A DNA stretch of 64,000 bases from Halobacteriovoraceae bacterium (GTDB taxonomy: Bacteria; Bdellovibrionota; Bacteriovoracia; Bacteriovoracales; Bacteriovoracaceae). Position numbers and translations under genes: made by a program. Below are positions 1 to 64,000 of this stretch, one piece after another. The notes beneath the pieces were generated by a model. It was not told the DNA's origin and made no database searches. It worked only from the letters and a program-made list of their open reading frames with translations. The stretch's first letter is position 1, and each line of letters starts with the position of its first letter. Location of the stretch: contig CAVRCF010000001.1 of the NCBI GenBank assembly GCA_963719505.1, positions 1,056,001 through 1,120,000 on the forward strand. Reading direction: 5' to 3'.

Positions 1-2
1 TT

Positions 3-1631
3 AATCCTGTAGCGGAAGCGGATTCCGTTTTAACTGCTTTGCCTCAGGAAATAGGATCAATTGAAAATCCAATCATTCCAACAGAAGATGATTTAGCTTT
101 TCCCGAAGATGATGAAAAAGAACTCATTTTAGAGGAACTAAAGCTCTCCGCTGATACACTTAGTGACGATCCCATAGTAGAACAGGAAGCCTCTGTTCAG
201 CATGAAAAAGAACAAGTTAAACCTCTCAATAGAAAAACAATGAAGCCTTTGACAGAAAAAGAGCCCGTGGCTCAAGTCAAATCTTCTTTTTTTAACCAAA
301 ACCTCCTTCTCTTTTTAGCCGTTATTCTTTTCATTTTAGCATTGGCAGGATTTTATTTTAGGAAGAGACTTGTTAAAGAGTTTATTGAAACAAATATCCA
401 TATTATCACTCCTGGCTATGCCCAAGTTATCCCAGAGCAAGTAAAAAAAAAACTTAACTATCTAGATCGATTCTCTTTTGGACCATTTCAGATTCAAGGC
501 TATAATACGATCTCAGGTTTTAATCTGGTTTCTTCAAAAGATTTTCAAATTGAAAACTGTGATCTTTTAAAATCAAAGTCCTTTATCGCAGGTCTTATTC
601 TTGTTGATAATTTGAGCTCATCTGAAAAAGAATTCATCAATAAATGCTCGATCATCATATCGAAAAAACAGGTAAAAATTGACGATGTTCTCTACCCTGT
701 TGATGAGGAGAGTTTGAAGAGAATCAAAGTCATTAGTTCAAAAGTATTTAAAAGAAAAGAAACTGATATAGAACTTTTAGCGACATTTCGAAATATAAAA
801 GATAGCGACAATAAAATAGAAATAAAAAAAATAGTTGATCATTTTGAAAGGTCTCCTCGACTCTTTTCAAAAATGGCCCTTCTTTCTATCTTCAATGCTC
901 TCAATTTACAGGGAAAAGTGAATTCAATTATAACGTCAATTTTGTCGACAGAGTACTCCGATCACTTCTACGCTGAAGAATATTCATTGCAGCTCAACAG
1001 AAAACTCTCTCTGTTAACATTTGAAATTTTAGAGGAACTGAAGGAAAATTATAATAATACTTTGCAGTTTGACTCCTTAACTGCTTATTTAAGTATTCAT
1101 CTTGAGGAGTATCTCAGAGATCTTATAACGGAGGAGTTTACCATCCCGAATAGACTCTCTTACGTTAAAGAGAAGACGCAGTCTTTTAATAATGCGAAGA
1201 GGTTTCCCTTTGCTTGGACCTTTTGGATTGAAAAATATAGTTCGGAAAAAGAATTGTTAAAATTTATGGATGAGGCTTTGGCTTATGAGAGACTAACAAG
1301 TGAGCAAAACCTCTTAACTACTTTTTACTCAGCCTTTCCAAAAGAAGAAGCGAAGAGACAAAAGTTGAGTGATGCTTTAAAAGTCCTAAGGCAATCAAAA
1401 GAGCTCGTAAGGAGAGAAAGAGCAGTTCGTTCTTTGGAGAATGAAGCTTTCTACAACTACCTCATATCTAAAGGAGAAGTTGATCTTAAAGCTCTCTTCG
1501 TTGAAAGGAAAAATATATACAATCAAAGCTTAAAGGATGAAAAAGCTATTCTTTATAGCATCTTTAATCTTTTGAAACTTGGAAAATTTGAAGATGAATA
1601 CCTAATTTACCTTTATGCATCTCGACTATAA
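3..1631 (+). CDS. Hypothetical membrane-anchored protein, 5'-truncated by the window edge
   Basis: Frame is open from position 3. Acidic linker, one TM helix (LLLFLAVILFILALAGFYF), then a helical domain; no family recognised. Confidence 0.75.
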   Translation, partial: NPVAEADSVLTALPQEIGSIENPIIPTEDDLAFPEDDEKELILEELKLSADTLSDDPIVEQEASVQHEKEQVKPLNRKTMKPLTEKEPVAQVKSSFFNQNLLLFLAVILFILALAGFYFRKRLVKEFIETNIHIITPGYAQVIPEQVKKKLNYLDRFSFGPFQIQGYNTISGFNLVSSKDFQIENCDLLKSKSFIAGLILVDNLSSSEKEFINKCSIIISKKQVKIDDVLYPVDEESLKRIKVISSKVFKRKETDIELLATFRNIKDSDNKIEIKKIVDHFERSPRLFSKMALLSIFNALNLQGKVNSIITSILSTEYSDHFYAEEYSLQLNRKLSLLTFEILEELKENYNNTLQFDSLTAYLSIHLEEYLRDLITEEFTIPNRLSYVKEKTQSFNNAKRFPFAWTFWIEKYSSEKELLKFMDEALAYERLTSEQNLLTTFYSAFPKEEAKRQKLSDALKVLRQSKELVRRERAVRSLENEAFYNYLISKGEVDLKALFVERKNIYNQSLKDEKAILYSIFNLLKLGKFEDEYLIYLYASRL

Positions 1632-2178
1632 ACAACCAGATTTTTATCACTTTAGTGAAGACAGTCCTAGGCTAGCGAAAGTTGCAGCTTCCATTGAGGG
1701 AGTGCATGCAACGGTTTTAGATCTATGCGCGGGTTGTGGTGTCGTGGGTATTGAATATTGGAACTTGAAAAAGCGGATAGATGAGATTTACTTTTTAGAG
1801 CGACAATCTGAATACAAAGACTCTTTAGAGCAAAATATAAAACAAATCTCAAATACATCGGTTCAATGCAGCTATCAGCATTTTCAAGAAATTACTTTAG
1901 ATCGCAAATTTGATGTGATTCTTTGTAATCCCCCTTTTTTTGCTCTAGAAGCATCAAGACCATCAGAAAACTCAAAAAGAAATCTTTGTCGATTAATGCC
2001 TAAAGCACAGATGGTAGAACTGTTAATTTTTGTAAGGGAAAGCTTGTCGCGACTTGGTAGAGCTTATTTAGTGTTGCCTCTAAACAGTCGTCAATGGGAC
2101 GAAGCCCTTAGACAAAGCAACCTTAATAAAAGAGTTATCGAGACAAATGATGCGACTTATATTGTGGAATTAGTTTAG
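1615..2178 (+). CDS. SAM-dependent methyltransferase, tRNA1(Val) m6A37 (TrmN6/YfiC)-like
   Basis: QPDFYHFSEDS N-terminal motif, VLDLCAGCG SAM motif and ILCNPPFF amino-methyltransferase motif. Confidence 0.75.
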   Translation: MHLDYKQPDFYHFSEDSPRLAKVAASIEGVHATVLDLCAGCGVVGIEYWNLKKRIDEIYFLERQSEYKDSLEQNIKQISNTSVQCSYQHFQEITLDRKFDVILCNPPFFALEASRPSENSKRNLCRLMPKAQMVELLIFVRESLSRLGRAYLVLPLNSRQWDEALRQSNLNKRVIETNDATYIVELV

Positions 2179-2709
2179 GGCAATATTTATTAAAAGATTT
2201 CTAATCTCTTCGTCTTCAACATCGGCGAACATCTCTTCGAGTTGTCTTTTTCTAGCTCTAAATTTGGGATCAAAAGGATGGGGCTGCTCTTTTACCGGTT
2301 TGGTCTCTCTATTTTTATCAACTTTAATTTTATTAAATTCCTCTGAAGAAAAATTACCAGAAGAAAAACTAATCTTTTTTATTTGTCCTTTGAAGTAAGG
2401 AAAAGCCTCTTCAATCTTTTGAATAATCATTTGACTCATAAGACTTAACTCTTGAGAGAAAATAGAATGTTTCGTAAGGATGTAGAGAGTCGATCTTTTG
2501 ATTTTTAAAGGTATGGTATTATCAGCTAACATTTTGCCAACAATGGTTTCCCATTTATTAACCAAATGAATAAAGTCGAATAAGTTTGCCTGTCGAGAAT
2601 AGTAACCCTTTTGCGCTCTTTTTTTTCTGATAGAGTTCTCAGATATATAGAGTTCTTCATCCGAGTTGGACGAAGAGAGAATTTCAGCGAGACTTTTTAT
2701 ATTTTTCAC
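2170..2709 (-). CDS. dciA: DUF721 / DciA-family protein
   Basis: W-x-x-I-V-G (KWETIVG) ... TIP ... LYI ... SQEL pattern typical of DUF721. Confidence 0.65.
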   Translation of the reverse strand: MKNIKSLAEILSSSNSDEELYISENSIRKKRAQKGYYSRQANLFDFIHLVNKWETIVGKMLADNTIPLKIKRSTLYILTKHSIFSQELSLMSQMIIQKIEEAFPYFKGQIKKISFSSGNFSSEEFNKIKVDKNRETKPVKEQPHPFDPKFRARKRQLEEMFADVEDEEIRNLLINIALN

Positions 2710-2800
2710 TCACATTATTTAGCATAGTTATTGGGTTTTTGCGAAGTGTTAATTTTATTATTTTTCTTGTCTGAGCCCCATAGATTGGATACCTATTAGT

Positions 2801-3442
2801 ATGTTAAAAATCTTATACTTTTCTATGTTCCTGATCGCATCTTGTGCAGGGTATCGTCTACAGGGCACTGATAACCCTTTTCAGCAGTACAATATTAACT
2901 CCATTGCAATTCCAATGTTTTATAATCAAAGCACTATTTCTGGAGCCACACCTTTATTTACAAAAGAGATATACCGAATGATTTCAGGCTTTGATAACTT
3001 AAAAATCAAGTCAGCGGGTGCGGACGCAACCTTGATTGGGATTCTTATGTCTGATGAAAGGATAATAGAGACAATCGCGCCTGGAGCACCTAGGAGTGTG
3101 GAAAATATAGTCGATCCTGCCATTGCAGAAAATAGAGGAGAGTTTTATATTCCCTCAAACTCTACGGTGAATCTTGCATTGAAAATCATCGTGATAAAGC
3201 AGCCAACTGAAGAAGAGATAAAGTTCTTACGTTCAAAAGCTTCAGATCAAGAATTTGTTAGCTCAAAAATTATCTTTAGCGAAAAAATAGATTTAACGAA
3301 TACCTTTACCAGAGAGCTTTATAATAACGAATCTTCGAGTGTTATTCATACTCAGAATAGAGGTTCTCTTAGGAAGTCTCTTATTACCATGTCAAAAACA
3401 GCTGCTGAAACTTTTCGGGAGATGATTTTATATGCTTTCTAA
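2801..3442 (+). CDS. lptE: LPS assembly lipoprotein LptE-like
   Basis: Lipobox LIASC followed by AGYRL, a SIAIPMFYN motif, and position directly upstream of holA as in the conserved lptE-holA order. Confidence 0.7.
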   Translation: MLKILYFSMFLIASCAGYRLQGTDNPFQQYNINSIAIPMFYNQSTISGATPLFTKEIYRMISGFDNLKIKSAGADATLIGILMSDERIIETIAPGAPRSVENIVDPAIAENRGEFYIPSNSTVNLALKIIVIKQPTEEEIKFLRSKASDQEFVSSKIIFSEKIDLTNTFTRELYNNESSSVIHTQNRGSLRKSLITMSKTAAETFREMILYAF

Positions 3443-4364
3443 GTGGAAAATTTGGGACTTTGCTAAAAGTACTGTCGCTACGAATTTAGAAACGGGTCTT
3501 CATGCTATTTATTGTTATGATACATTCCTAAATAGTCAGGTTAAGACATACGTGTCTAAAAAAATTGAATTAGCAACTTTAGATGCTCCTAGTATAACAA
3601 CATCTTGGATTGATGATAATTTTAAAAGCTTAGGTTTGTTTGGCAATACTGATTCTTTCTGTATTAACTTCGCCGATAGACTTTCTGCGGACGTTAAAGA
3701 GTCTCTTTTATCAGATGAACTGATGTTAGAAGATCGCCATCTTATCTTGATCTTTGATAAGTACGACGATTTTTTCAAAAAACTAACAGGAAAAGATAGT
3801 GTCCATGGAGTCAAAATAGATGCACCGGCATTTTGGGAAAATGATAAACTCTTAGAGTACGTAGCCGCAAAAGAAGGGGTTCAGTTAAGCTTCTCGGCAA
3901 AACAGACAATTATGGAGTTTGTTGAATCAAATATTGGATCCTATTTTAATATTATTAATAAGCTTAAGGTTAATTACGAAAAAGAGACAATAACCGATCA
4001 AATGCTTGATCTTGTGATCGATCGAGATAGGTTAGATTCATTTGAAATGGCTTCTCTTTTTGGGTTTAAAAAAATGGCCAACTTCTACAAGAGGCTATTG
4101 GATATTGATCCTGACTTCGAAACCTTAAGGTCTCTCTTTTACTTTTTACAAACACATATGGCCAAAATCTCAGACCCTCGATATATCGAAAAGAAGAGTA
4201 AGCCCTCAAAATATGATAAACAGATCCTCTCGCAGGCAAAAGTTTGGAAAGAAGGGGAACTCGTTTTAGTCATGGATTTTCTAAGGAAACTGGAATTGAA
4301 AGCGAAAACCAAAAACAACTTTCTAAAGAGCGATTTACGATCTGCCTACTATCGCTCGCTTTAA
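3432..4364 (+). CDS. holA: DNA polymerase III delta subunit (divergent)
   Basis: SLGLFG clamp-binding-like motif, 310 aa, synteny with lptE, C-terminal LELKAKT. Confidence 0.7.
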   Translation: MLSKWKIWDFAKSTVATNLETGLHAIYCYDTFLNSQVKTYVSKKIELATLDAPSITTSWIDDNFKSLGLFGNTDSFCINFADRLSADVKESLLSDELMLEDRHLILIFDKYDDFFKKLTGKDSVHGVKIDAPAFWENDKLLEYVAAKEGVQLSFSAKQTIMEFVESNIGSYFNIINKLKVNYEKETITDQMLDLVIDRDRLDSFEMASLFGFKKMANFYKRLLDIDPDFETLRSLFYFLQTHMAKISDPRYIEKKSKPSKYDKQILSQAKVWKEGELVLVMDFLRKLELKAKTKNNFLKSDLRSAYYRSL

Positions 4365-4367
4365 AAC

Positions 4368-4421
4368 TGTGTTGTTTCTGGGCAATTATGTCCGGTTAAT
4401 TTCTGAGCGATTATGTCCTAT
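4368..4421 (+). repeat. Left terminal inverted repeat of the IS, with tandem putative transposase-binding sites
   Basis: TGTGTTGTTTCTGGGCAATTATGTCCGGTTAATTTCTGAGCGATTATGTCCTAT aligns with the reverse complement of 5641-5696. Confidence 0.85.
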
Positions 4422-4427
4422 CAGACT

Positions 4428-5591
4428 TTAAGCGCTTTTTCTGTGTTTCGACTTATCACCATAGTCACTTAATCTTTTCCTATTACTAACTTTACATTGA
4501 ACTTTTCTGCCCATCACATCGAAGCTGTAGCTTCCATCAAGGTGAATATTTATATTGATTTCTCGTCCATAGAAACACCTTTTTTCATCCAACACCCAAG
4601 TCACATTCTCCCAACTAAATACATTTCCAACCATAATTTTTCGCCTAATCTTTTTACAAAATATAATATCTAGGTCTCCAAAAACATTTTTTCTCCAGGC
4701 TTTTTCTTCTTCTTCTTCGGCTTTGACTGAGAATTGAAAATTGTATGCAGGAATAAAAATCTCTTTTAAGTAATAATTGGCTTCTTCAATATTTGTTATG
4801 TGATTAAATTCTAACTCCGCTACCAGTCTGTCTTGGAATGTTCTCCAGAGTCTCTCTATTCTTCCCTTTGCTTGAGAAGAACCTGCTAAGATTAATTGAA
4901 TTCCTGTTTGATCAAATGCTCTCGAAATTTGTGATTCCCACTCGCGCTCTTTCTTACCATAAATACCTGCTTGGTCCATATAGAAACTTTCTGGCAATCC
5001 ATAGTTATCAACGATCTCCCTAATCACCTTCAGAGAGTTATTTGACGTCTCTCCATAGAAAAATTCAGCACCAACAACAATCCCGGTAGCATCATCAATT
5101 CCTCCAATCAAATCAGTTCTTTCATCACCGAACCAAGTATGATCACTTCCATCAAACTGAATCATCATCCCTTCTTTTGGAAGTCTTGCTCTTGGTTTAT
5201 GGCACCGTCTTCCTCTTCGTTTAGGATGTTTTACAAGGCAATGTTTCCTAGCAATTGAGTGAAGTGCATCTTTTTTGATTTTAATTTCCTCATACTCTTC
5301 TATCTTTTCTCGAAAATGAGTTAGATTAAAGTTTCGATATTGATTTTTTAGAAGAGAGACTATTTTTTCTTCAACTTCGAATGGAGTTTTATTGTGAGGA
5401 GTTCGATTAATGTTTCCATGTAAGACACCAATCGAACCCTTGGCCTTAACTTTATTGATAATTCTCTGAGATTGTCGATACGATTTTCCAATCTGTTCAG
5501 AGAAGGAAATTATAGTTAACTTACCTTCAATAACATCCATGGCCAGGCGATACTGCTTCAATTCTTTTTGTGACATAGTGACTTTTCCCAT
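4428..5591 (-). CDS. IS1202/ISNCY-family DDE transposase
   Basis: N-terminal HTH; QFDGS-H-WF, IDDATG, YMDQAG and AKGRIERLWRTFQDRL motifs. Confidence 0.93.
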   Translation of the reverse strand: MGKVTMSQKELKQYRLAMDVIEGKLTIISFSEQIGKSYRQSQRIINKVKAKGSIGVLHGNINRTPHNKTPFEVEEKIVSLLKNQYRNFNLTHFREKIEEYEEIKIKKDALHSIARKHCLVKHPKRRGRRCHKPRARLPKEGMMIQFDGSDHTWFGDERTDLIGGIDDATGIVVGAEFFYGETSNNSLKVIREIVDNYGLPESFYMDQAGIYGKKEREWESQISRAFDQTGIQLILAGSSQAKGRIERLWRTFQDRLVAELEFNHITNIEEANYYLKEIFIPAYNFQFSVKAEEEEEKAWRKNVFGDLDIIFCKKIRRKIMVGNVFSWENVTWVLDEKRCFYGREININIHLDGSYSFDVMGRKVQCKVSNRKRLSDYGDKSKHRKSA

Positions 5592-5640
5592 TCAATTCCC
5601 CTAATAACTGATTGGAATCAGGGTACATAAATATTATTGA

Positions 5641-5696
5641 ATAGGACATAATCGCTGAGAAATAAGGATAGGACATAATCGTCTAGTTTCTATACA
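5641..5696 (-). repeat. Right terminal inverted repeat of the IS
   Basis: Reverse complement reads TGTATAGAAACTAGACGATTATGTCCTATCCTTATTTCTCAGCGATTATGTCCTAT. Confidence 0.85.
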
Positions 5697-5766
5697 GCTC
5701 TATCTATACTTCTTACAGATTCACCCTTATTACCCTCCTTATTACAGGTGGTTGGCCTTAATCTTT

Positions 5767-5782
5767 TGGCATTGAGCTTGCT
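5767..5782 (+). promoter_or_regulatory. Sigma-54 (-24/-12) promoter
   Basis: TGGCATTGAGCTTGCT has exact GG-N10-GC spacing and lies just upstream of a GGAG RBS and the ATG at 5806. Confidence 0.75.
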
Positions 5783-5793
5783 TCTATATAGGG

Positions 5794-7788
5794 GTGGAGA
5801 GATTTATGATGAAAATGATATTAGGAATTTTACTTTTAGTTAGCCAGTCCGTCTGGGCGAAGCACACAGCCGTAAACATCACGGCTAATGGACTGGGAAA
5901 TATTCTAGGAAAGGTTGTCTCCTCTTATCATGAGTCTCAAGGGACTCGATCTTTAACTTATTCACAAAAAACCGTATTTGAAAAAATTCCAGCAAGTGCT
6001 TTTAATGATAATAAGGTGATAAAAGCAATCAATGAATTCGTACCATTGAATCAAAGAGAAGACTTTGTCTTTTACATAGATACTTCTCCTATTAAAATTG
6101 ATGGAAATATTCTTGAAAATTCTTTGAGAGTTTCAACAAAGGGAACTCATAAAAACTTTGATATTGGCATTAAGGTTTCAGTGGATGGTTTAAATATTCA
6201 TGGAAGTTCAATTGAACTTTGTGAGTTAAAAAAATGGAAGTGTGATAGAGAAAAAAATCTCTATGGGAAAATAAAAAATTATTCTATATCGACAAGAGAT
6301 AAATTGGATCTTGCCGCAGTGCTAACAGTAAATGTCGTGAATGGAAAAACAAATATTAAGTTCAAAGAGATGTATTCAAACCTTAAAGCTCCTCGAACAT
6401 CGACAGAGCAATATGTGTATAACCAACTTGGAATCTCTAAAACTCCTGTTCGGTTAAATATTAATTTTTCTGACTTTGAGCTTCCACCGCTGAAACTAAC
6501 AATTGACGGTGAAGAGCTAAGAACAGACCTTACAAAACTCAAAGGTGCAATCCTTGCTCAGAAAAATTCCCTCGGTGCCTCTCTCGCTCTTTTCGCTGGA
6601 GAATTCATTGCAAAAGATTTAGTAAGTCTTATTAATAAAGAAGTCATGGATCCAGCTGATAATATTAAATCAAAATTCGCAATACTTGATTACGAGAGAG
6701 AACTTGAAGACCTTCGTAGTCAAATCGGTCAAATGTTTAATACCAATGCTCGTCCTATTAATTTCAATTCTAATATGACAATGATGGACAAGGTTAAAGC
6801 GATTTTAAAAGCTGTCATCAGTTCTGCAAAATACGACTTAGAGTTCTCAGGTGCGAAAGCGACTCAGATGAAAAACTTAAGTCTTCAATTTAAGAATTCA
6901 TTTTCTCTTAATGGAAGGAAATGGAATTTAGGTGAATCTTTAAGAAATGGAAAAGGAAAACTTTCAGAAATCGATTTTAGTAAGCTCAAAGATAAAAATT
7001 ACGACTTTGCTGTCGCAATCAGTGAACCCGTTTTAAACGGTGCTCTAGATGCTCTTAATAAAACGAATGTTGTTCAACGCATTGTCAAAGATGCTGCTGA
7101 TATGAAGGGCATCTATGTGAAGAAAATTCACCTTCATCTCGAAGGTGGAGGGACGAGAACGATTAAGGTTCGAGACCGTTCAAACTATACAACGACTCAG
7201 TATCCAACTATTGCAGCAGATAATACAAGAGTTGTTAGACCTAGAAACTATGAATTAGAAAGGGCTTCTAACTCATTTGAAAGACCAAGTTATGACGATG
7301 GTTTTAAAGAAATTCAAGTGACTTCCAAAGGCGAGATCGTTTTAGTAGCAGAAGTAGAAATTAAACTAAGCGAACTTCCGACTGATGGTATTGGCAATTA
7401 TATTAGCAATGGAATTGGATCAATGGTTGAGGGAGGAAGCATTTGGTTTCCACTTGAGATCAGCTTTGTTCCAAGATTAGTGAAAAGAGATGGAAAAATG
7501 TTTATCTCCTTCAAAGCGAGTAACCCTATTCAAGGAAAGACTCTTAGAAATACTTACGGTTATCCATATAAAGAGATGTGGAGCAAAGTGGAAAATTCAG
7601 TTCTTGGCACTTTAGAAGAGGACCTTCTTCCAGAGCTAGAGTCACTTCCAGAAATAGAAATCACAAGTTTCCTTGACGTCGACGGATTAAAGTTAACACC
7701 AAAGAATATTTATGTTGAGAAATCTGGGCATATCATTATTACAACAGATATAGAGAGATTGAATCTAAAAACATTGGGGAGTAAATAG
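5794..7788 (+). CDS. Secreted protein, putative BPI/LBP (TULIP)-like lipid-binding fold; likely start ATG 5806
   Basis: Signal peptide. AVNITANGLGNI and FAVAISEPVLNGALDAL resemble the N- and C-domain signatures of BPI/LBP. Fold call made by eye only. Confidence 0.55.
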   Translation: MERFMMKMILGILLLVSQSVWAKHTAVNITANGLGNILGKVVSSYHESQGTRSLTYSQKTVFEKIPASAFNDNKVIKAINEFVPLNQREDFVFYIDTSPIKIDGNILENSLRVSTKGTHKNFDIGIKVSVDGLNIHGSSIELCELKKWKCDREKNLYGKIKNYSISTRDKLDLAAVLTVNVVNGKTNIKFKEMYSNLKAPRTSTEQYVYNQLGISKTPVRLNINFSDFELPPLKLTIDGEELRTDLTKLKGAILAQKNSLGASLALFAGEFIAKDLVSLINKEVMDPADNIKSKFAILDYERELEDLRSQIGQMFNTNARPINFNSNMTMMDKVKAILKAVISSAKYDLEFSGAKATQMKNLSLQFKNSFSLNGRKWNLGESLRNGKGKLSEIDFSKLKDKNYDFAVAISEPVLNGALDALNKTNVVQRIVKDAADMKGIYVKKIHLHLEGGGTRTIKVRDRSNYTTTQYPTIAADNTRVVRPRNYELERASNSFERPSYDDGFKEIQVTSKGEIVLVAEVEIKLSELPTDGIGNYISNGIGSMVEGGSIWFPLEISFVPRLVKRDGKMFISFKASNPIQGKTLRNTYGYPYKEMWSKVENSVLGTLEEDLLPELESLPEIEITSFLDVDGLKLTPKNIYVEKSGHIIITTDIERLNLKTLGSK

Positions 7789-9530
7789 TGATAAAGTTAA
7801 TTTCGATAATTCTTTTATTGGCTACTGCAAGCGCAAGCTTTGCTAAGACTCCTGATATTTTGGTCTATTCAAGAACTGATAAAGAGTGGAATATATTCCT
7901 ACTCGAAGAGTTTAGAATGTTGATGGACAATATCGGTATTCATGGAGTCGATCCAAAAAACATCGAACTTTCAGACCCTATTATTTATTCAGAAGAGAGT
8001 GTTAGGAAGTATGTTACTGATGATCTTCATAACGTTTTGGAAAGAGTTGGTGATATTGTTGGTCTATCCTACGCAAGTATTAAGCCTCGACTTATTGTCA
8101 ATGAATTTGCTTACTCCGTTCGAAAGTTTGAACCCAAGATTACTCCAAGTGAAGATGCTCAAGGGAATGTCACTTTAAAATCTACGATTGCTGTTACTGG
8201 TCTCGCGGCTAGTGCAAGAGATCTCTCACTTGAATTTGAAGTCGAAGGTTTAACGAAAAGACCGACTGTGAGAATTATTAAGCCTACTATTGTTTTAAAG
8301 AGAGGGGCAAAAATAGATTTTGATTTAGATGTTAAGTTTGTCGAAAAAAATGGAGAAATGAAAGTTGAGCTCAGCCAAGGGAACTTCTCTCGAATCACGC
8401 AAATGCTGACAGAGGACCATGACCTTATTGATATTATATTTGATGAAAAGCAAATTGAGTTCCCTGATATTAGAGGAAGTTTTGCCGGAAGAGAGCTGCG
8501 GTTAAATCACCAAAGAATTATCGATATTATCGTTGAGAATAAAGCAAATCTAAAAGTATTATTATTTGATCAATTACATGAATTATTCAAAAGAAACTTA
8601 GCTGAAGAGCTTCTTAAATCTTTTGATAATATTAACTTTAAATCTGACCGATGGATTGAACCAGCAACAGATGCTATTTTTCCAATTTATTTAAAACTTG
8701 TCGATTTTTCAAATCCATTCGGAAGTATTTTCTTAGCGGAAATCGCTGGAGATTTTTGTACAACTCGAAGCTACGTCTCTTATGCAGGTAATTGTATTCA
8801 CAATAGAGTTACAAAAGCTCATGCTGATGTCAGAACAAAAGCAGACTTGAAGAAGTCTCAAGCTCTTATAGAAAAGGGTTTTAAAACGAGACCCGATATG
8901 AAGTTTCTTGCTAGTGTCAGTGAGAACTATATAAACAAAGCCATTGCGACAACTTATGATTTTGGTCTTTGGGAGCCAATACTTAAAGAGATGGGGGCTT
9001 CACTTGATGAAAAGAAGATTCTAGTAAAGTTGGATGAAAGTGGAACAAAAGCCACAGTGATCTTGGATATCCACTACGAACTTGGAAAGTGGGAAGGAAG
9101 AGCGGTCAGAGAAAAGTTTGTCCGTTTCCCAGCCATTTTAAAAGCAAATGTAAGAGTGGAAAATAAAGATATTGGTGGAGAGAAAACAGCGCAAATCATT
9201 TTTAATGTCTATGATGTAGTCTTAGACGATAATATTTTAAGGTACGGACATAAAGAATATGGATTTCCATCAAATGTAAACTTAATGAGAAAGATCTTTA
9301 TCAAGAAAGTGGTAAAGATGATAAAAGCTGAGCTCTTTGCATATGATGCTGAAACAGCTCGTGAGAGGTTAGGAAAGTGGAGCGGTATGGACCTTCCTCC
9401 AGTGGATCTTCCTGAAATTAATAATATGCATATAGAAAAAATGCACCTTGAATCGGATGGTCACGGCAGAGTTAATATTATTCTAGAGGGAGATACCCCG
9501 TCATTTAGACGAAGATCTAGAACACTCTAG
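7788..9530 (+). CDS. Secreted protein, putative BPI/LBP (TULIP)-like fold
   Basis: Signal peptide; FLASVSENYINKAIATTYDFG resembles the BPI C-domain signature; start overlaps the previous stop (TAGTG). Confidence 0.55.
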   Translation: MIKLISIILLLATASASFAKTPDILVYSRTDKEWNIFLLEEFRMLMDNIGIHGVDPKNIELSDPIIYSEESVRKYVTDDLHNVLERVGDIVGLSYASIKPRLIVNEFAYSVRKFEPKITPSEDAQGNVTLKSTIAVTGLAASARDLSLEFEVEGLTKRPTVRIIKPTIVLKRGAKIDFDLDVKFVEKNGEMKVELSQGNFSRITQMLTEDHDLIDIIFDEKQIEFPDIRGSFAGRELRLNHQRIIDIIVENKANLKVLLFDQLHELFKRNLAEELLKSFDNINFKSDRWIEPATDAIFPIYLKLVDFSNPFGSIFLAEIAGDFCTTRSYVSYAGNCIHNRVTKAHADVRTKADLKKSQALIEKGFKTRPDMKFLASVSENYINKAIATTYDFGLWEPILKEMGASLDEKKILVKLDESGTKATVILDIHYELGKWEGRAVREKFVRFPAILKANVRVENKDIGGEKTAQIIFNVYDVVLDDNILRYGHKEYGFPSNVNLMRKIFIKKVVKMIKAELFAYDAETARERLGKWSGMDLPPVDLPEINNMHIEKMHLESDGHGRVNIILEGDTPSFRRRSRTL

Positions 9531-10341
9531 CGCTGGCTTGAATAAATGAGTAAAAGAAAACGGCATTGGGGTTAGAAGCGACAGCTTTTAACTCCTTATA
9601 GGCTTCATCAGCAAGCTTCTTATCAATTACTTTTTCACTAATCAGTTGATCGGCTCCACTTAATAAGAGGTCAGTCCAAAAATCAATGGTCTCTTTTCTT
9701 TTTTCAGGTTGTCTATTGTCGAGATGCCACGTTTTTACTTTTGTCTCAATATCCTTGAATCCAAGACTCATCATCAGGTTTCCAAGTTTTGCTCCGACAA
9801 AAGGGTCACCAGCATTTTCGTATTGGTAATCATTAAATGCCATCCAATACTTCCAAACATTTGGCGAGTATGGATCGAGAAAAAATGAAGAGTTTAAAAC
9901 CTCAGTGACAAAAACTTTTGAGCCCGGTTGTAAGACTCTTCTCACTTCACTCAATACATTCGAGGGATTAGGTATATGTTCCAGAACCCAGCATAGGAAT
10001 GCTCCATCAAAAGAATTGGATTCAAAGTCCATGCTCTGAGCATTCATTTGATCAAGTTTATACCTTCCTTTTGCGTATGGAAGAGACTCAAGATGCTCTT
10101 GGGCTGAACGGATTTGTTTATCCATCAAGTCTATGCCTTGAAGTTTTAAATCTGGAAAGCGTCTGAGTAAAATCTCTGACTGAGCGCCAACGCCACAGCC
10201 GACTTCAAGGAGGTTCTTTACCCCGGAAAAGTTAATATCTTGGTATACAGTGTATTCAGCAAACTTTGCTTGTTGTCTCAATCGGTTTTGCTCAGTTTCT
10301 GAGTATCCGTGTAGGTATGGAAAGTCGGCCTTGTTTGTCAC
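9517..10341 (-). CDS. Class I SAM-dependent methyltransferase
   Basis: YLHGYS..EQ.RL N-terminus, LEVGCGVG, FDGAF..WVLEH, RVLQPG. Confidence 0.9.
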   Translation of the reverse strand: MTNKADFPYLHGYSETEQNRLRQQAKFAEYTVYQDINFSGVKNLLEVGCGVGAQSEILLRRFPDLKLQGIDLMDKQIRSAQEHLESLPYAKGRYKLDQMNAQSMDFESNSFDGAFLCWVLEHIPNPSNVLSEVRRVLQPGSKVFVTEVLNSSFFLDPYSPNVWKYWMAFNDYQYENAGDPFVGAKLGNLMMSLGFKDIETKVKTWHLDNRQPEKRKETIDFWTDLLLSGADQLISEKVIDKKLADEAYKELKAVASNPNAVFFYSFIQASARVF

Positions 10342-11558
10342 TTTAATCTCCTCGCAAAGCTTTTGGCCATGCTTACTATTTCCCTAAGACTAATACCATC
10401 AATATAATTTCCAAAAAGGACAAGATTTTGAGAGTCTAGGAGTTCTTTTCGTAATTTTAAAATACTTTCTTCTCTTTTGATATCATAGACAGGTATTGCC
10501 CTTTTCCACTTCATCGAAAAGGTATTAAGAACCTCTTTATGCTTTATCGAGGTAAGTTCTTCGACTTCATTAAAAAAACTTTGATCAACATCGTTTAGAC
10601 CCTCAGCGATAAATGTATAGCTGTGAGAAGAAACTGCAGGCCTTTCAAATATCTCATGGTTGGCTAAAACGCCCTTTGTTTTTAGATTATATTTGGGAGG
10701 AATGACCAATCCAAATGAGTTTTTAAGAAAGTCGACTCTTCGTTTAGTGAAGAGGGTCGTTGTAGTCAAAGGAGTGTATTCTATACTCCGAAGAATTGAA
10801 GCGACTTCGCCATCAAGAATATCTGATGCACTTTTGGCATCAGTGCAGATAATCCAGTTATCGATATCATCGATTCTGTCGACCTGGCTTTTTTGAATCG
10901 AGCCAGAAATTTCATTTCGCAGAGCCTGACAAAGCTCACTCATTCCTCCTTGAAAACTGATTGAGCAAGGCTTGTAATTTTTTGCCTTTGCCTGTCTAAC
11001 TTCTTTGAAAAACTGTAAATATGTTTTCGCCTTTATTGGGTGTTTAAAGACACTGATGAAGCTTAGCTTTTTAGAGTCTATTGCATAGACACCTCCAAAG
11101 ACTGCGCTCAAGAGATCGTAAGCGAGTTCATGACCCATCAAGGGCTTAAAAAAGTCATAAACTGATATTTTTCTGAAATTTCGATCAGGTATTCTCCTGA
11201 AAAGCTTAGGGATGATCTTAATAATTTGAAAAAGTGTTACTGGTTTTGAAGGTTGGTTTCTCCATACCCATTTTTTGAGTTTTGGTTTTGCAAAAAGGGG
11301 GTTAAGATTTAAATCACTAATAAGTTCATCGACGTCGTGATTTGAGTAGATAGCATTCGCAGCATATTCAACAAGTCCGTCATCTGTTTTTATGGTTTGG
11401 AGTTTTCCACCAGCGGACTCTCTTTCAAAAAGGGTTACTTGAAATCCAGACTTTTTAAGGTAGTAAGCCATGACCAGTCCGCTGAAACCACCACCAATAA
11501 TATTAATTGGCTTTTTGGGATTGTGAATATTTCCTATTGGTCCGTTACTTGCTTTCAT
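10338..11558 (-). CDS. hemY: Protoporphyrinogen/coproporphyrinogen oxidase, HemY-type
   Basis: IIGGGFSGL FAD motif, GGVYA, SFQGGM, FGLVIP, WKRAIPVY, GNYIDGISL. Confidence 0.8.
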   Translation of the reverse strand: MKASNGPIGNIHNPKKPINIIGGGFSGLVMAYYLKKSGFQVTLFERESAGGKLQTIKTDDGLVEYAANAIYSNHDVDELISDLNLNPLFAKPKLKKWVWRNQPSKPVTLFQIIKIIPKLFRRIPDRNFRKISVYDFFKPLMGHELAYDLLSAVFGGVYAIDSKKLSFISVFKHPIKAKTYLQFFKEVRQAKAKNYKPCSISFQGGMSELCQALRNEISGSIQKSQVDRIDDIDNWIICTDAKSASDILDGEVASILRSIEYTPLTTTTLFTKRRVDFLKNSFGLVIPPKYNLKTKGVLANHEIFERPAVSSHSYTFIAEGLNDVDQSFFNEVEELTSIKHKEVLNTFSMKWKRAIPVYDIKREESILKLRKELLDSQNLVLFGNYIDGISLREIVSMAKSFARRLK

Positions 11559-11583
11559 AAAAAAAGGCCCAGTTCAATGGGCC
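11559..11583 (-). terminator. Intrinsic terminator-like hairpin after grxD
   Basis: Minus strand GGCCCA-TTGAAC-TGGGCC followed by T7, which abuts the hemY ATG. Confidence 0.6.
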
Positions 11584-11589
11584 CGAGTT

Positions 11590-11964
11590 TTATTTTAATA
11601 TTTCTTGTAACTCACCCTCTTCAAACATTTCGGTGATGATATCGTTACCACCGAGTAATTTTCCATTGAAGTAGAGCTGAGGAAATGTAGGCCAATTTGA
11701 GTATTCTTTTAGACCTTGTCTGATATCGTTATCTTGAAGAATATCAAAAGTTTTAAATGGTTGGTTAAGGTGCTTTAGAATAGCAACTGAATTTGCTGAA
11801 AACCCACATTGAGGAAAGTCGGCATTTCCCTTCATAAATAAAACAAGTCTATCGCTTTTGATAATTTCTTCAATTCTTTCCGTTAAGTTACCCTCAACTT
11901 CATTTGCTTGAACTTCTTTTACAGGTCCGTCAGTATTTAAAACTTTAAAAGGATTATCACTCAT
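11590..11964 (-). CDS. grxD: Monothiol glutaredoxin Grx4
   Basis: LFMKG...PQCGFS and WPTFPQLY motifs. Confidence 0.95.
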   Translation of the reverse strand: MSDNPFKVLNTDGPVKEVQANEVEGNLTERIEEIIKSDRLVLFMKGNADFPQCGFSANSVAILKHLNQPFKTFDILQDNDIRQGLKEYSNWPTFPQLYFNGKLLGGNDIITEMFEEGELQEILK

Positions 11965-12215
11965 TACTTTACCTCTTCGTATTTTTCTTTAGTTAACGTT
12001 TTTATTTTTACAGCATGAACTTTTTCTTTCAAGGCTTCTTTAAGAACATCCATTACCATTTGGTGTTGATCAATTCTCATTTTCCCCTTGAATTCATCGC
12101 TTACGACTAATATATCAAGGTGATCCATTGTTCCTGTTAGATCTCCGACTTCAACATATGAGTTCTGAATACCAGATTCAATTAAATTTTTTACTTCGTC
12201 TAATGGTGTCACCAT
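11964..12215 (-). CDS. bolA: BolA/IbaG family protein
   Basis: DH...VVSDEFKG...QHQMV...VHA motif; adjacent to grxD. Confidence 0.92.
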   Translation of the reverse strand: MVTPLDEVKNLIESGIQNSYVEVGDLTGTMDHLDILVVSDEFKGKMRIDQHQMVMDVLKEALKEKVHAVKIKTLTKEKYEEVK

Positions 12216-12224
12216 TTATACTCC

Positions 12225-12608
12225 CTAGCTGGTTGGAATGAGATTACTAGTTATAAGAGTAGCAATTCTGACAGTCAATGTTAATAGGCCTATTGGCTTA
12301 TGAAATTTTCTAATACTTTCGTCTCCACCAAGCAATTTACTGCCTGTGTAAAACATAACGCCGTAAAGAAGCACTGTGCTAATGGCTAATGATATATGAA
12401 TGTTAAGGATGGCAGGGTTGCTCATCGCTTTGCTAGCAGTATTGATAGCTTGTCGGTTAAGCTCAATTTGTGCAACAAGCAACAGGTCCCAGATGATAAC
12501 AGTTTTCATTATTTTAACGTGTTTATATCTTATTCTCCTGTGGTAAACTCCGTACAACATGAGAGCGACAATAAGAAACGACTGAATTTGAAATATAATA
12601 GATGACAT
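12225..12608 (-). CDS. Four-TM membrane protein, DUF420-like
   Basis: Four hydrophobic helices with His residues (HVKIM, IHISLA, FHKPIG). Confidence 0.55.
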   Translation of the reverse strand: MSSIIFQIQSFLIVALMLYGVYHRRIRYKHVKIMKTVIIWDLLLVAQIELNRQAINTASKAMSNPAILNIHISLAISTVLLYGVMFYTGSKLLGGDESIRKFHKPIGLLTLTVRIATLITSNLIPTS

Positions 12609-12636
12609 CAGTCTAATTTAAAATCGGAAGAGGCAT

Positions 12637-15510
12637 ATGGCAAGTCTAGGAAAGTGGGCATTAATAGATATTGAAACAACTGGAATCGACCCCAACTACG
12701 ACCAGATTATCGATATTGGCTTTTTACAGTTCGAAGGGACAAAGCTTATACGAACGTATTCTTCTTTGGTTCGTACTGAAGTGAGACTTTCAAAGTTCAT
12801 TCAAAAGCTAACCAATATTACACCAGAGATGGTCTCAAATGCACCTGTCTGGAAAAAGTCTGAAGGGGAGCTCCACGATTTAGATGGCCACTTTTTAGTC
12901 GCTCACAATGCACCTTTTGAGAAAATGTACCTAGAGAAGTACTTTGATCAGATCGATGAAGGACAAAATAGGGAGACCTATCAAGATTCTATGTACTATC
13001 TAAGTCTTCTGTTTCCTGACAGATCGACTCTCAACCTAGAGAGTTTTATGATTGATTTTGGAATAGCTGATAAGGAAGTGCACCGAGGTTACGAAGACTC
13101 TGTGGACCTTTTAAAAGTTCTTCTCGTCGCCACTTTAATTGTCAAGAAAGATGCAGAGTTTAGAACGTTCTTAGGTCAAACCTTTACGGAGTTTAATTCT
13201 AATGAATTTTGGTTTAAAAACTTTTTTGCGTTAGATGAAGATCAACTCTATGAAATTGCTGAATCCATTGAGTTTGATGCCATGGAAAAGGTCAATGAAT
13301 ACATAGAGAAATTTAATCAAGATTCTGAGTTCGTCGACCAAATGGAAAGTACAGTAGACCTAGATTTTACGGGTAAAAATATTCAAGACATTTATAGAGA
13401 TGAGTCCCGTCTGAAGAAGCTCTTTGAAGGTTACACCTACAGAAAAGCCCAAGAAGATCTCTCCTTAAGGGTTGGACAGGCTTTTAACAACAGTATCCAC
13501 GCCATCATCCAGGCGCCAACAGGAACCGGAAAGACTTTGGGGTATATGATTCCCAGTGCATTAATGGCCAAAAATAAAAAGCTCCCGGTCCTTATATCAA
13601 CGGGAACAAAAACTCTTCAAAATCAAGCAGTTAAAAAAGATATTCCCGGACTTCATCGAATCTTAGGTCTCAATAAAAGCCAGCTCAAAGTCATTAGGCT
13701 GGTAGGATCCAGTAATCACCTTTGTGAACTCATTTACAGAAACGAAAAAGCGGAAGATCTAATGATACAAATGGATTCATTTGAAGATCGATTCGCCAAT
13801 GCCTACCTTGAAGCGGTATTTTTTGTGAACCAGCGGATTAAAGATTACAACAATATTATTACAAGAGAAAACATACCATACTCTCTTAAGAGAAGATTAA
13901 ATAGCCTCAAGGAACTTGAGGAGAGGTCTGCTGTTAATTACAAGGCTTGCTCGGGAAGTAAATGTCCATTTAGTCATTCTTGCACCTATTTACAAGGGTG
14001 GAGGAAGGCGAAAGAAGCTGATCTCCTTATTGGGAATCACGCACTTTTGATGAGTTGGCCTCGAACAATGGAGAAGCCACCCTACATCGTCATTGATGAA
14101 GCTCACAAAATGGAGTCCGAAGCAACTGGTGCATTCTCTCAACAAATTCAAAGTAAAGAAATTGAAGCCATAGCTAAAAACCTTCCACAGATGGTCGGTC
14201 CTCTTTACTATTTACTTGGACAGGAAAAAAATCCTGATGATACCTTAGCAAAAACGATAAGAGATAATATTCAGGATCAGGCCGGAATGTTAAGAGATCA
14301 TGTTGGTCCTCTTTTTGACAATATTGAAAGATACGCAAAAAAACTTCCAAATTTTACAGATATCTATTGGAATGAAATTAAACTTTTGGGAAGTGATAAG
14401 TCATCAAATGCCGTTGAAGCGAGTATTTATAATCATCTCCAAAGTCTACATTTTATTTTTGAAAGTATTTATAAAATCTTACATCCCTTCACTGAAAGGT
14501 GGGAGTTAGCGGACCTTGAAAATGATGACAACAAAGTGACTGCTTGGACAACTCTAGAGTCAACCATATCAAACGTAGAAGACTCTTATTTAACACTGAT
14601 GTCCCTTTTAAACACTTCGGATGACCTTGCAAATACAATTAAATATCACGATGAGTTTGGTTATGTTTTAGAATCTGCGCCGATCAATATTGGTAAATTA
14701 ATTTTTGAGAATATTTTAAAAGACACTGAGTCTGTTATTTTTACCTCGGCGACCCTAGGGAATGAGGATGGAACAAGTGGAATGGCTGCAATTGAATGGA
14801 TGACCGGCTATAGCTATCTCGAGTCAACCAGGAGGTTTAAAAACGGATTGTTCTTAAAAAATAATTATGATTATGAAAAAAATGCCAGAGTCTTTTTAGC
14901 ACAAGACACTCCAGCTCTTTACGATGATAAGTTTATTCCTTTTGTTATTGAAAACTTGGTGCCTTTGATAAGGTCTATTGGTGGGCGAACTCTTCTTCTT
15001 TTTTCAAGCAGGATGCGTTTTGAAAAAGCTAATGAGTACCTTCTCAACGAATTTGAAGGGGAACTACCTCTTTTTATCCAAGGCATGGGAAACAATATTG
15101 TGGAGGAGTTCAAAAAATCAGAAAATGGAATTTTGATTGGAATGGAATCATTTGGAGAGGGGATTGATATTCCTGGAAAGTCTTTAGAGTTAGTATACGT
15201 CGACAAGATTCCCGATCTTCGCCGTGAGTATATAATCGACAAGAGAAGAAAGTTCTATGAAAGAGAATTTGGAAATGAGTTCAATGATTATTTCTTGGCC
15301 AATAGAACTAGGGCTTTACATCAAAAACTTGGGCGTCTCATTAGAACTGAATCTGACAAAGGTGGAGTTCTTATTACTGATTCCAGAACTGCGAGATGGA
15401 AATCGAGAACTTTGGGTACCTTTAAAGAACTTATGAAGCCCTATGATATCGAATTTATGCCAATGGCCCAAGCATGTAAGGAATTAGAAAGCTTTATCTT
15501 GTCGCGTTAA
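12637..15510 (+). CDS. dinG: DinG-family helicase with N-terminal DEDDh 3'-5' exonuclease
   Basis: DIETTG, VAHNAPFE and HRG.ED exonuclease motifs; APTGTGKT Walker A; DEAH; four Fe-S-type Cys; EGIDIPG; QKLGRLIR. Confidence 0.92.
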   Translation: MASLGKWALIDIETTGIDPNYDQIIDIGFLQFEGTKLIRTYSSLVRTEVRLSKFIQKLTNITPEMVSNAPVWKKSEGELHDLDGHFLVAHNAPFEKMYLEKYFDQIDEGQNRETYQDSMYYLSLLFPDRSTLNLESFMIDFGIADKEVHRGYEDSVDLLKVLLVATLIVKKDAEFRTFLGQTFTEFNSNEFWFKNFFALDEDQLYEIAESIEFDAMEKVNEYIEKFNQDSEFVDQMESTVDLDFTGKNIQDIYRDESRLKKLFEGYTYRKAQEDLSLRVGQAFNNSIHAIIQAPTGTGKTLGYMIPSALMAKNKKLPVLISTGTKTLQNQAVKKDIPGLHRILGLNKSQLKVIRLVGSSNHLCELIYRNEKAEDLMIQMDSFEDRFANAYLEAVFFVNQRIKDYNNIITRENIPYSLKRRLNSLKELEERSAVNYKACSGSKCPFSHSCTYLQGWRKAKEADLLIGNHALLMSWPRTMEKPPYIVIDEAHKMESEATGAFSQQIQSKEIEAIAKNLPQMVGPLYYLLGQEKNPDDTLAKTIRDNIQDQAGMLRDHVGPLFDNIERYAKKLPNFTDIYWNEIKLLGSDKSSNAVEASIYNHLQSLHFIFESIYKILHPFTERWELADLENDDNKVTAWTTLESTISNVEDSYLTLMSLLNTSDDLANTIKYHDEFGYVLESAPINIGKLIFENILKDTESVIFTSATLGNEDGTSGMAAIEWMTGYSYLESTRRFKNGLFLKNNYDYEKNARVFLAQDTPALYDDKFIPFVIENLVPLIRSIGGRTLLLFSSRMRFEKANEYLLNEFEGELPLFIQGMGNNIVEEFKKSENGILIGMESFGEGIDIPGKSLELVYVDKIPDLRREYIIDKRRKFYEREFGNEFNDYFLANRTRALHQKLGRLIRTESDKGGVLITDSRTARWKSRTLGTFKELMKPYDIEFMPMAQACKELESFILSR

Positions 15511-15571
15511 GTATATGTAATTATTTCAGAAAAAGCTTGTGCATTGCGCTAGGTTATGTTATAATTACGAT

Positions 15572-15892
15572 ATGTTAAAAAGCCTAATAATAATAATTTC
15601 GATGACTTACTCTGCTTTCTCTTACGCAAACATGTCTCAATTCGTGGTAATGCCTAGCATTAAAAACGAAATTGTCAATTATGTTATCAAAAACAGAACA
15701 GCTGAAGAGTCTTATTCCGCAATCAAAGATATTAGTTTGTCTGCAGTGAACTTTGTCCAAAGTGAGGGCGAGGAGTCATCTGAGAGATTGGAAGAGCTGA
15801 TTTTAATCGTTTCAAGAAAGCTTGAAACAGATTCAGTCTACCTGAGCAGAAAAGATATCGTAGAAGCAATAATTAAAGCTATCAATTCTTAA
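15572..15892 (+). CDS. Hypothetical secreted protein
   Basis: ATG at 15572 gives a signal peptide (MLKSLIIIISMTYSAFSYA). Confidence 0.6.
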   Translation: MLKSLIIIISMTYSAFSYANMSQFVVMPSIKNEIVNYVIKNRTAEESYSAIKDISLSAVNFVQSEGEESSERLEELILIVSRKLETDSVYLSRKDIVEAIIKAINS

Positions 15893-16616
15893 ACATTCCT
15901 TTATATTCATTGTCGAAAGCTTTTAGCTTATCAATTTTCACTTCTACGCCTCCGGGAAATTCAGCCTTGTAGGGAATATTAAGATGTTTGCTTAGATAAA
16001 AGTCGGCGGGTGCGAACTTGTCACTGCTGCTGTAGGCATCATCACTCATTTGGCAATGAGTCGCCACAAGTTCTTTGTCGTTAAGTTTAAGCTTAAAATC
16101 TGATCCAATATCTTTGAGTTCCAGGTAAACATCGTTTTCTATAAAATGGTTCTCATAAGTCCAAATATTTTGTGTCGACAGAACATTGTAACTAGTGGCT
16201 TGGGTAGCACTCATTTTCTTCATTTTAGTCATCAGGGTAGAGGTTACAAAAGCTGGAGTTGAAATATGAAACTTACCGCTCACATTACGATCAAACTTGT
16301 GGACTCCATCCATGCCTGAAAAAGTATAGAAAACCTGCTTATCTTTTTGATCAACTTCATAACGCTCAGTGCTGCTGTTTTCTCCTAAACTTCTGTGAAC
16401 CCTCACTTTCAAAGGATCAAAAGAGTTAGAGGTTTCGTAGTCCACGTTAATTTTTAAAAACTCACCGCTTGGAACCCGACAAAGTATCTCGGACTTATAC
16501 AAATAATTTCCATTGATAGATCTGTCAGAAAGTACGGAGAAGCTCTCTTCTGAGTATTGGTTTCCATCTTTGAGAAAAATATATTTTCCCTCAATAATTA
16601 TCTCATCAATACTCAT
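15882..16616 (-). CDS. Hypothetical protein, beta-rich
   Basis: 244-aa ORF; no family recognised. Confidence 0.7.
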   Translation of the reverse strand: MSIDEIIIEGKYIFLKDGNQYSEESFSVLSDRSINGNYLYKSEILCRVPSGEFLKINVDYETSNSFDPLKVRVHRSLGENSSTERYEVDQKDKQVFYTFSGMDGVHKFDRNVSGKFHISTPAFVTSTLMTKMKKMSATQATSYNVLSTQNIWTYENHFIENDVYLELKDIGSDFKLKLNDKELVATHCQMSDDAYSSSDKFAPADFYLSKHLNIPYKAEFPGGVEVKIDKLKAFDNEYKGMFKN

Positions 16617-16769
16617 TGCGACGCCATTTGTTATACATTGTTTTTACACCCTAAATTAATTAGCATTGTCTTACTGACATTATACCCAAATTGGTGATAA
16701 TAGTTTATATATTATACGATAAAATTTTAACGTTTATTTTTATGAATCGAAATCAAGGATATCATTGCT

Positions 16770-18101
16770 ATGATTAAGCTCAAGAAAGGGTTGGATCTGC
16801 CTATCGAGGGAACTCCGAAACAGGAAATCTCTCAGGGTCCAAAAGTATCGAAAGTAGCTTTGATCGGTGACGACGTTGTTGGAATGAAGCCAACAATGGA
16901 AGTTAAGCCCGGTGACAAAGTGAAAATTGGTGATCTACTTTACACTGACAAAAAAACAGAGGGTGTTCGTTATACATCTCCTGCGTCTGGTGAAGTCGTT
17001 GAAGTTAACAGGGGAGCAAGAAGAGCTTTCCAATCAGTTGTAATTAAAGTTGAAGGTGAAGATCATGCAAGCTTTGAATCCTTTAAGGGAAGTGATATTG
17101 CTGGTTATTCTAAAGAAGAAGCGCAGGCTTTACTTTTAGAATCTGGAATGTGGCCATCACTTCGTCAAAGACCTTTTTCTATCGTTGCTAAGCCAAACAC
17201 AACTCCAAGCTCAATTTTCGTTACCGCGATGGACACTCATCCACTTGCTGGAAAACCGGAAGTTATTATTGCTCGAAATGAAAAAGCTTTTAAAGATGGT
17301 TTAAAAATCTTAGCTAAATTTGCAACAGTTCATCTTTGTTTCGAAGATGGTTCAGATATTCCAAGTGTGGAAGAAGTTCAAAAACACACTTTCAAGGGAC
17401 CACATCCAGCAGGTCTCGTTGGAACTCATATTCATATGATTGATCCTGTAGGAATGAAAAAAGCAGTTTGGCATACTAATTACCAAGAAGTTATTGCTAT
17501 GGGTAAGCTCTTTGAAACCGGAAAGCTTTTCCTTGAGAGAGTTGTCTCTATCGCTGGTCCTGCTGCAAGAAACCCAAGATTAATCACAACAACTGTTGGT
17601 GCAAGTCTGGATGAGCTTATAAAAGATGAAACCCATACAACAGAAGAAGTAAGAACCGTCTCTGGTTCTGTTTTTGGGGGGAGAAAAGCTGAAGGTACTT
17701 TTAATTACCTTGGACGTTTTCATCACCAAGTAACACTTCTTGAAGAAGGAAGACATAGAGAGTTTTTAGGATGGCACAGTCCTGGATTCGATAAGTTTTC
17801 TGTTAAGCCGATTTACATCTCTAAACTTTTTTCAAAAAAGTTTGGATTTACAACAGATACAAATGGTTCTTACCGCTCAATTGTTCCGATAGGATCTATG
17901 GAGAAAGTAATGCCACTTGATATTCTTCCAGTACAACTTTCACGATATTTAAATTCTACGAATTTAGAGATGTGTGTAAAACTTGGGGCTCTAGAGTTAG
18001 ATGAGGAAGATTTATCCTTAATGACTTTTGTAGATCCTTGTAAGAATGATTTTGCTCCTCTTTTAAGAGAGAATTTAACAATTATTGAGAAGGAGGGGTA
18101 G
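16770..18101 (+). CDS. nqrA: Na+-translocating NADH:quinone oxidoreductase subunit A
   Basis: MIKLKKGLDLPIEG, GPHPAGLVGTHIH, LGALELDEEDL, IEKEG C-terminus. Confidence 0.97.
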   Translation: MIKLKKGLDLPIEGTPKQEISQGPKVSKVALIGDDVVGMKPTMEVKPGDKVKIGDLLYTDKKTEGVRYTSPASGEVVEVNRGARRAFQSVVIKVEGEDHASFESFKGSDIAGYSKEEAQALLLESGMWPSLRQRPFSIVAKPNTTPSSIFVTAMDTHPLAGKPEVIIARNEKAFKDGLKILAKFATVHLCFEDGSDIPSVEEVQKHTFKGPHPAGLVGTHIHMIDPVGMKKAVWHTNYQEVIAMGKLFETGKLFLERVVSIAGPAARNPRLITTTVGASLDELIKDETHTTEEVRTVSGSVFGGRKAEGTFNYLGRFHHQVTLLEEGRHREFLGWHSPGFDKFSVKPIYISKLFSKKFGFTTDTNGSYRSIVPIGSMEKVMPLDILPVQLSRYLNSTNLEMCVKLGALELDEEDLSLMTFVDPCKNDFAPLLRENLTIIEKEG

Positions 18102-19297
18102 ATGAAATTTTTAAGAGATGTTCTAGATAGAGTTGAGCATCAGTTTGAAAAAGGTGGAAAACTCGAAAAATTATATCCGTTGTACGAAGCGAGGGATACA
18201 TTTTTATACACTCCAGGATCGGTAACCTCTGGTAACACTCACGTTCGAGATGGAATTGATCTGAAAAGAACGATGATCACAGTTGCAATGGCGCTTTTTC
18301 CTGCAATTCTTATGTGTCTTTATAATACTGGTAAGCAAGCCAACCTCGCTATATCCGGTGGCACTGAAGCCGGTGGGTGGAGAGCAGATTTAATGACTGC
18401 TATTGGCCTTGGTTTTGATCCACTGAATATCGTTCATAATTTTCTTTCACGGTCTTCTTTGGTTTCTTCCAGTCTTTCTAGTGACTCAAATTGCTGGTGG
18501 TCTGTGCGAGGGAATCTTTGCTTCCATCAGAGGTCATGAAATAAATGAAGGATTTTTAGTAACAGGTCTTTTGTTTCCTTTAACACTTCCACCTACAATT
18601 CCTCTGTGGCAAGTTGCTGTGGGGATCATTTTTGGTGTTGTGATTGGAAAAGAAATCTTCGGTGGAACTGGAAAAAACATTTTTAACCCTGCCTTAACTG
18701 CTAGGGCTTTTCTTTTCTTCGCATACCCAGCTCAAATTTCTGGAGATGCGGTTTGGACTGCAGTTGATGGATACACGGGAGCGACTAGTTTAGCTCAGGC
18801 TGCTGTTGGTGGTGTGAGTACTATTGGTTGGTCTTGGCAAGATGCCTTCTTAGGTTTTGTTCCAGGTTCAATGGGTGAGACATCTGCACTTGCTTGTCTT
18901 CTTGGTGCTGGTTGCTTATTTTTCAAGGAATTGGTTCTTGGAGAATTATGCTTTCAATGTTGCTCGGTATGGTAGCAATGTCATTTTTATTTAATGCGAT
19001 CGGAAGTGATACAAATCCAATGTTTAGAGTTCCTTGGCATTGGCATTTTGTGATTGGATCTTTTGCTTTTGCATGGTCTTTATGGCAACTGACCCTGTTA
19101 GTGCAGCAATGACAGACCCAGGAAGATTCATTTATGGTTTTTTAATCGGTGTTCTTGGTGTTGTAATAAGAGTTGTGAACCCTGCCTACCCAGAGGGATG
19201 GATGCTTGCGATTCTCTTTATTAATGGTTGTTCACCACTTATTGATTACTTTGTAGTCAATAAAAACATTAAAAGAAGAGAGGCGAGAAATGTCTAA
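18102..19297 (+). CDS. nqrB: NQR subunit B, with three single-base frameshifts in this assembly
   Basis: [28 protein letters not shown] (FMN site), FMATDPVS. Indels near 18445, 18912 and 19071. Confidence 0.93.
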
Positions 19298-20086
19298 AAA
19301 AGGAAATGATTCATTAGAAACAATTCTTGTTGCTGGTGCTCTTTGTCTTGTTTGTTCTCTTTTAGTTTCTTTCACTGTTGTTACATTGAAAGAGAAACAA
19401 GCAAAGAATAAAGAATTAGATTTTAAAAAGAATGTTCTTATGTCTGCAGGTTTAATTAAAGCCGGAGTAAGTGCAGAGGTTGTTGAATCAACATTCTCAA
19501 AAATTAAAACTGTTATTGTTGATTTCGAAACAGGTGAAGTTACAAATGCAGTTGATCCAAAAACATATGATCAAAATAAAGCAGCTTCTAATCCCAAAAT
19601 GAATGTTGAAATTCCTTCAGATAAAGATGTTGCAAGTCTAAACACTAGAGCAAGATACGCTAAAGTTTATCTCGCTCAAAATGAAAGTGGTGAGATTGAA
19701 AAGGTTATCCTTCCAGTTAGGGGAAAGGGACTTTGGTCGACAATGTATGGTTTCTTGGCTTTGGACTCTGATGCAAATACAATTAAAGGATTTGCTTATT
19801 ACTCTCACGGCGAGACTCCTGGTCTTGGTGGAGAAGTTGATAATCCAGCATGGAAAAATCAGTGGATTGGTAAAAAAATCTACAATGAGAGTGGGATGTG
19901 GAATTTAAAGTTGCTAAAGGTCGTCAATAATGAGAATGCCATGGCGAGTATCAAGTTGATGGTCTCAGTGGAGCCACGATTACTGCAAATGGTGTTACAA
20001 GCTCTATGAACTATTGGTTTGGAGCTCACGGTTACAAGAAATTTCTTGAAAACGTTAGATCAGGGGAGAATTTAAATGAAGATTAA
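19290..20086 (+). CDS. nqrC: NQR subunit C, frameshifted near 19893-19946
   Basis: [10 protein letters not shown] and [10 protein letters not shown]; continues in another frame as [16 protein letters not shown] (FMN site) to TAA at 20086. Confidence 0.92.
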
Positions 20087-20702
20087 AGAATTATTATTGC
20101 TCCTATTCTATCAAATAACCCAATTGCTCTAGGAGTTCTTGGGGTTTGTTCAGCACTTGCAGTTACAGTTCAGTTGAAAAACGTTTTAGTTATGTGTGCA
20201 GCGGTAACTCTGGTTGTGCTTTTGCAAATATGTGTGTTTCTCTCATTAGAAATCATATTCCTAGTTCAATTCGAATTATCGTTCAGATGACCATCATTGC
20301 TTCACTCGTTATTGTTGCTGAGCAATTTTTAAAAGCATTTGTTTATGATCAGTGGAAAACGATGGCTGTTTATGTTGGTCTTATCATTACTAACTGTATT
20401 GTTATGGGACGAACAGAAGCTTTTGCAATGAAAAATGGTCCAATAGCTTCTTTCTTTGATGGGATTGGAAATGGTTTAGGATACTCATTTGTTCTAATCG
20501 TTGTAGGTTTCTTCAGAGAGTTATTTGGTTCAGGAAAAATTTTAGGGTTTAAAATTTTTGAATTAACAAAAGAGGGTGGTTGGTATCAGCCAAATGGTAT
20601 GATGCTGCTTCCACCAAGTGCATTTTTTATTATTGGTTTTATTATTTGGGTTTGAGAATAAAAGATCCATCTCAAATTGAGGAGAAACTAAGATATGATT
20701 GA
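20076..20702 (+). CDS. nqrD: NQR subunit D, frameshifted near 20095, 20218 and 20652; end approximate
   Basis: [53 protein letters not shown]. Confidence 0.92.
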
Positions 20703-21307
20703 ACATTATGTAAGTCTTATCGTTAAAGCGATTTTTATTGAAAATTTAGCCTTATCGTTCTTCTTAGGAATGTGTACTTTCTTGGCCGTTTCAAAAAGAG
20801 TTTCGACATCAATAGGTCTTGGAGTTGCTGTTATCGTTGTTCAAACAATCACGATACCAGCAAATAATCTTCTTTATACTTACTTTCTTAAAAGAAGGTG
20901 CACTTGCTTGGGCAGGATATCCAGATGTTGATCTTTCTTTCTTAGGCTTGATTTCTTATATCGGAGTTATTGCAGCAATGGTTCAAATTCTTGAGATGAC
21001 ACTTGATAAGTTTTTTCCAGCTCTTTATAACTCTCTTGGAATCTTTCTACCTCTGATTACAGTTAACTGTGCCATTCTTGGTGGGTCACTTTTTATGGTT
21101 GAGAGAGATTATAACTTTGGAGAGTCTGTAGCTTACGGTTTAGGTTCAGGTATTGGTTGGGCATTTGCAATTGCTATTCTTGCAGGAATTAGAGAAAAAC
21201 TAGATTACTCTGATGTTCCACCAGGACTTAGAGGTCTTGGAATTACATTTATGACTAGTGGTCTATTTGCAATTGTCTTTATGTCATTTGCTGGTATTAA
21301 ACTTTAA
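20695..21307 (+). CDS. nqrE: NQR subunit E, one extra A near 20891
   Basis: [47 protein letters not shown]. Confidence 0.94.
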
Positions 21308-21339
21308 TTAGATAAAATAAAAAAGTATAAGGATAAAAA

Positions 21340-22564
21340 ATGACAGAAGTAATTTTAGGCGTCGTAATGTTTACTGGGGTTATTTTAGCCTTGGTTGTAC
21401 TGATTCTGGTTGCAAGAACAAAGTTGTTCCTCAAGGGGATATTCACATTATTGTTAATGGTGAAAAAGACTTAACTGTTTCACCGGGACAAAAACTTTTA
21501 AGCGCTTTATCTGGAGAAAAGATTTTCTTAGGTTCAGCTTGTGGTGGTGGTGGAACTTGTGGTCAGTGTTTGGCCCAAATTATTGAAGGTGGAGGAGATA
21601 TTCTTGCAACTGAAAAATCACATATCACTAATAAAGAAGCTCGAGAAGGCTGGAGACTTGCTTGTCAGGTAACTTGTAAGCAAGACATGAAAGTTCAAGT
21701 TCCCGATGAAGTTTTTGGTGTTAAAAAATGGACATGTAAAGTTCGATCCAATGATTCTGTGGCAACTTTTATTAAAGAGCTTATTCTTGATCTTCCTAAA
21801 GGTGAGTCAGTTCCATTCAAAGCTGGTGGATTTATTCAAATTGAACGACCTGCTGGTTTAACAATTCACTTTAAAGACTTTAATGTTGAAGACGAATATA
21901 GAGAAGATTGGGATAAATTTAATCTGTGGAGATATATTTCAATAGTGATGAAGAAACAATCAGAGCTTATTCAATGGCCAATTACCCTGAAGAAGAGGGA
22001 ATGATTATGCTGAATGTTCGTATCGCAACTCCTCCTCCAAGAGCTCCTGAAGGAACACCTCCAGGAGCTATGTCATCTTATATTTACAATCTTAAAGCAG
22101 GTGACGAGTGTATAATCTCTGGACCATTTGGTGAGTTCTTTGCTAGTGAAACTGATAAAGAGATGGTCTTTGTCGGTGGTGGAGCAGGTATGGCTCCAAT
22201 GAGATCACATATTTTTGATCAACTAAGACGTTTAAATTCGAAAAGAAAGATGACTTTTTGGTATGGAGCAAGATCTAAACGAGAAATGTTCTACGTTGAA
22301 GATTTTGACACTCTTGCACAAGAGAACGATAACTTTGAGTGGCACGTTGCGCTCTCTGATGCTCTTCCGGAAGATAATTGGGATGGTTATAAAGGGTTTA
22401 TCCATAACGTCGTTTTAGAAAACTATTTAAAAGATCATCCAGCGCCAGAAGATTGTGAGTACTATCTGTGTGGTCCTCCAATCATGAACCAATGTGTGAT
22501 GGATATGCTTCTTGATTTAGGAGTTGAGCCTGAAGATATCATGCTTGATGACTTTGGTGGATGA
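21340..22564 (+). CDS. nqrF: NQR subunit F, frameshifted near 21426 and 21941
   Basis: N-terminal [12 protein letters not shown] 2Fe-2S motif, [34 protein letters not shown]. Confidence 0.94.
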
Positions 22565-22591
22565 TAAAAAGAAATTGATAAATGATAAAAG

Positions 22592-22620
22592 AAAAGCCCC
22601 AGTTAATCTGGGGCTTTTTT
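22592..22620. terminator. Bidirectional intrinsic terminator
   Basis: AAAAGCCCCAG-TTAAT-CTGGGGCTTTTTT between convergent nqrF and the CheB/CheR gene. Confidence 0.85.
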
Positions 22621-22636
22621 ATTTGTGGAAAAATCT

Positions 22637-25600
22637 TTATAAAACATAAAAGCTTATAATAGCTCCATTAAACTGACCGTCATTCCAAACTGGAGATCCA
22701 CTTACACAGATGGATACAGTTTTTCCATCACCCGTTTTAACGGTTATTTTTTGGTTACTTACATTTTCTTTATTATTGATGACCTTATATGTAACTAAGT
22801 CCTCTCTTTTAAGAAGCTCACCCTCAAGATCTTTTACTTCCCATTTAGGGTTATCAAAAGATCTTTGATAAATCTCATCCTTATCCATTTTTAGAGATTT
22901 TATGGCGAAGTCATTTGCGAACTCAATTGATCCCTCTTTGTCGAAGACAATCATAGGCATTGGGTTATTCTCAATGAGAGCTCTCAGAGTTTCCAGTTCT
23001 CTTTTTATTCTATCTTCATCTTTTTTCTCTTCTCGAGGTTTAAATAAGGTATATCTTATTCCAGATAAGCGGCCGGCATTATTGTAACGTCCGTTAGCGA
23101 TGAGAGTAACTTGAAGTTCCTCATCATTGTTGTCGAGTCTGTATGTCTCGCTTATGTAAGCTGGAAGCCCATTATCAATTTGCTTTCTAACAAGACCGAT
23201 ATCATTTTGGGCCTTTAATGGGATAAGAATTGACTCGTGAACTCCCAAGGCTTTATCCCTATCAATTTTAAAGAATCTCACTGAAGAATCAGGCCAATAG
23301 TCAATCCGTCCTTCTGGGTCTACACCATAAGTGATTTGATCTTCAGAGAGTAAAAACTTGAAAAGTAGGTCTTGAGATTCTCTGACTGCTTTAAGTTCAG
23401 AAATATCGATGACCATAACAACAACACCATCTTTAATTCCCTCATAAGACTCGTAAGGATGAATTTTTACGAGAGACCATAAATCAGTATTAATTTTAAT
23501 CTGCTTCTCTATTGGTTCTCTCTTTTCAATAACTTCTTTACAGTCATTGAAAAAATCCGCGTATATAGGTTTACTAAAATCTGAGATTTGCCTGCCGACA
23601 TCACCTTCGCGAAGTTTGGCGATTTCCATCATTCTTTTAGATACTTTTCTGATAACCATTGTTGAGTCTAAGAAGAGTGTCCCTATATGAGCTATCTCCA
23701 AGATTGTATCGAGATCTTTTCTTCCCTCAGAGATCTCATCAATCTTGTTCTGATACTCAGAGTTCATCGTATAAAGCTCTTCGTTTACTGACTGGAGCTC
23801 TTCGTTAACAGACTGAAGCTCTTCATTTGTCGTAACGAGTTCCTCATTTGAGCTTTGCAGCTCTTCATTAGATGACTCTAGGTTTTCAACGGTAAAGTTC
23901 AAGTCTTTTCTGCTTTGATCAAGCTCTTCTAAAAGTCCTTCGACAACATCTCCACTTGACTCAGTGTTTGTGGGTCTATCTTTATTTTCTTCTACGGGAG
24001 CTATTTGAATGAGAAAGATTTCTCCGCTGGCCTTCATGACTTTTTTTAGGGCAGAGACTCTTAAAAGTTGTCCGTTGAGCGATATGTTTGACTGGGCTTT
24101 GTGAGCATTTTCATCGACAGTTATTTGTGAGTTGCTAATCTTTTGAAATCGCTTCATTAAAAGTAAAACAGCTGTTTTTAACTCTGGTTTTAAGACCTCA
24201 TAAATCGTTTTTGACACAGATCCGGCTCTAAGTGTTGTGTAATGATTTACATCTCCAGCAATATGAAGAAGATCTCCATTGATATTAATCGCAAATGTTG
24301 GAGTTGATATTTCCTCTATAATTGCGTGCTCAATTGATGAGGATGATATGGCCATGGGTCTTTTAGAGTCACCATTTTGCTGTGTCGTCTTTGTTCTGAC
24401 TGATCGAGTTTGGATGACATCAAACATTCTTGATGAGGTGAGATTTGATACCTTTTTAAAAATTTTTGCTTTTTGATCTATCGTCTCTATACCTGGAGAG
24501 GTAGGTGCAGATTCACTACTTCCCAAAAAGAGATATCCATCTCTGAGCAGACTATGTTCTAAGATCATGACCGTCTCTTTTTGAGCTTCTTTGTCAAAGT
24601 AGATGGCACAGTTTCTAAAAGAGATGAGATGCATTCTTCCAAAAGGAGGGTCTGATAGTAAGTCGTGTTTTGAGAAAACGACCTTGTCGCGAATTGATTT
24701 TTTTATTCGAAAGCTACCACCAGAAATTTCTTCAAAATATCCAGCCCTATATCCTTCAGGAACATCTGAAAGAGCACTATTTGGATAGGTTGCATCTTGA
24801 GCTTTTGCAATGGCTCTTTCATCAATGTCTGAGCCGAATATTCGAAAATCTAGTGACGATTTTTCTTTTTTGATGGCTTCGGTTAGGAGAATCGCTATTG
24901 AGTAGGCTTCTTCTCCACTTGAGCATGCCGGCACCCACACTCTTAGTTTCTTATCAGAGATATCCATTTTGACTAATTTCTTTATCGCTTTCTCTACAAG
25001 GGCTTCAAAGAATTCTGGATCGCGGAAAAAAGACGTAACACCTATAAAAAAATCGTTCGCGAGATTTCTAGATTCAATAGGGTCAGTTTTAAGTCTCGCT
25101 AAGTAGTCCTCAATAGAACCAAGTCGGCTCAATGCAACTCTTTTTGCAATTCGTCTTTTGAGCGTTCCTTTTTTGTATCGAGTAAAATCAATGGAACAGG
25201 ATTCTGATATTTGTTTGATGATCTCTTCAAATGAATAATCTTTCTCTGAAACTTCTAATATTGCTTTTTTTGAATTTTTGCTTACTTCAATAAGCTCGAG
25301 TATTTCCTCGGGAAACTCATCTAGCGTTGTAACGATATCGGCGAGTTCGTTTTTAATAATAGCGGCAGGCATGCTTGCAAACTTTGCATCGTGAGGAGCT
25401 TGTGCCATGACAAAGCCACCCTCCTCTTTAATTGCCCTACAACCTCTTACCCCATCTGTCCCACTTCCAGACAAAATAACCGCAACAGCTTTCTCGCACT
25501 GATCTTTTGCGAGGGATTCTAGAAATATATCGATTGAGTGGAGGGGAGTTCTATCTTCAAATTCCCCGTACTTTGTTAATTTTATCTTGCTGTCTTCAAC

Positions 25601-25861
25601 TTCTAGCTTTGTTCCCGGAGGCGGTAGAAAGATTCTATTTGAGCTCAATGACATTCCCGTTTCGGCTTGGACGATTTCAATGTCAGTGAGGTTTTTTAGA
25701 ATGTCTGGCATATGCGAGCTATGGTTTGGAGATAAGTGCTGCATGATAATATAGCAACAATTGTCAGCCGGAAGTTTTCCAACAATGGACTTTAAAGCCT
25801 CCACTCCACCAGCGGAGCAACCAATTCCAACAACTACTTCAAAATGTCTATCTCTCGCCAT
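22637..25861 (-). CDS. CheB methylesterase / CheR methyltransferase fusion with coiled coil and PAS domains
   Basis: GCSAGG, MQHL and GSGTDG (CheB triad); PACSSGEEAYSI (CheR); NEELQS heptads; C-terminal PAS domains; no kinase domain. Confidence 0.92.
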   Translation of the reverse strand: MARDRHFEVVVGIGCSAGGVEALKSIVGKLPADNCCYIIMQHLSPNHSSHMPDILKNLTDIEIVQAETGMSLSSNRIFLPPPGTKLEVEDSKIKLTKYGEFEDRTPLHSIDIFLESLAKDQCEKAVAVILSGSGTDGVRGCRAIKEEGGFVMAQAPHDAKFASMPAAIIKNELADIVTTLDEFPEEILELIEVSKNSKKAILEVSEKDYSFEEIIKQISESCSIDFTRYKKGTLKRRIAKRVALSRLGSIEDYLARLKTDPIESRNLANDFFIGVTSFFRDPEFFEALVEKAIKKLVKMDISDKKLRVWVPACSSGEEAYSIAILLTEAIKKEKSSLDFRIFGSDIDERAIAKAQDATYPNSALSDVPEGYRAGYFEEISGGSFRIKKSIRDKVVFSKHDLLSDPPFGRMHLISFRNCAIYFDKEAQKETVMILEHSLLRDGYLFLGSSESAPTSPGIETIDQKAKIFKKVSNLTSSRMFDVIQTRSVRTKTTQQNGDSKRPMAISSSSIEHAIIEEISTPTFAININGDLLHIAGDVNHYTTLRAGSVSKTIYEVLKPELKTAVLLLMKRFQKISNSQITVDENAHKAQSNISLNGQLLRVSALKKVMKASGEIFLIQIAPVEENKDRPTNTESSGDVVEGLLEELDQSRKDLNFTVENLESSNEELQSSNEELVTTNEELQSVNEELQSVNEELYTMNSEYQNKIDEISEGRKDLDTILEIAHIGTLFLDSTMVIRKVSKRMMEIAKLREGDVGRQISDFSKPIYADFFNDCKEVIEKREPIEKQIKINTDLWSLVKIHPYESYEGIKDGVVVMVIDISELKAVRESQDLLFKFLLSEDQITYGVDPEGRIDYWPDSSVRFFKIDRDKALGVHESILIPLKAQNDIGLVRKQIDNGLPAYISETYRLDNNDEELQVTLIANGRYNNAGRLSGIRYTLFKPREEKKDEDRIKRELETLRALIENNPMPMIVFDKEGSIEFANDFAIKSLKMDKDEIYQRSFDNPKWEVKDLEGELLKREDLVTYKVINNKENVSNQKITVKTGDGKTVSICVSGSPVWNDGQFNGAIISFYVL

Positions 25862-26081
25862 GCGTTACCCTTGCCATCGACCATAAGTAAAGGACAATTA
25901 TAGTGCAGTTATCGCTCAATTTCTACCGAATGTTAGTAAATATATGGACTAAGTTTTCTGGCTTTAAAGATGAGGGGAGTTGCCACAAAGAACCTTTATT
26001 GGTAGCTATAGTGCTCTATGGTGCGAGTTAGTTCCTGTTGGTGCGCCGTGTAGATAGAACCGAAAACTTGAGGTTACATTT

Positions 26082-27594
26082 TTGAACGGTAATGAAGACA
26101 ATATATTCTTGAGTCGATTCTTAGAAGCTTTACCTATAAATACGTTTGAGGTGGATCCTACTGGTGAGTACAAGGCCCTTAAGGATACTAATGATGATCT
26201 ACTTGTCGAAGTAGATCAGAGAACGGGAAATTTCTGGTCTGATATCAATGACCAACTAAGCGAAACTTTGTGGAACCGATACAGGCACTCACAAAAAGAA
26301 TCAAGAGCAATTGAAGAAGAATTTAGTTTCTATAAAGCTGAAGGTGAAATCGTTTGGCTTAAGGTGACTATCGTCGCAGGTCACGAAATATCTTACCTCT
26401 CATACGAGAATATTACTGAGAAGAAAAAAGATTTAGCAAAAATCATGCGTGATGAAAGAATTTCGACTATCGGTATCCTAGCCGGAGGCTTGGCCCATCA
26501 ATACAACAATCTTCACCATGCCGTTATGGCCCATTGTTTTCGAAGCAAGGCAAGAAGATATTTCTGAAAATGCAGATCGAAAGCTTAACTCAGCAACTTC
26601 TATGTTAGAGCAAGGGTCAAATCTATCAAGAAGCTTAATGAGTCATTTGCGTGACTCTGATCAGGATTTCACCACAGAGATGAGCTCTGATGTCATGGAC
26701 AGAGTGGCCATGCTTGTTAAAGACGAGCTGATGAAACTTAACTGTAGACTAATTCTTGAGGGAGATTCATGGCCTATTATTTGTAAGCCAACTTCTTTAG
26801 ATCAAGTCTTGGTAAATCTAATTATAAATGGTGCTCATGCCTGTTATGAAACAGATGAGACTGGCGTAGTAAAAGTATCAATTTCTCAAGAAGAGGAAAG
26901 TGATTTTGTTCAAATTCGAGTCACCGATAATGGTGTCGGCATAGCAAATGAAAATATAAATAAGCTTTTTGCCCCACTTTTTTCGACTAAAGGTGTCTAT
27001 GCAACTAAGAGTTCTAAAGCGTCAAACCTCAAAGGGACAGGGCTGGGACTTCATTTAGCAAGACAGTTAGTGAGTGAGCAAAAAGGTGATTTAAGATTGG
27101 AGAGTACCTCTTCTTCTGGAACGACCTTCCTTATTAAAATCCCTCTAGGTGAGGTTGCTGACCTTGTTATAAATAATGGCGATCAATTACCTGAAAAAGT
27201 AGACGACAAAAAATTTAAAATTTATGTTGCTGATGATGCCAAAGAGAATAGGGCAATCCTTAAAGTGTATTTAAAAGACAAAGCTTTAAGTTTTATGGAA
27301 GCTGAGAACGGAGAGATAAATGAGGAAGAAATTTTAAAATTTAATCCTGATATTATTTTTGTTGATTGGCTTATGCCTAGGTTTAACGGCAACGATTTTT
27401 TAAGTTATATGGCTTCTAATGAAAAAATCTCACATTTAATGGAGAGAGTTGTTATTTTGTCTGGCTTGGATTTGTCGGATGAAATTTCGAGATGGAGCTC
27501 CAAGGTCAGAGCTGTAGCTAAAAAACCTATTTCTCAAACTAAGCTTATAGGGCTTCTCGAAGGACTAAATGTTAAACGCCACTATTTATCGTAG
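26082..27594 (+). CDS. Hybrid sensor histidine kinase / receiver, one frameshift (extra C near 26531)
   Basis: LAHQYNN H-box in the first ORF. NLIINGAHA, DNGVG, FSTK, GTGLGL and a receiver (DD...DWLMP...K) in the second ORF. Confidence 0.88.
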
Positions 27595-28003
27595 TCGCAT
27601 AAGGCGTGCTCTCAATGAGCAAGAACTTAATGAGCTCATTTCTGTAAGTAATAAAACAAATAAAAGACTTGGCCTGTCTGGGTTTCTTTGTCGTACTGAA
27701 AATTACTATGTTCAATACCTGGAAGGAGAAGATCTGGCCTTAAATCTTGTGCTAAAAAAGATTTTAAAAGATGATCGCCATTTTGATATCATCATCGAAG
27801 AGGTTCCTATTGATACGAGACGGTGCACTGATTGGGGAATGGTACAGGTGAGTGGTCTGTTGGAAGGTGGCATTACATTTGCCCATTTGATGGCAGATAT
27901 TTTAGGAAGGTCAAAGAGTGTGGAAAAGCTGGAACTAAATAAAAACATTATTAATCTCGTTGAAAAACAGATTGAATTATCATCTTTAGACAGTAGTTAT
28001 TGA
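27569..28003 (+). CDS. BLUF-domain blue-light photoreceptor
   Basis: IYRS (Tyr), N...GLSGFL, VQYLEG (Gln), DDRH and WGM. Confidence 0.9.
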   Translation: MLNATIYRSRIRRALNEQELNELISVSNKTNKRLGLSGFLCRTENYYVQYLEGEDLALNLVLKKILKDDRHFDIIIEEVPIDTRRCTDWGMVQVSGLLEGGITFAHLMADILGRSKSVEKLELNKNIINLVEKQIELSSLDSSY

Positions 28004-28012
28004 GGTCTTATT

Positions 28013-28177
28013 ATGAATATGGAATCTATTAAAACTTTTCTTATTATCATTGCTGTTATTGTGGCTTGTGCTATAGGATATAATGCTTTTAAGTTTGATG
28101 GTGAAATTGAAAAGCCGGGCATGACAAAAAAAGAAATGCAGGAAAACTTTGAAAATAAACCTTATCTCAACCGATAA
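28013..28177 (+). CDS. Small single-TM protein (54 aa), absent from the ORF track
   Basis: GAGG RBS; MNMESIKTFLIIIAVIVACAIGYNAFKFDGEIEKPGMTKKEMQENFENKPYLNR*. Confidence 0.65.
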   Translation: MNMESIKTFLIIIAVIVACAIGYNAFKFDGEIEKPGMTKKEMQENFENKPYLNR

Positions 28178-28277
28178 CTAAGTATCCATTTTTTATATGG
28201 ATTAGCTCTATCTATTAAACTTTTATATCCCGTCTTTATCAACTATAAGTGGTCCATCATCGAAACTTGGAGCTTGT

Positions 28278-28676
28278 ATGAGATTAATTCTTTTCACTAT
28301 CATTTCATTAAACATTTTTGCTTTTTCTTCAAATCCTGAATCTATCGAGCAAACCGCTTTGGCAAAGCTATTGAAGAAGCTGACACTTGAGACTTGGGAG
28401 AGAGGTCACGATCAAATCGAGATAAGCCAGGAAAAGTTTAGCTTCGCTAGATTTAACAGCTTTTTAGAGACGGAGATGATCCATATGGAAGAAGAATTAT
28501 ATGAGGAAGATATTATTCAGTATAATGCATGTCTGTTAAAAGAGACTTGCAGTCTGTACAAGATCAATGTCGCTTCGGAGTTCTATGGCGGATTTGGTTT
28601 TGATTATCACTTTGCTCGTCTTGATTTGGAGACAGGAGAAATCCTTGTCAAAAGCTACGTCGGCTATAACGAGTAG
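28278..28676 (+). CDS. Hypothetical secreted acidic protein
   Basis: GGAG RBS and signal peptide. Confidence 0.7.
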   Translation: MRLILFTIISLNIFAFSSNPESIEQTALAKLLKKLTLETWERGHDQIEISQEKFSFARFNSFLETEMIHMEEELYEEDIIQYNACLLKETCSLYKINVASEFYGGFGFDYHFARLDLETGEILVKSYVGYNE

Positions 28677-28677
28677 C

Positions 28678-29121
28678 TTAATTATTTAAATAATCTCTGA
28701 TCTTTTCAACTCTTTTTCTGTTGGCCCCCATGTCTGAATATCCAACTCTCGATGCACTTCTAATTGAGAGTTTATCTCCATTGAGCATAACTTCAATATC
28801 ATCAACATAGCCCATTATTTTAGATTTAAAAGTAAAGTGAGAGTAGTTACCATCTGTTTTAATCAGACTGAGCCCAAACTGCTCTAATTTTGTATTTATT
28901 TCTTCTAGTGTGAGGATTGTATCGATTGGTTTAATGGCATGCTTCTCGTCTGAGTTCGTCGTCGAGACACAGTTGGGTTTATCAGGACACTCCATTAAAG
29001 TTCCCTTTTTCACACCTGTTTCGATTTGTTTTTTTTCACTATAGATACCCATTCCCTTGAAGTACCCAAAACCAATAACAAGGACAATCGCGACAGAAAT
29101 CATAACTTTACCTTTTTTCAA
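28678..29121 (-). CDS. DUF1499 family protein
   Basis: LMECPDKPNCVS, YVDDIE, RSASRVGYSDMGANRKR. Confidence 0.92.
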   Translation of the reverse strand: MKKGKVMISVAIVLVIGFGYFKGMGIYSEKKQIETGVKKGTLMECPDKPNCVSTTNSDEKHAIKPIDTILTLEEINTKLEQFGLSLIKTDGNYSHFTFKSKIMGYVDDIEVMLNGDKLSIRSASRVGYSDMGANRKRVEKIRDYLNN

Positions 29122-29181
29122 AACTTCTCCAGGGGATAAAATTGTGTTACATAGTTAATTGTTACACAATTTAGGGGTTTT

Positions 29182-30171
29182 ATGAAGTCTATAGTTTTTC
29201 TTTTATTTGTCTTTTTGTCTTTCTCTTGCTCTAAGAGGGCAAAAGTTTTTGATTTTAAGGGCACGACCATGGGAACTTACTATTCTGTGAAGATTGCCAC
29301 TTCAAAGATTGATGAAGATCTTATGAGTAAGCAGATTGAAGTCGTTTTAAAAGAAGTGAATCAAGTCTTTTCAACCTATATAAAAGAGTCAGAGGTCTCT
29401 CGTCTCAACACTTACGCCCTAGATGGACCTGTAGAGATTACTCCTGTTATGAAGGAGTTGATTCTTTTATCAAAAAAAATTAGTAAAGAATCTGATGGCT
29501 ACTTTGATCCTACGGTAGGCCCGCTAGTAAATCTTTGGGGGTTTGGCCCATGATGGCAAAAGAAAGAAACCAACTGATGAAGACATTGAACAAGTGATGT
29601 CATCTATAGGGATTGATAATATATCAATTCAAGGCAATCAGTTATCCAAGCGATCAGCGAAAATTTATTTAGATTTTTCCTCTATTGCGAAAGGCCAAGG
29701 GGTTGATGATGTAGGGCTCGTTTTGGAGAGTAGGGGATTTAAAAACTACTTAGTTGAAATTGGTGGAGAAGTTCGTGCTAGAGGAAAGAAGCCCGACGGA
29801 AGTCTTTGGGCCATCGGAATTGAAAAGCCCTCTGAGAATTTGGGACAAACCATTCAAAAAGTTGTGAATTTAAATAATCAAAGCATTGCTACTAGTGGTA
29901 GCTATAGAAACTATCTAAAGTATGGAAATGACGTCTTTTCACATACCATTAGTCCAAAAACAGGACGGCCTATTCAGCATGAATTGGTCTCGGTGAGTGT
30001 GATAGCTGAAAACTGTGCTAAGGCCGACGGTTGGGCTACAGCTCTTATGGCCATGGGGCCTAAAAAGGGTTAGAAAAAGCAAATGAGCTTGGACTCAAAG
30101 CGTATTTTCTAGTAAAAGATAAAGAGAGTTTTAAAGAACTATCGACGACAAACTTTGGGAAGTCTTTATGA
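29182..30171 (+). CDS. apbE: FAD:protein FMN transferase ApbE (lipoprotein), frameshifts near 29551 and 30070
   Basis: [60 protein letters not shown]. The natural C-terminus continues in a shifted frame to TGA at 30171. Confidence 0.93.
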
Positions 30172-30365
30172 ATATAATGTTAATTACTGTTGCTGTTTTT
30201 GGAATCGCTTTTTTTGGTCTAGCGATTGGGGTTATCATTTCAAATCGAACAATCAAAGGTTCTTGTGGTGGCATTGCAAATCTAATGGGTGAAAGTGGTT
30301 GCGATATTTGTGAACTTAAAGATAAGTGCGAAAAATCTGGCAAAGAACTTTGCGAAGAAGGTTAA
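30168..30365 (+). CDS. nqrM: Na+-NQR maturation factor NqrM (DUF539)
   Basis: TM helix then IKGSCGGI...CDIC...C; follows apbE. Confidence 0.9.
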
Positions 30366-31432
30366 TAAGCATTTATTTCATAAGTTGAATCAAGCAGTCT
30401 TTTCGCTTCTACCCAACAACCTAAAACTTTTGATTCTCTCTTTTCAAAAGACTTTTTAGTACAGTCAGATCTCTTACCACTTTCTTTATTTTCACATAAA
30501 CATGTAATCGATTTATCGGGCCAATAGTCTTTCCCATAGCTATTTCTTACAAGAATTTCACAGCGATTTTGATGATTCCTAATCCCAACAATATTGGCAT
30601 AATGGGCTCCACACTTTGTAGAAAAAGATTTAAATATTCTAGGCATGAATCCAATTGGATCGGTTTTTAAAAATCCAGGGTCATAAGTAACATCAGGACA
30701 GTGACCAATAGAGAGAGTCTTGTGCTCGGAAAGTTTTGAGGTTATGACGTCTATAAGAACATCATTTGATTCTATACCCATGCCGTAGGATTTGAGGGAG
30801 GGCACAGAGTGACTAAGATTGTCTTCACAGCCATTAAAGACATGAGCTTTTAGAAAAGGGAAGAGTTTCAAATCTTTAGTCTTTCCCTTTATAGCACCAA
30901 GCACTGTTTCCACTTGAGTTCGATTCCAAGAATAGTCTTCAGAGCTTTTACTCAAACGGTTAAGAGTACTATTGATATTGTCTTGCCAAGAGTCTGAATC
31001 ATTTTTTGCTTTAAAAAATTCTTTATAAAGAAAGAAAAGCTTATCGTCAGTATAATTCACTCCAGACTTGAGCTTTGTTAATTTCTCATTGATAAAATTA
31101 ATATCGCAGACGCCATTTTTTTCAATGTCTTTATGGGCCCAAGTTAAAAATGAAAAATCTAGATTTTGTGGCTTCCAGTGGATGCGTCTATTCTTGTGAA
31201 TAAAGGCAATCCAGTAGGGATGAATAAAGTCTTTTGGATCGTCTTGTTCAAGGTTAAAAGTTGTACTGCTTGCATGAGCATAGCAGGTATTCATATCACC
31301 TTGATCTTTAATTCTTATAGAATTTAAATTTTCATTGAGGTCGAAAAGATTGATATCTGCACATAGCGTCGTCGTTCGATGCAATACCGTGGTATAAAAT
31401 AGTACTAGTAATAGAGTCGTGAATTTTTTCAT
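30362..31432 (-). CDS. Secreted papain-like (C1) cysteine peptidase
   Basis: Signal peptide; [14 protein letters not shown] (oxyanion Gln, catalytic Cys), AHYANIVG (His), LVRNSYG (Asn). Confidence 0.85.
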
Positions 31433-31486
31433 GACACTAGTCTAGGACGTGAAATTAAAAAATCAACCGAGTGTAAGACTCAGGAA

Positions 31487-32485
31487 TTAGATAGAGATGT
31501 TTAATGAACCAAAAATCGCAGTCTTATCAATGCTAACGTTTTCTACCGCAAAATTTACTCCGGATTCAACGGTGATTTGTTTCATAATATTATAGGCAAC
31601 TGACAGACTAGCGACGTCATCAAGGTTATTACTGAATCTATCGAGACTATTTACATCATCACCAGTTTGGCTCCAATCGAATTCAATACTGGACTTTAAT
31701 GTTGTATTATCAGTAATCATATAATTTAAGTATCCGCCGATAGCGGCAAATAAAGTTGTTCTCTTTATACCGGGTATTTTATCGACGCCCTCGCAAGTAA
31801 AACCTGGCTCTTTACACCAATCGGGATGGAAAGCACTCGTTTCATTTTTATTATAATAATCTCTTTGGACGCTAGCTCTAATCCCATGAAAGAGTCCAGG
31901 TACACTTGAGAAAATAGTAAGAGAGGGTTGTATTCCGAGTCCATATTGCATTTCTGCATTCTGGGACCCCTCTGTTGTAGGTCTTTCTACGAATGTATTA
32001 AAACTTAAACTAATCGAATTATTGGTATAAACACTTGGTATCCATAAAGAGACTCTATGATTATTGAATGAACGTCCATATTGTCTTTGGCCTTGGCCAC
32101 CACCATTGAATTTAAAGTTTATATTTTCATTGAGATTATCTTGATAAGTTAGTCCATATGAGAGAACCATATTTCTTGGAAGTCTATATCCAAGTTTAAA
32201 TGATTGAAAAACTTGGGTTGATCCAGTTGCGTCGAGTCTTTCACCGTTATCTGTTGTACCACCATCGAATCTATTATAGGTAGCGCCATCCTGATACTTA
32301 TTGGAAAGACTTCGTCCGACATACTGAACGAAGTAATTAAATGAAAAGTTCGATGCGACTTTTTTAAGAGTAGAAAAACTCTCATCTTTTTCCACTGTTG
32401 AGTTAAGCAGAGAGATATTAACGTTTGCCGAGAGACTTAGTGAAAATAATACGGCAAAGAGAAATGTCATTTTTAAATTAAACAT
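31487..32485 (-). CDS. Secreted protein, probable outer-membrane beta-barrel
   Basis: Signal peptide; alternating aromatic/hydrophobic strands; ends IFGSLNISI. Confidence 0.6.
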   Translation of the reverse strand: MFNLKMTFLFAVLFSLSLSANVNISLLNSTVEKDESFSTLKKVASNFSFNYFVQYVGRSLSNKYQDGATYNRFDGGTTDNGERLDATGSTQVFQSFKLGYRLPRNMVLSYGLTYQDNLNENINFKFNGGGQGQRQYGRSFNNHRVSLWIPSVYTNNSISLSFNTFVERPTTEGSQNAEMQYGLGIQPSLTIFSSVPGLFHGIRASVQRDYYNKNETSAFHPDWCKEPGFTCEGVDKIPGIKRTTLFAAIGGYLNYMITDNTTLKSSIEFDWSQTGDDVNSLDRFSNNLDDVASLSVAYNIMKQITVESGVNFAVENVSIDKTAIFGSLNISI

Positions 32486-32493
32486 TTAGCCTC

Positions 32494-34596
32494 CTATATC
32501 TGTTTCGTTGCTCTATCGTTTGTTCCCGCGACTTGAATCGTACTATTGAAAAGCTTATCTCTTTCAGACAAATAGTTTTTGGCATTATTGATAAGTCTTT
32601 CTCTAAGTACTGCTTCTTCATCGTTTTTCATATTCTTTTGAAATTCTTTTTTAATACTAACGTACTCAATTGTTAACATATGCATCATCGCTTCAAGAAG
32701 TTCATCGGTTTCACTGTTCGATGTTATAGCAGATGTCCCTTTATTATCTAAGTTAAATTTATAGGTCATGCTGTTTATATCTTCTCTTTTGGCAGAGTAG
32801 ATAGACTGAAGGGTCCAAAGAGCATTTTTTATTGACCAGTTATACGTTTGCAGTGCAAAAGATGAAGCCTCTTGCTTTTTATTTTGTTGAAGAAAGAGAA
32901 CTTCCCAGTGGTCTTTCATATAGCCACGAAAGCTATCTGTGTCAAAAAGATCATTAGAGGCAAAAAGTTTTGAATTACTTTTTAAGTTTTTCATCACACT
33001 TGCACGGCGCACTTTTGACTGACGGTAAAACTTTGCCAGCGCTTTAACTTTGTCGTGAGTTAGAGGAGTCTGAGAGAGATTTTTCTTCGACAGTTCAGTT
33101 GTAAGATCATCCATAAAAACGAATGCTCTACCAACATAGTAGTCTCTCTCTTTTTGTTCGTTTTGCTCATCTACAGACATATAAGGATGATCCAAGAAAA
33201 ACTGGGCCATTTTCTTCCAAATATAAACCTGCACTTCCTGTGTTCTCGTCACTTCTTTTTGAAGGAATGTTCTATATCTAATATCAAGATTCTTAAAGAA
33301 TTCTAAGTCCGATTTAACTTTACGAAGATATCTTTTCGTCTCTGCATAGGCGCTCTCTGCTGTTAAAGGAAAGTTAAACTGAGTTTCCATCTGTTCTAGG
33401 CGACCCATTCTTGCAGCAAAAACAAGATCGGACTCGTAGGCAATTTGCATCGCTTTGAAGTTTGTCATTCTTTGATCCCAAGAAATTTTCTCTAGGGGAA
33501 CAATCGAAGTAGACTTAGCCGAACTTACAGCTGATTGACCAGTTGATACTTGATCTTGAACTTTTTGCGTCTCGACAACTTCAGCTAATTTTTCCGTATT
33601 CTCATACGTAATTTCAGGTGTCGTCACACTTTCGACAGAATTAACAACTGAAAGGTAAGCATTTCGTACCTTTCCCACGGCCCACATTGCATGAGGGTTC
33701 ATCGGTTGGGTAATAAAATAAAATGTGAAAGGCCCGTATATAGCTAGGGCAACAGAGTATCCAAGATTTTCTTTAACTGTGCTAATAAACCAGAAAAACT
33801 TACCTAAGGTCCACTTATAGGTTAGCCCTTTAAGATTACTAAAAGGTCTCGCTTTAATTCTCGCTAGCTTGATAACGACATCTTTAGAGAGAATAGGAAG
33901 TGAATACTTTAGAGAGCTTAACTTATGAACTCTCTTTTTCGTCTCAATAATTTTCGATCTTACTTCCTTGAGAGAAGCGTAAATATTTTGGCGCTCAGTC
34001 CACGTTAAAACGGGGTCGGCTTCAATTCTATAGATTTCATTTTCTATGTTGACGACAGCATCATCCTTATTTCCTTTATCGATGGAAAGAGTCAGGTCAG
34101 GATCTTTGTAATATTTGTTTAAAAGTCCCTCAATAAGAACGATTCTTGCCGTCATGGAATTACCAGTTTTAGCTTTGTCGTACTCATTATTGATAATATT
34201 GTAGAGGTGATTGATAAAAGGGCTCAAAGGCTCCATATTGATAGAACTGTAATTAACCAGACCACAGTCTAGAGTTTTCGCTGAATAACTAAAGTTACCG
34301 TCAACGTCATAATAGTCATAGATTTCGTTGATCTCACCTTCAAGGTAGACGCGTTTATAGATAACATAGTTTCCAGATGTTAGTGAACCGATTTGTAATT
34401 GACCAATAAGAGTATCATCTACCCAATAATTGTGGCCCGAAAAACCGTTCGAATTATGAATGTCGAAAATCTGTAGATCACATAAATCCAGATCTCGTCC
34501 ACCTTTGATGGTTAATAGGTCGGCTAAGCGCTCATCCAGAGTCTTAGCCGACTTAATCACGAGGTCGGATATGTGAATATACGTTTGAGCACGCAT
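32494..34596 (-). CDS. Hypothetical membrane-anchored protein with large helical C-terminal domain
   Basis: Central hydrophobic segment (LGYSVALAIYGPFTFYFI), Ser/Thr-rich linker, helical C-terminal half. Confidence 0.75.
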   Translation of the reverse strand: MRAQTYIHISDLVIKSAKTLDERLADLLTIKGGRDLDLCDLQIFDIHNSNGFSGHNYWVDDTLIGQLQIGSLTSGNYVIYKRVYLEGEINEIYDYYDVDGNFSYSAKTLDCGLVNYSSINMEPLSPFINHLYNIINNEYDKAKTGNSMTARIVLIEGLLNKYYKDPDLTLSIDKGNKDDAVVNIENEIYRIEADPVLTWTERQNIYASLKEVRSKIIETKKRVHKLSSLKYSLPILSKDVVIKLARIKARPFSNLKGLTYKWTLGKFFWFISTVKENLGYSVALAIYGPFTFYFITQPMNPHAMWAVGKVRNAYLSVVNSVESVTTPEITYENTEKLAEVVETQKVQDQVSTGQSAVSSAKSTSIVPLEKISWDQRMTNFKAMQIAYESDLVFAARMGRLEQMETQFNFPLTAESAYAETKRYLRKVKSDLEFFKNLDIRYRTFLQKEVTRTQEVQVYIWKKMAQFFLDHPYMSVDEQNEQKERDYYVGRAFVFMDDLTTELSKKNLSQTPLTHDKVKALAKFYRQSKVRRASVMKNLKSNSKLFASNDLFDTDSFRGYMKDHWEVLFLQQNKKQEASSFALQTYNWSIKNALWTLQSIYSAKREDINSMTYKFNLDNKGTSAITSNSETDELLEAMMHMLTIEYVSIKKEFQKNMKNDEEAVLRERLINNAKNYLSERDKLFNSTIQVAGTNDRATKQI

Positions 34597-34638
34597 AGTC
34601 TCATTTCCTTTTATTTATTACGGCTTTCGCCGAATTAG

Positions 34639-37600
34639 TTACTGTTGTGTTTGGTTATAACTTCCACCAACGTTGATTGTTGCAACAGTCGGTTTTAGTT
34701 TTAAATTTTCAAAGTCTCTTTCTGCTCTATGAAAACTAACACCATGATACTGATGAGTTGCTATGATTCTTAAAGCTTCCCAGTCAGCTGTTGCCGAGCG
34801 AACAGCTTTCATCACAAGTCCTCTGTATTCATTGATTTGCGATTTATTGGCTGCTGGCATTGCACTCATCACTGCGTCTAGATTTATCTCCAAGCCCAGT
34901 TCAGTTGCAAAAGTGATATTTTTTGCATTTTCCAAAGCCGGAATAACTTCCTGAAGAGCTTTAACTCTCGTTGCAGCAGCATTTGGCATCATGTAGCCAA
35001 AGAGAGATCCGTATTTATTTAGTTTTTTCTCCCAAGTGAGATCACCGCGCTTAAGAGACATTCTTAACTCTCTTATGACCATCGACTCTGGTGATTGACC
35101 AAGCTTATCAGCATAGCCGTAAAGAGGTTTTCTTTCCGCTTTCATATCGAAGTTTGAGTCAGCATCAAGAGTTCTTTTATTTGCTCCTAAAAAGTTTCCA
35201 TAATAGTTAAGAAACTTAGCCGCTGAGAGTCCACCATCTTTAAGGGCACGCTTTTCAGCGAGCATACTGTGCTTAATTTGCTGATAGTGCACAAGCTCAT
35301 GACCAGCTGTATAGATCATGGTGAACGGATCGAGCTCTGATCTTAGCCAAACATAAATATCACTGTTTGAATAAAGACCATGAGATGTTTTCTTTTTAGC
35401 AAAGCATTCACCAGCATGTTCTCTATGACAAAGCTTGTGGTTTCTTAGAGACTTAGAGTCTAAGATTGAGATTCTGTCTGGCTTCAATTCATTTGTGAAA
35501 ACATCAGAAACTGATATCTTTCTCTCTTTCGCAAAATTTTCAATATTAAATTTTGCGTATGGAGCGATATCCAAAAGTTCAATTAAATTCTCTTTTGATG
35601 TATAGCTCGAGTTTAAAAGATCTTGATATCTTGCAATCTTTGGATGCTTTTTAAAGTGTTCAGCTCTTTTCTTCGCCAGGTAGACCATCTTGTCTTTCTT
35701 TCCAAGAAGTCTTGCGTTTTGCTCTACTGAGATCCAGTCTTTTCTTGCAGCTTTCAACTCATCAGAGATATAGTCAGAATCTGTGAGAAGAGTTCCAGAG
35801 CGCATTTCACTTTGAGTGGCAATGGCGATCTTCTTATCGGTATCTCTTGAACCAAGGTAGAGAGTCTCATACTCTAGTTCATTAAAGTCTGTCTCTTTTC
35901 TAAAAACGTTTGCAAACTCAGCCGTCTTTGGAGACTTGCTTAGTCTTTGAATAGACCCCTCACATAATTGCTCAAGAAGGTCTGTAACCACTTTCTTAGA
36001 ACGATTTGATAAAATCGATTCAGGGAATTCTAACTTGGCAGACTTATCAATTGAACGAACGAGTTTGTTGAGTTCATTTCGAACATTTTTATCAGAAATA
36101 TTTAATTTTTTAATTTCAGCTTTAAGCTCCATGACCATGACGATGTCTAGCGCTCTTTGCTCTTCACTATAATAGGTTGAAGAAACGTCAGTGTTGAGAA
36201 TACTAATATTATCAATGATATCTCTCACGTTAACTTTAGACAGTCTAAGCTCATGTTTTTGAAGAAGGCTAACGATATCAGCCTGATATTTATTGATTTG
36301 AACGTAGTATTTCGCAACAGCCTTTTTATCAATTTTTGCTTCAAGAAGGTCGATGATTTTATAAACACTTTCAATAACTCTTGGGTTCAAATAAGATAAA
36401 ACTTCTTTAAGCTGAATTTTCATCCCAATAGAAAGCCCTAAAAGTTGATAAGCTGAAGTCGTCTCTTTCTCTAATAGAGTTGTCGCTTGTCTTAGCATTC
36501 TTCCAATTTGAACAAGAGAAGCTGCTACAAACACTGGTAGTTCATGTTTCATTTGTTTTGGAACTTTGGGCTTTGCCAATTCTCTTGGCGTCACAGAGTC
36601 TTTATTGTTTGTGTCGTCCACGATAACAAATGGAGCATAACCACCACCTGCTGATGTGTTGACGATTGAACTCATTGCTCCTCTTTCTTGGGGAGCATAT
36701 CTAACAAGTGCATTGTGAGAGATTCTTGGCTTCGCATTTTTTCCACCACCAAAGAAAACCCACATTCTTATATCTGCTGCTAAGTTTGCGAATCGGTATC
36801 CGTCTTTTCTTTCAACAGCGACTGGAATTCTACCAATCTTAACAAGTTGTTGGTAAGCATATTGACTTGGGTTCTTTTTAATCTCGGCCAGAATCTCTTT
36901 TTTTACCGTCTTTGAAAGAGTTTTTAAAATATAGATTCCTTGTCCACCTGCAGAGTCTGGTGCTTTGACAACCCACTCGTCAGGGTTGTTTGCAATAATC
37001 TCAGCTGACTTTCTCGTAGGAGGTAAAGTTTGTGGAGGAAGAATTTTTACACCTTTAGGATTCAGACCCGCACTTTCTATATCGTTTGCGAAAAACTTTG
37101 GAGCGTAGTGAGTTAGAGTTGCAAGGATAATTTTGTTATCCATAATTCTATTCAGACCACCCATATAAAGTCTTCTATTTAAAACAGCATCAATAGCACC
37201 TGGTACAGTATACGCAGACTGAAGTGGAACTGGTTTTCCATTTTCATCTTTTACGATTGAAGCTCTTCCATTTTTACCAATTTTTAAAGCATCTCTTAAA
37301 TAAATATTTTCACCCGAGTCTGGGTCTCTTAAGATAAGACCTTTTTCTGGATTAAAGAGGGCTGAGTCAGCGTTTACTCTTGAGTAGATAGCCGTGACGA
37401 TAGGATTGTTTTCACCAATAGTTCTTAGGCGAATATAACCGTCTTTATCTTGGTATAGTTGGTCGGGATCTGTATATAGAAGTCCTGAGTAAGCCGCGAG
37501 CTGATGAATCTCAGGTGCAGCACCATTTTGTCCTCCCGGTGGAAGAATAATTTGGACACCGTCAGTGATTCCAGTCCAAGATTCACCAAGAGATTTGTAG

Positions 37601-38370
37601 GTCTCTCCTAAAATCTTAAAGTGATCGTTTGGCATTACTTTTCCAAGAGAGTCTAAGATCTCTGGATTTTGCTTGTAAATTCCCTCAAGCATATTCATAT
37701 TGTTTGAAGCTCCTGAAGGGGAGCCAGCATTTATTTCTAGAATTCTAAACGGAAGTCCAGGAAGTTCATTGTCTTTATTCTTTGCGATGAGTTTTGGAAC
37801 GTCTGCAGTTTGCTGAAGATAATCTTCCACTAAGACTAAATCTAATCCCACGTTGTCCAAGAACGGATAGTCTTTCATATTTTTGTGATGAAGCTGTGGA
37901 TAATAAGACGATGAATCCTTGATGGACTCGATAAAGATCTTACGAACGGCTTCAGGAAGTGATTGAACGAAGGCCGAGCTCTCAAGAGACTCAGACCCAT
38001 AAATATCTTGTAATACTGATCTTAAAGAAATCATAAGTCTTTGAGCGGCTTCTTCAACATCGTTAAAAAGTGATTTTTGAACGGGAACAACAGTGGTTGT
38101 ACAAGGTACAACGAAGGTTTTATATCCTTTTGCGGTTTTTTTAGAGAAGGTTAAGTCTCTGTTTTTTAGAAACTTAGTGAGCTTTTTACTTTCTTGAAAA
38201 TGAGTGCTCACCTCATGATCTAAAATTCTTTTGGCCACTGGCTTGGCGTGTAGGTAGGCTGAGCGCAGCTTTTTAGCACTAAAAAGATAATTTGAGACTA
38301 CGACCTCGGCATTCCCAATGAAGCCTAAGTTTGGATTGTACTCTTTTCGACTTTTTTTCGTCTGTTTCAC
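34639..38370 (-). CDS. Circularly permuted type 2 ATP-grasp amidoligase fused to a C-terminal HEXXH (zincin-like) domain
   Basis: GLDLV...FRILEINAGSPSGAS, IYSRV, WVVKAPDSAGGQGIYI, DIRMWV and IVNTSAGGG match the CP-ATP-grasp motif order. AGHELVH lies near residue 1050. GTG start with AGGTGA RBS. Confidence 0.85.
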   Translation of the reverse strand: MKQTKKSRKEYNPNLGFIGNAEVVVSNYLFSAKKLRSAYLHAKPVAKRILDHEVSTHFQESKKLTKFLKNRDLTFSKKTAKGYKTFVVPCTTTVVPVQKSLFNDVEEAAQRLMISLRSVLQDIYGSESLESSAFVQSLPEAVRKIFIESIKDSSSYYPQLHHKNMKDYPFLDNVGLDLVLVEDYLQQTADVPKLIAKNKDNELPGLPFRILEINAGSPSGASNNMNMLEGIYKQNPEILDSLGKVMPNDHFKILGETYKSLGESWTGITDGVQIILPPGGQNGAAPEIHQLAAYSGLLYTDPDQLYQDKDGYIRLRTIGENNPIVTAIYSRVNADSALFNPEKGLILRDPDSGENIYLRDALKIGKNGRASIVKDENGKPVPLQSAYTVPGAIDAVLNRRLYMGGLNRIMDNKIILATLTHYAPKFFANDIESAGLNPKGVKILPPQTLPPTRKSAEIIANNPDEWVVKAPDSAGGQGIYILKTLSKTVKKEILAEIKKNPSQYAYQQLVKIGRIPVAVERKDGYRFANLAADIRMWVFFGGGKNAKPRISHNALVRYAPQERGAMSSIVNTSAGGGYAPFVIVDDTNNKDSVTPRELAKPKVPKQMKHELPVFVAASLVQIGRMLRQATTLLEKETTSAYQLLGLSIGMKIQLKEVLSYLNPRVIESVYKIIDLLEAKIDKKAVAKYYVQINKYQADIVSLLQKHELRLSKVNVRDIIDNISILNTDVSSTYYSEEQRALDIVMVMELKAEIKKLNISDKNVRNELNKLVRSIDKSAKLEFPESILSNRSKKVVTDLLEQLCEGSIQRLSKSPKTAEFANVFRKETDFNELEYETLYLGSRDTDKKIAIATQSEMRSGTLLTDSDYISDELKAARKDWISVEQNARLLGKKDKMVYLAKKRAEHFKKHPKIARYQDLLNSSYTSKENLIELLDIAPYAKFNIENFAKERKISVSDVFTNELKPDRISILDSKSLRNHKLCHREHAGECFAKKKTSHGLYSNSDIYVWLRSELDPFTMIYTAGHELVHYQQIKHSMLAEKRALKDGGLSAAKFLNYYGNFLGANKRTLDADSNFDMKAERKPLYGYADKLGQSPESMVIRELRMSLKRGDLTWEKKLNKYGSLFGYMMPNAAATRVKALQEVIPALENAKNITFATELGLEINLDAVMSAMPAANKSQINEYRGLVMKAVRSATADWEALRIIATHQYHGVSFHRAERDFENLKLKPTVATINVGGSYNQTQQ

Positions 38371-38601
38371 GTTTTCACCTCGGATTAATTAAGTCTTTGT
38401 TGAATCCTTCTACAAAATCTGACTATAATAGTATGATAACTATACACCTTGATGCTATGCGTTGCAAACACTTTTTACGCAATTCGGTAAAAACTGTCCA
38501 GATTAAGTTAATCTTTAAATTTATTGAATTTTCCTGTATTATTTACATACGTTAAATCCACATCCAAGTGGTTGTTATTATGTAGTTGAAATGGAGTTGC
38601 T

Positions 38602-39270
38602 ATGGTTGAAGTTAAATCAGTGTATGTTATTGGGAATGAGCAGCAAAATAGGGAGTCTATTGTAGATTCTTTATCGAAAGCGGGCTATCAAGTGCGAGGG
38701 TTTGAAAGCTCTCAAGATTATTACAAGAATAAGGATGATAACTTTCATGGGTTATACATCATCGACTGGAGTCTTCCAGACGAACCTGGAATAGAGATTG
38801 TCTCTAACATCAGAAAAAAAGACGGAATTTCACCAATTTTTATGCTTTCTAAGTTTACGGAAAATCAGGATGTTCTAGAGGGTCTAACTCGTGGAGCTGA
38901 CGATTACATAAAGAAACCGTATTTTCTTGATGAAATAATTCAAAAGGCAAAAAATAGTTTGAAAAGACTCTCTTTGATTAATGCAGGTGAGGAATCAGAT
39001 GGAAAAATTCGACTTCTGCCTGAAGCAAGCTCATTTTTGAAGAATAATTTTACCATCTCTTTAACTAAACGAGAGTATATTATTTTTAGTTATCTTTACG
39101 AAAAGTTAGAAAAGCCTGTGTCTCGAGAGGAACTAATATCTCAATTTTCTGAAGAGAAAATGACTGACAGAAATATTGACGTGCATATCTTTTCTCTTAG
39201 GAAGAAGATAAAGCCAGCAAGTATTTTAGTTGAGACTGTTTGGGGCATGGGCTACAAGCTCAAAATCTAG
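38602..39270 (+). CDS. OmpR/PhoB-family response regulator
   Basis: IIDWSLPD, GADDYIKKP, LTKRE...IDVHIFSLRKK...TVWGMGY. Confidence 0.93.
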   Translation: MVEVKSVYVIGNEQQNRESIVDSLSKAGYQVRGFESSQDYYKNKDDNFHGLYIIDWSLPDEPGIEIVSNIRKKDGISPIFMLSKFTENQDVLEGLTRGADDYIKKPYFLDEIIQKAKNSLKRLSLINAGEESDGKIRLLPEASSFLKNNFTISLTKREYIIFSYLYEKLEKPVSREELISQFSEEKMTDRNIDVHIFSLRKKIKPASILVETVWGMGYKLKI

Positions 39271-40529
39271 AAATACATTCTAAATTCAACCTCATATCTA
39301 TCTACTTTGGCCGTGTTAGTTCCCTCTAGCATGGTCTGGTAAATAAATTTTACTGCCGCAGGTAGAACGAACTTCTTTTGCTGGTAAAGGCCTACCGTTG
39401 TGAATTCACTCGTAAGTCTTACATTATGGGTCTCTGAACCAGTGCTTGCTGCTAGGTAGTTCTCTGAGTAAGAGTAGTCTGTATTTCTCGCTGTGTACTG
39501 TGCTTCATCAATTGACTCATACTCGTAAGCTGCATTAAAGAGAATCCAGTCGTTAACATAGTAATCTGTTGAGAGATGAAAAAGACTCTTATTTCCCAGC
39601 TTCTCTTTGTAGCTTTGCTTCTCATCTCCAAAGTTTACATCAGCGCTGTAAGGAACACGGAGACTCTTATCTGTAGCAAACTGATAAGTATAGCGATAGA
39701 AAGAATTGAAAACAAATTTACTTGATAGGTGGTAGCTTCCTCCAAACTCAGTAAAGATGTCCCATTGTCCGTCACCAAAATTGATATCTTGAATAATATC
39801 TGGATCGTCTGTTCTCCCCGTAGGAGCAACTGTTCCACCACTTAAAAGTAAGCCGTATTTATTTGTCGTTAGAAAGTTGTACATAATTCCAAGCTCAACA
39901 TCTCCAAGCCCTTCACCTTGCCAGTCACCAACTTCATCGTAGCCAAGCCCGTTGACAACTAAGCTTTGAAGAAATCCACTATCGACATCTAATTTATCTG
40001 AGTATTGATCTACAAATGTTCCGATGGCTTGGGCAAAATCGTCATTGGTATTGTCTTGAAGATTATTCGCTATAGTGTCGTAACTATTAGACTTGGTTCT
40101 TTTGTAGTTCATTTTTACATTGGCTTTATAGATCGGCATAATCATATAGGCTGTCACTTTATTAGTAACACCGTAAGCAAATCCATACCCATCAACTTCA
40201 ACATCAGCTTTAGCGTCGATTTTGTACTCACCAAGATTTAGGTTCTCGTATGCCTTTGGGTAGGGCTTCAGAAGGGCGAGAGCGGTCTGAATTGTCTCAT
40301 TTTCGATGGACTCAAGAAAATCTACATTGGCTTCAATTTGATAGGATAATGGGGATTCGTTACTCGTTTTATTATAAGTTGAATCGACTTGGGATTTTAC
40401 ATTTCTGTAAACTCCAAGCCTTACACCCTTAGGTAAAGTCTTGTAATACTGAGCGAATGCCATGTTTGATAAAAATAGGGCTCCTAAAAAAATTAATGAT
40501 TTTTTGTTTTTCACTTTCCATCTCTCCAA
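39267..40529 (-). CDS. Probable outer-membrane beta-barrel protein (MetA-pathway / transporter-like)
   Basis: Signal peptide; GLGDVELG, APTG and FGDGQWD motifs; C-terminal Phe (EFRMYF). Confidence 0.65.
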   Translation of the reverse strand: MERWKVKNKKSLIFLGALFLSNMAFAQYYKTLPKGVRLGVYRNVKSQVDSTYNKTSNESPLSYQIEANVDFLESIENETIQTALALLKPYPKAYENLNLGEYKIDAKADVEVDGYGFAYGVTNKVTAYMIMPIYKANVKMNYKRTKSNSYDTIANNLQDNTNDDFAQAIGTFVDQYSDKLDVDSGFLQSLVVNGLGYDEVGDWQGEGLGDVELGIMYNFLTTNKYGLLLSGGTVAPTGRTDDPDIIQDINFGDGQWDIFTEFGGSYHLSSKFVFNSFYRYTYQFATDKSLRVPYSADVNFGDEKQSYKEKLGNKSLFHLSTDYYVNDWILFNAAYEYESIDEAQYTARNTDYSYSENYLAASTGSETHNVRLTSEFTTVGLYQQKKFVLPAAVKFIYQTMLEGTNTAKVDRYEVEFRMYF

Positions 40530-40711
40530 ATGTTTAATGTATTAACATTGTAGGGGCGAAAGAGAGTTTATTCACGGAAAAAATAACGCGTCGTGTAAAA
40601 CTAACATGCTGTCAATATTGTGGACAGTCAATGTAACTATGACACGCTGCAGCGTTATTCGTTTTGATTTTTCTCTAGATCCCCTATGATGGTGGTTCAA
40701 CCGGAGGGACA

Positions 40712-41875
40712 TTGAAATATTTATTATCCACACTTTTAATTTTATCTTTCTTAGTATCTTGCAAAGAAGACAGTAATATTAAGCCTTTAGCGAGTGCTCA
40801 AAAGCTCTCAGAACGATTTGACTCCAAATCCACGGGAAGTAAAATTGTGACTTTACCTATAAAGATTCCAATGACTCAAAATACTTTATCTAGGTACACT
40901 GCAGATGATATTCTTAATCCCGTTGATAATACTGAAATAGGAGACCTTCCCGAGTCTCAAGTTGGTTTTCTTAAAAGATTAAAAACAGCTTTTAAGTTAA
41001 AGCTCTATAATCTAGGTTTAAGGCTAGGGGTTCAAAACCGTTACCGTTTTTCAACCAACTACGATGGGTTCCCTGAAATTGATACAGACTATATCAAGTC
41101 AGTAAAAATAAAAAAATTATTTTTTGCTATCGAGCCCTGTGATCCTAATGATTCAACTTGTAAGGTCGCTGATGAGAATAGCCCTTCAACACTTTTTTTC
41201 TTAGAAAAGTTTTTCTTAAATATTTCGACGATTCAAAACCCTGAGGATTTGGCTTTTCTCGATATACCTCAGCCTGAGAGTTTAAGCTCAGAATCTTTTA
41301 AAGAGTATGTTAACAAAGCCTGGGGAAAACAGCCTACAGACTTTATGGACTATGTCAGCAAAGAGACTGGTGAAGTGAAGAATGAAGTTTTTTATGATTT
41401 GAATGTGGCAAAATTAGATAACAAAGAGAACAGAAAAAGACTAAGAGAGCTCAATCAAAGAAGAAATGTTAGAGACAGTGGAAAAAACTTTATCGCAAGA
41501 ATTGACTCTGAAAGTATTCTGGAGACAAAGAGCTTTTTTAAAAGAAAAGCCTTCAAGTCCTCTGTAAAAGATTTAACATTCTTAGGGAAAAGTCTTTTTA
41601 TCGAACTTCACTCAGAGAAGCAAAGAGATCTCTTTTTCAAAACAATAACGGAACAAGAAGAATCCATAAGAGATATCGGCGTTTATGAAATAGAGGGTTG
41701 TACGCTTTTGACGTGTACTGATGTTAAGGTTAACCCTATCAATCTTGTTCCCATGTTAAAAAAGTCGACAAATATTAAGTTTGATACTTACTTCTCTGTT
41801 AATAATCTTGATCCAAATGACTTTCGCTACAGTGGATATCTTGAAATTGAAGTGAAGTTGGAGTTACCTCTGTAA
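40712..41875 (+). CDS. Hypothetical lipoprotein
   Basis: GGAGG RBS, TTG start, lipobox FLVSC. Confidence 0.75.
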   Translation: MKYLLSTLLILSFLVSCKEDSNIKPLASAQKLSERFDSKSTGSKIVTLPIKIPMTQNTLSRYTADDILNPVDNTEIGDLPESQVGFLKRLKTAFKLKLYNLGLRLGVQNRYRFSTNYDGFPEIDTDYIKSVKIKKLFFAIEPCDPNDSTCKVADENSPSTLFFLEKFFLNISTIQNPEDLAFLDIPQPESLSSESFKEYVNKAWGKQPTDFMDYVSKETGEVKNEVFYDLNVAKLDNKENRKRLRELNQRRNVRDSGKNFIARIDSESILETKSFFKRKAFKSSVKDLTFLGKSLFIELHSEKQRDLFFKTITEQEESIRDIGVYEIEGCTLLTCTDVKVNPINLVPMLKKSTNIKFDTYFSVNNLDPNDFRYSGYLEIEVKLELPL

Positions 41876-42238
41876 CTCAACAGGGGTAGCATGGGTTTTA
41901 GCGACTTTCTCTACTGAGGCTTTAAACTCAGCTTTCGGAATGATAATATCGAGAGCACTAATCATGTGATTGAGCGTCAATTTGCACCCTTCCGAACAAA
42001 CAAAATCACATGAAGTCAGCTCAATCGTTCTAATCGTGCTTTGATTTGTGAAAGTCGAATACCAAGAAAAATACTCGTCTAAAACCTTTTCAAAAGCTGT
42101 TATTAACTGAGCAGTGCTATCGGACTGGAGATTGAAGATAAATTGACTCGTCGGCTTAGCTTTTCCATTAAACGAAACTTTAACCACTCCACGATGAGCA
42201 ATTTTTAATGTAGGATTTAAACAGACTGGACAATACAT
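41864..42238 (-). CDS. Hypothetical Cys-motif (probable Zn-binding) protein
   Basis: MYCPVC at the N-terminus and CSEGC near the C-terminus; ATG at 42238. Confidence 0.7.
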   Translation of the reverse strand: MYCPVCLNPTLKIAHRGVVKVSFNGKAKPTSQFIFNLQSDSTAQLITAFEKVLDEYFSWYSTFTNQSTIRTIELTSCDFVCSEGCKLTLNHMISALDIIIPKAEFKASVEKVAKTHATPVELQR

Positions 42239-42281
42239 CAGACTATTATGGCAGAAAGATAACACCTGTAAAGGGGAAGAA

Positions 42282-43136
42282 ATGATTGCTGAAAAAGAAA
42301 AAATTGAAACCTTTGATGGACTAAAGCTAGAGGCGTCAATTGTGGAAAACGGAAGCCCCGTATGGTTGGTTATTACTCATGGCCTGGGGGAGCATTCTGA
42401 TCGCCACTCGTATATGGATCGAAACTTCTTACAATATTTTAATATTTGCCGCTACGATCTTCGGGGTCATGGCAATAGTGATGGGAAAAGGGTGAGTGTT
42501 GACTCTTTTACAGATTACACAAAAGACCTCGATGTCGTTTTAAATTATTTAAAAACTAAATTTCAGATGAAGCGCTATATCCTTTTTGGACATTCGATGG
42601 GGGCTTTGATTACGGCTTCATACATGCAAAAAATAGCGAGCACTCACTTTTATCCAGAGAAAGTTTTCTTAAGCGGACCACCGGTTGCTGCCCCTGGTGC
42701 TTTGGGAAGCTTTTTTCATCTTGCTCCACTGGGAGTCAGTAAAACTTTGAGTAAACTAGGCTTCTCTATCGCTTTAGGAGGAATGTTGGATATAAAGAAG
42801 CTATCTCACGACCCAAGAGTGTACGAAGCTTATATAAGGGATCCAAAAAACTGTTTAAAAATTGAAACAAAACTCTTTTTTAGTATTCTTGCTGAGTCTA
42901 AAGAGGTTTTCTCCAGAAAGCTGAGAGTATCATGTCCTCTTTATGTCGCAGTTGGAACCAAGGACAAACTTATTGACCCAGATCGGGCCATTGATTATTT
43001 TAAACAGACAGAGAAAAATGCGAGTCTTCTAGAAGTTAAAGATGGCTATCACGAACTCCACAATGAAATTGGCAAATTTAAAAAGCCTTATATGAAATTT
43101 TTGAAAGATTCACTTCTAGAATCTATTTATTCATAA
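42282..43136 (+). CDS. Alpha/beta hydrolase, lysophospholipase/monoglyceride lipase family
   Basis: HGLGEH, DLRGHG, GHSMG, YHELHNE. Confidence 0.92.
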   Translation: MIAEKEKIETFDGLKLEASIVENGSPVWLVITHGLGEHSDRHSYMDRNFLQYFNICRYDLRGHGNSDGKRVSVDSFTDYTKDLDVVLNYLKTKFQMKRYILFGHSMGALITASYMQKIASTHFYPEKVFLSGPPVAAPGALGSFFHLAPLGVSKTLSKLGFSIALGGMLDIKKLSHDPRVYEAYIRDPKNCLKIETKLFFSILAESKEVFSRKLRVSCPLYVAVGTKDKLIDPDRAIDYFKQTEKNASLLEVKDGYHELHNEIGKFKKPYMKFLKDSLLESIYS

Positions 43137-44376
43137 GCGTTTTAATGAATTTGACTCTCTCGATAGCAGGCGGATGAGAGTGATAGAATTTTGTATATAT
43201 TGGACTTGGTGTAAGAGTACTTGAATTGTCCTTATACATTTTTAAAAGAGCGCTAATAAGCTTTTGGCCATCAGCGAAATGCGTGGCAAACTGATCGGCC
43301 TCGTACTCATTTTTTCGTGAAAGCCAGCTTCCAATAGGTGTGAAAAAATAGGTCATTAGTGGAACAAGAAAAATAAAAAGTATAATAGTAATATGAGAAG
43401 ACTGTTGCAAGGCAAAGGCATCATAGAGAGAATCTAGTTCAACCGCTAGATATAATAAATAAAAGCCCACACCCGTAAATACTGTACTCATCACCATCGA
43501 CTTCATAATGTGTTTCTTTTTGAGGTGTCCTAGTTCATGGGCCAAGACAGCTATCACTTCTGAGTGCGTAAGACTTTTTAAAAGAGTGTCAAAAAAAACG
43601 ATTCGTTTATTTTTTCCAAAACCAGTAAAATAGGCATTACCGTGAGAACTTCTTAAAGATGCATTCATGACATAGTAGTCTTTAAACTCGAGATCAATAT
43701 CATCACTTAACTTTTCAATCTGATGAGTTAAGTTTTCGTCATCTAATTTTTCAAACTTATTAAAAAGAGGAGAGATAAATTTTGGATAAGCCCATATAAG
43801 AATAAACTGAAAAACAACTAGAGATACCCAACTGATGGCCCACCAAGTTTTTTCGAAATTCTCGATAAAAAGGAGAATACCAAGTAACAGTGGAGTCATT
43901 AAAACAATGGATAAAATAAACTGTTTTATGAGATCAGCAATAAAAATTTTTGGTGTTGTTTTATTAAATCCATATTTTTGCTCAATAACAAAAGTTGAGT
44001 AAATGGACTCTGGAATATTCAAGAAAATAGATATGAGTAAAAAGCCACCAAAAAAATACAAACTTTGATAAAGGGGGTCACTACTTAGAGTTGAGGTCAA
44101 TTCATTGAGCTTTTTTACTCCACCCAACGGAAGCCATGCGAGGAGTAAAGCAAAGTGATAAAAAGTGGTTGCGATACTAAATTTAAGTTTTGTTATGGAA
44201 TATGACGCAGCTTTTTGATGATCTGCAAGGTTAATAAAATCTGAGAACTGGGAAGGAACCAATGACTGATTTTTCTTAATATGTCTGATATTTATCAAGA
44301 TAAGAATTACTTTTATAATTAGGCCAAGGGTGGCAAGATAGTAAAAAATTGAAAGAATAACGTCTGAATTAATCAC
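43123..44376 (-). CDS. M48 family (Ste24-like) membrane metallopeptidase
   Basis: FVIEQKYGFN, NAYFTGFG..KRIVFFDTL, AHELGH, EYEADQF, YHSHPP. Confidence 0.95.
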   Translation of the reverse strand: MINSDVILSIFYYLATLGLIIKVILILINIRHIKKNQSLVPSQFSDFINLADHQKAASYSITKLKFSIATTFYHFALLLAWLPLGGVKKLNELTSTLSSDPLYQSLYFFGGFLLISIFLNIPESIYSTFVIEQKYGFNKTTPKIFIADLIKQFILSIVLMTPLLLGILLFIENFEKTWWAISWVSLVVFQFILIWAYPKFISPLFNKFEKLDDENLTHQIEKLSDDIDLEFKDYYVMNASLRSSHGNAYFTGFGKNKRIVFFDTLLKSLTHSEVIAVLAHELGHLKKKHIMKSMVMSTVFTGVGFYLLYLAVELDSLYDAFALQQSSHITIILFIFLVPLMTYFFTPIGSWLSRKNEYEADQFATHFADGQKLISALLKMYKDNSSTLTPSPIYTKFYHSHPPAIERVKFIKTLMNK

Positions 44377-44387
44377 GGGAGTCCTTT

Positions 44388-45122
44388 TTGCAAGTCATTC
44401 AAAAATTTATGAATAATCCTTTGCGAAATTATAACTACATAATCTACAGCGATACGACCAAAGAGGCCATATTTATTGATCCCCTAGATTTATCTCAGAC
44501 TCTACCTTTGAGTCAATCGACAGGACTAGTACCCAAATATCTAATCAATACACACTTTCATCACGATCATATAAAAGACAACGAAGCCTTTCTAAAGCTT
44601 CCTCAAGCTCAGAAGGTTTTACTTAAAAACAAAGAAGTCTTTCAACTAACCGAATCTGAGACTCTCAAAGCATTAGATACGCCAGGACACGTGAGTGAGC
44701 ACAAGTGCTTTCTTTTAAAGGACAGTAGAGGAGAGTTTGGTATTATAGCAGGCGATGCTCTGTTTAATGCTGGAGTAGGCAATTGCAAAAATGGAGGAGA
44801 TGTAGAGACTCACTTCGAAACGATTAATTGGTTATCTCAAAACCTTTCAGATCATTTAAAGTTGTACCCTGGACACGACTATTTACTCAAAAATTTAGAG
44901 TTTGCGATTAACTTAGAGCCAGATAATCAGAGAGTTTTAGACTTAATGGAAAAAAGAAAGTCTCAAGATTTAGACCGAGAGTTTATAAATACTACAATTG
45001 CAGATGAAAGAGAGATTAATCCTTTTTTCAGACTAAATGAACTGCAAAAACGACCTGAATATAAAGATCATACAATTCGAGAAATTTTTATCGATATTAG
45101 AAAGAGAAGAGATAGTTTTTAA
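44388..45122 (+). CDS. gloB: Hydroxyacylglutathione hydrolase (glyoxalase II)
   Basis: THFHHDH, TPGH, GDALF.AGVG, PGHDY, E...NPF. Confidence 0.88.
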   Translation: MQVIQKFMNNPLRNYNYIIYSDTTKEAIFIDPLDLSQTLPLSQSTGLVPKYLINTHFHHDHIKDNEAFLKLPQAQKVLLKNKEVFQLTESETLKALDTPGHVSEHKCFLLKDSRGEFGIIAGDALFNAGVGNCKNGGDVETHFETINWLSQNLSDHLKLYPGHDYLLKNLEFAINLEPDNQRVLDLMEKRKSQDLDREFINTTIADEREINPFFRLNELQKRPEYKDHTIREIFIDIRKRRDSF

Positions 45123-45147
45123 ATAAAAAATAAAATAAGGAGTTAGA

Positions 45148-45621
45148 ATGTCTTTACCAAAAATTGGAAATTTAGCACCAGCTTTCACATTACAAGATCA
45201 AAATGGAGATAAGGTCTCTCTGAAAGACTTTAGAGGGAAAAAGAATGTCGTCGTATATTTTTATCCCAAAGCGATGACTCCAGGATGCACGGTTCAGGCT
45301 TGTGGAATAAGAGATTACAAAAAAGATTTTGCTAAAGTTAAGACAGAAGTTTTGGCCATTAGCCCAGATCCGTTTGAAAGATTAAAAAAATTCGAAGACA
45401 AGCAAGATCTCAATTTCACTCTTTTATCGGATGAGGACCACAAGATTGCAGACAAATATGGTTCATGGGGTCCAAAGCAATTTATGGGAAAAAAGTATGA
45501 TGGGATTTTACGTCAGACTTTTATTATCAATAAAGAGGGGAAACTTGTAGAAATTATGGATAAGGTTAAAACTAAATCACATCACGATGATGTTCTTAAT
45601 TTTATTAAAGAGAATCTGTAA
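45148..45621 (+). CDS. bcp: Thioredoxin-dependent thiol peroxidase BCP
   Basis: YFYPKAMTPGCTVQACG. Confidence 0.96.
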   Translation: MSLPKIGNLAPAFTLQDQNGDKVSLKDFRGKKNVVVYFYPKAMTPGCTVQACGIRDYKKDFAKVKTEVLAISPDPFERLKKFEDKQDLNFTLLSDEDHKIADKYGSWGPKQFMGKKYDGILRQTFIINKEGKLVEIMDKVKTKSHHDDVLNFIKENL

Positions 45622-45892
45622 TTATTTCGTCTGAAACAATCTCAAGCGGATATCTCAACTTAAAATGTTCAAAAATTTGATCCATCTGTTTTGACAATTC
45701 TGGTGTCACGGTGATTTTCACTTGCCTGATGCCAGAGCTTTTCTCCCCCGGTAGGGTAGAATAAAAAGCAATATTGTCGTTGGCTTCCATGGTAAAGTAA
45801 AAGAAGCTTGAATGGGCTTTTTCCAGACTGATAACGATTTGTCTGAGTTTTTTAGTCGTGATAAATGTTTCGATATTGTCGCTGTTTTCCAT
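45605..45892 (-). CDS. DUF4911-like small protein
   Basis: YFTMEANDNIAFYSTL pattern. Confidence 0.55.
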   Translation of the reverse strand: MENSDNIETFITTKKLRQIVISLEKAHSSFFYFTMEANDNIAFYSTLPGEKSSGIRQVKITVTPELSKQMDQIFEHFKLRYPLEIVSDEIITDSL

Positions 45893-45989
45893 AGATCGTT
45901 AAATAACATTGACTTAGCATCTTCTCAAGCCTTAAAATAATATATAAAGCAGCGCATTTTCACCGCTAGTAGTCATGGAGGACTATAAA

Positions 45990-46721
45990 ATGAAATCAAC
46001 TGTAAAGCTATCCTTATGTCTCGCCGCACTATCAGCGACTTCTGGCTGTTCATCATGGATTGAGTCTTCTAGAAAATTAATTGATGACGAAGAAGCTAAA
46101 CAGGCAAGTGAGCGTCAAAAAGTAGAATCCAAGTGGGTTAAGCGTGAACAATACAATGATCTTTTAGCAAAATACAATAACCTCGCAGATAAAAATGAAG
46201 CTTTAACCCAGCAAAGCATGGAGACGAAGCCGAGTTTTGATCAAATTGATGAACTCTCGAAGTCGACAGCTCAGGCAAGTAAACCCGTTATTAATAACTC
46301 AAACACTGAGACCGTCGATGTATTTGGTGATGGTGGCCTTGCCAACGAAGTCGAGAAGCTCTCTTCTGATGTGGAAACAGGCTCAATTTCAAGAGAACTT
46401 AAGACATACAAAAAAGCTATGGCGCTTAAAGACAGCGGAAGAGTTGACGATGCTTTAAGGATTTTCCAATTCTTGGAAAAGTCCAACTTCGAGCAAATTC
46501 AAGTGAGAGCGCGCATGGAGATTGGATCGATTTATCTCGATAAAAATCAATACGATCTCTCTCTCCAAGTTTTTGAAAAAGTCATTACTTCCAATGCATT
46601 CTCTGGAAAAGTTTTAGATGCACTAAGAGGGGCAGCTGAATCATCGGATGGCCTTGGTCTAACGGATAAAAAATTAAGATATCAATCAATGTTAAAAGAT
46701 TTCTTCGGAATCCAAAGCTAG
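45990..46721 (+). CDS. Coiled-coil/TPR lipoprotein, CpoB/YbgF-like
   Basis: GGAGG RBS before ATG 45990, lipobox TSGC, coiled coil then TPR helices. Confidence 0.7.
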   Translation: MKSTVKLSLCLAALSATSGCSSWIESSRKLIDDEEAKQASERQKVESKWVKREQYNDLLAKYNNLADKNEALTQQSMETKPSFDQIDELSKSTAQASKPVINNSNTETVDVFGDGGLANEVEKLSSDVETGSISRELKTYKKAMALKDSGRVDDALRIFQFLEKSNFEQIQVRARMEIGSIYLDKNQYDLSLQVFEKVITSNAFSGKVLDALRGAAESSDGLGLTDKKLRYQSMLKDFFGIQS

Positions 46722-46728
46722 GAAGTAT

Positions 46729-48825
46729 TTGAATCGTAAACTGAAAAATACATTTATTTTACTGGGATTAGCCTTGTCTTTGCAAGGTTACTCACAAGTT
46801 CCCCTAGACTTAGAACTAGAGGACCCAGAGGATATGGAGCTTCTTCTCGAAGAGTTTCCCGAGGAAAAGTCAGTTAATGCCATTGCTGAACCATCTAAAA
46901 CGAGCAATGAAGATCAACTTGAATCCTTGAAAGATGACTTGGGTGATCTCGAGTTTACACTTCCGGAAGAGGATGCAAAAGATATTGCCAATGAATTGAA
47001 CAAAGGCACAAAACCCAAAATTATGGGGGCCAATGATAAGGGAAACCTTTTAATTTTTGATGTTGGTCGCGAAGAAAAAGAACTTTTAGAAGTCGCAAAA
47101 AATATGCAAGGTAAAATACCAGTAAATGAGTGGAAGGAAATTGCCTCTGTTAGCTCAAAGTCTTCTTACACCGTTGTCAGAGGTGATTGGCTTTGGAAAA
47201 TTTCTCAACGTATCTTTGGTTCCGGATTTTACTACTCAAAAATATGGTCACTAAACCCTTATATTACAAATCCTCATGAGATTGAGCCAGGTATGATTCT
47301 GTCTTTTAGCACAGGGTCTGCAAACTCATTGCCTTCCATTTCCGTTTCCCAAAATGGCCAGATTGTTGGTATGAACAAAAATAGACGTGGCACTAGAGAC
47401 AATGAATTTGATAAATGGGGAGACGATGCAAAACCTGATTGGTTGATAGAAAAAGAGAAGCTTAAAGAAGAAAATGTTTTTGTTCAATACTCATCACTTG
47501 AAACTGACGAAGACTTAAAACAAATTAGTAATCAAAGCCTCATCAAAGAATACGAAGCTTATGAGCCACCAAGGCCTGATTTTGAAATAGAAATACCGAC
47601 AGAGCAATACGACGACTCTGGTTTTGATAAGAATGCAAAAGTTAGCTTTAACTTCAAAGAAGGATTTTACTTAAATACCTTCATCTCCACAAATGTTGTT
47701 CAAGACTTTGGTAAAGTAGATTCAGCTATCTCTGAGCAGGGAATTTTTAATAAGTACGATAAAATTTATATTAAGTTTGATGATAGCATTAATGTCGTGG
47801 AAGGCGACAAGTTCTCCATCTATAAATCTGAAGGGCAAGTCTCTCATAGAAACTCTGACAGAACGGGAACTAAATATACAATCGTTGGAAGTATTCAAAC
47901 AATCAATAAACAAGATGATCTTTGGAATTGTGAAATTATTGAGTCTTCTGGACTTGTAGCAAGAAATGATAGAGTTACTGTCTACACACCAAAAATTGAA
48001 AGAATAACTAAAACATTCAACTCAAGACTTATAGAGTCTGTTCTTATCGCTGGTTTTAGAAAAAGAAGTGATGTTGCCTCTTTTGGAGATGTTGTTTATT
48101 TGGATCGTGGTCGTGCTGACGGCGTAGAGATGGGTAATGTTTTTGAAATATACGGATTTAAAGATAGAGGAACTGGAAAAAATATTTCAGATAACCCAAC
48201 CTATAAAAATGGAGAAGCTATTGTCATCAGTCTTACTGATAACTTTGCAACAGCTCTCATCAGTCAAAGTGTAAGAGACTTCCTCATTGGGGATCTTGCC
48301 ATTACAAAGACAAAAGAAGCTGCAGCAAGGGCCCTTAATTTAAAGTCAAGAATAGAGTCTGGGGAAGCTTCGAGGCTTGAGGATCAAGCTCTTGAAAATT
48401 TAGATGTTGAATTAAATATTGATGATCTTAATGACTCGTTACTAGATAAAGCGGATAAGATTCAATTTACGGAAGATGAACTCGCAGAATTAGAGAGACA
48501 AGAACGTGAAAAATCAATTATGACTGAAGGTGAGAAAGATCTTAGATCACTAGAGAGACTTGAAAGTGAAATTGAGACGGCTGAAAAAATGCTAAACGAA
48601 GCAAGACTTGATGAAGACAAGCTTCTTGAGAATCAGAATCTTGATACCATGGAGAAAAGCCTTCTTTATAATCAACAAGAGTCTCTTGATGAAATAGAAG
48701 AAAACTTTGGTAAACGTTATCTTGATGAAGATCTTAACGATAAAGACAATCCTTATGGCCTGACAGAATTTGATATCGAAGAAATTGATGAGCTTCTCAA
48801 CGTCGAAAAAGAATTAGAGGAATAA
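46729..48825 (+). CDS. LysM peptidoglycan-binding protein (TsaP/YgaU-like) with long acidic tail
   Basis: Signal peptide; YTVVRGDWLWKIS...IWSLNPYITNPHEIEPG; VVYLDRGRADG. Confidence 0.85.
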   Translation: MNRKLKNTFILLGLALSLQGYSQVPLDLELEDPEDMELLLEEFPEEKSVNAIAEPSKTSNEDQLESLKDDLGDLEFTLPEEDAKDIANELNKGTKPKIMGANDKGNLLIFDVGREEKELLEVAKNMQGKIPVNEWKEIASVSSKSSYTVVRGDWLWKISQRIFGSGFYYSKIWSLNPYITNPHEIEPGMILSFSTGSANSLPSISVSQNGQIVGMNKNRRGTRDNEFDKWGDDAKPDWLIEKEKLKEENVFVQYSSLETDEDLKQISNQSLIKEYEAYEPPRPDFEIEIPTEQYDDSGFDKNAKVSFNFKEGFYLNTFISTNVVQDFGKVDSAISEQGIFNKYDKIYIKFDDSINVVEGDKFSIYKSEGQVSHRNSDRTGTKYTIVGSIQTINKQDDLWNCEIIESSGLVARNDRVTVYTPKIERITKTFNSRLIESVLIAGFRKRSDVASFGDVVYLDRGRADGVEMGNVFEIYGFKDRGTGKNISDNPTYKNGEAIVISLTDNFATALISQSVRDFLIGDLAITKTKEAAARALNLKSRIESGEASRLEDQALENLDVELNIDDLNDSLLDKADKIQFTEDELAELERQEREKSIMTEGEKDLRSLERLESEIETAEKMLNEARLDEDKLLENQNLDTMEKSLLYNQQESLDEIEENFGKRYLDEDLNDKDNPYGLTEFDIEEIDELLNVEKELEE

Positions 48826-48826
48826 G

Positions 48827-49729
48827 ATGCTCGTTTTAATGCTTAAAGGTTTTGCTATGGGCTTAGCCGATATCGTTCCAGGAGTCTCAGGTGGTACGGT
48901 AGCCTTTATTACGGGTATCTATGACAGGCTTATCGCATCTATAAGTTCAGTTAATACAACATTTTTAAAACTCATACTTTCTTTTAAAATAAAAGAAAGT
49001 CTTGAACATATTAACTTCAAATTTTTAGCACCTCTATTATTTGGAATTGGGATTGCCATTATTTCAATGAGTAGGGTTATGCATTTTTTAATGAACAATT
49101 ATGCTGTTCAGACATGGTCCCTCTTTTTTGGTTTAATCATCGCCTCAATCATCTATATTGGTAAACAAATCGATGATATTAAAAGTCCAAAAAATATAAT
49201 GTCCCTCGTCTCAGGTGTCGTCGTTGGGGTAGGGGTTGTCTCTCTCATACCTGTAGAAACTCCTTCTTCACCTCTTTATCTCTTTTTCTCCGGAGCCATC
49301 GCCATTTGTGCTATGATTTTGCCTGGTATTAGTGGGTCATTCCTTCTTCTTATTCTTGGAAAATACGCCTTTATTACAGGCGCTCTAAAGAGTCCCTTTG
49401 TGGGAGATAATCTTTTCAGTATTGGTGTCTTTTCCATCGGTTGTCTCGTTGGCATTTTATCTTTTTCAAAGCTTCTAAATTATCTATTAAAGCATTATCG
49501 AAATACAATGATGGCCTGCTTAACGGGTTTTATGATTGGTTCATTAAAGAAGATATGGCCATGGAAAGAAGTGTTGGAGTCAAAGGTTATAAGAGGTAAA
49601 ACATACGTACTATCTGAGGCGAATATTATACCCCACAAGCTTGATGCAACTGTATTAACTGCACTGGGTCTTATGATTTTTGGCTTTATCTTAGTATTTG
49701 CTATTGAGAGATTATCTCAAAAAGATTAA
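48827..49729 (+). CDS. DUF368 family protein (putative undecaprenyl-phosphate translocase)
   Basis: GLADIVPGVSGGTVAFITGIY and AMILPGISGSF repeats; KIWPW. Confidence 0.93.
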   Translation: MLVLMLKGFAMGLADIVPGVSGGTVAFITGIYDRLIASISSVNTTFLKLILSFKIKESLEHINFKFLAPLLFGIGIAIISMSRVMHFLMNNYAVQTWSLFFGLIIASIIYIGKQIDDIKSPKNIMSLVSGVVVGVGVVSLIPVETPSSPLYLFFSGAIAICAMILPGISGSFLLLILGKYAFITGALKSPFVGDNLFSIGVFSIGCLVGILSFSKLLNYLLKHYRNTMMACLTGFMIGSLKKIWPWKEVLESKVIRGKTYVLSEANIIPHKLDATVLTALGLMIFGFILVFAIERLSQKD

Positions 49730-49749
49730 AGTATAAAGACAATCACCAC

Positions 49750-49826
49750 GGGGTCTTAGCTCAGCTGGATAGAGTAGTTGGCTTCGAACCAATTGGTCGG
49801 GGGTTCGAATCCCTCAGGCCCCGCCA
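49750..49826 (+). tRNA. tRNA-Arg, anticodon UCG
   Basis: Acceptor stem GGGGTCT/AGGCCCC, D-arm TAGCTCAGCTGGATAGAG, anticodon arm GTTGG-CT-TCG-AA-CCAAT, GGTTCGAATCC, encoded CCA; 77 nt. Confidence 0.96.
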
Positions 49827-49889
49827 TAAATCTATATTTTTCTCAAATTACAGAAAATTCAAACTTTATATTTATTGTATAAACTAGTT

Positions 49890-51032
49890 TTAATACCCAG
49901 GTACTGAGGCAATTTTACTATAATCTAGTGTCGTCTCATACAGAGAATCATTGTAAAAGCTTGTTAATCTTAAGTCATGTTTCTCTGCAAGGCTTGTAGC
50001 GATTTTCTCTCCGATTCCTGAATTTGACTTGTACTGACTAGAAAAGGGTGAATTGATCGTAAGCTTATCTTCTAAAATTCTTATAAAAATTTTGTGTGAG
50101 TCATTTTGTGAAGAGGCTAGAGCCTTTACACTGTTTGAAAGAATACTTATTAGGATAGATTCAAAGTCTTGTTGGATGATATTTATCGATTTTTTTCGCG
50201 CTCCTTCTATTTTATATTGATTTGGTGAAATCTTTAACAATTGGATTACTTTCTCTACTGCATCAAAGATCTGTATGCTCTGAAGGTTAGTATTAGCGAT
50301 CAAATTAAAAGAATTGAGGTAAAGATGTATGTCGTTTAAATTTTTTTGAGCCGATTCGACAGATTCTTTAATATCGATATTTCTTCTAAGCCCATCTTCA
50401 ATATTATCGACTATTATAAACTGAGACGATAAGAGTCCTTTTATATTGTGAGCAAAAATATTTAGTTCATTTCCAATAAGTGAGAACCTTTCTCGAAACT
50501 CCATCTCATTTTGGCGAGTTATCGAATGCCCCTTGAATAGATAAAAAAATATTGCAAAAAATTCAACAAAGATGATGATATAATCGCCTATATCTTCTTC
50601 TCTGGCTAAGGGAAAAGCACCTTGAGATTTTTGGAACTGTATGGTCAAAATGGAAATACCACCGAAGAGGATTACAGGAAAGAATATTATAGGTTTCGGT
50701 CTGTAAAAAAGAATAATTCCAAGTGTACAGACGATGAATGCAAAAAAATATAAGGGAGAAAATAATTCTCCAACAACTGAAAAAAGAGTGACTAGTAAGC
50801 AGACTAAAAAATGATGAAGAGAGCTCTTAGGTTTTCTGGTTAAATAAAACATAACAGGTAGAGCAAGTATTATTAGTGTAATCTTTGAGAAAAAAAATAT
50901 AATTTTTAAGTCACTGTGTATTAATCTTTGTTCATATAAAAAGAATATGCTTGTGCAAGATATATACAAAAGCATTGCTATAAAAGCGTCTTTTTGTTCA
51001 TCATTTTTGATATATTTAGGTAATAACCTCAT
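49890..51032 (-). CDS. Multi-TM sensor histidine kinase with reduced HATPase domain
   Basis: About six TM helices; FAHNIK H-box, ILSNSVKA N-box, SGIG G-box; ATG 51032 overlaps the response regulator stop. Confidence 0.75.
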   Translation of the reverse strand: MRLLPKYIKNDEQKDAFIAMLLYISCTSIFFLYEQRLIHSDLKIIFFFSKITLIILALPVMFYLTRKPKSSLHHFLVCLLVTLFSVVGELFSPLYFFAFIVCTLGIILFYRPKPIIFFPVILFGGISILTIQFQKSQGAFPLAREEDIGDYIIIFVEFFAIFFYLFKGHSITRQNEMEFRERFSLIGNELNIFAHNIKGLLSSQFIIVDNIEDGLRRNIDIKESVESAQKNLNDIHLYLNSFNLIANTNLQSIQIFDAVEKVIQLLKISPNQYKIEGARKKSINIIQQDFESILISILSNSVKALASSQNDSHKIFIRILEDKLTINSPFSSQYKSNSGIGEKIATSLAEKHDLRLTSFYNDSLYETTLDYSKIASVPGY

Positions 51033-51654
51033 AAATATAGCCTTTGCCCCTAATAGAAACAATTTCGTCGCTGAGACTCGGTAGCTTCTTTCTTAAATTG
51101 GATATATGTGTATTGACAGCGTTTATTGCTTTTATATCATTGTTGTAGATATGCTGATGTAACTCTTCTTTAAAAATTAATTTGCCAGGAAATTTGAGAA
51201 GAAGGGATAAAATTTTAAATTCAATATCAGTCAACTTTGTTTCAACTCCATCAATTTTAATTGAACTCATAGAAGGATTTAAAATCCTAGTATTCGTCGC
51301 AGGTGGGGATAGGCTCTCAATCATACTTATGAGTTCAAGAACTCTAAAAGGCTTTTCAATAAACCTATCAACTCCACAATTGACAGCCGCGATTGCTAGC
51401 TCTTTTGAAGAGTGAGCTGTCATGAGTATAAATTTGGGAGGAGTAAAGTTTTGTTTTAGTCGGCTCAGAACTTGAAGTCCATTACTTATGCCCAAGTTAT
51501 AGTCTTGAACTACGATATCATATGAGTGATTATCGATGGCTTGCAATGCATCGGCAAGTGAGTACGCACTTTTTGTGTAGAATCCTCTGCCCTTCAATGC
51601 TTTATCAAGATTATTTGTAAAAAAAATATCATCATCAACGATTAATATTCTCAT
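51016..51654 (-). CDS. OmpR-family response regulator
   Basis: ILIVDDD, QDYNL, FIEKPF, LTDIEF...HISNLRKK...IRGKGY. Confidence 0.93.
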   Translation of the reverse strand: MRILIVDDDIFFTNNLDKALKGRGFYTKSAYSLADALQAIDNHSYDIVVQDYNLGISNGLQVLSRLKQNFTPPKFILMTAHSSKELAIAAVNCGVDRFIEKPFRVLELISMIESLSPPATNTRILNPSMSSIKIDGVETKLTDIEFKILSLLLKFPGKLIFKEELHQHIYNNDIKAINAVNTHISNLRKKLPSLSDEIVSIRGKGYIYEVIT

Positions 51655-51756
51655 AATTTAGACTCTCGCTTAATTTTTTTTTATTAAACCTTGGTGCATA
51701 TCAATCTTCAAGCTTTATTAGACTATGTTGCGGCGCAGTTGTTGACTCGGCTTTAT

Positions 51757-51783
51757 TCTTGAACAAATCTTGAATATCTTAAC
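51757..51783 (+). promoter_or_regulatory. Putative OmpR-type direct-repeat operator
   Basis: TCTTGAA at 51757 and 51768 (11-bp period) and TCTTAAC at 51777, between the divergent regulator and lipoprotein genes. Confidence 0.45.
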
Positions 51784-51839
51784 TCTAGATTTCTAGCATA
51801 ATAACACTATCAACAAAAAATAATATCAGGAGGATATTA

Positions 51840-52799
51840 ATGAAAAAATTAATTCTTAGTTCTATTGTTATAGCATCATTTGTTTCTTGTGGAGGATCAG
51901 GTGGAGGTGGAAGTAAATCAAGTAAAACGGGTCTTATTCCGCTTCCCGATATTGAATGCTCAGGAAGCGCCTGCATATCTGCAAATAGCCTAACGAGTAA
52001 AGATGCTAACACTGTTGGTGCTGCTGCGATTGAATATTACACAGAAGCAAAAGATGATGTTTTGCCTTCTTTAGAAACCTTGGTAAATAAGGTTAGCGAT
52101 GTTCTTGTAGCTGCTGGAAATGAATCTTGTTCAGCTATACCAACAAGTGGTACTGATACTGCAGATGGCATCGAATTAGTGTATGGTACTCCCGTAAATG
52201 CAAATATATTCGGAGCAAATAGAAATTTAACGAAAAAACTCATCGCTAAAAAGGGAGGGGTTAAATTTTTTGAAGCAGAGTTTTCTTGTGAGGGGACTAG
52301 TTTTGCTGGATACATAATTGCAGACTTTTCAATATATGATGCAGACGAAACTATGAGTACTGCAATCTACTTTAATATGGATGGAGATACAAAGAAAGTA
52401 TCTATCTATGAGACTTATACTGAGAGTTCAAAAAACCAAAGTTATATTCTAAATTTCAGCTCTAACGGTAATGTATTTGAAGCATCTTTTGCCTGGGATG
52501 GTGATTTATCAAGTACAGCTGCAAATGCAGATTCAGAAGAGATCTATATGATTTCATATCTCAACAACAAATCTAATGTTAGTTATTATAATCCAAGTAA
52601 CAATGTAAATTTAGCTTCATCACTTGGAAGTCCAGATGAAAATTACTGTTTCGATGGCCAGGTTTTGGGTACAGGATGTCCTGCTTTTACAGTTCTGAGC
52701 CAGGGAAGTAATATTGAAGGCTTAAACTCTACGACAAGTGGTAGCGCTACTGGGGAATTCTCTATTGCGAAATTGAGAGCATTATCTATCTCTTTATAA
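51840..52799 (+). CDS. Hypothetical lipoprotein
   Basis: AGGAGG RBS; FVSC lipobox followed by a Gly/Ser linker. Confidence 0.85.
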   Translation: MKKLILSSIVIASFVSCGGSGGGGSKSSKTGLIPLPDIECSGSACISANSLTSKDANTVGAAAIEYYTEAKDDVLPSLETLVNKVSDVLVAAGNESCSAIPTSGTDTADGIELVYGTPVNANIFGANRNLTKKLIAKKGGVKFFEAEFSCEGTSFAGYIIADFSIYDADETMSTAIYFNMDGDTKKVSIYETYTESSKNQSYILNFSSNGNVFEASFAWDGDLSSTAANADSEEIYMISYLNNKSNVSYYNPSNNVNLASSLGSPDENYCFDGQVLGTGCPAFTVLSQGSNIEGLNSTTSGSATGEFSIAKLRALSISL

Positions 52800-52809
52800 A
52801 AATAATTGA

Positions 52810-52841
52810 CCGTCACGTTAATCGTGACGGCATTCTTTTTT
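52810..52841 (+). terminator. Intrinsic terminator
   Basis: CCGTCACG-TTAAT-CGTGACGG followed by a T-rich tract. Confidence 0.75.
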
Positions 52842-52882
52842 AGTTACAAACTTAAAACTCGATAAATTTCTAATTCAAAACA

Positions 52883-52911
52883 GGGCACAATGATTATTGT
52901 GCCCGTCTTTT
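52883..52911. terminator. Second terminator-like hairpin
   Basis: GGGCACAAT-GATT-ATTGTGCCC followed by GTCTTTT. Confidence 0.5.
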
Positions 52912-52984
52912 AAGTCGTTAATACAACCTTTCTCTTGACGCAAAGACAGAAAATTCGATAAGTTACTCAGAAAAAGTGGTTGAA

Positions 52985-53510
52985 ATGAAATTTGTCTAAA
53001 TGTTTTATTATCTAAGGAGTATTCATCTCAGACTCATTAGATTAATAGAGCCAGTCTCAACGTAGCCTTCGGACACTCAATTAGGAACCCTCCTTGTCTG
53101 TGTTTACATGTGGTTCATCTAATTTTTTTATTGTTTAATTAGTGGTTTAGAGTTCGAGAGATTTGTCGCTTCAATAGCACTGTCTATCTACTTAACAAGT
53201 ATAATTCTTTCAAAAATGCGTATATTAGGTAAAGAGGTACTCTTAAACATATCTTGCTTTCTCACGAGCACAGGTATTCTAGCGTGCAACTTAGATAGCG
53301 GAATGTAAGTCAACCCAACTTATATATTTCTTGCAACTTCTTCTATATTTTGTATTCCTCAGGTTGGCATAGTTAAGGGATTGTTTGGGGCTTGTTATAG
53401 TAAGAGATTTTTGTAAAAAAGAAAATATTCACTTCGAAATTTCAGGATCCGGTAAATGTACTGTAGCTGAACTAAATTTTAAAAAAGAAAGAAATGAATG
53501 TCTTAACTAA
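52985..53510 (+). pseudogene. Decayed, internally deleted paralogue of the sensor kinase at 54971-56209
   Basis: Manual translation gives SIHLRLI...CVYMWFI*FFYC...SGM*VNPTY...GIVKGLF, then a frame change to LGLVIVRDFCKKENIHFEI. These match ESHLKVI, CLYTWLIQIFYC, AYLNPTI, GLKEGAV and VGLEIIKDYCEKNNLLFRI of the intact kinase. Four in-frame stops. Confidence 0.85.
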
Positions 53511-53549
53511 TTGTTTCGTTATAATGGTGCTTTTTAGTCAAGGATTTAA

Positions 53550-54146
53550 TTAGGCATTTAGATGAAATTTATACCCTTTACCCCTGACATTTTTTAAGTT
53601 TTGTTTGTATAGATTTACTTTCTTTTTTAAATTTGTAAGATGGGTAGATAAATTATGATTTACGGTTATAGTTCCTTTTCCCCATAAATATTCTTCAATA
53701 GTTTCTTTTAGTAAAGTTTTGTTTTTTCTATCGTAAAAAAATTTCGCGAGCTTGAACTTAGTGCTTGTCAGGTAAATATTGGCACCTTCATACATTAGAA
53801 TGTTCTCGCTAGAAAGAAATGAAATATGATTTTTTTTTGTGTGACTGATTTCATGCATTGACTGACGAATCTTTTTCAAGCTATCTGAAGTCAAGGAAGA
53901 CCTGTCATCGACAAGAGATGCCTTTAGGAAGCACGGAGGTGATTTGATCACTTTACATAGAGCTCTCAGGTTTCTTTCCATGAAATTGTCTGGGGCACTA
54001 ATGAAAATAACAAGGTCATTATCTTTCTGAGAAAGCTCATCTATTACTTCAGAAGTAGTTCTAGCGATAGTTATATCTTTGGATAATTCAAGTTCATATC
54101 TCTTACAAGAAGTCGTAAATTTGTTGTCTATAATAAGTATATTCAT
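53550..54146 (-). CDS. Winged-helix regulator with degenerate receiver domain
   Basis: C-terminal LTSTKF...LSTHLTNLKKK...NVRGKGY; the receiver lacks the phospho-Asp (LVIFIS). Confidence 0.75.
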   Translation of the reverse strand: MNILIIDNKFTTSCKRYELELSKDITIARTTSEVIDELSQKDNDLVIFISAPDNFMERNLRALCKVIKSPPCFLKASLVDDRSSLTSDSLKKIRQSMHEISHTKKNHISFLSSENILMYEGANIYLTSTKFKLAKFFYDRKNKTLLKETIEEYLWGKGTITVNHNLSTHLTNLKKKVNLYKQNLKNVRGKGYKFHLNA

Positions 54147-54299
54147 AAAATAATTTAATCATATTCTTGAAAAAACCTAAATGCTTTGAAAGGTAAAACT
54201 GATTACCTTTGGTGTAAGTTATTGATAAAAAAAGACCTTAAGAAAAATAAAATAAAAGGTCGCGTTGATTTTGTAGGCTTCGAGTGGTTAAATTAGGGA

Positions 54300-54983
54300 A
54301 TGTTAAAGAATATTCTTATCGTAGACGATGATCAAGACTTCATTGATTTGTACACTGCTTTTCTTGGAAAAGAATTTCAGATACATGCTGTAACGAGTCT
54401 GAAAGAGTGTTTATCCTTTTTAGCAAAAAATCCTTTTAAAATAGACTTGATTCTTTGTGATATCTTTATGCCGGAATCGGATGGCTTTGAGGTTTTTGAT
54501 TATTTGCGTTCAAAAAAAGAGTATTCATTTTATCCCATTGTGTTTAAGACATCTTCTTTGAATCAGAATGTCCTTAATGAGTGCTTACTAGCAAAGAACA
54601 CTGAGCTTATAAGTACTTTGATGAGTAATCAAGAAATCGTGATCAGAATCAAAAGTGAACTTAAGAATTCTAATTTGATCAAATATCACGTGAACTCAAA
54701 CCTTGCTTTATTGATTGATAAAGTCAGAGGTGAGATCCTTTATCCGACCCCACCATTTCAATTGTCGTTTACGAAGACTGAACTTGATATTATTGAATTG
54801 CTCGCGTGCAGTACATCTGCTTTGGCAAGGGAAGATGTCATCACGAAAGTTTTTGGTGAGGGCTATCATTTAACCGAAAATAATTTTAATACAGTTCTTT
54901 CCGGAATTCGAAAAAAACTTTGTGAATTTTCGATCTCTATAAAATCTATCAGGGGAAAAGGTATCGTATTGTGCCAAGCTTGA
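54300..54983 (+). CDS. OmpR-like response regulator
   Basis: ILIVDDD, LCDIFMPESDG, FTKTE...IRKK...SIRGKG. Confidence 0.9.
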   Translation: MLKNILIVDDDQDFIDLYTAFLGKEFQIHAVTSLKECLSFLAKNPFKIDLILCDIFMPESDGFEVFDYLRSKKEYSFYPIVFKTSSLNQNVLNECLLAKNTELISTLMSNQEIVIRIKSELKNSNLIKYHVNSNLALLIDKVRGEILYPTPPFQLSFTKTELDIIELLACSTSALAREDVITKVFGEGYHLTENNFNTVLSGIRKKLCEFSISIKSIRGKGIVLCQA

Positions 54984-56209
54984 ACAAAGCCTCGTCATTT
55001 CTTATTGAGAGCCATTTAAAAGTGATTAATTATTTTCTTTCTAGTTATGAAGATAGAGAGGATTTAAATATAAAAGTCGGTTTTACGCTAACATGTCTAT
55101 ATACTTGGCTTATACAAATTTTCTATTGTGCCTCAGAGGGTTTACCATTTGTTTCTTTAGTGTGTGCTGTGTCTTGTGCTGTATACTTGATTTCAATGTA
55201 CTGCCTAAAGAAAAAATACATCAGAGATTTGGCTTTCTCGCGAGCAATAATTCTTATTTCGATTCTAAACTTGAATATATGTTATCTGAGTGCGGGAGCA
55301 TACCTAAATCCGACAATCGTTTGGTTCATGGCTATCCCAGTAGTTTCTGTAACCCTCAGGGGGTTAAAAGAAGGTGCTGTTTGGAGTTTAATCTCCTCAA
55401 CCTTAACTATAATATTGATGGAACTCTACAAACTACTAAATTGGGACCTCAAAGTGTGGAGTAATGAACAGATTTTTAACGTCGGACAAAGCAATATGTT
55501 CACTGGGCCAGTTCTATTCTACTTAATGTTTGGATTCTTTTACTTTAGCAGAAATGAATTTCAAAAAAAAATTGAATCGCAAGCTCTTGATCTTAAGAAA
55601 ATCGCTTTTGAAAAAGAGAAACTACTTAATGTTATTTTTCATGACCTTGGGAGAAATACATCTCTGCTATCTGGTTACATTGAAGTCTTTGGAGATAGAG
55701 ACCTTGATGTCGAACAAAGGGCTAAAATATACAGATATACGGAAGAGATAAAGAGTGTTTTGCTAAATGCTAAGAATTTGGATTCCCATTCTCTAGGGGA
55801 GAGTGAAGAGAGAATAAATATATTTCAGCTATTTCAAGATGTACAACATATGTTCAGAGAAAAACTAGCTAAAAAGAATCTAGAACTTCATTTTAAAGGG
55901 GATAAAAGCGTAGAAGTATTTATCAATAAGACTCATCTACAGACTCATATTCTTGGGAATTTAGTTTCAAATGCAATTAAGTTTTCTCATGAGGGAGAAG
56001 ATATTATATTTCGCGTTGAGGACAAAAAGATTGAGGTTTTAAATCATGGAGTCCGATTCACCAATGAGCAAAAAGATGGAACTTTTGGAGAAAAGGGAAG
56101 TGGAGTTGGGCTTGAGATTATAAAAGATTACTGTGAAAAAAATAATTTACTCTTTAGGATAAAAGCACTTACTGATGTAAAGACTTTAGCCACGATAGTA
56201 TTTCGTTAA
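54971..56209 (+). CDS. Multi-TM sensor histidine kinase
   Basis: About five TM helices; IFHDL, NLVSNAIKFS, NHGV, GEKGSGVGL. Confidence 0.9.
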   Translation: MPSLNKASSFLIESHLKVINYFLSSYEDREDLNIKVGFTLTCLYTWLIQIFYCASEGLPFVSLVCAVSCAVYLISMYCLKKKYIRDLAFSRAIILISILNLNICYLSAGAYLNPTIVWFMAIPVVSVTLRGLKEGAVWSLISSTLTIILMELYKLLNWDLKVWSNEQIFNVGQSNMFTGPVLFYLMFGFFYFSRNEFQKKIESQALDLKKIAFEKEKLLNVIFHDLGRNTSLLSGYIEVFGDRDLDVEQRAKIYRYTEEIKSVLLNAKNLDSHSLGESEERINIFQLFQDVQHMFREKLAKKNLELHFKGDKSVEVFINKTHLQTHILGNLVSNAIKFSHEGEDIIFRVEDKKIEVLNHGVRFTNEQKDGTFGEKGSGVGLEIIKDYCEKNNLLFRIKALTDVKTLATIVFR

Positions 56210-56363
56210 TAAATGTAAGGTTCTATTTTTTGACTTGCTGCGCAAGTGTAAGTATCCCATGTCATACAATGAAGTCAGTTCTCTCTTATATTCAAAATAA
56301 ACTACATTTTACATTCTGTAGAAGTGATCTATAATTTTATTTAAAAAAAATAAGGATTTTATT

Positions 56364-56630
56364 ATGATCGGTGCAAAACACATACTTGTAGATAAAAACT
56401 TCGAAGCAGAAGATATTCTAAAAAAACTTGCTGACGGTGCTGAGTTTGAACAACTTGCAAAAGATTTTTCAAATTGCGGTTCTGCCTCTCAAGGCGGAGA
56501 CCTTGGAGAGTTTTCCAAAGGGATGATGGTTAAGCCTTTTGAAGATGCGGTTTTAGAATTAAATGTTGGAGAAACCTCTGGGATCGTTAAAACTCAATTT
56601 GGTCACCATATTATTCTGAGAACAAAATAA
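56364..56630 (+). CDS. ppiC: Parvulin peptidyl-prolyl isomerase
   Basis: AKHILV, FEQLAKDFS, GGDLG, GMMVKPF, TQFGHHII. Confidence 0.95.
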   Translation: MIGAKHILVDKNFEAEDILKKLADGAEFEQLAKDFSNCGSASQGGDLGEFSKGMMVKPFEDAVLELNVGETSGIVKTQFGHHIILRTK

Positions 56631-56658
56631 AAAAAGCCCGACTTTCATCGGGCCTTTT
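56631..56658. terminator. Bidirectional intrinsic terminator
   Basis: AAAAAGCCCGA-CTTTCA-TCGGGCCTTTT between convergent genes. Confidence 0.8.
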
Positions 56659-56682
56659 CTTATTTAACACATTTAAAAATTC

Positions 56683-57846
56683 TTAAATACAGTATCCTTC
56701 ACTTATTGCTAGTGCTAGAAGACAAGCTGCGTTTGTTTTTTGAGATCCTGCTGTACACCCGTAAAGGTGAAGGTCAGTAACTCTTGTGCTTGAGCAGATA
56801 GAACCATCTTGCATTGGGTATGGTTTACCATCAACTTCTACTTGATAGTTACAAGTATTAGATTTTTCAATCTTACAGTTATTGTATCCACCTCTTTTTC
56901 CAAGCTTAAATAAAGATCTTGGGCTTGTTGAAGAAAGGAAGCTGTCAATGTTTGCTATTTGAGTTGGTGAAAGATTATTAATCAATCCCGGGATCTCATC
57001 ATAGTTGTCAGTTGGTTTTAAACTTGGATCCACTCGTTCCATACAGATGTATTTTTGAGCTGTGTGATCTTCGTTTAACTGATCTCTTTTTGCTGCACAT
57101 TGATCGAAAGCTAGATTACACTCCATAGCATAAAATGTTTTTACGACCTTTGTTTTGTCAGTCTCGTCCGAAGAATCGAGATCGACAAGCTCGTAATTAC
57201 ATTTGTCCACTGGTGAGTATCTGTATCTATAACCATTATGAACAATATATGGATAGTTATCGATACAGCTATAACCTGAGTTATAAGTATAGCTTACTGG
57301 TTCCATAACCCAGCTTGACTGGTATATCATTCTACTGTTTACACTTGTGTGGTAGTCAACTGGTGAGTGATATCGACCAGAAGCATAGGTACAGTCATTG
57401 AAGTTGTTATATCTTCTATGAGCAAAAACTCTGTATCTATTACCGTGATAAACTCTAATCGCACCAATGTTTCCAGATCTCACTCTACTGTACTGCTCAT
57501 GTCTTTGAGAAAGGATAGGAGCTGTATTTCTTCCTCTCATTCTGTTTCTTCCACGTGCAACGTATGTTGATGTGTAAGATCCACTTGAGTATGATCCACC
57601 TGAATATGAAGATCCACTGCTTGAAGAGCCACCTGAATATGAAGATCCACTGCTTGATGATCCAGAGCTACTACCGTAGCTTGAAGCGCCACGACTTACA
57701 GTTGAACTACTTGATCCACCAGAGCTTGAAGAGCCACCAGTTCTTGAGGATGTTCTTCCTCTTGAAGGCCTGTTTCTTTGTGCCATAACTTCTGTTGCTA
57801 CAAAAAAGCAAAGCACAGATAAAATAAGATATTTATTAAATTTCAT
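56683..57846 (-). CDS. Secreted protein with Ser/Gly/Tyr low-complexity region, Arg-rich segment and Cys-rich C-terminal domain
   Basis: Signal peptide, SSSGSSYSGG repeats, multiple paired Cys. Confidence 0.8.
   Translation of the reverse strand: MKFNKYLILSVLCFFVATEVMAQRNRPSRGRTSSRTGGSSSSGGSSSSTVSRGASSYGSSSGSSSSGSSYSGGSSSSGSSYSGGSYSSGSYTSTYVARGRNRMRGRNTAPILSQRHEQYSRVRSGNIGAIRVYHGNRYRVFAHRRYNNFNDCTYASGRYHSPVDYHTSVNSRMIYQSSWVMEPVSYTYNSGYSCIDNYPYIVHNGYRYRYSPVDKCNYELVDLDSSDETDKTKVVKTFYAMECNLAFDQCAAKRDQLNEDHTAQKYICMERVDPSLKPTDNYDEIPGLINNLSPTQIANIDSFLSSTSPRSLFKLGKRGGYNNCKIEKSNTCNYQVEVDGKPYPMQDGSICSSTRVTDLHLYGCTAGSQKTNAACLLALAISEGYCI
57596..57657. repeat. 33-bp-period coding tandem duplication
   Basis: CCACCTGAATATGAAGATCCACTGCTTGA at 57596 and 57629; encodes SSSGSSYSGG. 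Confidence 0.8.
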
Positions 57847-57900
57847 TTTTGATCCTATTTATTTTTAGTTTAAAGTTAAGTTCGTACGTTTTCTATTTTC

Positions 57901-58833
57901 TTAGTTACAGTCAGAAAGTCCTGCTACCGCAAATACTGCACCGATACCACCAACGATTCCTGCTGCAATTCCTTGTTTAGAAGCTGCTGCACGTCTTTCA
58001 TCTACTCTGTTAAGTTCTGATGCTTCTTCTACTTCAAGGTTTGCAAGGTCAGCTGAGTATTGATTTTCAAAATATACTAAATCAACGTTTACTTCACCGA
58101 TTAGCGCGCGTGCGTCAGAGATAAAAAATTCGTTGTCTCTTTGAAGAAGTCTCATTTGCTCTACTTCAGCTTGAGAGTAATTACCAGAGTCAATTCTTCT
58201 TTGAAGCTCAGTGATTTCGTCTTCGTAGTAGATAATATCTGATTCATAAGTCGTTATTTCTAATTCAAGGTCAGCAACAGTGTTTAAGTAGTCTTGTTGC
58301 TTTCTTCTTTTTTGCTCAATGTATTCTTGAGTAACAAGTTCTTTAGATGCAGAAGCATTAACCATTGCGATAATACCTAAAACAACTCCTACTGCGATAA
58401 GTGGAAGACCAATCGTTTTTCCAGCAGAACAACTCATAAAGTTAGAACCTGTTGAGTGAGTTTTTTCAAAAGCATTTTGAAGAACAAAAGAAAGATCATC
58501 TTTTCCAAGGTCTTCTAGAGAGTCAACGTCCTCTAAAGTTGTATCAAGCATTTCATTGAAGCTATTGTAAGCTTCTTGTGAACTGTTTTTTGCCACGTAT
58601 AATTGAAGCTCACCAGAAGTTACTTTTGAGTCGATAAGTTTATCAACTAAAACTTCAGTAGCGATTTTCATATCTTTTCCACCGATGAAAACATTCTTTT
58701 TAAATTCTGAAAAGATTGCTTCAACGTTTTGCTTTTTAGAAACAACAGGTGTTGTTGTCATCGCATACGTTGGTGTGATTGTTGTTGTAAATAAAAGTAC
58801 CCCTAGCATTGATGTCGAAATAAGTTTTTTCAT
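57901..58833 (-). CDS. Secreted coiled-coil protein with two Gly/Ala-rich hydrophobic helices
   Basis: Signal peptide; GLPLIAVGVVLGIIAM, a long acidic coiled coil, then GIAAGIVGGIGAVFAVAG. Confidence 0.8.
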   Translation of the reverse strand: MKKLISTSMLGVLLFTTTITPTYAMTTTPVVSKKQNVEAIFSEFKKNVFIGGKDMKIATEVLVDKLIDSKVTSGELQLYVAKNSSQEAYNSFNEMLDTTLEDVDSLEDLGKDDLSFVLQNAFEKTHSTGSNFMSCSAGKTIGLPLIAVGVVLGIIAMVNASASKELVTQEYIEQKRRKQQDYLNTVADLELEITTYESDIIYYEDEITELQRRIDSGNYSQAEVEQMRLLQRDNEFFISDARALIGEVNVDLVYFENQYSADLANLEVEEASELNRVDERRAAASKQGIAAGIVGGIGAVFAVAGLSDCN

Positions 58834-58887
58834 GTGTTCTCCTAAAACTTTGGTTAAGTGTGAAACAATAAGTGTTTCCTAGCTAGG

Positions 58888-58903
58888 AGCAATATCGATG
58901 CCA
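58888..58903 (-). promoter_or_regulatory. Sigma-54 (-24/-12) promoter
   Basis: Minus strand TGGCATCGATATTGCT (GG-N10-GC), 55 bp upstream of the ATG at 58833 with an AGGAG RBS. Confidence 0.75.
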
Positions 58904-59002
58904 ATGTTTGAGTGGTTTTGTCGGGCTTTGGGGCGCGCATTATGGAACCGGTGACAATGCGTCTCGCGTTAAGGGTGCCACTGCGGCCCGCGTTAGAGCT
59001 TT

Positions 59003-60184
59003 TTAAAAGCCAAAGCTTTGAAGAAGAGTGTTGAATTGAAATTGTGCGAAGGTAGAGTTATCTATTTTGATAAGGGCTTTTTTCAAAGAGGGGATAAGGT
59101 CTCTCTTTAATTCTTTGCCTTCTCTTTCACTTAAAATTTTCACAGCTTCATAAACAAGAGTAGATGCTTTTTCTTCACCATACTGAGTTTTCAAAGCGTA
59201 GAGAAATTTGAAAGAGAAATCGAGCTGTGCATATTTAGAGTCTTCCATGGAGTAGGCATACATCTTTCCTTTTTTAGCATCAATTTCAACTAGACCTTTA
59301 GAATATCCTCGAGTTCTGTGAAGGATTGAGTCTGTCTTTCCTATCATTGCCGCATAAAAATTGGCCACACCTTCAACCACTGGTGCATGCTTGTCAATAC
59401 TGAGATGCTCGCTTAGAGCATAGTGAGAGTATTCGTGATAGATGACTTCTGGAATCATTGCGGCATCTAAGTAAAGAGTATTCTTGAAAGGTTTTGTGGC
59501 CCACTTTAAAACGTGTGGAACAACAGCTGTTACACCTATAGACATGGCAAGACTTTGAGCATAGAAACCAGCTCCAAACCCAGTCCCTCTTACGAGGTCA
59601 ATTCCTATCGTTGTCGCTTGTGATTGTCCAACCCCCAAAAGAAGAGAAGACATAAAAGGTCCAGACGTTATAATTTCTGCGGCTCTGTAAGTTGAGTTAT
59701 CAACTTTGACTGGTTTTTTAGGAGCAAACCAAATCTCATAAAACCACGGCCTATCCACAATACGAGACTGTCCGCTTGGTGGGATAGTTACTGCATTATT
59801 ATAAAAGAGACCATTATTTTCATGCATCATATGAACGGACTCTTCAAAGCCCAGGTCCATTTCAATACGAAGGTTTATTGTTCTGGCCCTTTCGAATCTT
59901 TTTAACGCAAAGTTTGAAATAAAGAAATCCTTCGCAATAGTAGAGTGGTAATAAACCGTACAAGCTCTTAGGGCATCGGTAGAATCAAAAGCCACTGGGC
60001 CTTCAGAGTTTTTCTTTATTATTTTTAGGTACTCACCATGGAAGTGAGTTGTCGAAACCAGGTCTTTTATTTGAACCTTTTTGATCACAAGCTTTTTCTT
60101 ATGGCCTCTCACAAGAGCATTACATTCACTCTCGAGAGCAAAAAGACTACTAGAAAGTAAATATATGAAGATCAGAAGTTTCAT
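59003..60184 (-). CDS. Secreted gluzincin-type metallopeptidase
   Basis: Signal peptide from ATG 60184; YNNA, VIYHEYSH and downstream VVEGVANFY third-ligand motif. Confidence 0.8.
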   Translation of the reverse strand: MKLLIFIYLLSSSLFALESECNALVRGHKKKLVIKKVQIKDLVSTTHFHGEYLKIIKKNSEGPVAFDSTDALRACTVYYHSTIAKDFFISNFALKRFERARTINLRIEMDLGFEESVHMMHENNGLFYNNAVTIPPSGQSRIVDRPWFYEIWFAPKKPVKVDNSTYRAAEIITSGPFMSSLLLGVGQSQATTIGIDLVRGTGFGAGFYAQSLAMSIGVTAVVPHVLKWATKPFKNTLYLDAAMIPEVIYHEYSHYALSEHLSIDKHAPVVEGVANFYAAMIGKTDSILHRTRGYSKGLVEIDAKKGKMYAYSMEDSKYAQLDFSFKFLYALKTQYGEEKASTLVYEAVKILSEREGKELKRDLIPSLKKALIKIDNSTFAQFQFNTLLQSFGF

Positions 60185-61220
60185 TCTGTTGCTCCCTTGA
60201 GTTAACGTAGCTTTCAACCAAAACAATAGGTACGATTGAGAAAAGGTTCACGCCTGGAATGGCCATGATGATTCCCTTTCCAAGCTCCCATGTTATTTTT
60301 CCGGCAATTGCCCATGGTGATTTTTTTGGCTCATAAAGAAATGGTAATTCTACCATCGTTGTTAGATCTTTATCACTCACGAGTCCAAGCTCATTGCTGG
60401 CCACAAGTAAGTCGTGGAAGTCTGGCTGCTTACCTGAAAAAATTTCTCCACCTTGGGACATTTTAGCAAGTTCTAGTTTTAGCAGTTTTACGCTCATTCT
60501 GTATTTCTCTGCTTCATCGAGAACATAATTCTCGTCACTTTGTCCGTCTCCATCGTAATCGAAATAAAGTCCGGCAGAGACGGCTAAAATACGATTTTCA
60601 AAAGTTTGAAGAATTTTTCCCATATGCTTAATCTGGGAGTAGTTATATCGAAGTAAAGTGTATTGTCTGGGAGTTAGCTTTTTGACCTTTCCAAGCTTTT
60701 TTAAGTACTTCTTTTGGGAAAGCGGTGATTCATTTTGAATTGTATCGCGTCTACTGAGATAACTCTTTCTAAGCAATCGAATTTTAGAAGCGTAGCTTGA
60801 CAATGTTCCAGTATAAATCGATTTACTTGAGAATTTACTCATGATGATAATTGTGGCCGTACCATCAAAAAAACCTTGAATATACCCGTAGATAATAGCG
60901 GGTTTAATAGAACTTCTTAAGCAGTCTAATTCATCCTCTTGATACAGAAGACATTGATCCTTTCTTTCTTTAAAAAAGTCTATCCTCATTAGAGAGCGCA
61001 TGATGTCTTTTGTGATTGAGTTTTTCGTCAGTTCACTAAAAGCCTGATCGACTTCAGCTTTAATATGGGGATTCTTTCGAAAAAGTCTATTTGCCCGTCT
61101 AATATCGCCAGAACTAATATGTTTTGTGTATTGGTCTCGACATGAGTTGTGCACAGTAGGCTTACAAGTGTCTGCTAGAAGATTTCCAGAAAATATAAGT
61201 AGTAGGGTAAGAATTTTCAT
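60150..61220 (-). CDS. Hypothetical secreted protein
   Basis: Signal peptide; DYDGDGQSDE Ca-binding-like loop; C-terminal hydrophobic hairpin. Confidence 0.75.
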   Translation of the reverse strand: MKILTLLLIFSGNLLADTCKPTVHNSCRDQYTKHISSGDIRRANRLFRKNPHIKAEVDQAFSELTKNSITKDIMRSLMRIDFFKERKDQCLLYQEDELDCLRSSIKPAIIYGYIQGFFDGTATIIIMSKFSSKSIYTGTLSSYASKIRLLRKSYLSRRDTIQNESPLSQKKYLKKLGKVKKLTPRQYTLLRYNYSQIKHMGKILQTFENRILAVSAGLYFDYDGDGQSDENYVLDEAEKYRMSVKLLKLELAKMSQGGEIFSGKQPDFHDLLVASNELGLVSDKDLTTMVELPFLYEPKKSPWAIAGKITWELGKGIIMAIPGVNLFSIVPIVLVESYVNSREQQNETSDLHIFTF

Positions 61221-61405
61221 TGACCTCTTTTAGCATGGAGTGCCGCGTAGCGCTATCAGAATGAAAAAACTACATTTGTTGGCACTTTTCGATATTTCTC
61301 GGTAACTCTCTAAAGAAAACTTAATTTGAAAGCATGTAATTACCAAGGCTTAGTTGTAAAAAAAGAAAAGAAAACTGCAATTTGCGATTCGATTATAATG
61401 AATCT

Positions 61406-62416
61406 ATGGAAAAACTAACGATAAATGTTGTGTCTTATAAGCTCCTCGATCTTCCTTCTCATCAAGATGAACTCGATGAACTACACTCTCAAAATGCGAT
61501 GTATGAATACCAGGCTTTTACTGATTTGGATGAGCTTTTTAAGTTTTCATCCGAAGCTCAAAACGTCTTTTTCATTTTTAATATCGTCTCGAAAACAGAT
61601 TATATTCTTATCCAAAAGTACCTTTTAAACCTCAAAAAGAAAAAAGTGCTTTATAAAGCCATCTGTTTTTTCGATTTTGATAATGAAAAGGCTTTGGGCT
61701 CGCTTTATAAGTTAGATGTTGCAAATGTCTTAAATACTAGTACCTCAACAAAAAACTTTATTATAAAAGTAAATATGGTCCTGAGATCTTTTGAAAAAAA
61801 GCTAAAAGATGACAATAAAGATCTCAACTATGTTCACTTAAATCAACAAGAGGAAGATTTCTTAGTGAAATCAACTTCTAAGAAGAAAACGAAGAAAGAA
61901 CCGACAGAAAATCTTCATCCGACCGAATTTGGTTTCGGTGAAGCGTCTGCTTTCAAAAATGATAGAGAGATCCTAGATTCTAAGTTTGCCACTCCCCAAG
62001 ATGATGGAAATGAAGCAAGGCTTATCGATTATATTGATGAACTTGGTATTAATGGCAAACTCAATATTCAACAGGGACACCTTGAGATAAAACTAGGGGG
62101 AGATTGTTCTAGCACAAAGTGTAGCTTTGAGAGTTTTTATGAGGAAAGTATTATTTTGGGATTAGAAGGCCCAATTGATTTTAAAGAGAATGATACTAAA
62201 AGTATTTATATCAAATTTATCTATGAAAAATGTAAAGTTGAAATTGAACTTGAGGGGATTGTCGTCGAAATTGAACGCCACAATACCAACTCTCGCTATG
62301 TCAGCTTTAGCCTTGGAGAGTTTGGAGTTGATCAGCGAGAGTATTTCATGTCTCTGTACGAGATGCGTCAGAAGAGTATTCATGAGTTTATGATGCTTGC
62401 GAGGGGAATTGCATAG
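61406..62416 (+). CDS. Hypothetical protein: degenerate receiver-like N-terminus, PilZ-like beta-barrel C-terminus
   Basis: ATG 61406 in the listed frame. VEIELEGIVVEIE...YVSF resembles a PilZ-type barrel but the RxxxR motif is absent. Confidence 0.55.
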   Translation: MEKLTINVVSYKLLDLPSHQDELDELHSQNAMYEYQAFTDLDELFKFSSEAQNVFFIFNIVSKTDYILIQKYLLNLKKKKVLYKAICFFDFDNEKALGSLYKLDVANVLNTSTSTKNFIIKVNMVLRSFEKKLKDDNKDLNYVHLNQQEEDFLVKSTSKKKTKKEPTENLHPTEFGFGEASAFKNDREILDSKFATPQDDGNEARLIDYIDELGINGKLNIQQGHLEIKLGGDCSSTKCSFESFYEESIILGLEGPIDFKENDTKSIYIKFIYEKCKVEIELEGIVVEIERHNTNSRYVSFSLGEFGVDQREYFMSLYEMRQKSIHEFMMLARGIA

Positions 62417-62448
62417 ATTTTCCATGTTCGATTTGAAATAATAGACTC

Positions 62449-63177
62449 ATGACCATTCTAATCACATTTTTTCTATCGAGCATCGTTTTTGCTCAGAACC
62501 AAACGGTTCATTCCTTTGGTCAAGCCAAAGCTCATTTGCGGCTAGTTTATGGAAATAAAAATAAAACCTTTTATTGTCTTTGTGACTATCAAAAAAAATC
62601 AATTTCAGGAAGTTGTAAACTCTCTATAAAGCGTTATAAAAAACGTCAAAAACGACTTGAATGGGAGCATGTTGTGCCCGCTCATGCCTTTGGACAAAGT
62701 TTCAAGTCTTGGCGTGATCACAAAGAGGCTTGTCCTGCAAAGAAAAATAAAAAAGGACGACTAAAATATAAAGGATCAAGGAAGTGTGCGCGTAAAAAAG
62801 ATCAGCTTTTTAGATTGATGGAAGCAGATATCTATAATCTCGTTCCCTCCATTGGCGCCGTAAATGCTTTGAGATCAAATTACTCATTTGCTGAACTACC
62901 ATCGTCAAAACTTTCTCCTGTTTGTGTTGGAGGTCCAATCATCACTGACAATAAAATTCAGCCTCCAAGTTATATCAAGGGTGATATTGCGAGGGTCTAT
63001 CAATATATGGATTCAAACTATCCTGGTCGCGGTATTATCTCCAATAAAAATAGAAAACTTTTTGAAGCGTGGTCAAAGCTTGACCCTGTTGATGATAAAG
63101 AGTGTGCTGTCTATTCTAAGAAAAAACTCATTCAAAAAAATATTAACCCCATCCTAGAGAAGCTATGTCTAAAATAA
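62449..63177 (+). CDS. endA: Endonuclease I (EndA/Dns/Vvn family), secreted DNase
   Basis: Signal peptide; TFYCLC, RLEWEHVVPA, MEADIYNLVPSIGAVNALRSN, KGDIAR, W...DPVD. Confidence 0.9.
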   Translation: MTILITFFLSSIVFAQNQTVHSFGQAKAHLRLVYGNKNKTFYCLCDYQKKSISGSCKLSIKRYKKRQKRLEWEHVVPAHAFGQSFKSWRDHKEACPAKKNKKGRLKYKGSRKCARKKDQLFRLMEADIYNLVPSIGAVNALRSNYSFAELPSSKLSPVCVGGPIITDNKIQPPSYIKGDIARVYQYMDSNYPGRGIISNKNRKLFEAWSKLDPVDDKECAVYSKKKLIQKNINPILEKLCLK

Positions 63178-64000
63178 AAATCCTTGCCCTATTTATCCTT
63201 TTTGTTTCATGTTCAAAGCCAAAAGTGACTTTAATAAAACAGTGGCATCTTTCTCCAAATGAAGTCACTAAGGATATAGAGAAATCAAAGAGCTTGCCTC
63301 AATTTGAAAACCAAATTGATATTTTCGAATCTTCAGTCAAACTTGTGGAGCAGGGCTCGGAAGCAATTATTGCTGAGGGGTGTGAGTCTCCAAGCAAGTA
63401 CTTTAAAGAGAATTTTAATGGATGGGATTTGAGCTCATTACAAACAACACAGAAGCTTATTGGTGTAAAAGATATTTTGGCACCGGTTCCCTTGAAGCTA
63501 AAAGCAAAGTTTGGATCTGACATCGAAATTATTTGTGGTGATAGTGAAAGAATTATCAAAGAGAATAATTTAGCGTTTTCTGATCTTAAAGGATATGTAA
63601 ACTTCTATCGCAGACTCATGGAATTTAAAAATAAAGACCAAAGTTCTTTTGATAAATATAAAAACGCACTAAGTAATATTGTTGAGATTAAAGATAACCA
63701 AGATCCTGTCTTGGTGGCGAGAGACTTGGCTTTAAGATCTCTCGCTCTTTTCCAAAAACATATTGAAGATCGAAACTTATTTTTTCTCAAGAAAATTATT
63801 GATAATAGAGATTTAGATCCTGTGTTAATCATTGGTGGACTCCATATTAACGGGATTACGCAAAAACTGAAAGAGGCTGGAATTGAATTTGAAGTGATCG
63901 AGCCAAAAGGCTACCCCAAAGAGGAAGATCGCCTAGTTGAAGATCTTTTGAAATTGTTAAGACAGTATAAAACAGAAAAATTTGTAACTTTTCAAATACC
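63165..64000 (+). CDS. Lipoprotein, possibly TraB/GumN/ChaN-like; 3'-truncated and absent from the ORF track
   Basis: ATG 63165 overlaps the nuclease stop; lipobox FVSC; QWH, IIAEG, EDRN and LIIGGLH motifs; frame open to the window end. Confidence 0.75.
   Translation, partial: MSKIKILALFILFVSCSKPKVTLIKQWHLSPNEVTKDIEKSKSLPQFENQIDIFESSVKLVEQGSEAIIAEGCESPSKYFKENFNGWDLSSLQTTQKLIGVKDILAPVPLKLKAKFGSDIEIICGDSERIIKENNLAFSDLKGYVNFYRRLMEFKNKDQSSFDKYKNALSNIVEIKDNQDPVLVARDLALRSLALFQKHIEDRNLFFLKKIIDNRDLDPVLIIGGLHINGITQKLKEAGIEFEVIEPKGYPKEEDRLVEDLLKLLRQYKTEKFVTFQI

Follow-up and report, generated by a model that had tools for sequence, protein, structure and literature searches.

Operons in which a circularly permuted (CP) ATP-grasp ligase is accompanied by alpha-E, transglutaminase and peptidase genes are said to have been proposed by Iyer et al. 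in 2009 as peptide-ligation or peptide-tagging systems. Searches of the open-access literature yielded neither an experimental characterisation of such CP ATP-grasp systems, nor a paper describing the three-gene module considered here. Two other systems serve for comparison, namely glutathionylspermidine (Gsp) synthetase/amidase, a bifunctional enzyme that combines an ATP-grasp-type synthetase with a CHAP cysteine amidase, and the poly-gamma-glutamate cap/pgs loci, the PgsB/CapB ligases of which are Mur-ligase-like. The canonical CP ATP-grasp loci examined included those of Limimaricola (L083), Paracoccus (L084), Sphingomonas (L085) and Deinococcus (L087).

The locus under study lies within a 64-kb stretch of Halobacteriovoraceae DNA, the whole of which is referred to as the window, and contains four minus-strand open reading frames (ORFs) designated G1 to G4 (Table 1). 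The ORF listing confirmed that all four are co-oriented, and the gaps of 42, 8 and 54 bp (G1/G2, G2/G3 and G3/G4 respectively) computed from the ORF coordinates agree with those in the original prediction. Judged from their sequences, all four ORFs are real genes, because each has homologues, orthologues or a family of its own. Comparison of the four proteins with the PADLOC defence models gave no matches at E ≤ 0.01, and a corresponding comparison with NCBIfam gave nothing meaningful.

Table 1. Coordinates, strand and basis of assignment of the features of the locus (positions are those of the window).
Feature	Position (nt)	Strand	Basis
G1, 1243 aa, GTG start	34639-38370	-	ORF listing
G1 residues 1-589, circularly permuted type-2 ATP-grasp ligase domain	36604..38370	-	Pfam, 3n6x alignment
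G1 residues ~590-960, all-helical middle domain, without detectable relatives	35491..36603	-	AF2, Pfam, hhalign
G1 residues ~961-1243, zincin-like domain	34642..35490	-	alignment, AF2
HExxH motif of G1 (H1024, E1025, H1028)	35287-35301	-	
G1 C-terminal tail ...YNQTQQ	34642-34662	-	invariant or nearly so
G2, 700-aa orphan protein	32494-34596	-	ORF listing
G2 conserved hydrophobic helix, residues 278-298	33703-33765	-	
G3, 332 aa, signal peptide, probable outer-membrane beta-barrel	31487-32485	-	ORF listing, Pfam
G4, 356 aa, secreted or lipoprotein-like, divergent papain/C1-like thiol enzyme	30362-31432	-	ORF listing, alignment
Promoter-like site upstream of G1 (TTGCAA, 17 nt, TATAGT)	38439..38467	-	
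Weak terminator-like hairpin and T-run, directly after G3 stop	31467..31483	-	folding, not decisive
OmpR-family response regulator, divergent from G1	38602..39270	+	

At least 120 full-length homologues of G1, sharing 53–100% identity, were present among the matches listed. The N-terminal domain of the protein matched both PF14403 (E = 2e-16; 60.4 bits against a cut-off of 32) and PF04174 (5e-8; 32.8 bits against a cut-off of 23.1), while the sole solved sequence relative, PDB 3n6x (E = 1.1e-5), is deposited as a ‘putative glutathionylspermidine synthase’. Alignment to 3n6x and across 13 sequences of 53–100% identity revealed invariant blocks at E212/N214, K469, G475–G478, D533–R535 and N571–G577, to which we assign the nucleotide and metal binding expected of an ATP-grasp fold. 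No signal peptide, transmembrane (TM) segment or other hydrophobic segment was seen in G1.

The AF2 model of residues 590–1243 (pLDDT 89.2; pTM 0.89) places three beta-strands ahead of the helix that carries the HExxH motif. Across 41 sequences, the most distant at 32% identity, neither this motif nor Q1031 and E1039 varies, and the terminal ...YNQTQQ tail is also invariant or nearly so. The putative metallopeptidase family DUF6782 matched 38 of the 41 G1 members, in every case below the cut-off (best E = 7.6e-5), and no curated peptidase family reached its cut-off with the zincin-like domain. The ligase–peptidase fusion that had been proposed for G1 is consequently confirmed as a CP ATP-grasp protein in its ligase part, by virtue of the PF14403 match, whereas the peptidase part amounts to an HExxH domain with sub-cut-off DUF6782 matches. 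A Foldseek comparison of residues 590–1243 with the PDB, using a multi-domain query that may mask domain-level matches, returned nothing at E ≤ 0.001, the best match being the M32 carboxypeptidase 3hq2 (E = 0.16; TM 0.11). A word-based search for stand-alone forms (350–1159 aa) of the C-terminal half recovered ten matches, all of them fragments of G1 orthologues, and a comparison of this half with G2 for internal paralogy gave a probability of 0.3%. The middle domain was also considered as a disguised alpha-E, a candidate rejected on an hhalign probability of 0.08% against an alignment of nine alpha-E sequences from plasmid loci (0.15% with a single alpha-E sequence as the target).

G2 is laid out as an N-terminal alpha/beta domain (residues 1–250), a disordered linker (325–372) and a C-terminal helical domain (373–683), the AF2 model thereby bearing out the large helical domain originally predicted for this protein. 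The central TM segment predicted with it gave a more equivocal result, being marginal by Kyte-Doolittle (maximum of 1.28 over 19 residues) but favourable on the Wimley-White octanol scale (−8.1 kcal/mol). The best-conserved block of G2, residues ~278–310, is situated between two folded domains and has a mean column conservation of 87%. By sequence, G2 is probably a single-pass inner-membrane protein, with flanking lysine plus arginine counts (four versus two) that leave its topology unfixed; it could instead be soluble, and the link to the envelope would then depend on G3 alone. With one hydrophobic segment and no ATPase, G2 is no obvious translocator. No PDB sequence was matched by the G2 profile, Foldseek comparison of the whole model with the PDB (likewise a multi-domain query that may mask domain-level matches) gave nothing at E ≤ 0.001, and an Atlas search gave no usable match. 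The 89 matches obtained when the profile was compared with 1.84 billion representatives were all family members or fragments, and G2 is therefore without relatives outside its family. The C-terminal domain was tried as an alpha-E against the same nine-sequence alignment, and rejected (hhalign probability 0.08%).

The signal peptide predicted for G3 is upheld by a hydrophobic N-terminus (Kyte-Doolittle 1.83 over 19 residues) that recurs in the aligned orthologues, on the strength of which the protein is taken to carry one. Its predicted beta-barrel character, which would make G3 a probable outer-membrane protein, draws on Phe as the last residue of 23 of 33 orthologues (Ile in the window copy) and on weak Pfam matches of orthologues to barrel families, namely Phenol_MetA_deg (3/33; best 3.7e-4), DUF2490 (3/33) and Toluene_X (1/33). 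Comparison of the G3 profile with PDB sequences produced spurious matches to designed PPR proteins only, and a script for beta-strand periodicity could not tell G3 apart from controls. Complex prediction with G2 (366–700) and G3 (23–332) returned a score of 0.00, a value that speaks neither for nor against binding.

Conservation of the locus was assessed over 80 G1-related loci, all from one class-level lineage, and shared ancestry therefore inflates the resultant linkage counts. Sequence extends 2300 bp or more downstream of G1 in 60 loci, every one of which has G2 next to G1 (following it on the same strand in 57, divergently upstream in three); where it extends 3500 bp or more, G3 is present in 53 of 56 loci (41 detected by tblastn, 12 by clustering). 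In 30 loci the G3 start lies within the end of G2, with 4 bp in common, and in six the two genes share 1 bp, the window copy having its 8-bp gap instead. In the rearranged loci L047, L061, L063 and L064, G2 and G3 are still found together beside G1, divergently upstream, and the adjacency is still seen at 42% G1 identity, against flanking genes that are entirely different from clade to clade. By way of contrast, G4 was detected in none of the 80 loci, including the closest, L065 (75% G1 identity) and L080 (78%), where apbE directly follows G3 in its place. The conserved unit consists of three genes only, G1-G2-G3, and G4 is an accessory or local add-on outside it. The co-localisation foreseen in the original prediction is thus tightly conserved for G1, G2 and G3, and does not extend to G4. 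Since that prediction had itself made its four-gene synthesis-export-release line depend on co-localisation in other genomes, the line fails for G4. The module is also carried by the cultivable predator Peredibacter sp. HCB2-198 (L057).

The papain-like assignment of G4 itself is borne out, Q44, C50, H277 and N297 being invariant, in papain order, throughout the 25 proteins of its family, and its Atlas look-alikes (scores 0.93–0.96) being Bdellovibrionota C1/papain clusters, among them some with Peptidase_C1 in 12% to 100% of their members. G4 accordingly shares with papain family C1 the Gln, Cys, His and Asn residues in the same order, but differs in that the Pfam Peptidase_C1 cut-off was reached by none of the 25 members (one match, E = 0.011), and in a Cys-to-His spacing of 227 residues, that of papain being shorter. 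Weak profile matches to cathepsin K, procerain and ervatamin B fell on the Cys and His-Asn motifs. At its stop codon G4 runs 4 bp into the convergent nqrM gene.

An alignment of the intergenic regions between G1 and the regulator from 13 marine-clade loci showed both promoter-like hexamers to be conserved, as was a GTAAAAA box further upstream, and a conserved ribosome-binding site also precedes G1. The hairpin downstream of G3 has a folding energy of −5.6 kcal/mol (z −1.58), 16 of 200 shuffled sequences folding equally well; it is weak, and read-through into G4 is therefore possible. Among loci with full flanks, a regulator of the same cluster as that divergent from G1 adjoins the module in nine of ten from the marine clade and in all 22 from the freshwater clade, where it is paired with a HAMP histidine kinase. 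Control of the operon probably lies with this OmpR-type neighbour.

Equivalent studies of the genes neighbouring the module in related loci identified two types of thiol enzyme above the Pfam cut-offs: all 21 cluster-C4 proteins tested were TGase_elicitor, and all 17 C17/C47 proteins tested were Gln_deamidase_2. Of the 22 fully flanked freshwater-clade loci, 20 contain a transglutaminase or glutaminase gene, as do five of nine deep-branch loci; such a gene is rare in the marine clade to which the window belongs (2/21 loci; 1/10 with full flanks). Every major G1 clade on a FastTree tree has some such neighbours, and their presence in the freshwater clade could be partly inherited synteny. A pyroglutamyl peptidase gene likewise lies in the cluster of other clades. 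As read from sequence, the N-termini of the transglutaminase-elicitor and protein-glutaminase-like neighbours resemble signal peptides, and their substrate should therefore lie outside the cytoplasm; the three types of enzyme together point to a peptide that would contain Gln or Glu. Going by its position, G4 may occupy the equivalent slot in the window. A relationship between G4 and the TGase_elicitor or Gln_deamidase_2 neighbours was considered and rejected (hhalign probabilities of 0.4% and 1.1% respectively).

It was apparent from these data that the locus shares with the canonical CP ATP-grasp operons both the ligase family PF14403 and an overall logic of ligase, hydrolase and, in G1-related loci, a transglutaminase-type thiol enzyme. 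The differences are nevertheless considerable. No alpha-E Pfam match was obtained with G1–G4, with 41 G1 C-terminal halves, with 35 G2 proteins or with the rest of the window, and no transglutaminase-core family partner was detected by Pfam in the 64-kb window; together with the alpha-E hhalign comparisons, these results endorse the original statement that the window holds no alpha-E or Transglut_core partner. In G1 and G2 unrelated helical domains stand in place of alpha-E, the G1 hydrolase domain is fused to the ligase, and G2 and G3 are without counterpart. The transglutaminase-type partner expected for the ligase is absent from this window but, given the genes in the clusters of other clades, does exist, from the different TGase_elicitor family; with Gln_deamidase_2 and signal-peptide-like N-termini, these enzymes contrast with canonical Transglut_core proteins. 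Two canonical loci carry genes of similar description, a ‘putative zinc-binding metallopeptidase’ in Caballeronia (L086) and an outer-membrane barrel beside alpha-E in A. caldus (L089); kinship of the former with the G1 zincin (profile probability 0.09%) and of the latter with G3 (0.4%) was rejected.

With Gsp synthetase/amidase, G1 as proposed has in common an ATP-dependent amide ligase and an amide hydrolase in one polypeptide, but its hydrolase is a zincin-like HExxH domain, the domain order is different, a 350-residue helical insert is present, and it has obligate envelope partners. The cap/pgs loci share with the present one the idea of an amide-ligase product modified outside the cell by a hydrolase, but differ in ligase superfamily, in possessing a polytopic membrane component, and in that G4 is not conserved with the locus. 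The poly-gamma-glutamate analogy originally drawn is thus not supported: the four proteins matched no PgsB/CapB-type Pfam family and contain no polytopic membrane segment, G2 having at most one hydrophobic segment.

The favoured reading, to which a probability of about 0.5 is assigned as a whole, is that G1-G2-G3 forms a Bacteriovoracia-specific three-gene operon representing an envelope-linked variant of the CP ATP-grasp peptide-ligation systems. G1 would be a cytoplasmic bifunctional enzyme following the logic of a synthetase/amidase fusion, the N-terminal ATP-grasp domain of which would form an amide (peptide or isopeptide) bond via an acyl-phosphate, while the C-terminal zincin-like domain would hydrolyse an amide, and so trim or release the same product or tag; ligase and hydrolase would on this basis act on one substrate. 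G2 would presumably comprise a cytoplasmic N-domain, an inner-membrane pass and the large helical C-domain, and both G2 and G3, as obligate partners of G1, may connect the G1 reaction with the envelope, whether they convey its product outward, so that export would ensue, or are themselves the targets of G1. The OmpR-type regulator would govern the operon, with the kinase in the freshwater clade, and the slot beside the module would be filled by lineage-specific thiol enzymes with signal-peptide-like N-termini: putatively G4 in the window, and in most freshwater relatives transglutaminase-elicitor-type and protein-glutaminase-type enzymes plus the pyroglutamyl peptidase.

A more elaborate trans-envelope machine, in which G1 builds or primes a Gln/Glu peptide, G2 and G3 pass it, and secreted enzymes process it on the predator or prey surface, is rather unlikely as a complete scheme; the G1 tail might then possibly act as a built-in carrier, with the secreted transglutaminase, protein-glutaminase and pyroglutamyl peptidase (here the C1 peptidase) cross-linking, deamidating or trimming. 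Somewhat better placed, though still doubtful, is the proposal that G1 modifies protein rather than serving export, ligating or trimming an amino acid or peptide in the cytoplasm on G2, on pre-G3 or on its own tail, such that G2 and G3 are substrates or effectors and not a conduit. Some ATP-grasp enzymes, RimK and LysX among them, act at the C-termini of proteins, and the canonical CP ATP-grasp systems have been proposed as peptide-tagging; these precedents, the location of the top-conserved G2 block between folded domains and the near-invariance of the G1 tail in 41 sequences all count in its favour, but the signal-peptide-like accessory enzymes imply an extracytoplasmic substrate. The notion that G1 is a small-molecule synthetase/amidase like the Gsp enzyme, with G2 and G3 only sensing or transporting a related compound, derives encouragement from the deposited name of 3n6x and from the ligase-hydrolase architecture of the bifunctional Gsp enzyme; it is decidedly unlikely, however, in view of a zincin-like rather than CHAP hydrolase, a large helical domain and two obligate envelope partners without Gsp counterpart, and linked accessory enzymes that act on protein or peptide glutamine.

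The line originally envisaged, in which a poly-amino-acid or isopeptide product of G1 would be exported through G2 and G3, to be released or processed by G4 in the manner of cap/pgs, is improbable. The co-oriented, closely spaced genes and the weak G3-G4 hairpin are consistent with it, and the occurrence of G4 and G1 homologues on equal-sized contigs (22611, 14970 and 138011 bp) hints at linkage in some close relatives; against it stand the absence of G4 from all related loci, including those where apbE follows G3, and the failure to detect either a PgsB/CapB-type ligase or a polytopic segment. That the adjacency of G1 to G2-G3 reflects nothing beyond inherited gene order, with no shared function, would accord with the origin of all 80 loci in one class-level lineage, but is very improbable given an adjacency that outlasts rearrangement in the L047, L061, L063 and L064 lineage, holds across clades with completely different flanks, and includes the recurrent 4-bp G2/G3 overlap.

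On the favoured reading of an envelope-linked ligation module, the Bacteriovoracia version is wired differently from the canonical operons, with a fused hydrolase, unrelated helical domains in place of alpha-E, two envelope partners and a dedicated regulator. Together with the Gln-directed enzymes of known chemistry found in many relatives, these features make an extracytoplasmic peptide containing Gln or Glu the likely substrate, and the presence of the module in cultivable predators such as Peredibacter sp. HCB2-198 provides a testable handle. If the envelope link holds, the module would constitute a new bacterial coupling of cytoplasmic ATP-dependent peptide ligation to surface chemistry.

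Comparison of loci fetched around homologues of G1, the giant fusion of a circularly permuted (CP) ATP-grasp ligase with an HExxH domain, established that G1, G2 (an orphan protein) and G3 (a probable outer-membrane barrel) form a conserved unit, in which both enzymatic domains of G1 retain intact catalytic motifs, and which is accompanied by a linked regulator and by an accessory slot whose content varies. The scan, restricted to one genome per species, yielded 80 loci, almost all labelled Bacteriovoracia; one came from the complete Peredibacter sp. HCB2-198 genome. G2 adjoined G1 in all 60 loci with at least 2300 bp of downstream sequence: 57 of them carry it downstream and co-oriented, and three carry it divergently upstream, an arrangement also recorded in locus L047. 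Of the 56 loci extending 3500 bp or more downstream, 53 contained G3, 41 of them detected by tblastn with the G3 of the window as query and a further 12 by clustering; neither method found it in L049, L076 or L078. Overlap between the G2 stop and the G3 start amounted to 4 bp in 30 loci and to 1 bp in six.

Features of the locus in the window and of the G2 model
Feature	Position	Strand	Details
G1	34639-38370	minus	1243 aa, GTG start, ORF listing
G2	32494-34596	minus	700 aa, ORF listing
G3	31487-32485	minus	332 aa, ORF listing
G4 (papain/C1-like)	30362-31432	minus	356 aa, ORF listing
Promoter-like site 5' of G1	38467-38439	minus	TTGCAA, 17 nt, TATAGT; conserved in 13 marine-clade loci (intergenic alignment)
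G2 N-terminal alpha/beta domain	residues 1-250		AF2 model
G2 long helices, low confidence	residues 251-325		AF2 model
G2 disordered linker	residues 325-372		AF2 model
G2 helical C-terminal domain	residues 373-683		AF2 model

In the window itself the ORF coordinates bore out the original description of four co-oriented genes separated by gaps of 42, 8 and 54 bp, and none of the four products is truncated by comparison with its homologues. The G+C content is even across the region (0.36-0.39), and thus carries no mark of foreign origin. A ribosome-binding site, GAGGTG, lies 5 nt ahead of the G1 start, and a GTAAAAA box upstream of the promoter-like site is likewise kept in these 13 loci of the marine clade, the clade to which the G1 of the window belongs. 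The weak hairpin with a T-run (-5.6 kcal/mol, z -1.58) located just past the end of G3 is compatible with G4 being co-transcribed or not. An OmpR-type regulator diverges from G1. Among loci with full flanks, a member of the same regulator cluster was present in 9 of 10 from the marine clade and in all 22 from the freshwater clade; in 21 of those 22 a co-oriented HAMP histidine kinase lay directly upstream of it. Two further genes located upstream of the regulator, neither with a Pfam family, are conserved beside the module in the marine clade only: the 420-aa product of one (39267-40529, minus strand) begins with a signal-peptide-like stretch, ends in ...RMYF and looks like an outer-membrane protein, while the other (40712-41875, plus strand) codes for 387 aa with a lipobox-like LVSC.

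Membership of G1 in the CP type-2 ATP-grasp family was indicated by Pfam matches to PF14403 (E=2e-16; 60.4 bits vs a cut-off of 32) and PF04174 (5e-8). Its sole solved sequence relative is 3n6x, deposited under the name 'putative glutathionylspermidine synthase' (E=1.1e-5; 1.2e-4 by profile search), and the ATP-grasp blocks that align to it were invariant in a 13-sequence G1 alignment. A protein search in which 8000 candidates were scored returned 300 matches; among those listed were at least 120 homologues (53-100% identity, 1161-1290 aa, 87-100% query coverage), assigned, where a source was named, to Bacteriovoracaceae or Halobacteriovoraceae, and described only as uncharacterised CP ATP-grasp or hypothetical proteins. 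An alignment of the C-terminal half (residues 590-1243) of 41 sequences, with identity down to 32%, demonstrated the invariance of H1024, E1025, H1028, Q1031 and E1039. In 38 of the 41 this half matched the putative metallopeptidase family DUF6782 below cut-off (best E=7.6e-5); Peptidase_M78 was matched in four. AlphaFold2 modelled it as a confident single body (pLDDT 89.2, pTM 0.89) comprising a helical part of approximately 350 residues followed by three strands and the HExxH helix, for which Foldseek returned nothing significant from the PDB, the best row being an M32 carboxypeptidase at E=0.16. The term 'ligase-peptidase fusion' is thus fair wording, although 'peptidase' here denotes an invariant zincin motif rather than membership of a family. 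The C-terminal tail ...YNQTQQ (residues 1237-1243; 34642-34662) was invariant or nearly so in all the orthologues of both the 13- and 41-sequence alignments, a degree of conservation unusual for the C-terminus of a cytoplasmic enzyme.

No Pfam or NCBIfam family was found for G2, a profile built from 35 G2 sequences had no match in the PDB, and no look-alike was present in the Atlas; against 1.84 billion representatives the G2 profile gave only 89 matches, all of them family members or fragments. The AF2 model (pLDDT 80.8) resolved into four parts, with no significant fold match in the PDB. The sole hydrophobic segment, residues 278-298, is conserved family-wide and falls in the block where conservation of G2 peaks, and G2 is on this basis probably a single-pass membrane protein, in either orientation. 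Of the earlier description of a central transmembrane segment plus a large helical domain, the helical domain was reproduced by the model, whereas the membrane segment is marginal on the Kyte-Doolittle scale (1.28) and favourable on the Wimley-White octanol scale (-8.1 kcal/mol). G3 carries the signal peptide originally proposed; its predicted barrel fold is probable, as suggested by weak Pfam matches to outer-membrane barrel families in a few members and by a C-terminal Phe in 23 of 33 aligned orthologues, the copy in the window ending in Ile.

The papain-like nature of G4 was upheld by the invariance of Q44, C50, H277 and N297 throughout its 25-member family and by Atlas look-alikes (0.93-0.96), which are Bdellovibrionota clusters with a papain/C1 name or, in part, papain/C1 annotation. 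Sub-threshold PDB profile matches to cathepsin K, procerain and ervatamin B fell on the Cys and His-Asn motifs, and one of the 25 members touched Peptidase_C1 (E=0.011). The gene was absent from all 80 related loci, leaving a four-gene synthesis-export-release line unsupported, and the analogy drawn with poly-gamma-glutamate loci was not supported either. G4 may be linked to the module in some close relatives, since three of its homologues lie on contigs of 22611, 14970 and 138011 bp, equal in size to contigs bearing G1 homologues. Its position after G3 is that occupied by transglutaminase or glutaminase neighbours in other clades, to which (TGase_elicitor and Gln_deamidase_2) it bears no profile-level relation. 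G3 is directly followed by apbE and the nqr operon in marine relatives, and by apbE in L065 (75% G1 identity); it is at this point that G4 is inserted in the window. A 65-aa ORF matching NqrM (30168-30365, plus strand; E=6.4e-11) converges on G4, the stop regions overlapping by 4 bp.

Several other features of the assemblies were recorded. Between nqrF and apbE the window carries a block of signalling genes (22637-28003) coding for a 1074-aa CheB-CheR fusion with PAS, a hybrid histidine kinase/receiver and a BLUF blue-light sensor, counterparts of which were found in none of the related loci. Several housekeeping genes are broken up over neighbouring ORFs, three for nqrB and two each for nqrF and apbE (18102-19297, 21570-22564 and 29182-30073), which looks like the result of sequencing-error frameshifts, or of decay. 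In L080 (10001-15801), the closest genome locus at 78% identity, G1 is divided among four ORFs and G2 between two, reflecting frameshifts in the assembly or else decay of this copy. L011 and L012 present a typical Bacteriovoracia G1 module in metagenome-assembled genomes labelled Flavobacteriaceae and Nonlabens; as L011 falls within the marine Bacteriovoracia clade of the G1 tree, these contigs are probably mis-binned.

The canonical loci retrieved from plasmids are ordered CP type-2 ATP-grasp, alpha-E, transglutaminase-family protein and peptidase, one variant carrying a zinc metallopeptidase and another an outer-membrane barrel gene. By way of contrast, domain searches found neither alpha-E nor a transglutaminase-core domain within the 64-kb window, as originally reported, and Pfam detected no alpha-E match among the 41 G1 C-terminal halves; a likeness of either this half or G2 to alpha-E was rejected by hhalign (probability 0.08% each). 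In L089 (4401-5465), an Acidithiobacillus caldus plasmid, an annotated outer-membrane beta-barrel gene and an APC permease come after a canonical CP ATP-grasp/alpha-E pair, a second case of such a system beside an outer-membrane protein; by hhalign that barrel is unrelated to G3.

The cluster that follows G3 in freshwater-clade loci proved to be TGase_elicitor (21 of 21 tested above cut-off), and a second cluster Gln_deamidase_2, which is protein-glutaminase-like (17 of 17 tested), the latter being placed divergently from G1, directly after G3 (L009, L010), or at the head of a G2-G3 operon (L047, L061, L063). Also common beside the module are a pyroglutamyl peptidase and a YkuD-type transpeptidase, and the N-termini of the transglutaminases, glutaminases and pyroglutamyl peptidases are signal-peptide-like. 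A transglutaminase or glutaminase gene was present in 20 of 22 freshwater loci with full flanks, five of nine deep-branch loci and only two of 21 marine loci; on the G1 tree such neighbours occur in every major clade and are absent from the three-member subclade of the window.

In open-access literature, the matches listed on CP ATP-grasp, DUF6782, and ATP-grasp/transglutaminase in predatory genera including Bdellovibrio held no description of the G1-G2-G3 module, and there was no paper on DUF6782. In the main rival interpretation, G2, G3 or the invariant tail of G1 itself would be what G1 modifies. Under the preferred reading, G1 would make and trim one amide-linked product or tag, with G2 spanning the inner membrane and G3 forming the putative outer-membrane barrel. 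Export of the product may follow, although a single-segment G2 is not an obvious translocator. The chemistry of the G1-G2-G3 module would reach the cell envelope, and the substrate may contain Gln or Glu, given that the enzymes in the accessory slot elsewhere act on glutamine in peptides or on pyroglutamate.

Follow-up and report, generated by a model that had tools for sequence, protein, structure and literature searches.

The 64,000-nucleotide stretch of Halobacteriovoraceae DNA analysed here (the window) encodes a three-part enzyme that is a real, undescribed variant of the ATP-grasp amidoligase systems. The region singled out in a preliminary description of this DNA coincides exactly with one minus-strand ORF (Table 1; stop codon at window 34639-34641), whose 1243-aa product comprises an N-terminal part of ~600 aa, ~300 helical residues and a last part of ~350 aa. 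Homologues of this protein number at least 300, and the 120 best-scoring ones listed are 1161-1290 aa long. The named sources of the family are genomes of the Bacteriovoracia/Bdellovibrionota type, the exceptions being three MAGs that we judged to be mis-binned, and within the data searched the family is restricted to this one group of predatory bacteria. The literature searched yielded no counterpart that combines a ligase, an HExxH domain and a Gln tail in one chain. Since the protein has no hydrophobic N-terminal segment on the Kyte-Doolittle scale (maximum mean over 19-aa windows 1.04), the enzyme is presumably cytoplasmic. The overall interpretation offered in the preliminary description stands as regards the circularly permuted ATP-grasp domain and a conserved HExxH motif on a helix, and finds no support as regards a substitute for Alpha-E.

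Table 1. Features of the three-gene unit and its surroundings (window coordinates)
Feature	Position	Strand	Remarks
Whole ORF	34639..38370	-	1243 aa, GTG start
Circularly permuted ATP-grasp carboxylate-amine ligase domain	36571..38238	-	aa ~45-600, NTSAGGG loop (aa 571-577) at its end
Helical spacer	35704..36570	-	aa ~601-889; all-helical in the AlphaFold2 model
C-terminal zincin-like domain	34672..35703	-	aa 890-1233; model and weak metallopeptidase profile matches
GECFAKK strand motif	35392..35412	-	aa 987-993
HELVHYQQIKHSMLAE, HExxH with invariant Q1031 and E1039	35254..35301	-	aa 1024-1039; motif HExxHxxQx7E
ENAKN	34918..34932	-	aa 1147-1151; best-conserved helix of the domain, pLDDT 94-96
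C-terminal tail VGGSYNQTQQ	34642..34671	-	invariant YNQTQ core and Gln run
Co-inherited ~700-aa protein	32494..34596	-	42 bases downstream; without known family
332-aa protein, third gene of the unit	31487..32485	-	signal-peptide-like N-terminus, KD 1.83
Terminator-like hairpin	31467..31483	-	end of the three-gene unit; consensus match only
OmpR-type response regulator, divergent	38602..39270	+	Pfam Response_reg and Trans_reg_C

The ligase domain and the helical spacer

The N-terminal domain belongs to the circularly permuted ATP-grasp proteins, shares the fold of 3n6x and the glutathione synthetases, and by its predicted activity is a carboxylate-amine ligase. Pfam searches with the window protein recovered CP_ATPgrasp_2 at 60.4 bits (cut-off 32) and CP_ATPgrasp_1 at 32.8 bits (cut-off 23.1), and each of these families was matched by 30/30 members. 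The sole PDB sequence match of the window protein, 3n6x, has an alignment that covers K469, D533/R535 and N571-S573-G575-G577, to which we presumptively assign nucleotide-binding and loop roles; K469, D533, R535, N571, S573 and G575-G577 are invariant in all 30 members. An AlphaFold2 model of aa 44-1243 (pLDDT 85.7, pTM 0.86) retrieved 3n6x in Foldseek searches with an E-value of 3.9e-14 (TM 0.72 on the target, 512 columns), and glutathione synthetases, the eukaryote type among them, with E-values of 2e-9 to 1e-6. There were 34 such matches at E <= 0.001, and those listed (3n6x, glutathione and homoglutathione synthetases, Cp1B, trypanothione synthetase and YgiC) are all ATP-grasp-type carboxylate-amine ligases. 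The Pfam scores and the match to 3n6x thus bear out the earlier reading of CP-ATP-grasp motifs over the N-terminal ~580 aa, ending at IVNTSAGGG (aa 569-577, window 36640-36666). The searches recovered no close relative in which the ligase domain stands alone; all 37 shorter matches are fragment-like and at least 49% identical.

Beyond the ligase, DSSP assigns helices in the model from about aa 613 to 957, in agreement with the ~400 aa of helical sequence first noticed there. The spacer shows the lowest conservation of the chain (0.40-0.56 over aa 681-800), and the scan of 30 members gave no recurrent Pfam family within it. The proposal that this helical middle could stand in for Alpha-E is not upheld: Alpha-E was matched by 0/30 members at E <= 1, and no Foldseek match covers the region.

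The HExxH domain and the glutamine-ended tail

The C-terminal domain resembles a zincin and is a probable zinc protease. In a separate AlphaFold2 model of this domain (pLDDT 84.8, pTM 0.81), DSSP places strands at local positions 78-81, 98-104 and 114-121, followed by a helix at 126-156 with the HExxH at 135-139, and pLDDT is 79-95 across the strand and HExxH-helix region. In chain numbering this helix comprises 31 residues (aa 1015-1045) directly after the three strands; the stretch IYVWLRSELDPFTMIYTAGHELVHYQQ occupies aa 1005-1031, with HELVH (aa 1024-1028) at window 35287-35301. The modelled strand-strand-strand-helix core is the zincin order of elements and conforms to the zincin-type segment initially recognized.

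Scans of individual members produced recurrent weak matches to metallopeptidase profiles over ~55 residues (aa 984-1037) that take in the helix and its preceding strands, namely DUF6782 (“putative metallopeptidase”; 37/39 members, best E 3.4e-05), phrog_87 (“metallo-protease”; 17/39) and Peptidase_M78 (3/39). None of the metallopeptidase matches given with a cut-off reaches it (for instance, DUF6782 scores 17.1-19.3 bits on the window protein vs. a cut-off of 27), and the E-values are never better than 3.4e-05. As a control, the ~700-aa neighbour was put through the same member-by-member Pfam scan, in which its best family was matched by only 3/33 members. With the domain as Foldseek query, no match reached E <= 0.001, the best E being 1.2 in the PDB and 0.065 in BFVD; the weak local BFVD matches of ~100 columns include four SprT-like and one IrrE-N-like protein. 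A profile of the domain found nothing among PDB sequences at E <= 10. Given that no peptidase family was matched significantly in sequence or fold, we call the domain zincin-like and place it in none of the named families. Against 1.84 billion representatives the profile gave 58 matches; in those of ~1000-1300 aa the domain is always C-terminal, and the remainder are shorter fragment-like entries and one long unrelated repeat protein.

The preliminary description had made its reading depend on the conservation of HELVH in orthologues, and this conservation is complete: H1024, E1025 and H1028 are invariant in 30/30 full-length homologues (53-78% identity) and in 39/39 C-terminal domains (down to 43% identity), and HExxH is present in each of the 70 related loci whose 3' end is complete as well as in four distant representatives. 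In one 251-aa entry (P0171) YELIY takes its place. By our own arithmetic a lone HExxH would occur by chance in ~4% of proteins this long; the invariance of the three residues across homologues, loci and distant representatives therefore indicates that the motif is more than a chance occurrence in this family. Both the full-length and the C-terminal domain alignments also have invariant G987, E988, C989, F990, A991 and K993 in the GECFAKK motif, which forms the strand at local 98-104, and invariant E1147, N1148, K1150, N1151 and I1152 in and next to ENAKN. The G, E and last K of GExxxxK are retained even in the most distant members, and ENAKN persists in distant members as EN[AGQ][KR]N. The ENAKN helix is a candidate bearer of the third metal ligand; the invariant candidates drawn from the alignments are E1039, E1147, E1141, E988 and H1206. 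In the 39 C-terminal domains no His, Glu or Asp is invariant in the helix after the one with HExxH.

The chain ends in GGSYNQTQQ, just as first described, and this ending is a family trait. The tail YNQ[T/N][Q/E]Q followed by 0-6 further Q is found in 69/70 loci with a complete 3' end, whereas the length of the Gln run differs among species from 2 to 8 (2 in 23 loci, 3 in one, 4 in 11, 5 in six, 6 in 25 and 8 in three); in the most distant members the chain terminates in Q-[ST]-Q. While the tail is invariant as protein, its synonymous codons vary (TAT 40/TAC 29, AAC 54/AAT 15, CAA 46/CAG 23 and four Thr codons), which indicates purifying selection on the peptide. In four loci (L022, L040, L043 and L065) CAG/CAA codons continue past the stop. 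It is the invariance that makes the tail attractive as a self-substrate, on sequence grounds. Its last 10 residues have a mean pLDDT of 56 in the model of aa 44-1243 and of 56-60 across both models; with no confident placement in either, the tail is seen in neither active site. Of the 963 ORFs with 150 aa or more in the window and the loci, a TilS-like protein represents the only other family ending in QQ, which gives no hint of a QQ signal in general use.

Gene neighbourhood and known amidoligase systems

The ligase gene belongs to a three-gene unit with the genes for the ~700-aa and 332-aa proteins (Table 1); terminator-like sites such as the one at its end number 3 in 9 kb vs. 6.4 expected. 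The ~700-aa partner was found by tblastn in 66/80 loci; the other 14 stop within ~400 bases past the gene, so that it is present in 66/66 loci with room for it. It has no family match in Pfam, NCBIfam, PADLOC or Atlas, and occurs in two gene orders overall, being divergent and upstream of the ligase gene in the L062-L072 clade. The 332-aa protein, which when read by eye is probably of outer-membrane type, was recovered in 41/80 loci with the window query and in 44/81 sources with a homologue (from L066) as query. The divergent OmpR-type response regulator possibly controls the three-gene unit; it has homologues in 49/80 loci, and in Peredibacter a response regulator and a HAMP/HisKA kinase lie directly upstream of the ligase gene. 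A protein-glutaminase homologue (Gln_deamidase_2, 41.8 and 52 bits vs. a cut-off of 25) is encoded near the gene in some of the 81 sources (14 strong and 2 weak cases) and falls in two of the three clades of the tree (clade A 8/9, clade C 6/42), being absent from the window and all 18 loci of its clade. Its N-terminus, judged by eye, is signal-peptide-like, which would put it in another compartment than the cytoplasmic tail.

Iyer et al. reportedly predicted in 2009 operons that combine a circularly permuted ATP-grasp protein, Alpha-E and a transglutaminase-like protein, with or without Anbu. The present system is like these in having the same Pfam ligase families, a predicted peptidase-type activity, a large helical region and, in some clades (14-16/81 sources), a papain/transglutaminase-type Gln_deamidase_2 protein close by. 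Unlike them, it is without Alpha-E (0/30 members, and none among the window neighbours) and without Anbu; its hydrolase is a cis-fused HExxH domain and not a separate transglutaminase-like protein (no transglutaminase-like cysteine peptidase was found in the window); and it has an invariant Gln tail and an obligate partner without known family. The CP-ATP-grasp/Alpha-E/transglutaminase-like system is described in the available text of PMC5666114.

The same permuted ATP-grasp fold, with common Lys, D-x-R and N-x-S-x-GGG elements, is seen in 3n6x (Mfla_0391, “putative glutathionylspermidine synthase”) and the eukaryote-type glutathione synthetases; at ~20% identity or less to the window ligase, these are stand-alone proteins of ~450-480 aa, without hydrolase or tail. 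Glutathionylspermidine synthetase/amidase and trypanothione synthetase (2vob, of related synthetase fold; Foldseek E 3.3e-4) unite in a single chain a ligase and a hydrolase for one amide bond. Their hydrolase is an N-terminal CHAP cysteine amidase and their substrate a free small molecule, whereas the hydrolase here is a C-terminal HExxH domain, and CHAP gave no Pfam match in the window or the 30 members. Cyanophycin synthetase was rejected as a model, there being no match to the Mur-ligase family and its ATP-grasp domain being non-permuted, in contrast to the permuted one here. The likeness to these two enzymes suggested at the outset therefore survives as an analogy, without the CHAP or Mur-ligase-like domains.

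LysW/LysX/LysK, the carrier-protein counterpart of the PEARL systems, likewise proceeds by C-terminal ligation and later release by a peptidase. In PEARL, according to the available text of PMC9016710 and PMC11117183, a ligase charges the C-terminus of a ribosomal scaffold peptide and a peptidase later frees it. The present system likewise has a ligase, a predicted hydrolase and a C-terminal peptide that is conserved, with the difference that one polypeptide would hold all three, that tailoring enzymes are not linked and that the last residue of the tail is Gln and not Glu. The minimal zincins (DUF6782, Peptidase_M78/IrrE-N, SprT-like, phrog_87) similarly carry their HExxH on a helix preceded by a small sheet, but the present domain measures ~350 aa and has additional helices as well as invariant GExxxxK, Qx7E and ENxKN motifs of its own. 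Pup-like tags are small proteins ending in GGQ/GGE that are served by a glutamine-synthetase-like ligase; a Pup-like C-terminal Gln tag was rejected, as the tail here is on a 1243-aa enzyme and ends in Q-T-Q-Q(n), and the ligase is of the ATP-grasp type.

Proposed function and alternatives

The reading of the two domains as ligase and hydrolase, or writer and eraser, is plausible. We see an even chance that the ligase and a zinc hydrolase act on one type of amide bond, handle the enzyme’s own tail and work with two partner proteins. The ligase would convert a carboxylate to an acyl phosphate and then couple an amine to it, and, by analogy with the structural relatives, this would be the C-terminal alpha-carboxylate of a peptide; as a zinc hydrolase, the HExxH domain would trim, release or reverse that bond. 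The peptide most likely handled by one or both sites would be the enzyme’s Gln-ended tail, serving either as an internal primer or scaffold or as a pseudo-substrate that gates them. The co-inherited ~700-aa protein and the downstream-encoded signal-peptide protein would cooperate with the enzyme, and the adjacent protein-glutaminase homologue of two clades may link the system to glutamine side-chain chemistry.

The enzyme could instead be a synthetase of a small molecule or short peptide, whose diffusible amide product would be matured or recycled by the HExxH domain and exit via the downstream-encoded envelope protein, with the tail chemically idle. The significant structural relatives listed are indeed small-molecule or short-peptide ligases, including Cp1B, an amide-bond-forming ligase of E-64 biosynthesis in the available text of PMC12568646, and the third gene of the unit encodes a signal-peptide protein; however, the invariant, codon-variable tail and its variable Gln run are left unexplained, and further biosynthetic or tailoring enzymes are not conserved in the unit, making this an unlikely account. 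Equally doubtful in our estimate is a tail used for docking or recognition by the ~700-aa partner, a protease or an export route, with some other protein or peptide as the target of both domains: the models show the tail exposed and with little order, like short linear motifs, and the partner is strictly co-inherited, but free variation of 2 to 8 Gln is unusual for a docking motif, and the QQ ending recurs only in the TilS-like family. That the HExxH domain is a metal-binding, structural or regulatory module positioning the ligase or substrate would fit the lack of significant matches to characterized peptidases in the PDB and BFVD; we consider it improbable, as the Glu of the HExxH is as invariant as both His and metallopeptidase models are matched recurrently in two independent libraries. 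Self-primed poly-amino-acid synthesis, in which the ligase would lengthen its own Gln run stepwise (as RimK adds residues onto ribosomal protein S6 and cyanophycin synthetase extends a primer) and the HExxH domain would sever the polymer, is highly improbable, for although the species-variable run and post-stop CAG/CAA codons suit a length-tolerant primer and RimK is a weak structural match (4iwx, E 0.091), the nearest structural relatives are single-step ligases and no Mur-ligase-like second module was detected by Pfam in the 30 members and the window.

Writer, eraser and substrate might even be a single chain, though we give this only a slim chance: the ATP-grasp domain would join an amino acid or amine to the enzyme’s own invariant YNQTQ(Q)n C-terminus or lengthen it one residue at a time, the HExxH domain would free the adduct and regenerate the tail, and in some clades the linked protein-glutaminase homologue would work on the resulting Gln-rich product. 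If true, the scaffold and carrier logic of PEARL and LysW would be condensed into a single polypeptide, an autocatalytic enzyme with a C-terminal scaffold and as such an enzyme of a new kind.

Domain architecture of the enzyme

The gene delimited in the preliminary description coincides exactly with one minus-strand ORF of the window (see table; G+C about 36%), and the landmark strings quoted there were recovered from its product: IVNTSAGGG at aa 569-577, the strand-helix string ...IYTAGHELVHYQQ, with HELVH at aa 1024-1028, and the C-terminal ...VGGSYNQTQQ, followed by the stop codon. The circularly permuted ATP-grasp fold proposed for the N-terminal region was borne out by the Pfam profiles CP_ATPgrasp_2 (60.4 bits; cut-off 32) and CP_ATPgrasp_1 (32.8 bits; cut-off 23.1) and by the sole PDB sequence match of the enzyme, 3n6x, annotated as a putative glutathionylspermidine synthase, with an alignment that spans the VVKxxxxxGGxG strand, the D-x-R motif and the NxSxGGG loop. 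Across 30 homologues (53-78% identity), K469, D533, R535, N571, S573 and G575-577 are invariant. From 53 input sequences AlphaFold2 gave a model of aa 44-1243 (pLDDT 85.7, pTM 0.86), which was compared with the PDB using Foldseek and matched 3n6x (E 3.9e-14, target TM 0.72), glutathione and homoglutathione synthetases of eukaryote type (E 2e-9 to 1e-6), the ligase Cp1B (E 9e-7), trypanothione synthetase (E 3e-4) and YgiC (E 8e-4), all of them carboxylate-amine ligases; the accessible text on Cp1B describes it as an amide-forming ligase in E-64 biosynthesis (PMC12568646). Given the Pfam scores above cut-off, the 3n6x alignment, the invariant residues and the Foldseek ligase matches, the assignment as a circularly permuted ATP-grasp ligase is a solid prediction from sequence and model.

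Residues ~601-889 are all-helical in the AlphaFold2 model and constitute the least conserved part of the chain (conservation 0.40-0.56 over aa 681-800). The suggestion that this region substitutes for an Alpha-E domain found no support: none of 30 members matched Alpha-E at E <= 1, no Pfam family recurred in the region among these members, and no Foldseek structural match covered it. The region may still be an analogue of Alpha-E.

A separate model of aa 890-1243, built from 39 sequences (pLDDT 84.8, pTM 0.81), places strands at aa 967-970, 987-993 and 1003-1010 ahead of a 31-residue helix (1015-1045) that bears HELVH, with more helices afterwards; the modelled order of three strands and helix is zincin-like, in keeping with the earlier proposal. 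HExxH is conserved in all 70 loci with a complete 3' end. It forms part of an invariant family signature comprising GExxxxK (987-993), TxGHExxHxxQx7E (1021-1039), FxNxYGN (1053-1059) and ExxPAxENxKNI (1141-1152), which persists even in P0148 and P0150-P0152, the full-length representatives at the greatest distance. Gluzincins carry third-ligand helices of the form ExxxD or ENxAD, which we take the ENAKN stretch to resemble; E1147 within it is one candidate third metal ligand and E1039, on the HELVH helix 11 residues past H1028, is another.

Member-by-member searches recovered the Pfam family DUF6782 ('putative metallopeptidase family') in 37 of 39 members (best E 3.4e-05), with a match spanning the strands and helix (aa 984-1037), Peptidase_M78 in 3 of 39 and, in PHROGs, the 'metallo-protease' phrog_87 in 17 of 39; the same procedure applied as a control to 33 members of the neighbouring ~700-aa family yielded any given family in at most three. 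The zincin HMM search proposed for this domain thus gave recurrent metallopeptidase matches, but the DUF6782 bit scores of the window protein (17.1 and 19.3) fall below the curated cut-off of 27. The domain profile had no match among PDB sequences at E <= 10. Foldseek comparisons of the domain returned nothing at E <= 0.001 from the PDB (best E 1.2; zincins of the M61 and lethal-factor kinds at E 3.8-4.7) or BFVD (best E 0.065), with weak local BFVD matches over ~100 columns to four SprT-like, one IrrE-N-like and two 'peptidase' entries. In the ESM Atlas (best score 0.90), a cluster with LPD23 in 44% of its members and 131 shared features is a weak lead. Since the scores lie below cut-off and neither PDB nor BFVD gave a significant match, we describe the domain, on motif and model, as zincin-like and assign it to no named family. 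A rival reading takes this HExxH module to be non-catalytic. P0171, a 251-aa relative of the domain, has YELIY in place of HExxH and retains LENQKNL; this entry may be fragmentary, or a copy that has degenerated. The window also encodes, 5 kb off, a bona fide M48 (HtpX/Ste24-type) HExxH peptidase, unrelated to this domain.

Features of the window and of related loci (L066 and others; L021 is the Peredibacter locus)
Feature	Source	Positions	Strand	Remarks
Enzyme ORF	window	34639..38370	minus	GTG start, 1243 aa
HELVH codons	window	35287-35301	minus	within enzyme ORF
CGGC-GAAA-GCCG hairpin	window	34621-34632	minus	in 42-base spacer between 1243-aa and 700-aa genes
~700-aa protein	window	32494-34596	minus	700 aa; downstream of enzyme, same strand
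332-aa protein	window	31487-32485	minus	hydrophobic N-terminus; downstream of enzyme
356-aa ORF	window	30362-31432	minus	hydrophobic N-terminus
ApbE-family ORF, first part	window	29182-29553	plus	Pfam profile positions 1-87
ApbE-family ORF, second part	window	29543-30073	plus	Pfam profile positions 90-251
BLUF protein	window	27569-28003	plus	69.7 bits
M48 peptidase	window	43123-44376	minus	HtpX/Ste24-type
Glutaminase homologue	L066	8977-9720	minus	Gln_deamidase_2
Glutaminase homologue	L021	19078-19953	minus	Gln_deamidase_2
Glutaminase homologue	L038, L051, L059, L061-L064, L067-L070, L078			
YkuD_2 protein	L021	17059-19050	minus	663 aa, L,D-transpeptidase-type
TilS-like PP-loop protein	L021	4456-5799	minus	ATP_bind_3, 144.9 bits

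The C-terminal glutamine tail

The chain ends in YNQ[T/N][Q/E]Q with 0-6 extra glutamines in 69 of 70 loci; L010 alone departs from this, with an aberrant end close to the end of a 3.7-kb contig. The terminal run comprises two glutamines in 23 loci, three in one, four in 11, five in six, six in 25 and eight in three. Synonymous codons are mixed at each invariant position (TAT/TAC 40:29, AAC/AAT 54:15, CAA/CAG 46:23), and selection acts on the peptide itself; all four threonine codons are in use, and the glutamine run is no pure repeat. In four loci (L022, L040, L043, L065) CAG and CAA codons continue in frame after the stop (e.g., TAA CAG CAA CAG), as if the stop had been born within a longer run, and the length of the run is evolutionarily labile. 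The most distant members end in ATQSQ, ASQTQ or STQSQ, and the universal core, placed at the C-terminus or close to it, is therefore Q-[ST]-Q. To our knowledge, a variable, selected poly-glutamine C-terminus is rare in bacteria.

The low mean pLDDT of the last 10 residues in both models (56-60) suggests that the tail is probably flexible. In neither model is the tail seen docked anywhere. One rival reading takes the tail as a docking peptide. A general 'QQ-COOH' signal was rejected, as 70 of the 82 QQ-ended ORFs among 963 screened belong to this family and 11 are TilS-like. The latter, the sole other QQ-ended family, are PP-loop proteins with a conserved ...SSQQ end, found in the Peredibacter locus and ten others and encoded on the strand opposite to the unit, a few kb upstream of it; their QQ end is probably a coincidence.

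Distribution and gene neighbourhood

A word-based search returned at least 300 homologues; the best 120 are 1161-1290 aa long, and the few named ones among them belong to Bacteriovoracaceae or Halobacteriovoraceae MAGs. A survey limited to a single genome for each of 185,579 species turned up 100 stretches that encode a relative, and 80 of them were kept for locus comparison. Their record titles are of Bacteriovoracia/Bdellovibrionota type, and one is that of the complete Peredibacter sp. HCB2-198 genome. Three loci (L010, L012, L068) come under MAG titles that point to a different phylum or class (Nonlabens, Flavobacteriaceae, Nitrosovibrio), yet their genes nest within Bacteriovoracia-type sequences; these titles are probably binning errors. 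Against 1.84 billion representatives, the profile of the C-terminal domain matched 58 proteins: those of ~1000-1300 aa carry the HExxH domain at the C-terminus and shorter ones begin or end within it like fragments, and the domain is therefore known only in the ligase fusion. Weak, unrelated-looking matches came from a repeat protein of 1529 aa and another protein of 502 aa. A stand-alone ligase was likewise rejected: a search with aa 60-600 gave 37 shorter matches, all fragment-like and of the same family (at least 49% identity).

The enzyme is strictly co-inherited with the ~700-aa protein, which is present in 66 of 80 loci, the 14 others all ending within ~400 bases past the enzyme gene. 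In the clade L062-L072 (45-48% identity) the ~700-aa gene lies upstream and is divergently read; the linkage thus outlasts rearrangement. The ~700-aa protein had no match in Pfam, NCBIfam or PADLOC and no usable one in the ESM Atlas; none of the four genes of the region matched in NCBIfam or PADLOC. The most conserved segment of the ~700-aa protein is W269...R311. We dropped its reading as an integral membrane protein because hydropathy over the conserved aa ~279-298 peaks at 1.28 (19 aa), below the usual transmembrane level. An alignment-based complex prediction that paired enzyme aa 600-1243 with the first 262 aa of this neighbour (score 0.00 against a mark of 0.32) counts neither for nor against an interaction. 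The 332-aa family occurs in 41-44 loci, and a terminator-like hairpin follows its gene in the window; another hairpin lies in the spacer between the enzyme and ~700-aa genes. In 49 of 80 loci an OmpR-type regulator is encoded alongside or nearby; in Peredibacter it lies with a sensor kinase directly upstream of the enzyme gene.

In the L062-L070 clade, a 247-aa protein with a signal-peptide-like start sits between the two divergent genes and matches the protein-glutaminase family Gln_deamidase_2 (41.8 bits; cut-off 25). Across 81 sources its homologues gave strong matches in 14 loci and weak ones in two, the 291-aa Peredibacter homologue scoring 52 bits; there, the gene for a YkuD_2 protein separates the unit from that homologue. 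A quick tree of the C-terminal domain was computed from 70 rows after the tail columns had been removed; on it, strong matches fall in 8 of 9 loci of clade A, 6 of 42 of clade C and 0 of 18 of the window's clade, and the window contains no homologue. Four of the six clade C loci lie in one 8-locus subclade; the four remaining loci of that subclade span 4.4-14.1 kb. Adjoining the unit in two of three clades, a glutamine-directed enzyme thus recurs beside a glutamine-tailed one; the glutaminase homologue would act outside the cytoplasm.

The 356-aa ORF of the window, separated from the unit by a terminator-like site, has an 'NTCYAHA' stretch that by eye resembles a cysteine-peptidase active site; as a glutaminase counterpart it was rejected for lack of similarity (best BLASTP E 0.58), and it matches nothing in Pfam at E <= 10 and lacks a homologue throughout the 80 loci. 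Elsewhere in the window, a pair of overlapping ORFs makes up one split ApbE-family gene; a sequencing error, a frameshift or decay into a pseudogene could account for the split. The window also encodes a small BLUF (blue-light sensing, FAD) protein.

Proposed chemistry and its significance

We propose that the ligase would convert a carboxylate into an acyl phosphate and couple it to an amine, and that the HExxH domain would hydrolyse the same or a related bond. Structural relatives of the ligase carry out such a coupling on the C-terminal carboxylate of short peptides. The enzyme's own tail would be the best candidate peptide for one or both sites. Among the rival schemes, self-primed polymer synthesis would have the enzyme build a chain on itself, and a free-metabolite synthetase would make a diffusible product. 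For the proposed ligase and hydrolase acting on a peptide tail, parallels may be drawn with the LysW/LysX/LysK carrier system, with the ligase/amidase pairing of glutathionylspermidine synthetase and, in scaffold logic, with PEARL pathways, described in the accessible text of two sources as appending to a peptide C-terminus followed by proteolytic release (PMC9016710, PMC11117183).

Family proteins are named in their sources 'hypothetical' or 'circularly permuted ATP-grasp', and neither the C-terminal domain nor the ~700-aa partner belongs to an annotated protein family. Text searches of the literature, beyond whose reach lay Iyer et al. 2009, found no paper on the fusion, the C-terminal domain or the tail. 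Circularly permuted ATP-grasp amidoligase systems were predicted more than 10 years ago to tag proteins or build peptides; in the accessible part of one source their function is still called putative (PMC5666114). The union of ligase, candidate hydrolase and candidate peptide substrate in one chain makes this an unusually tractable case, so that a single recombinant protein, ATP and mass spectrometry could expose the chemistry, and the arrangement offers a directly testable hypothesis. Moreover, the distribution in predatory genomes, across 100 species-level genomes, together with the adjoining two-component system and envelope protein, suggests that the enzyme may have a role in the predatory life style.
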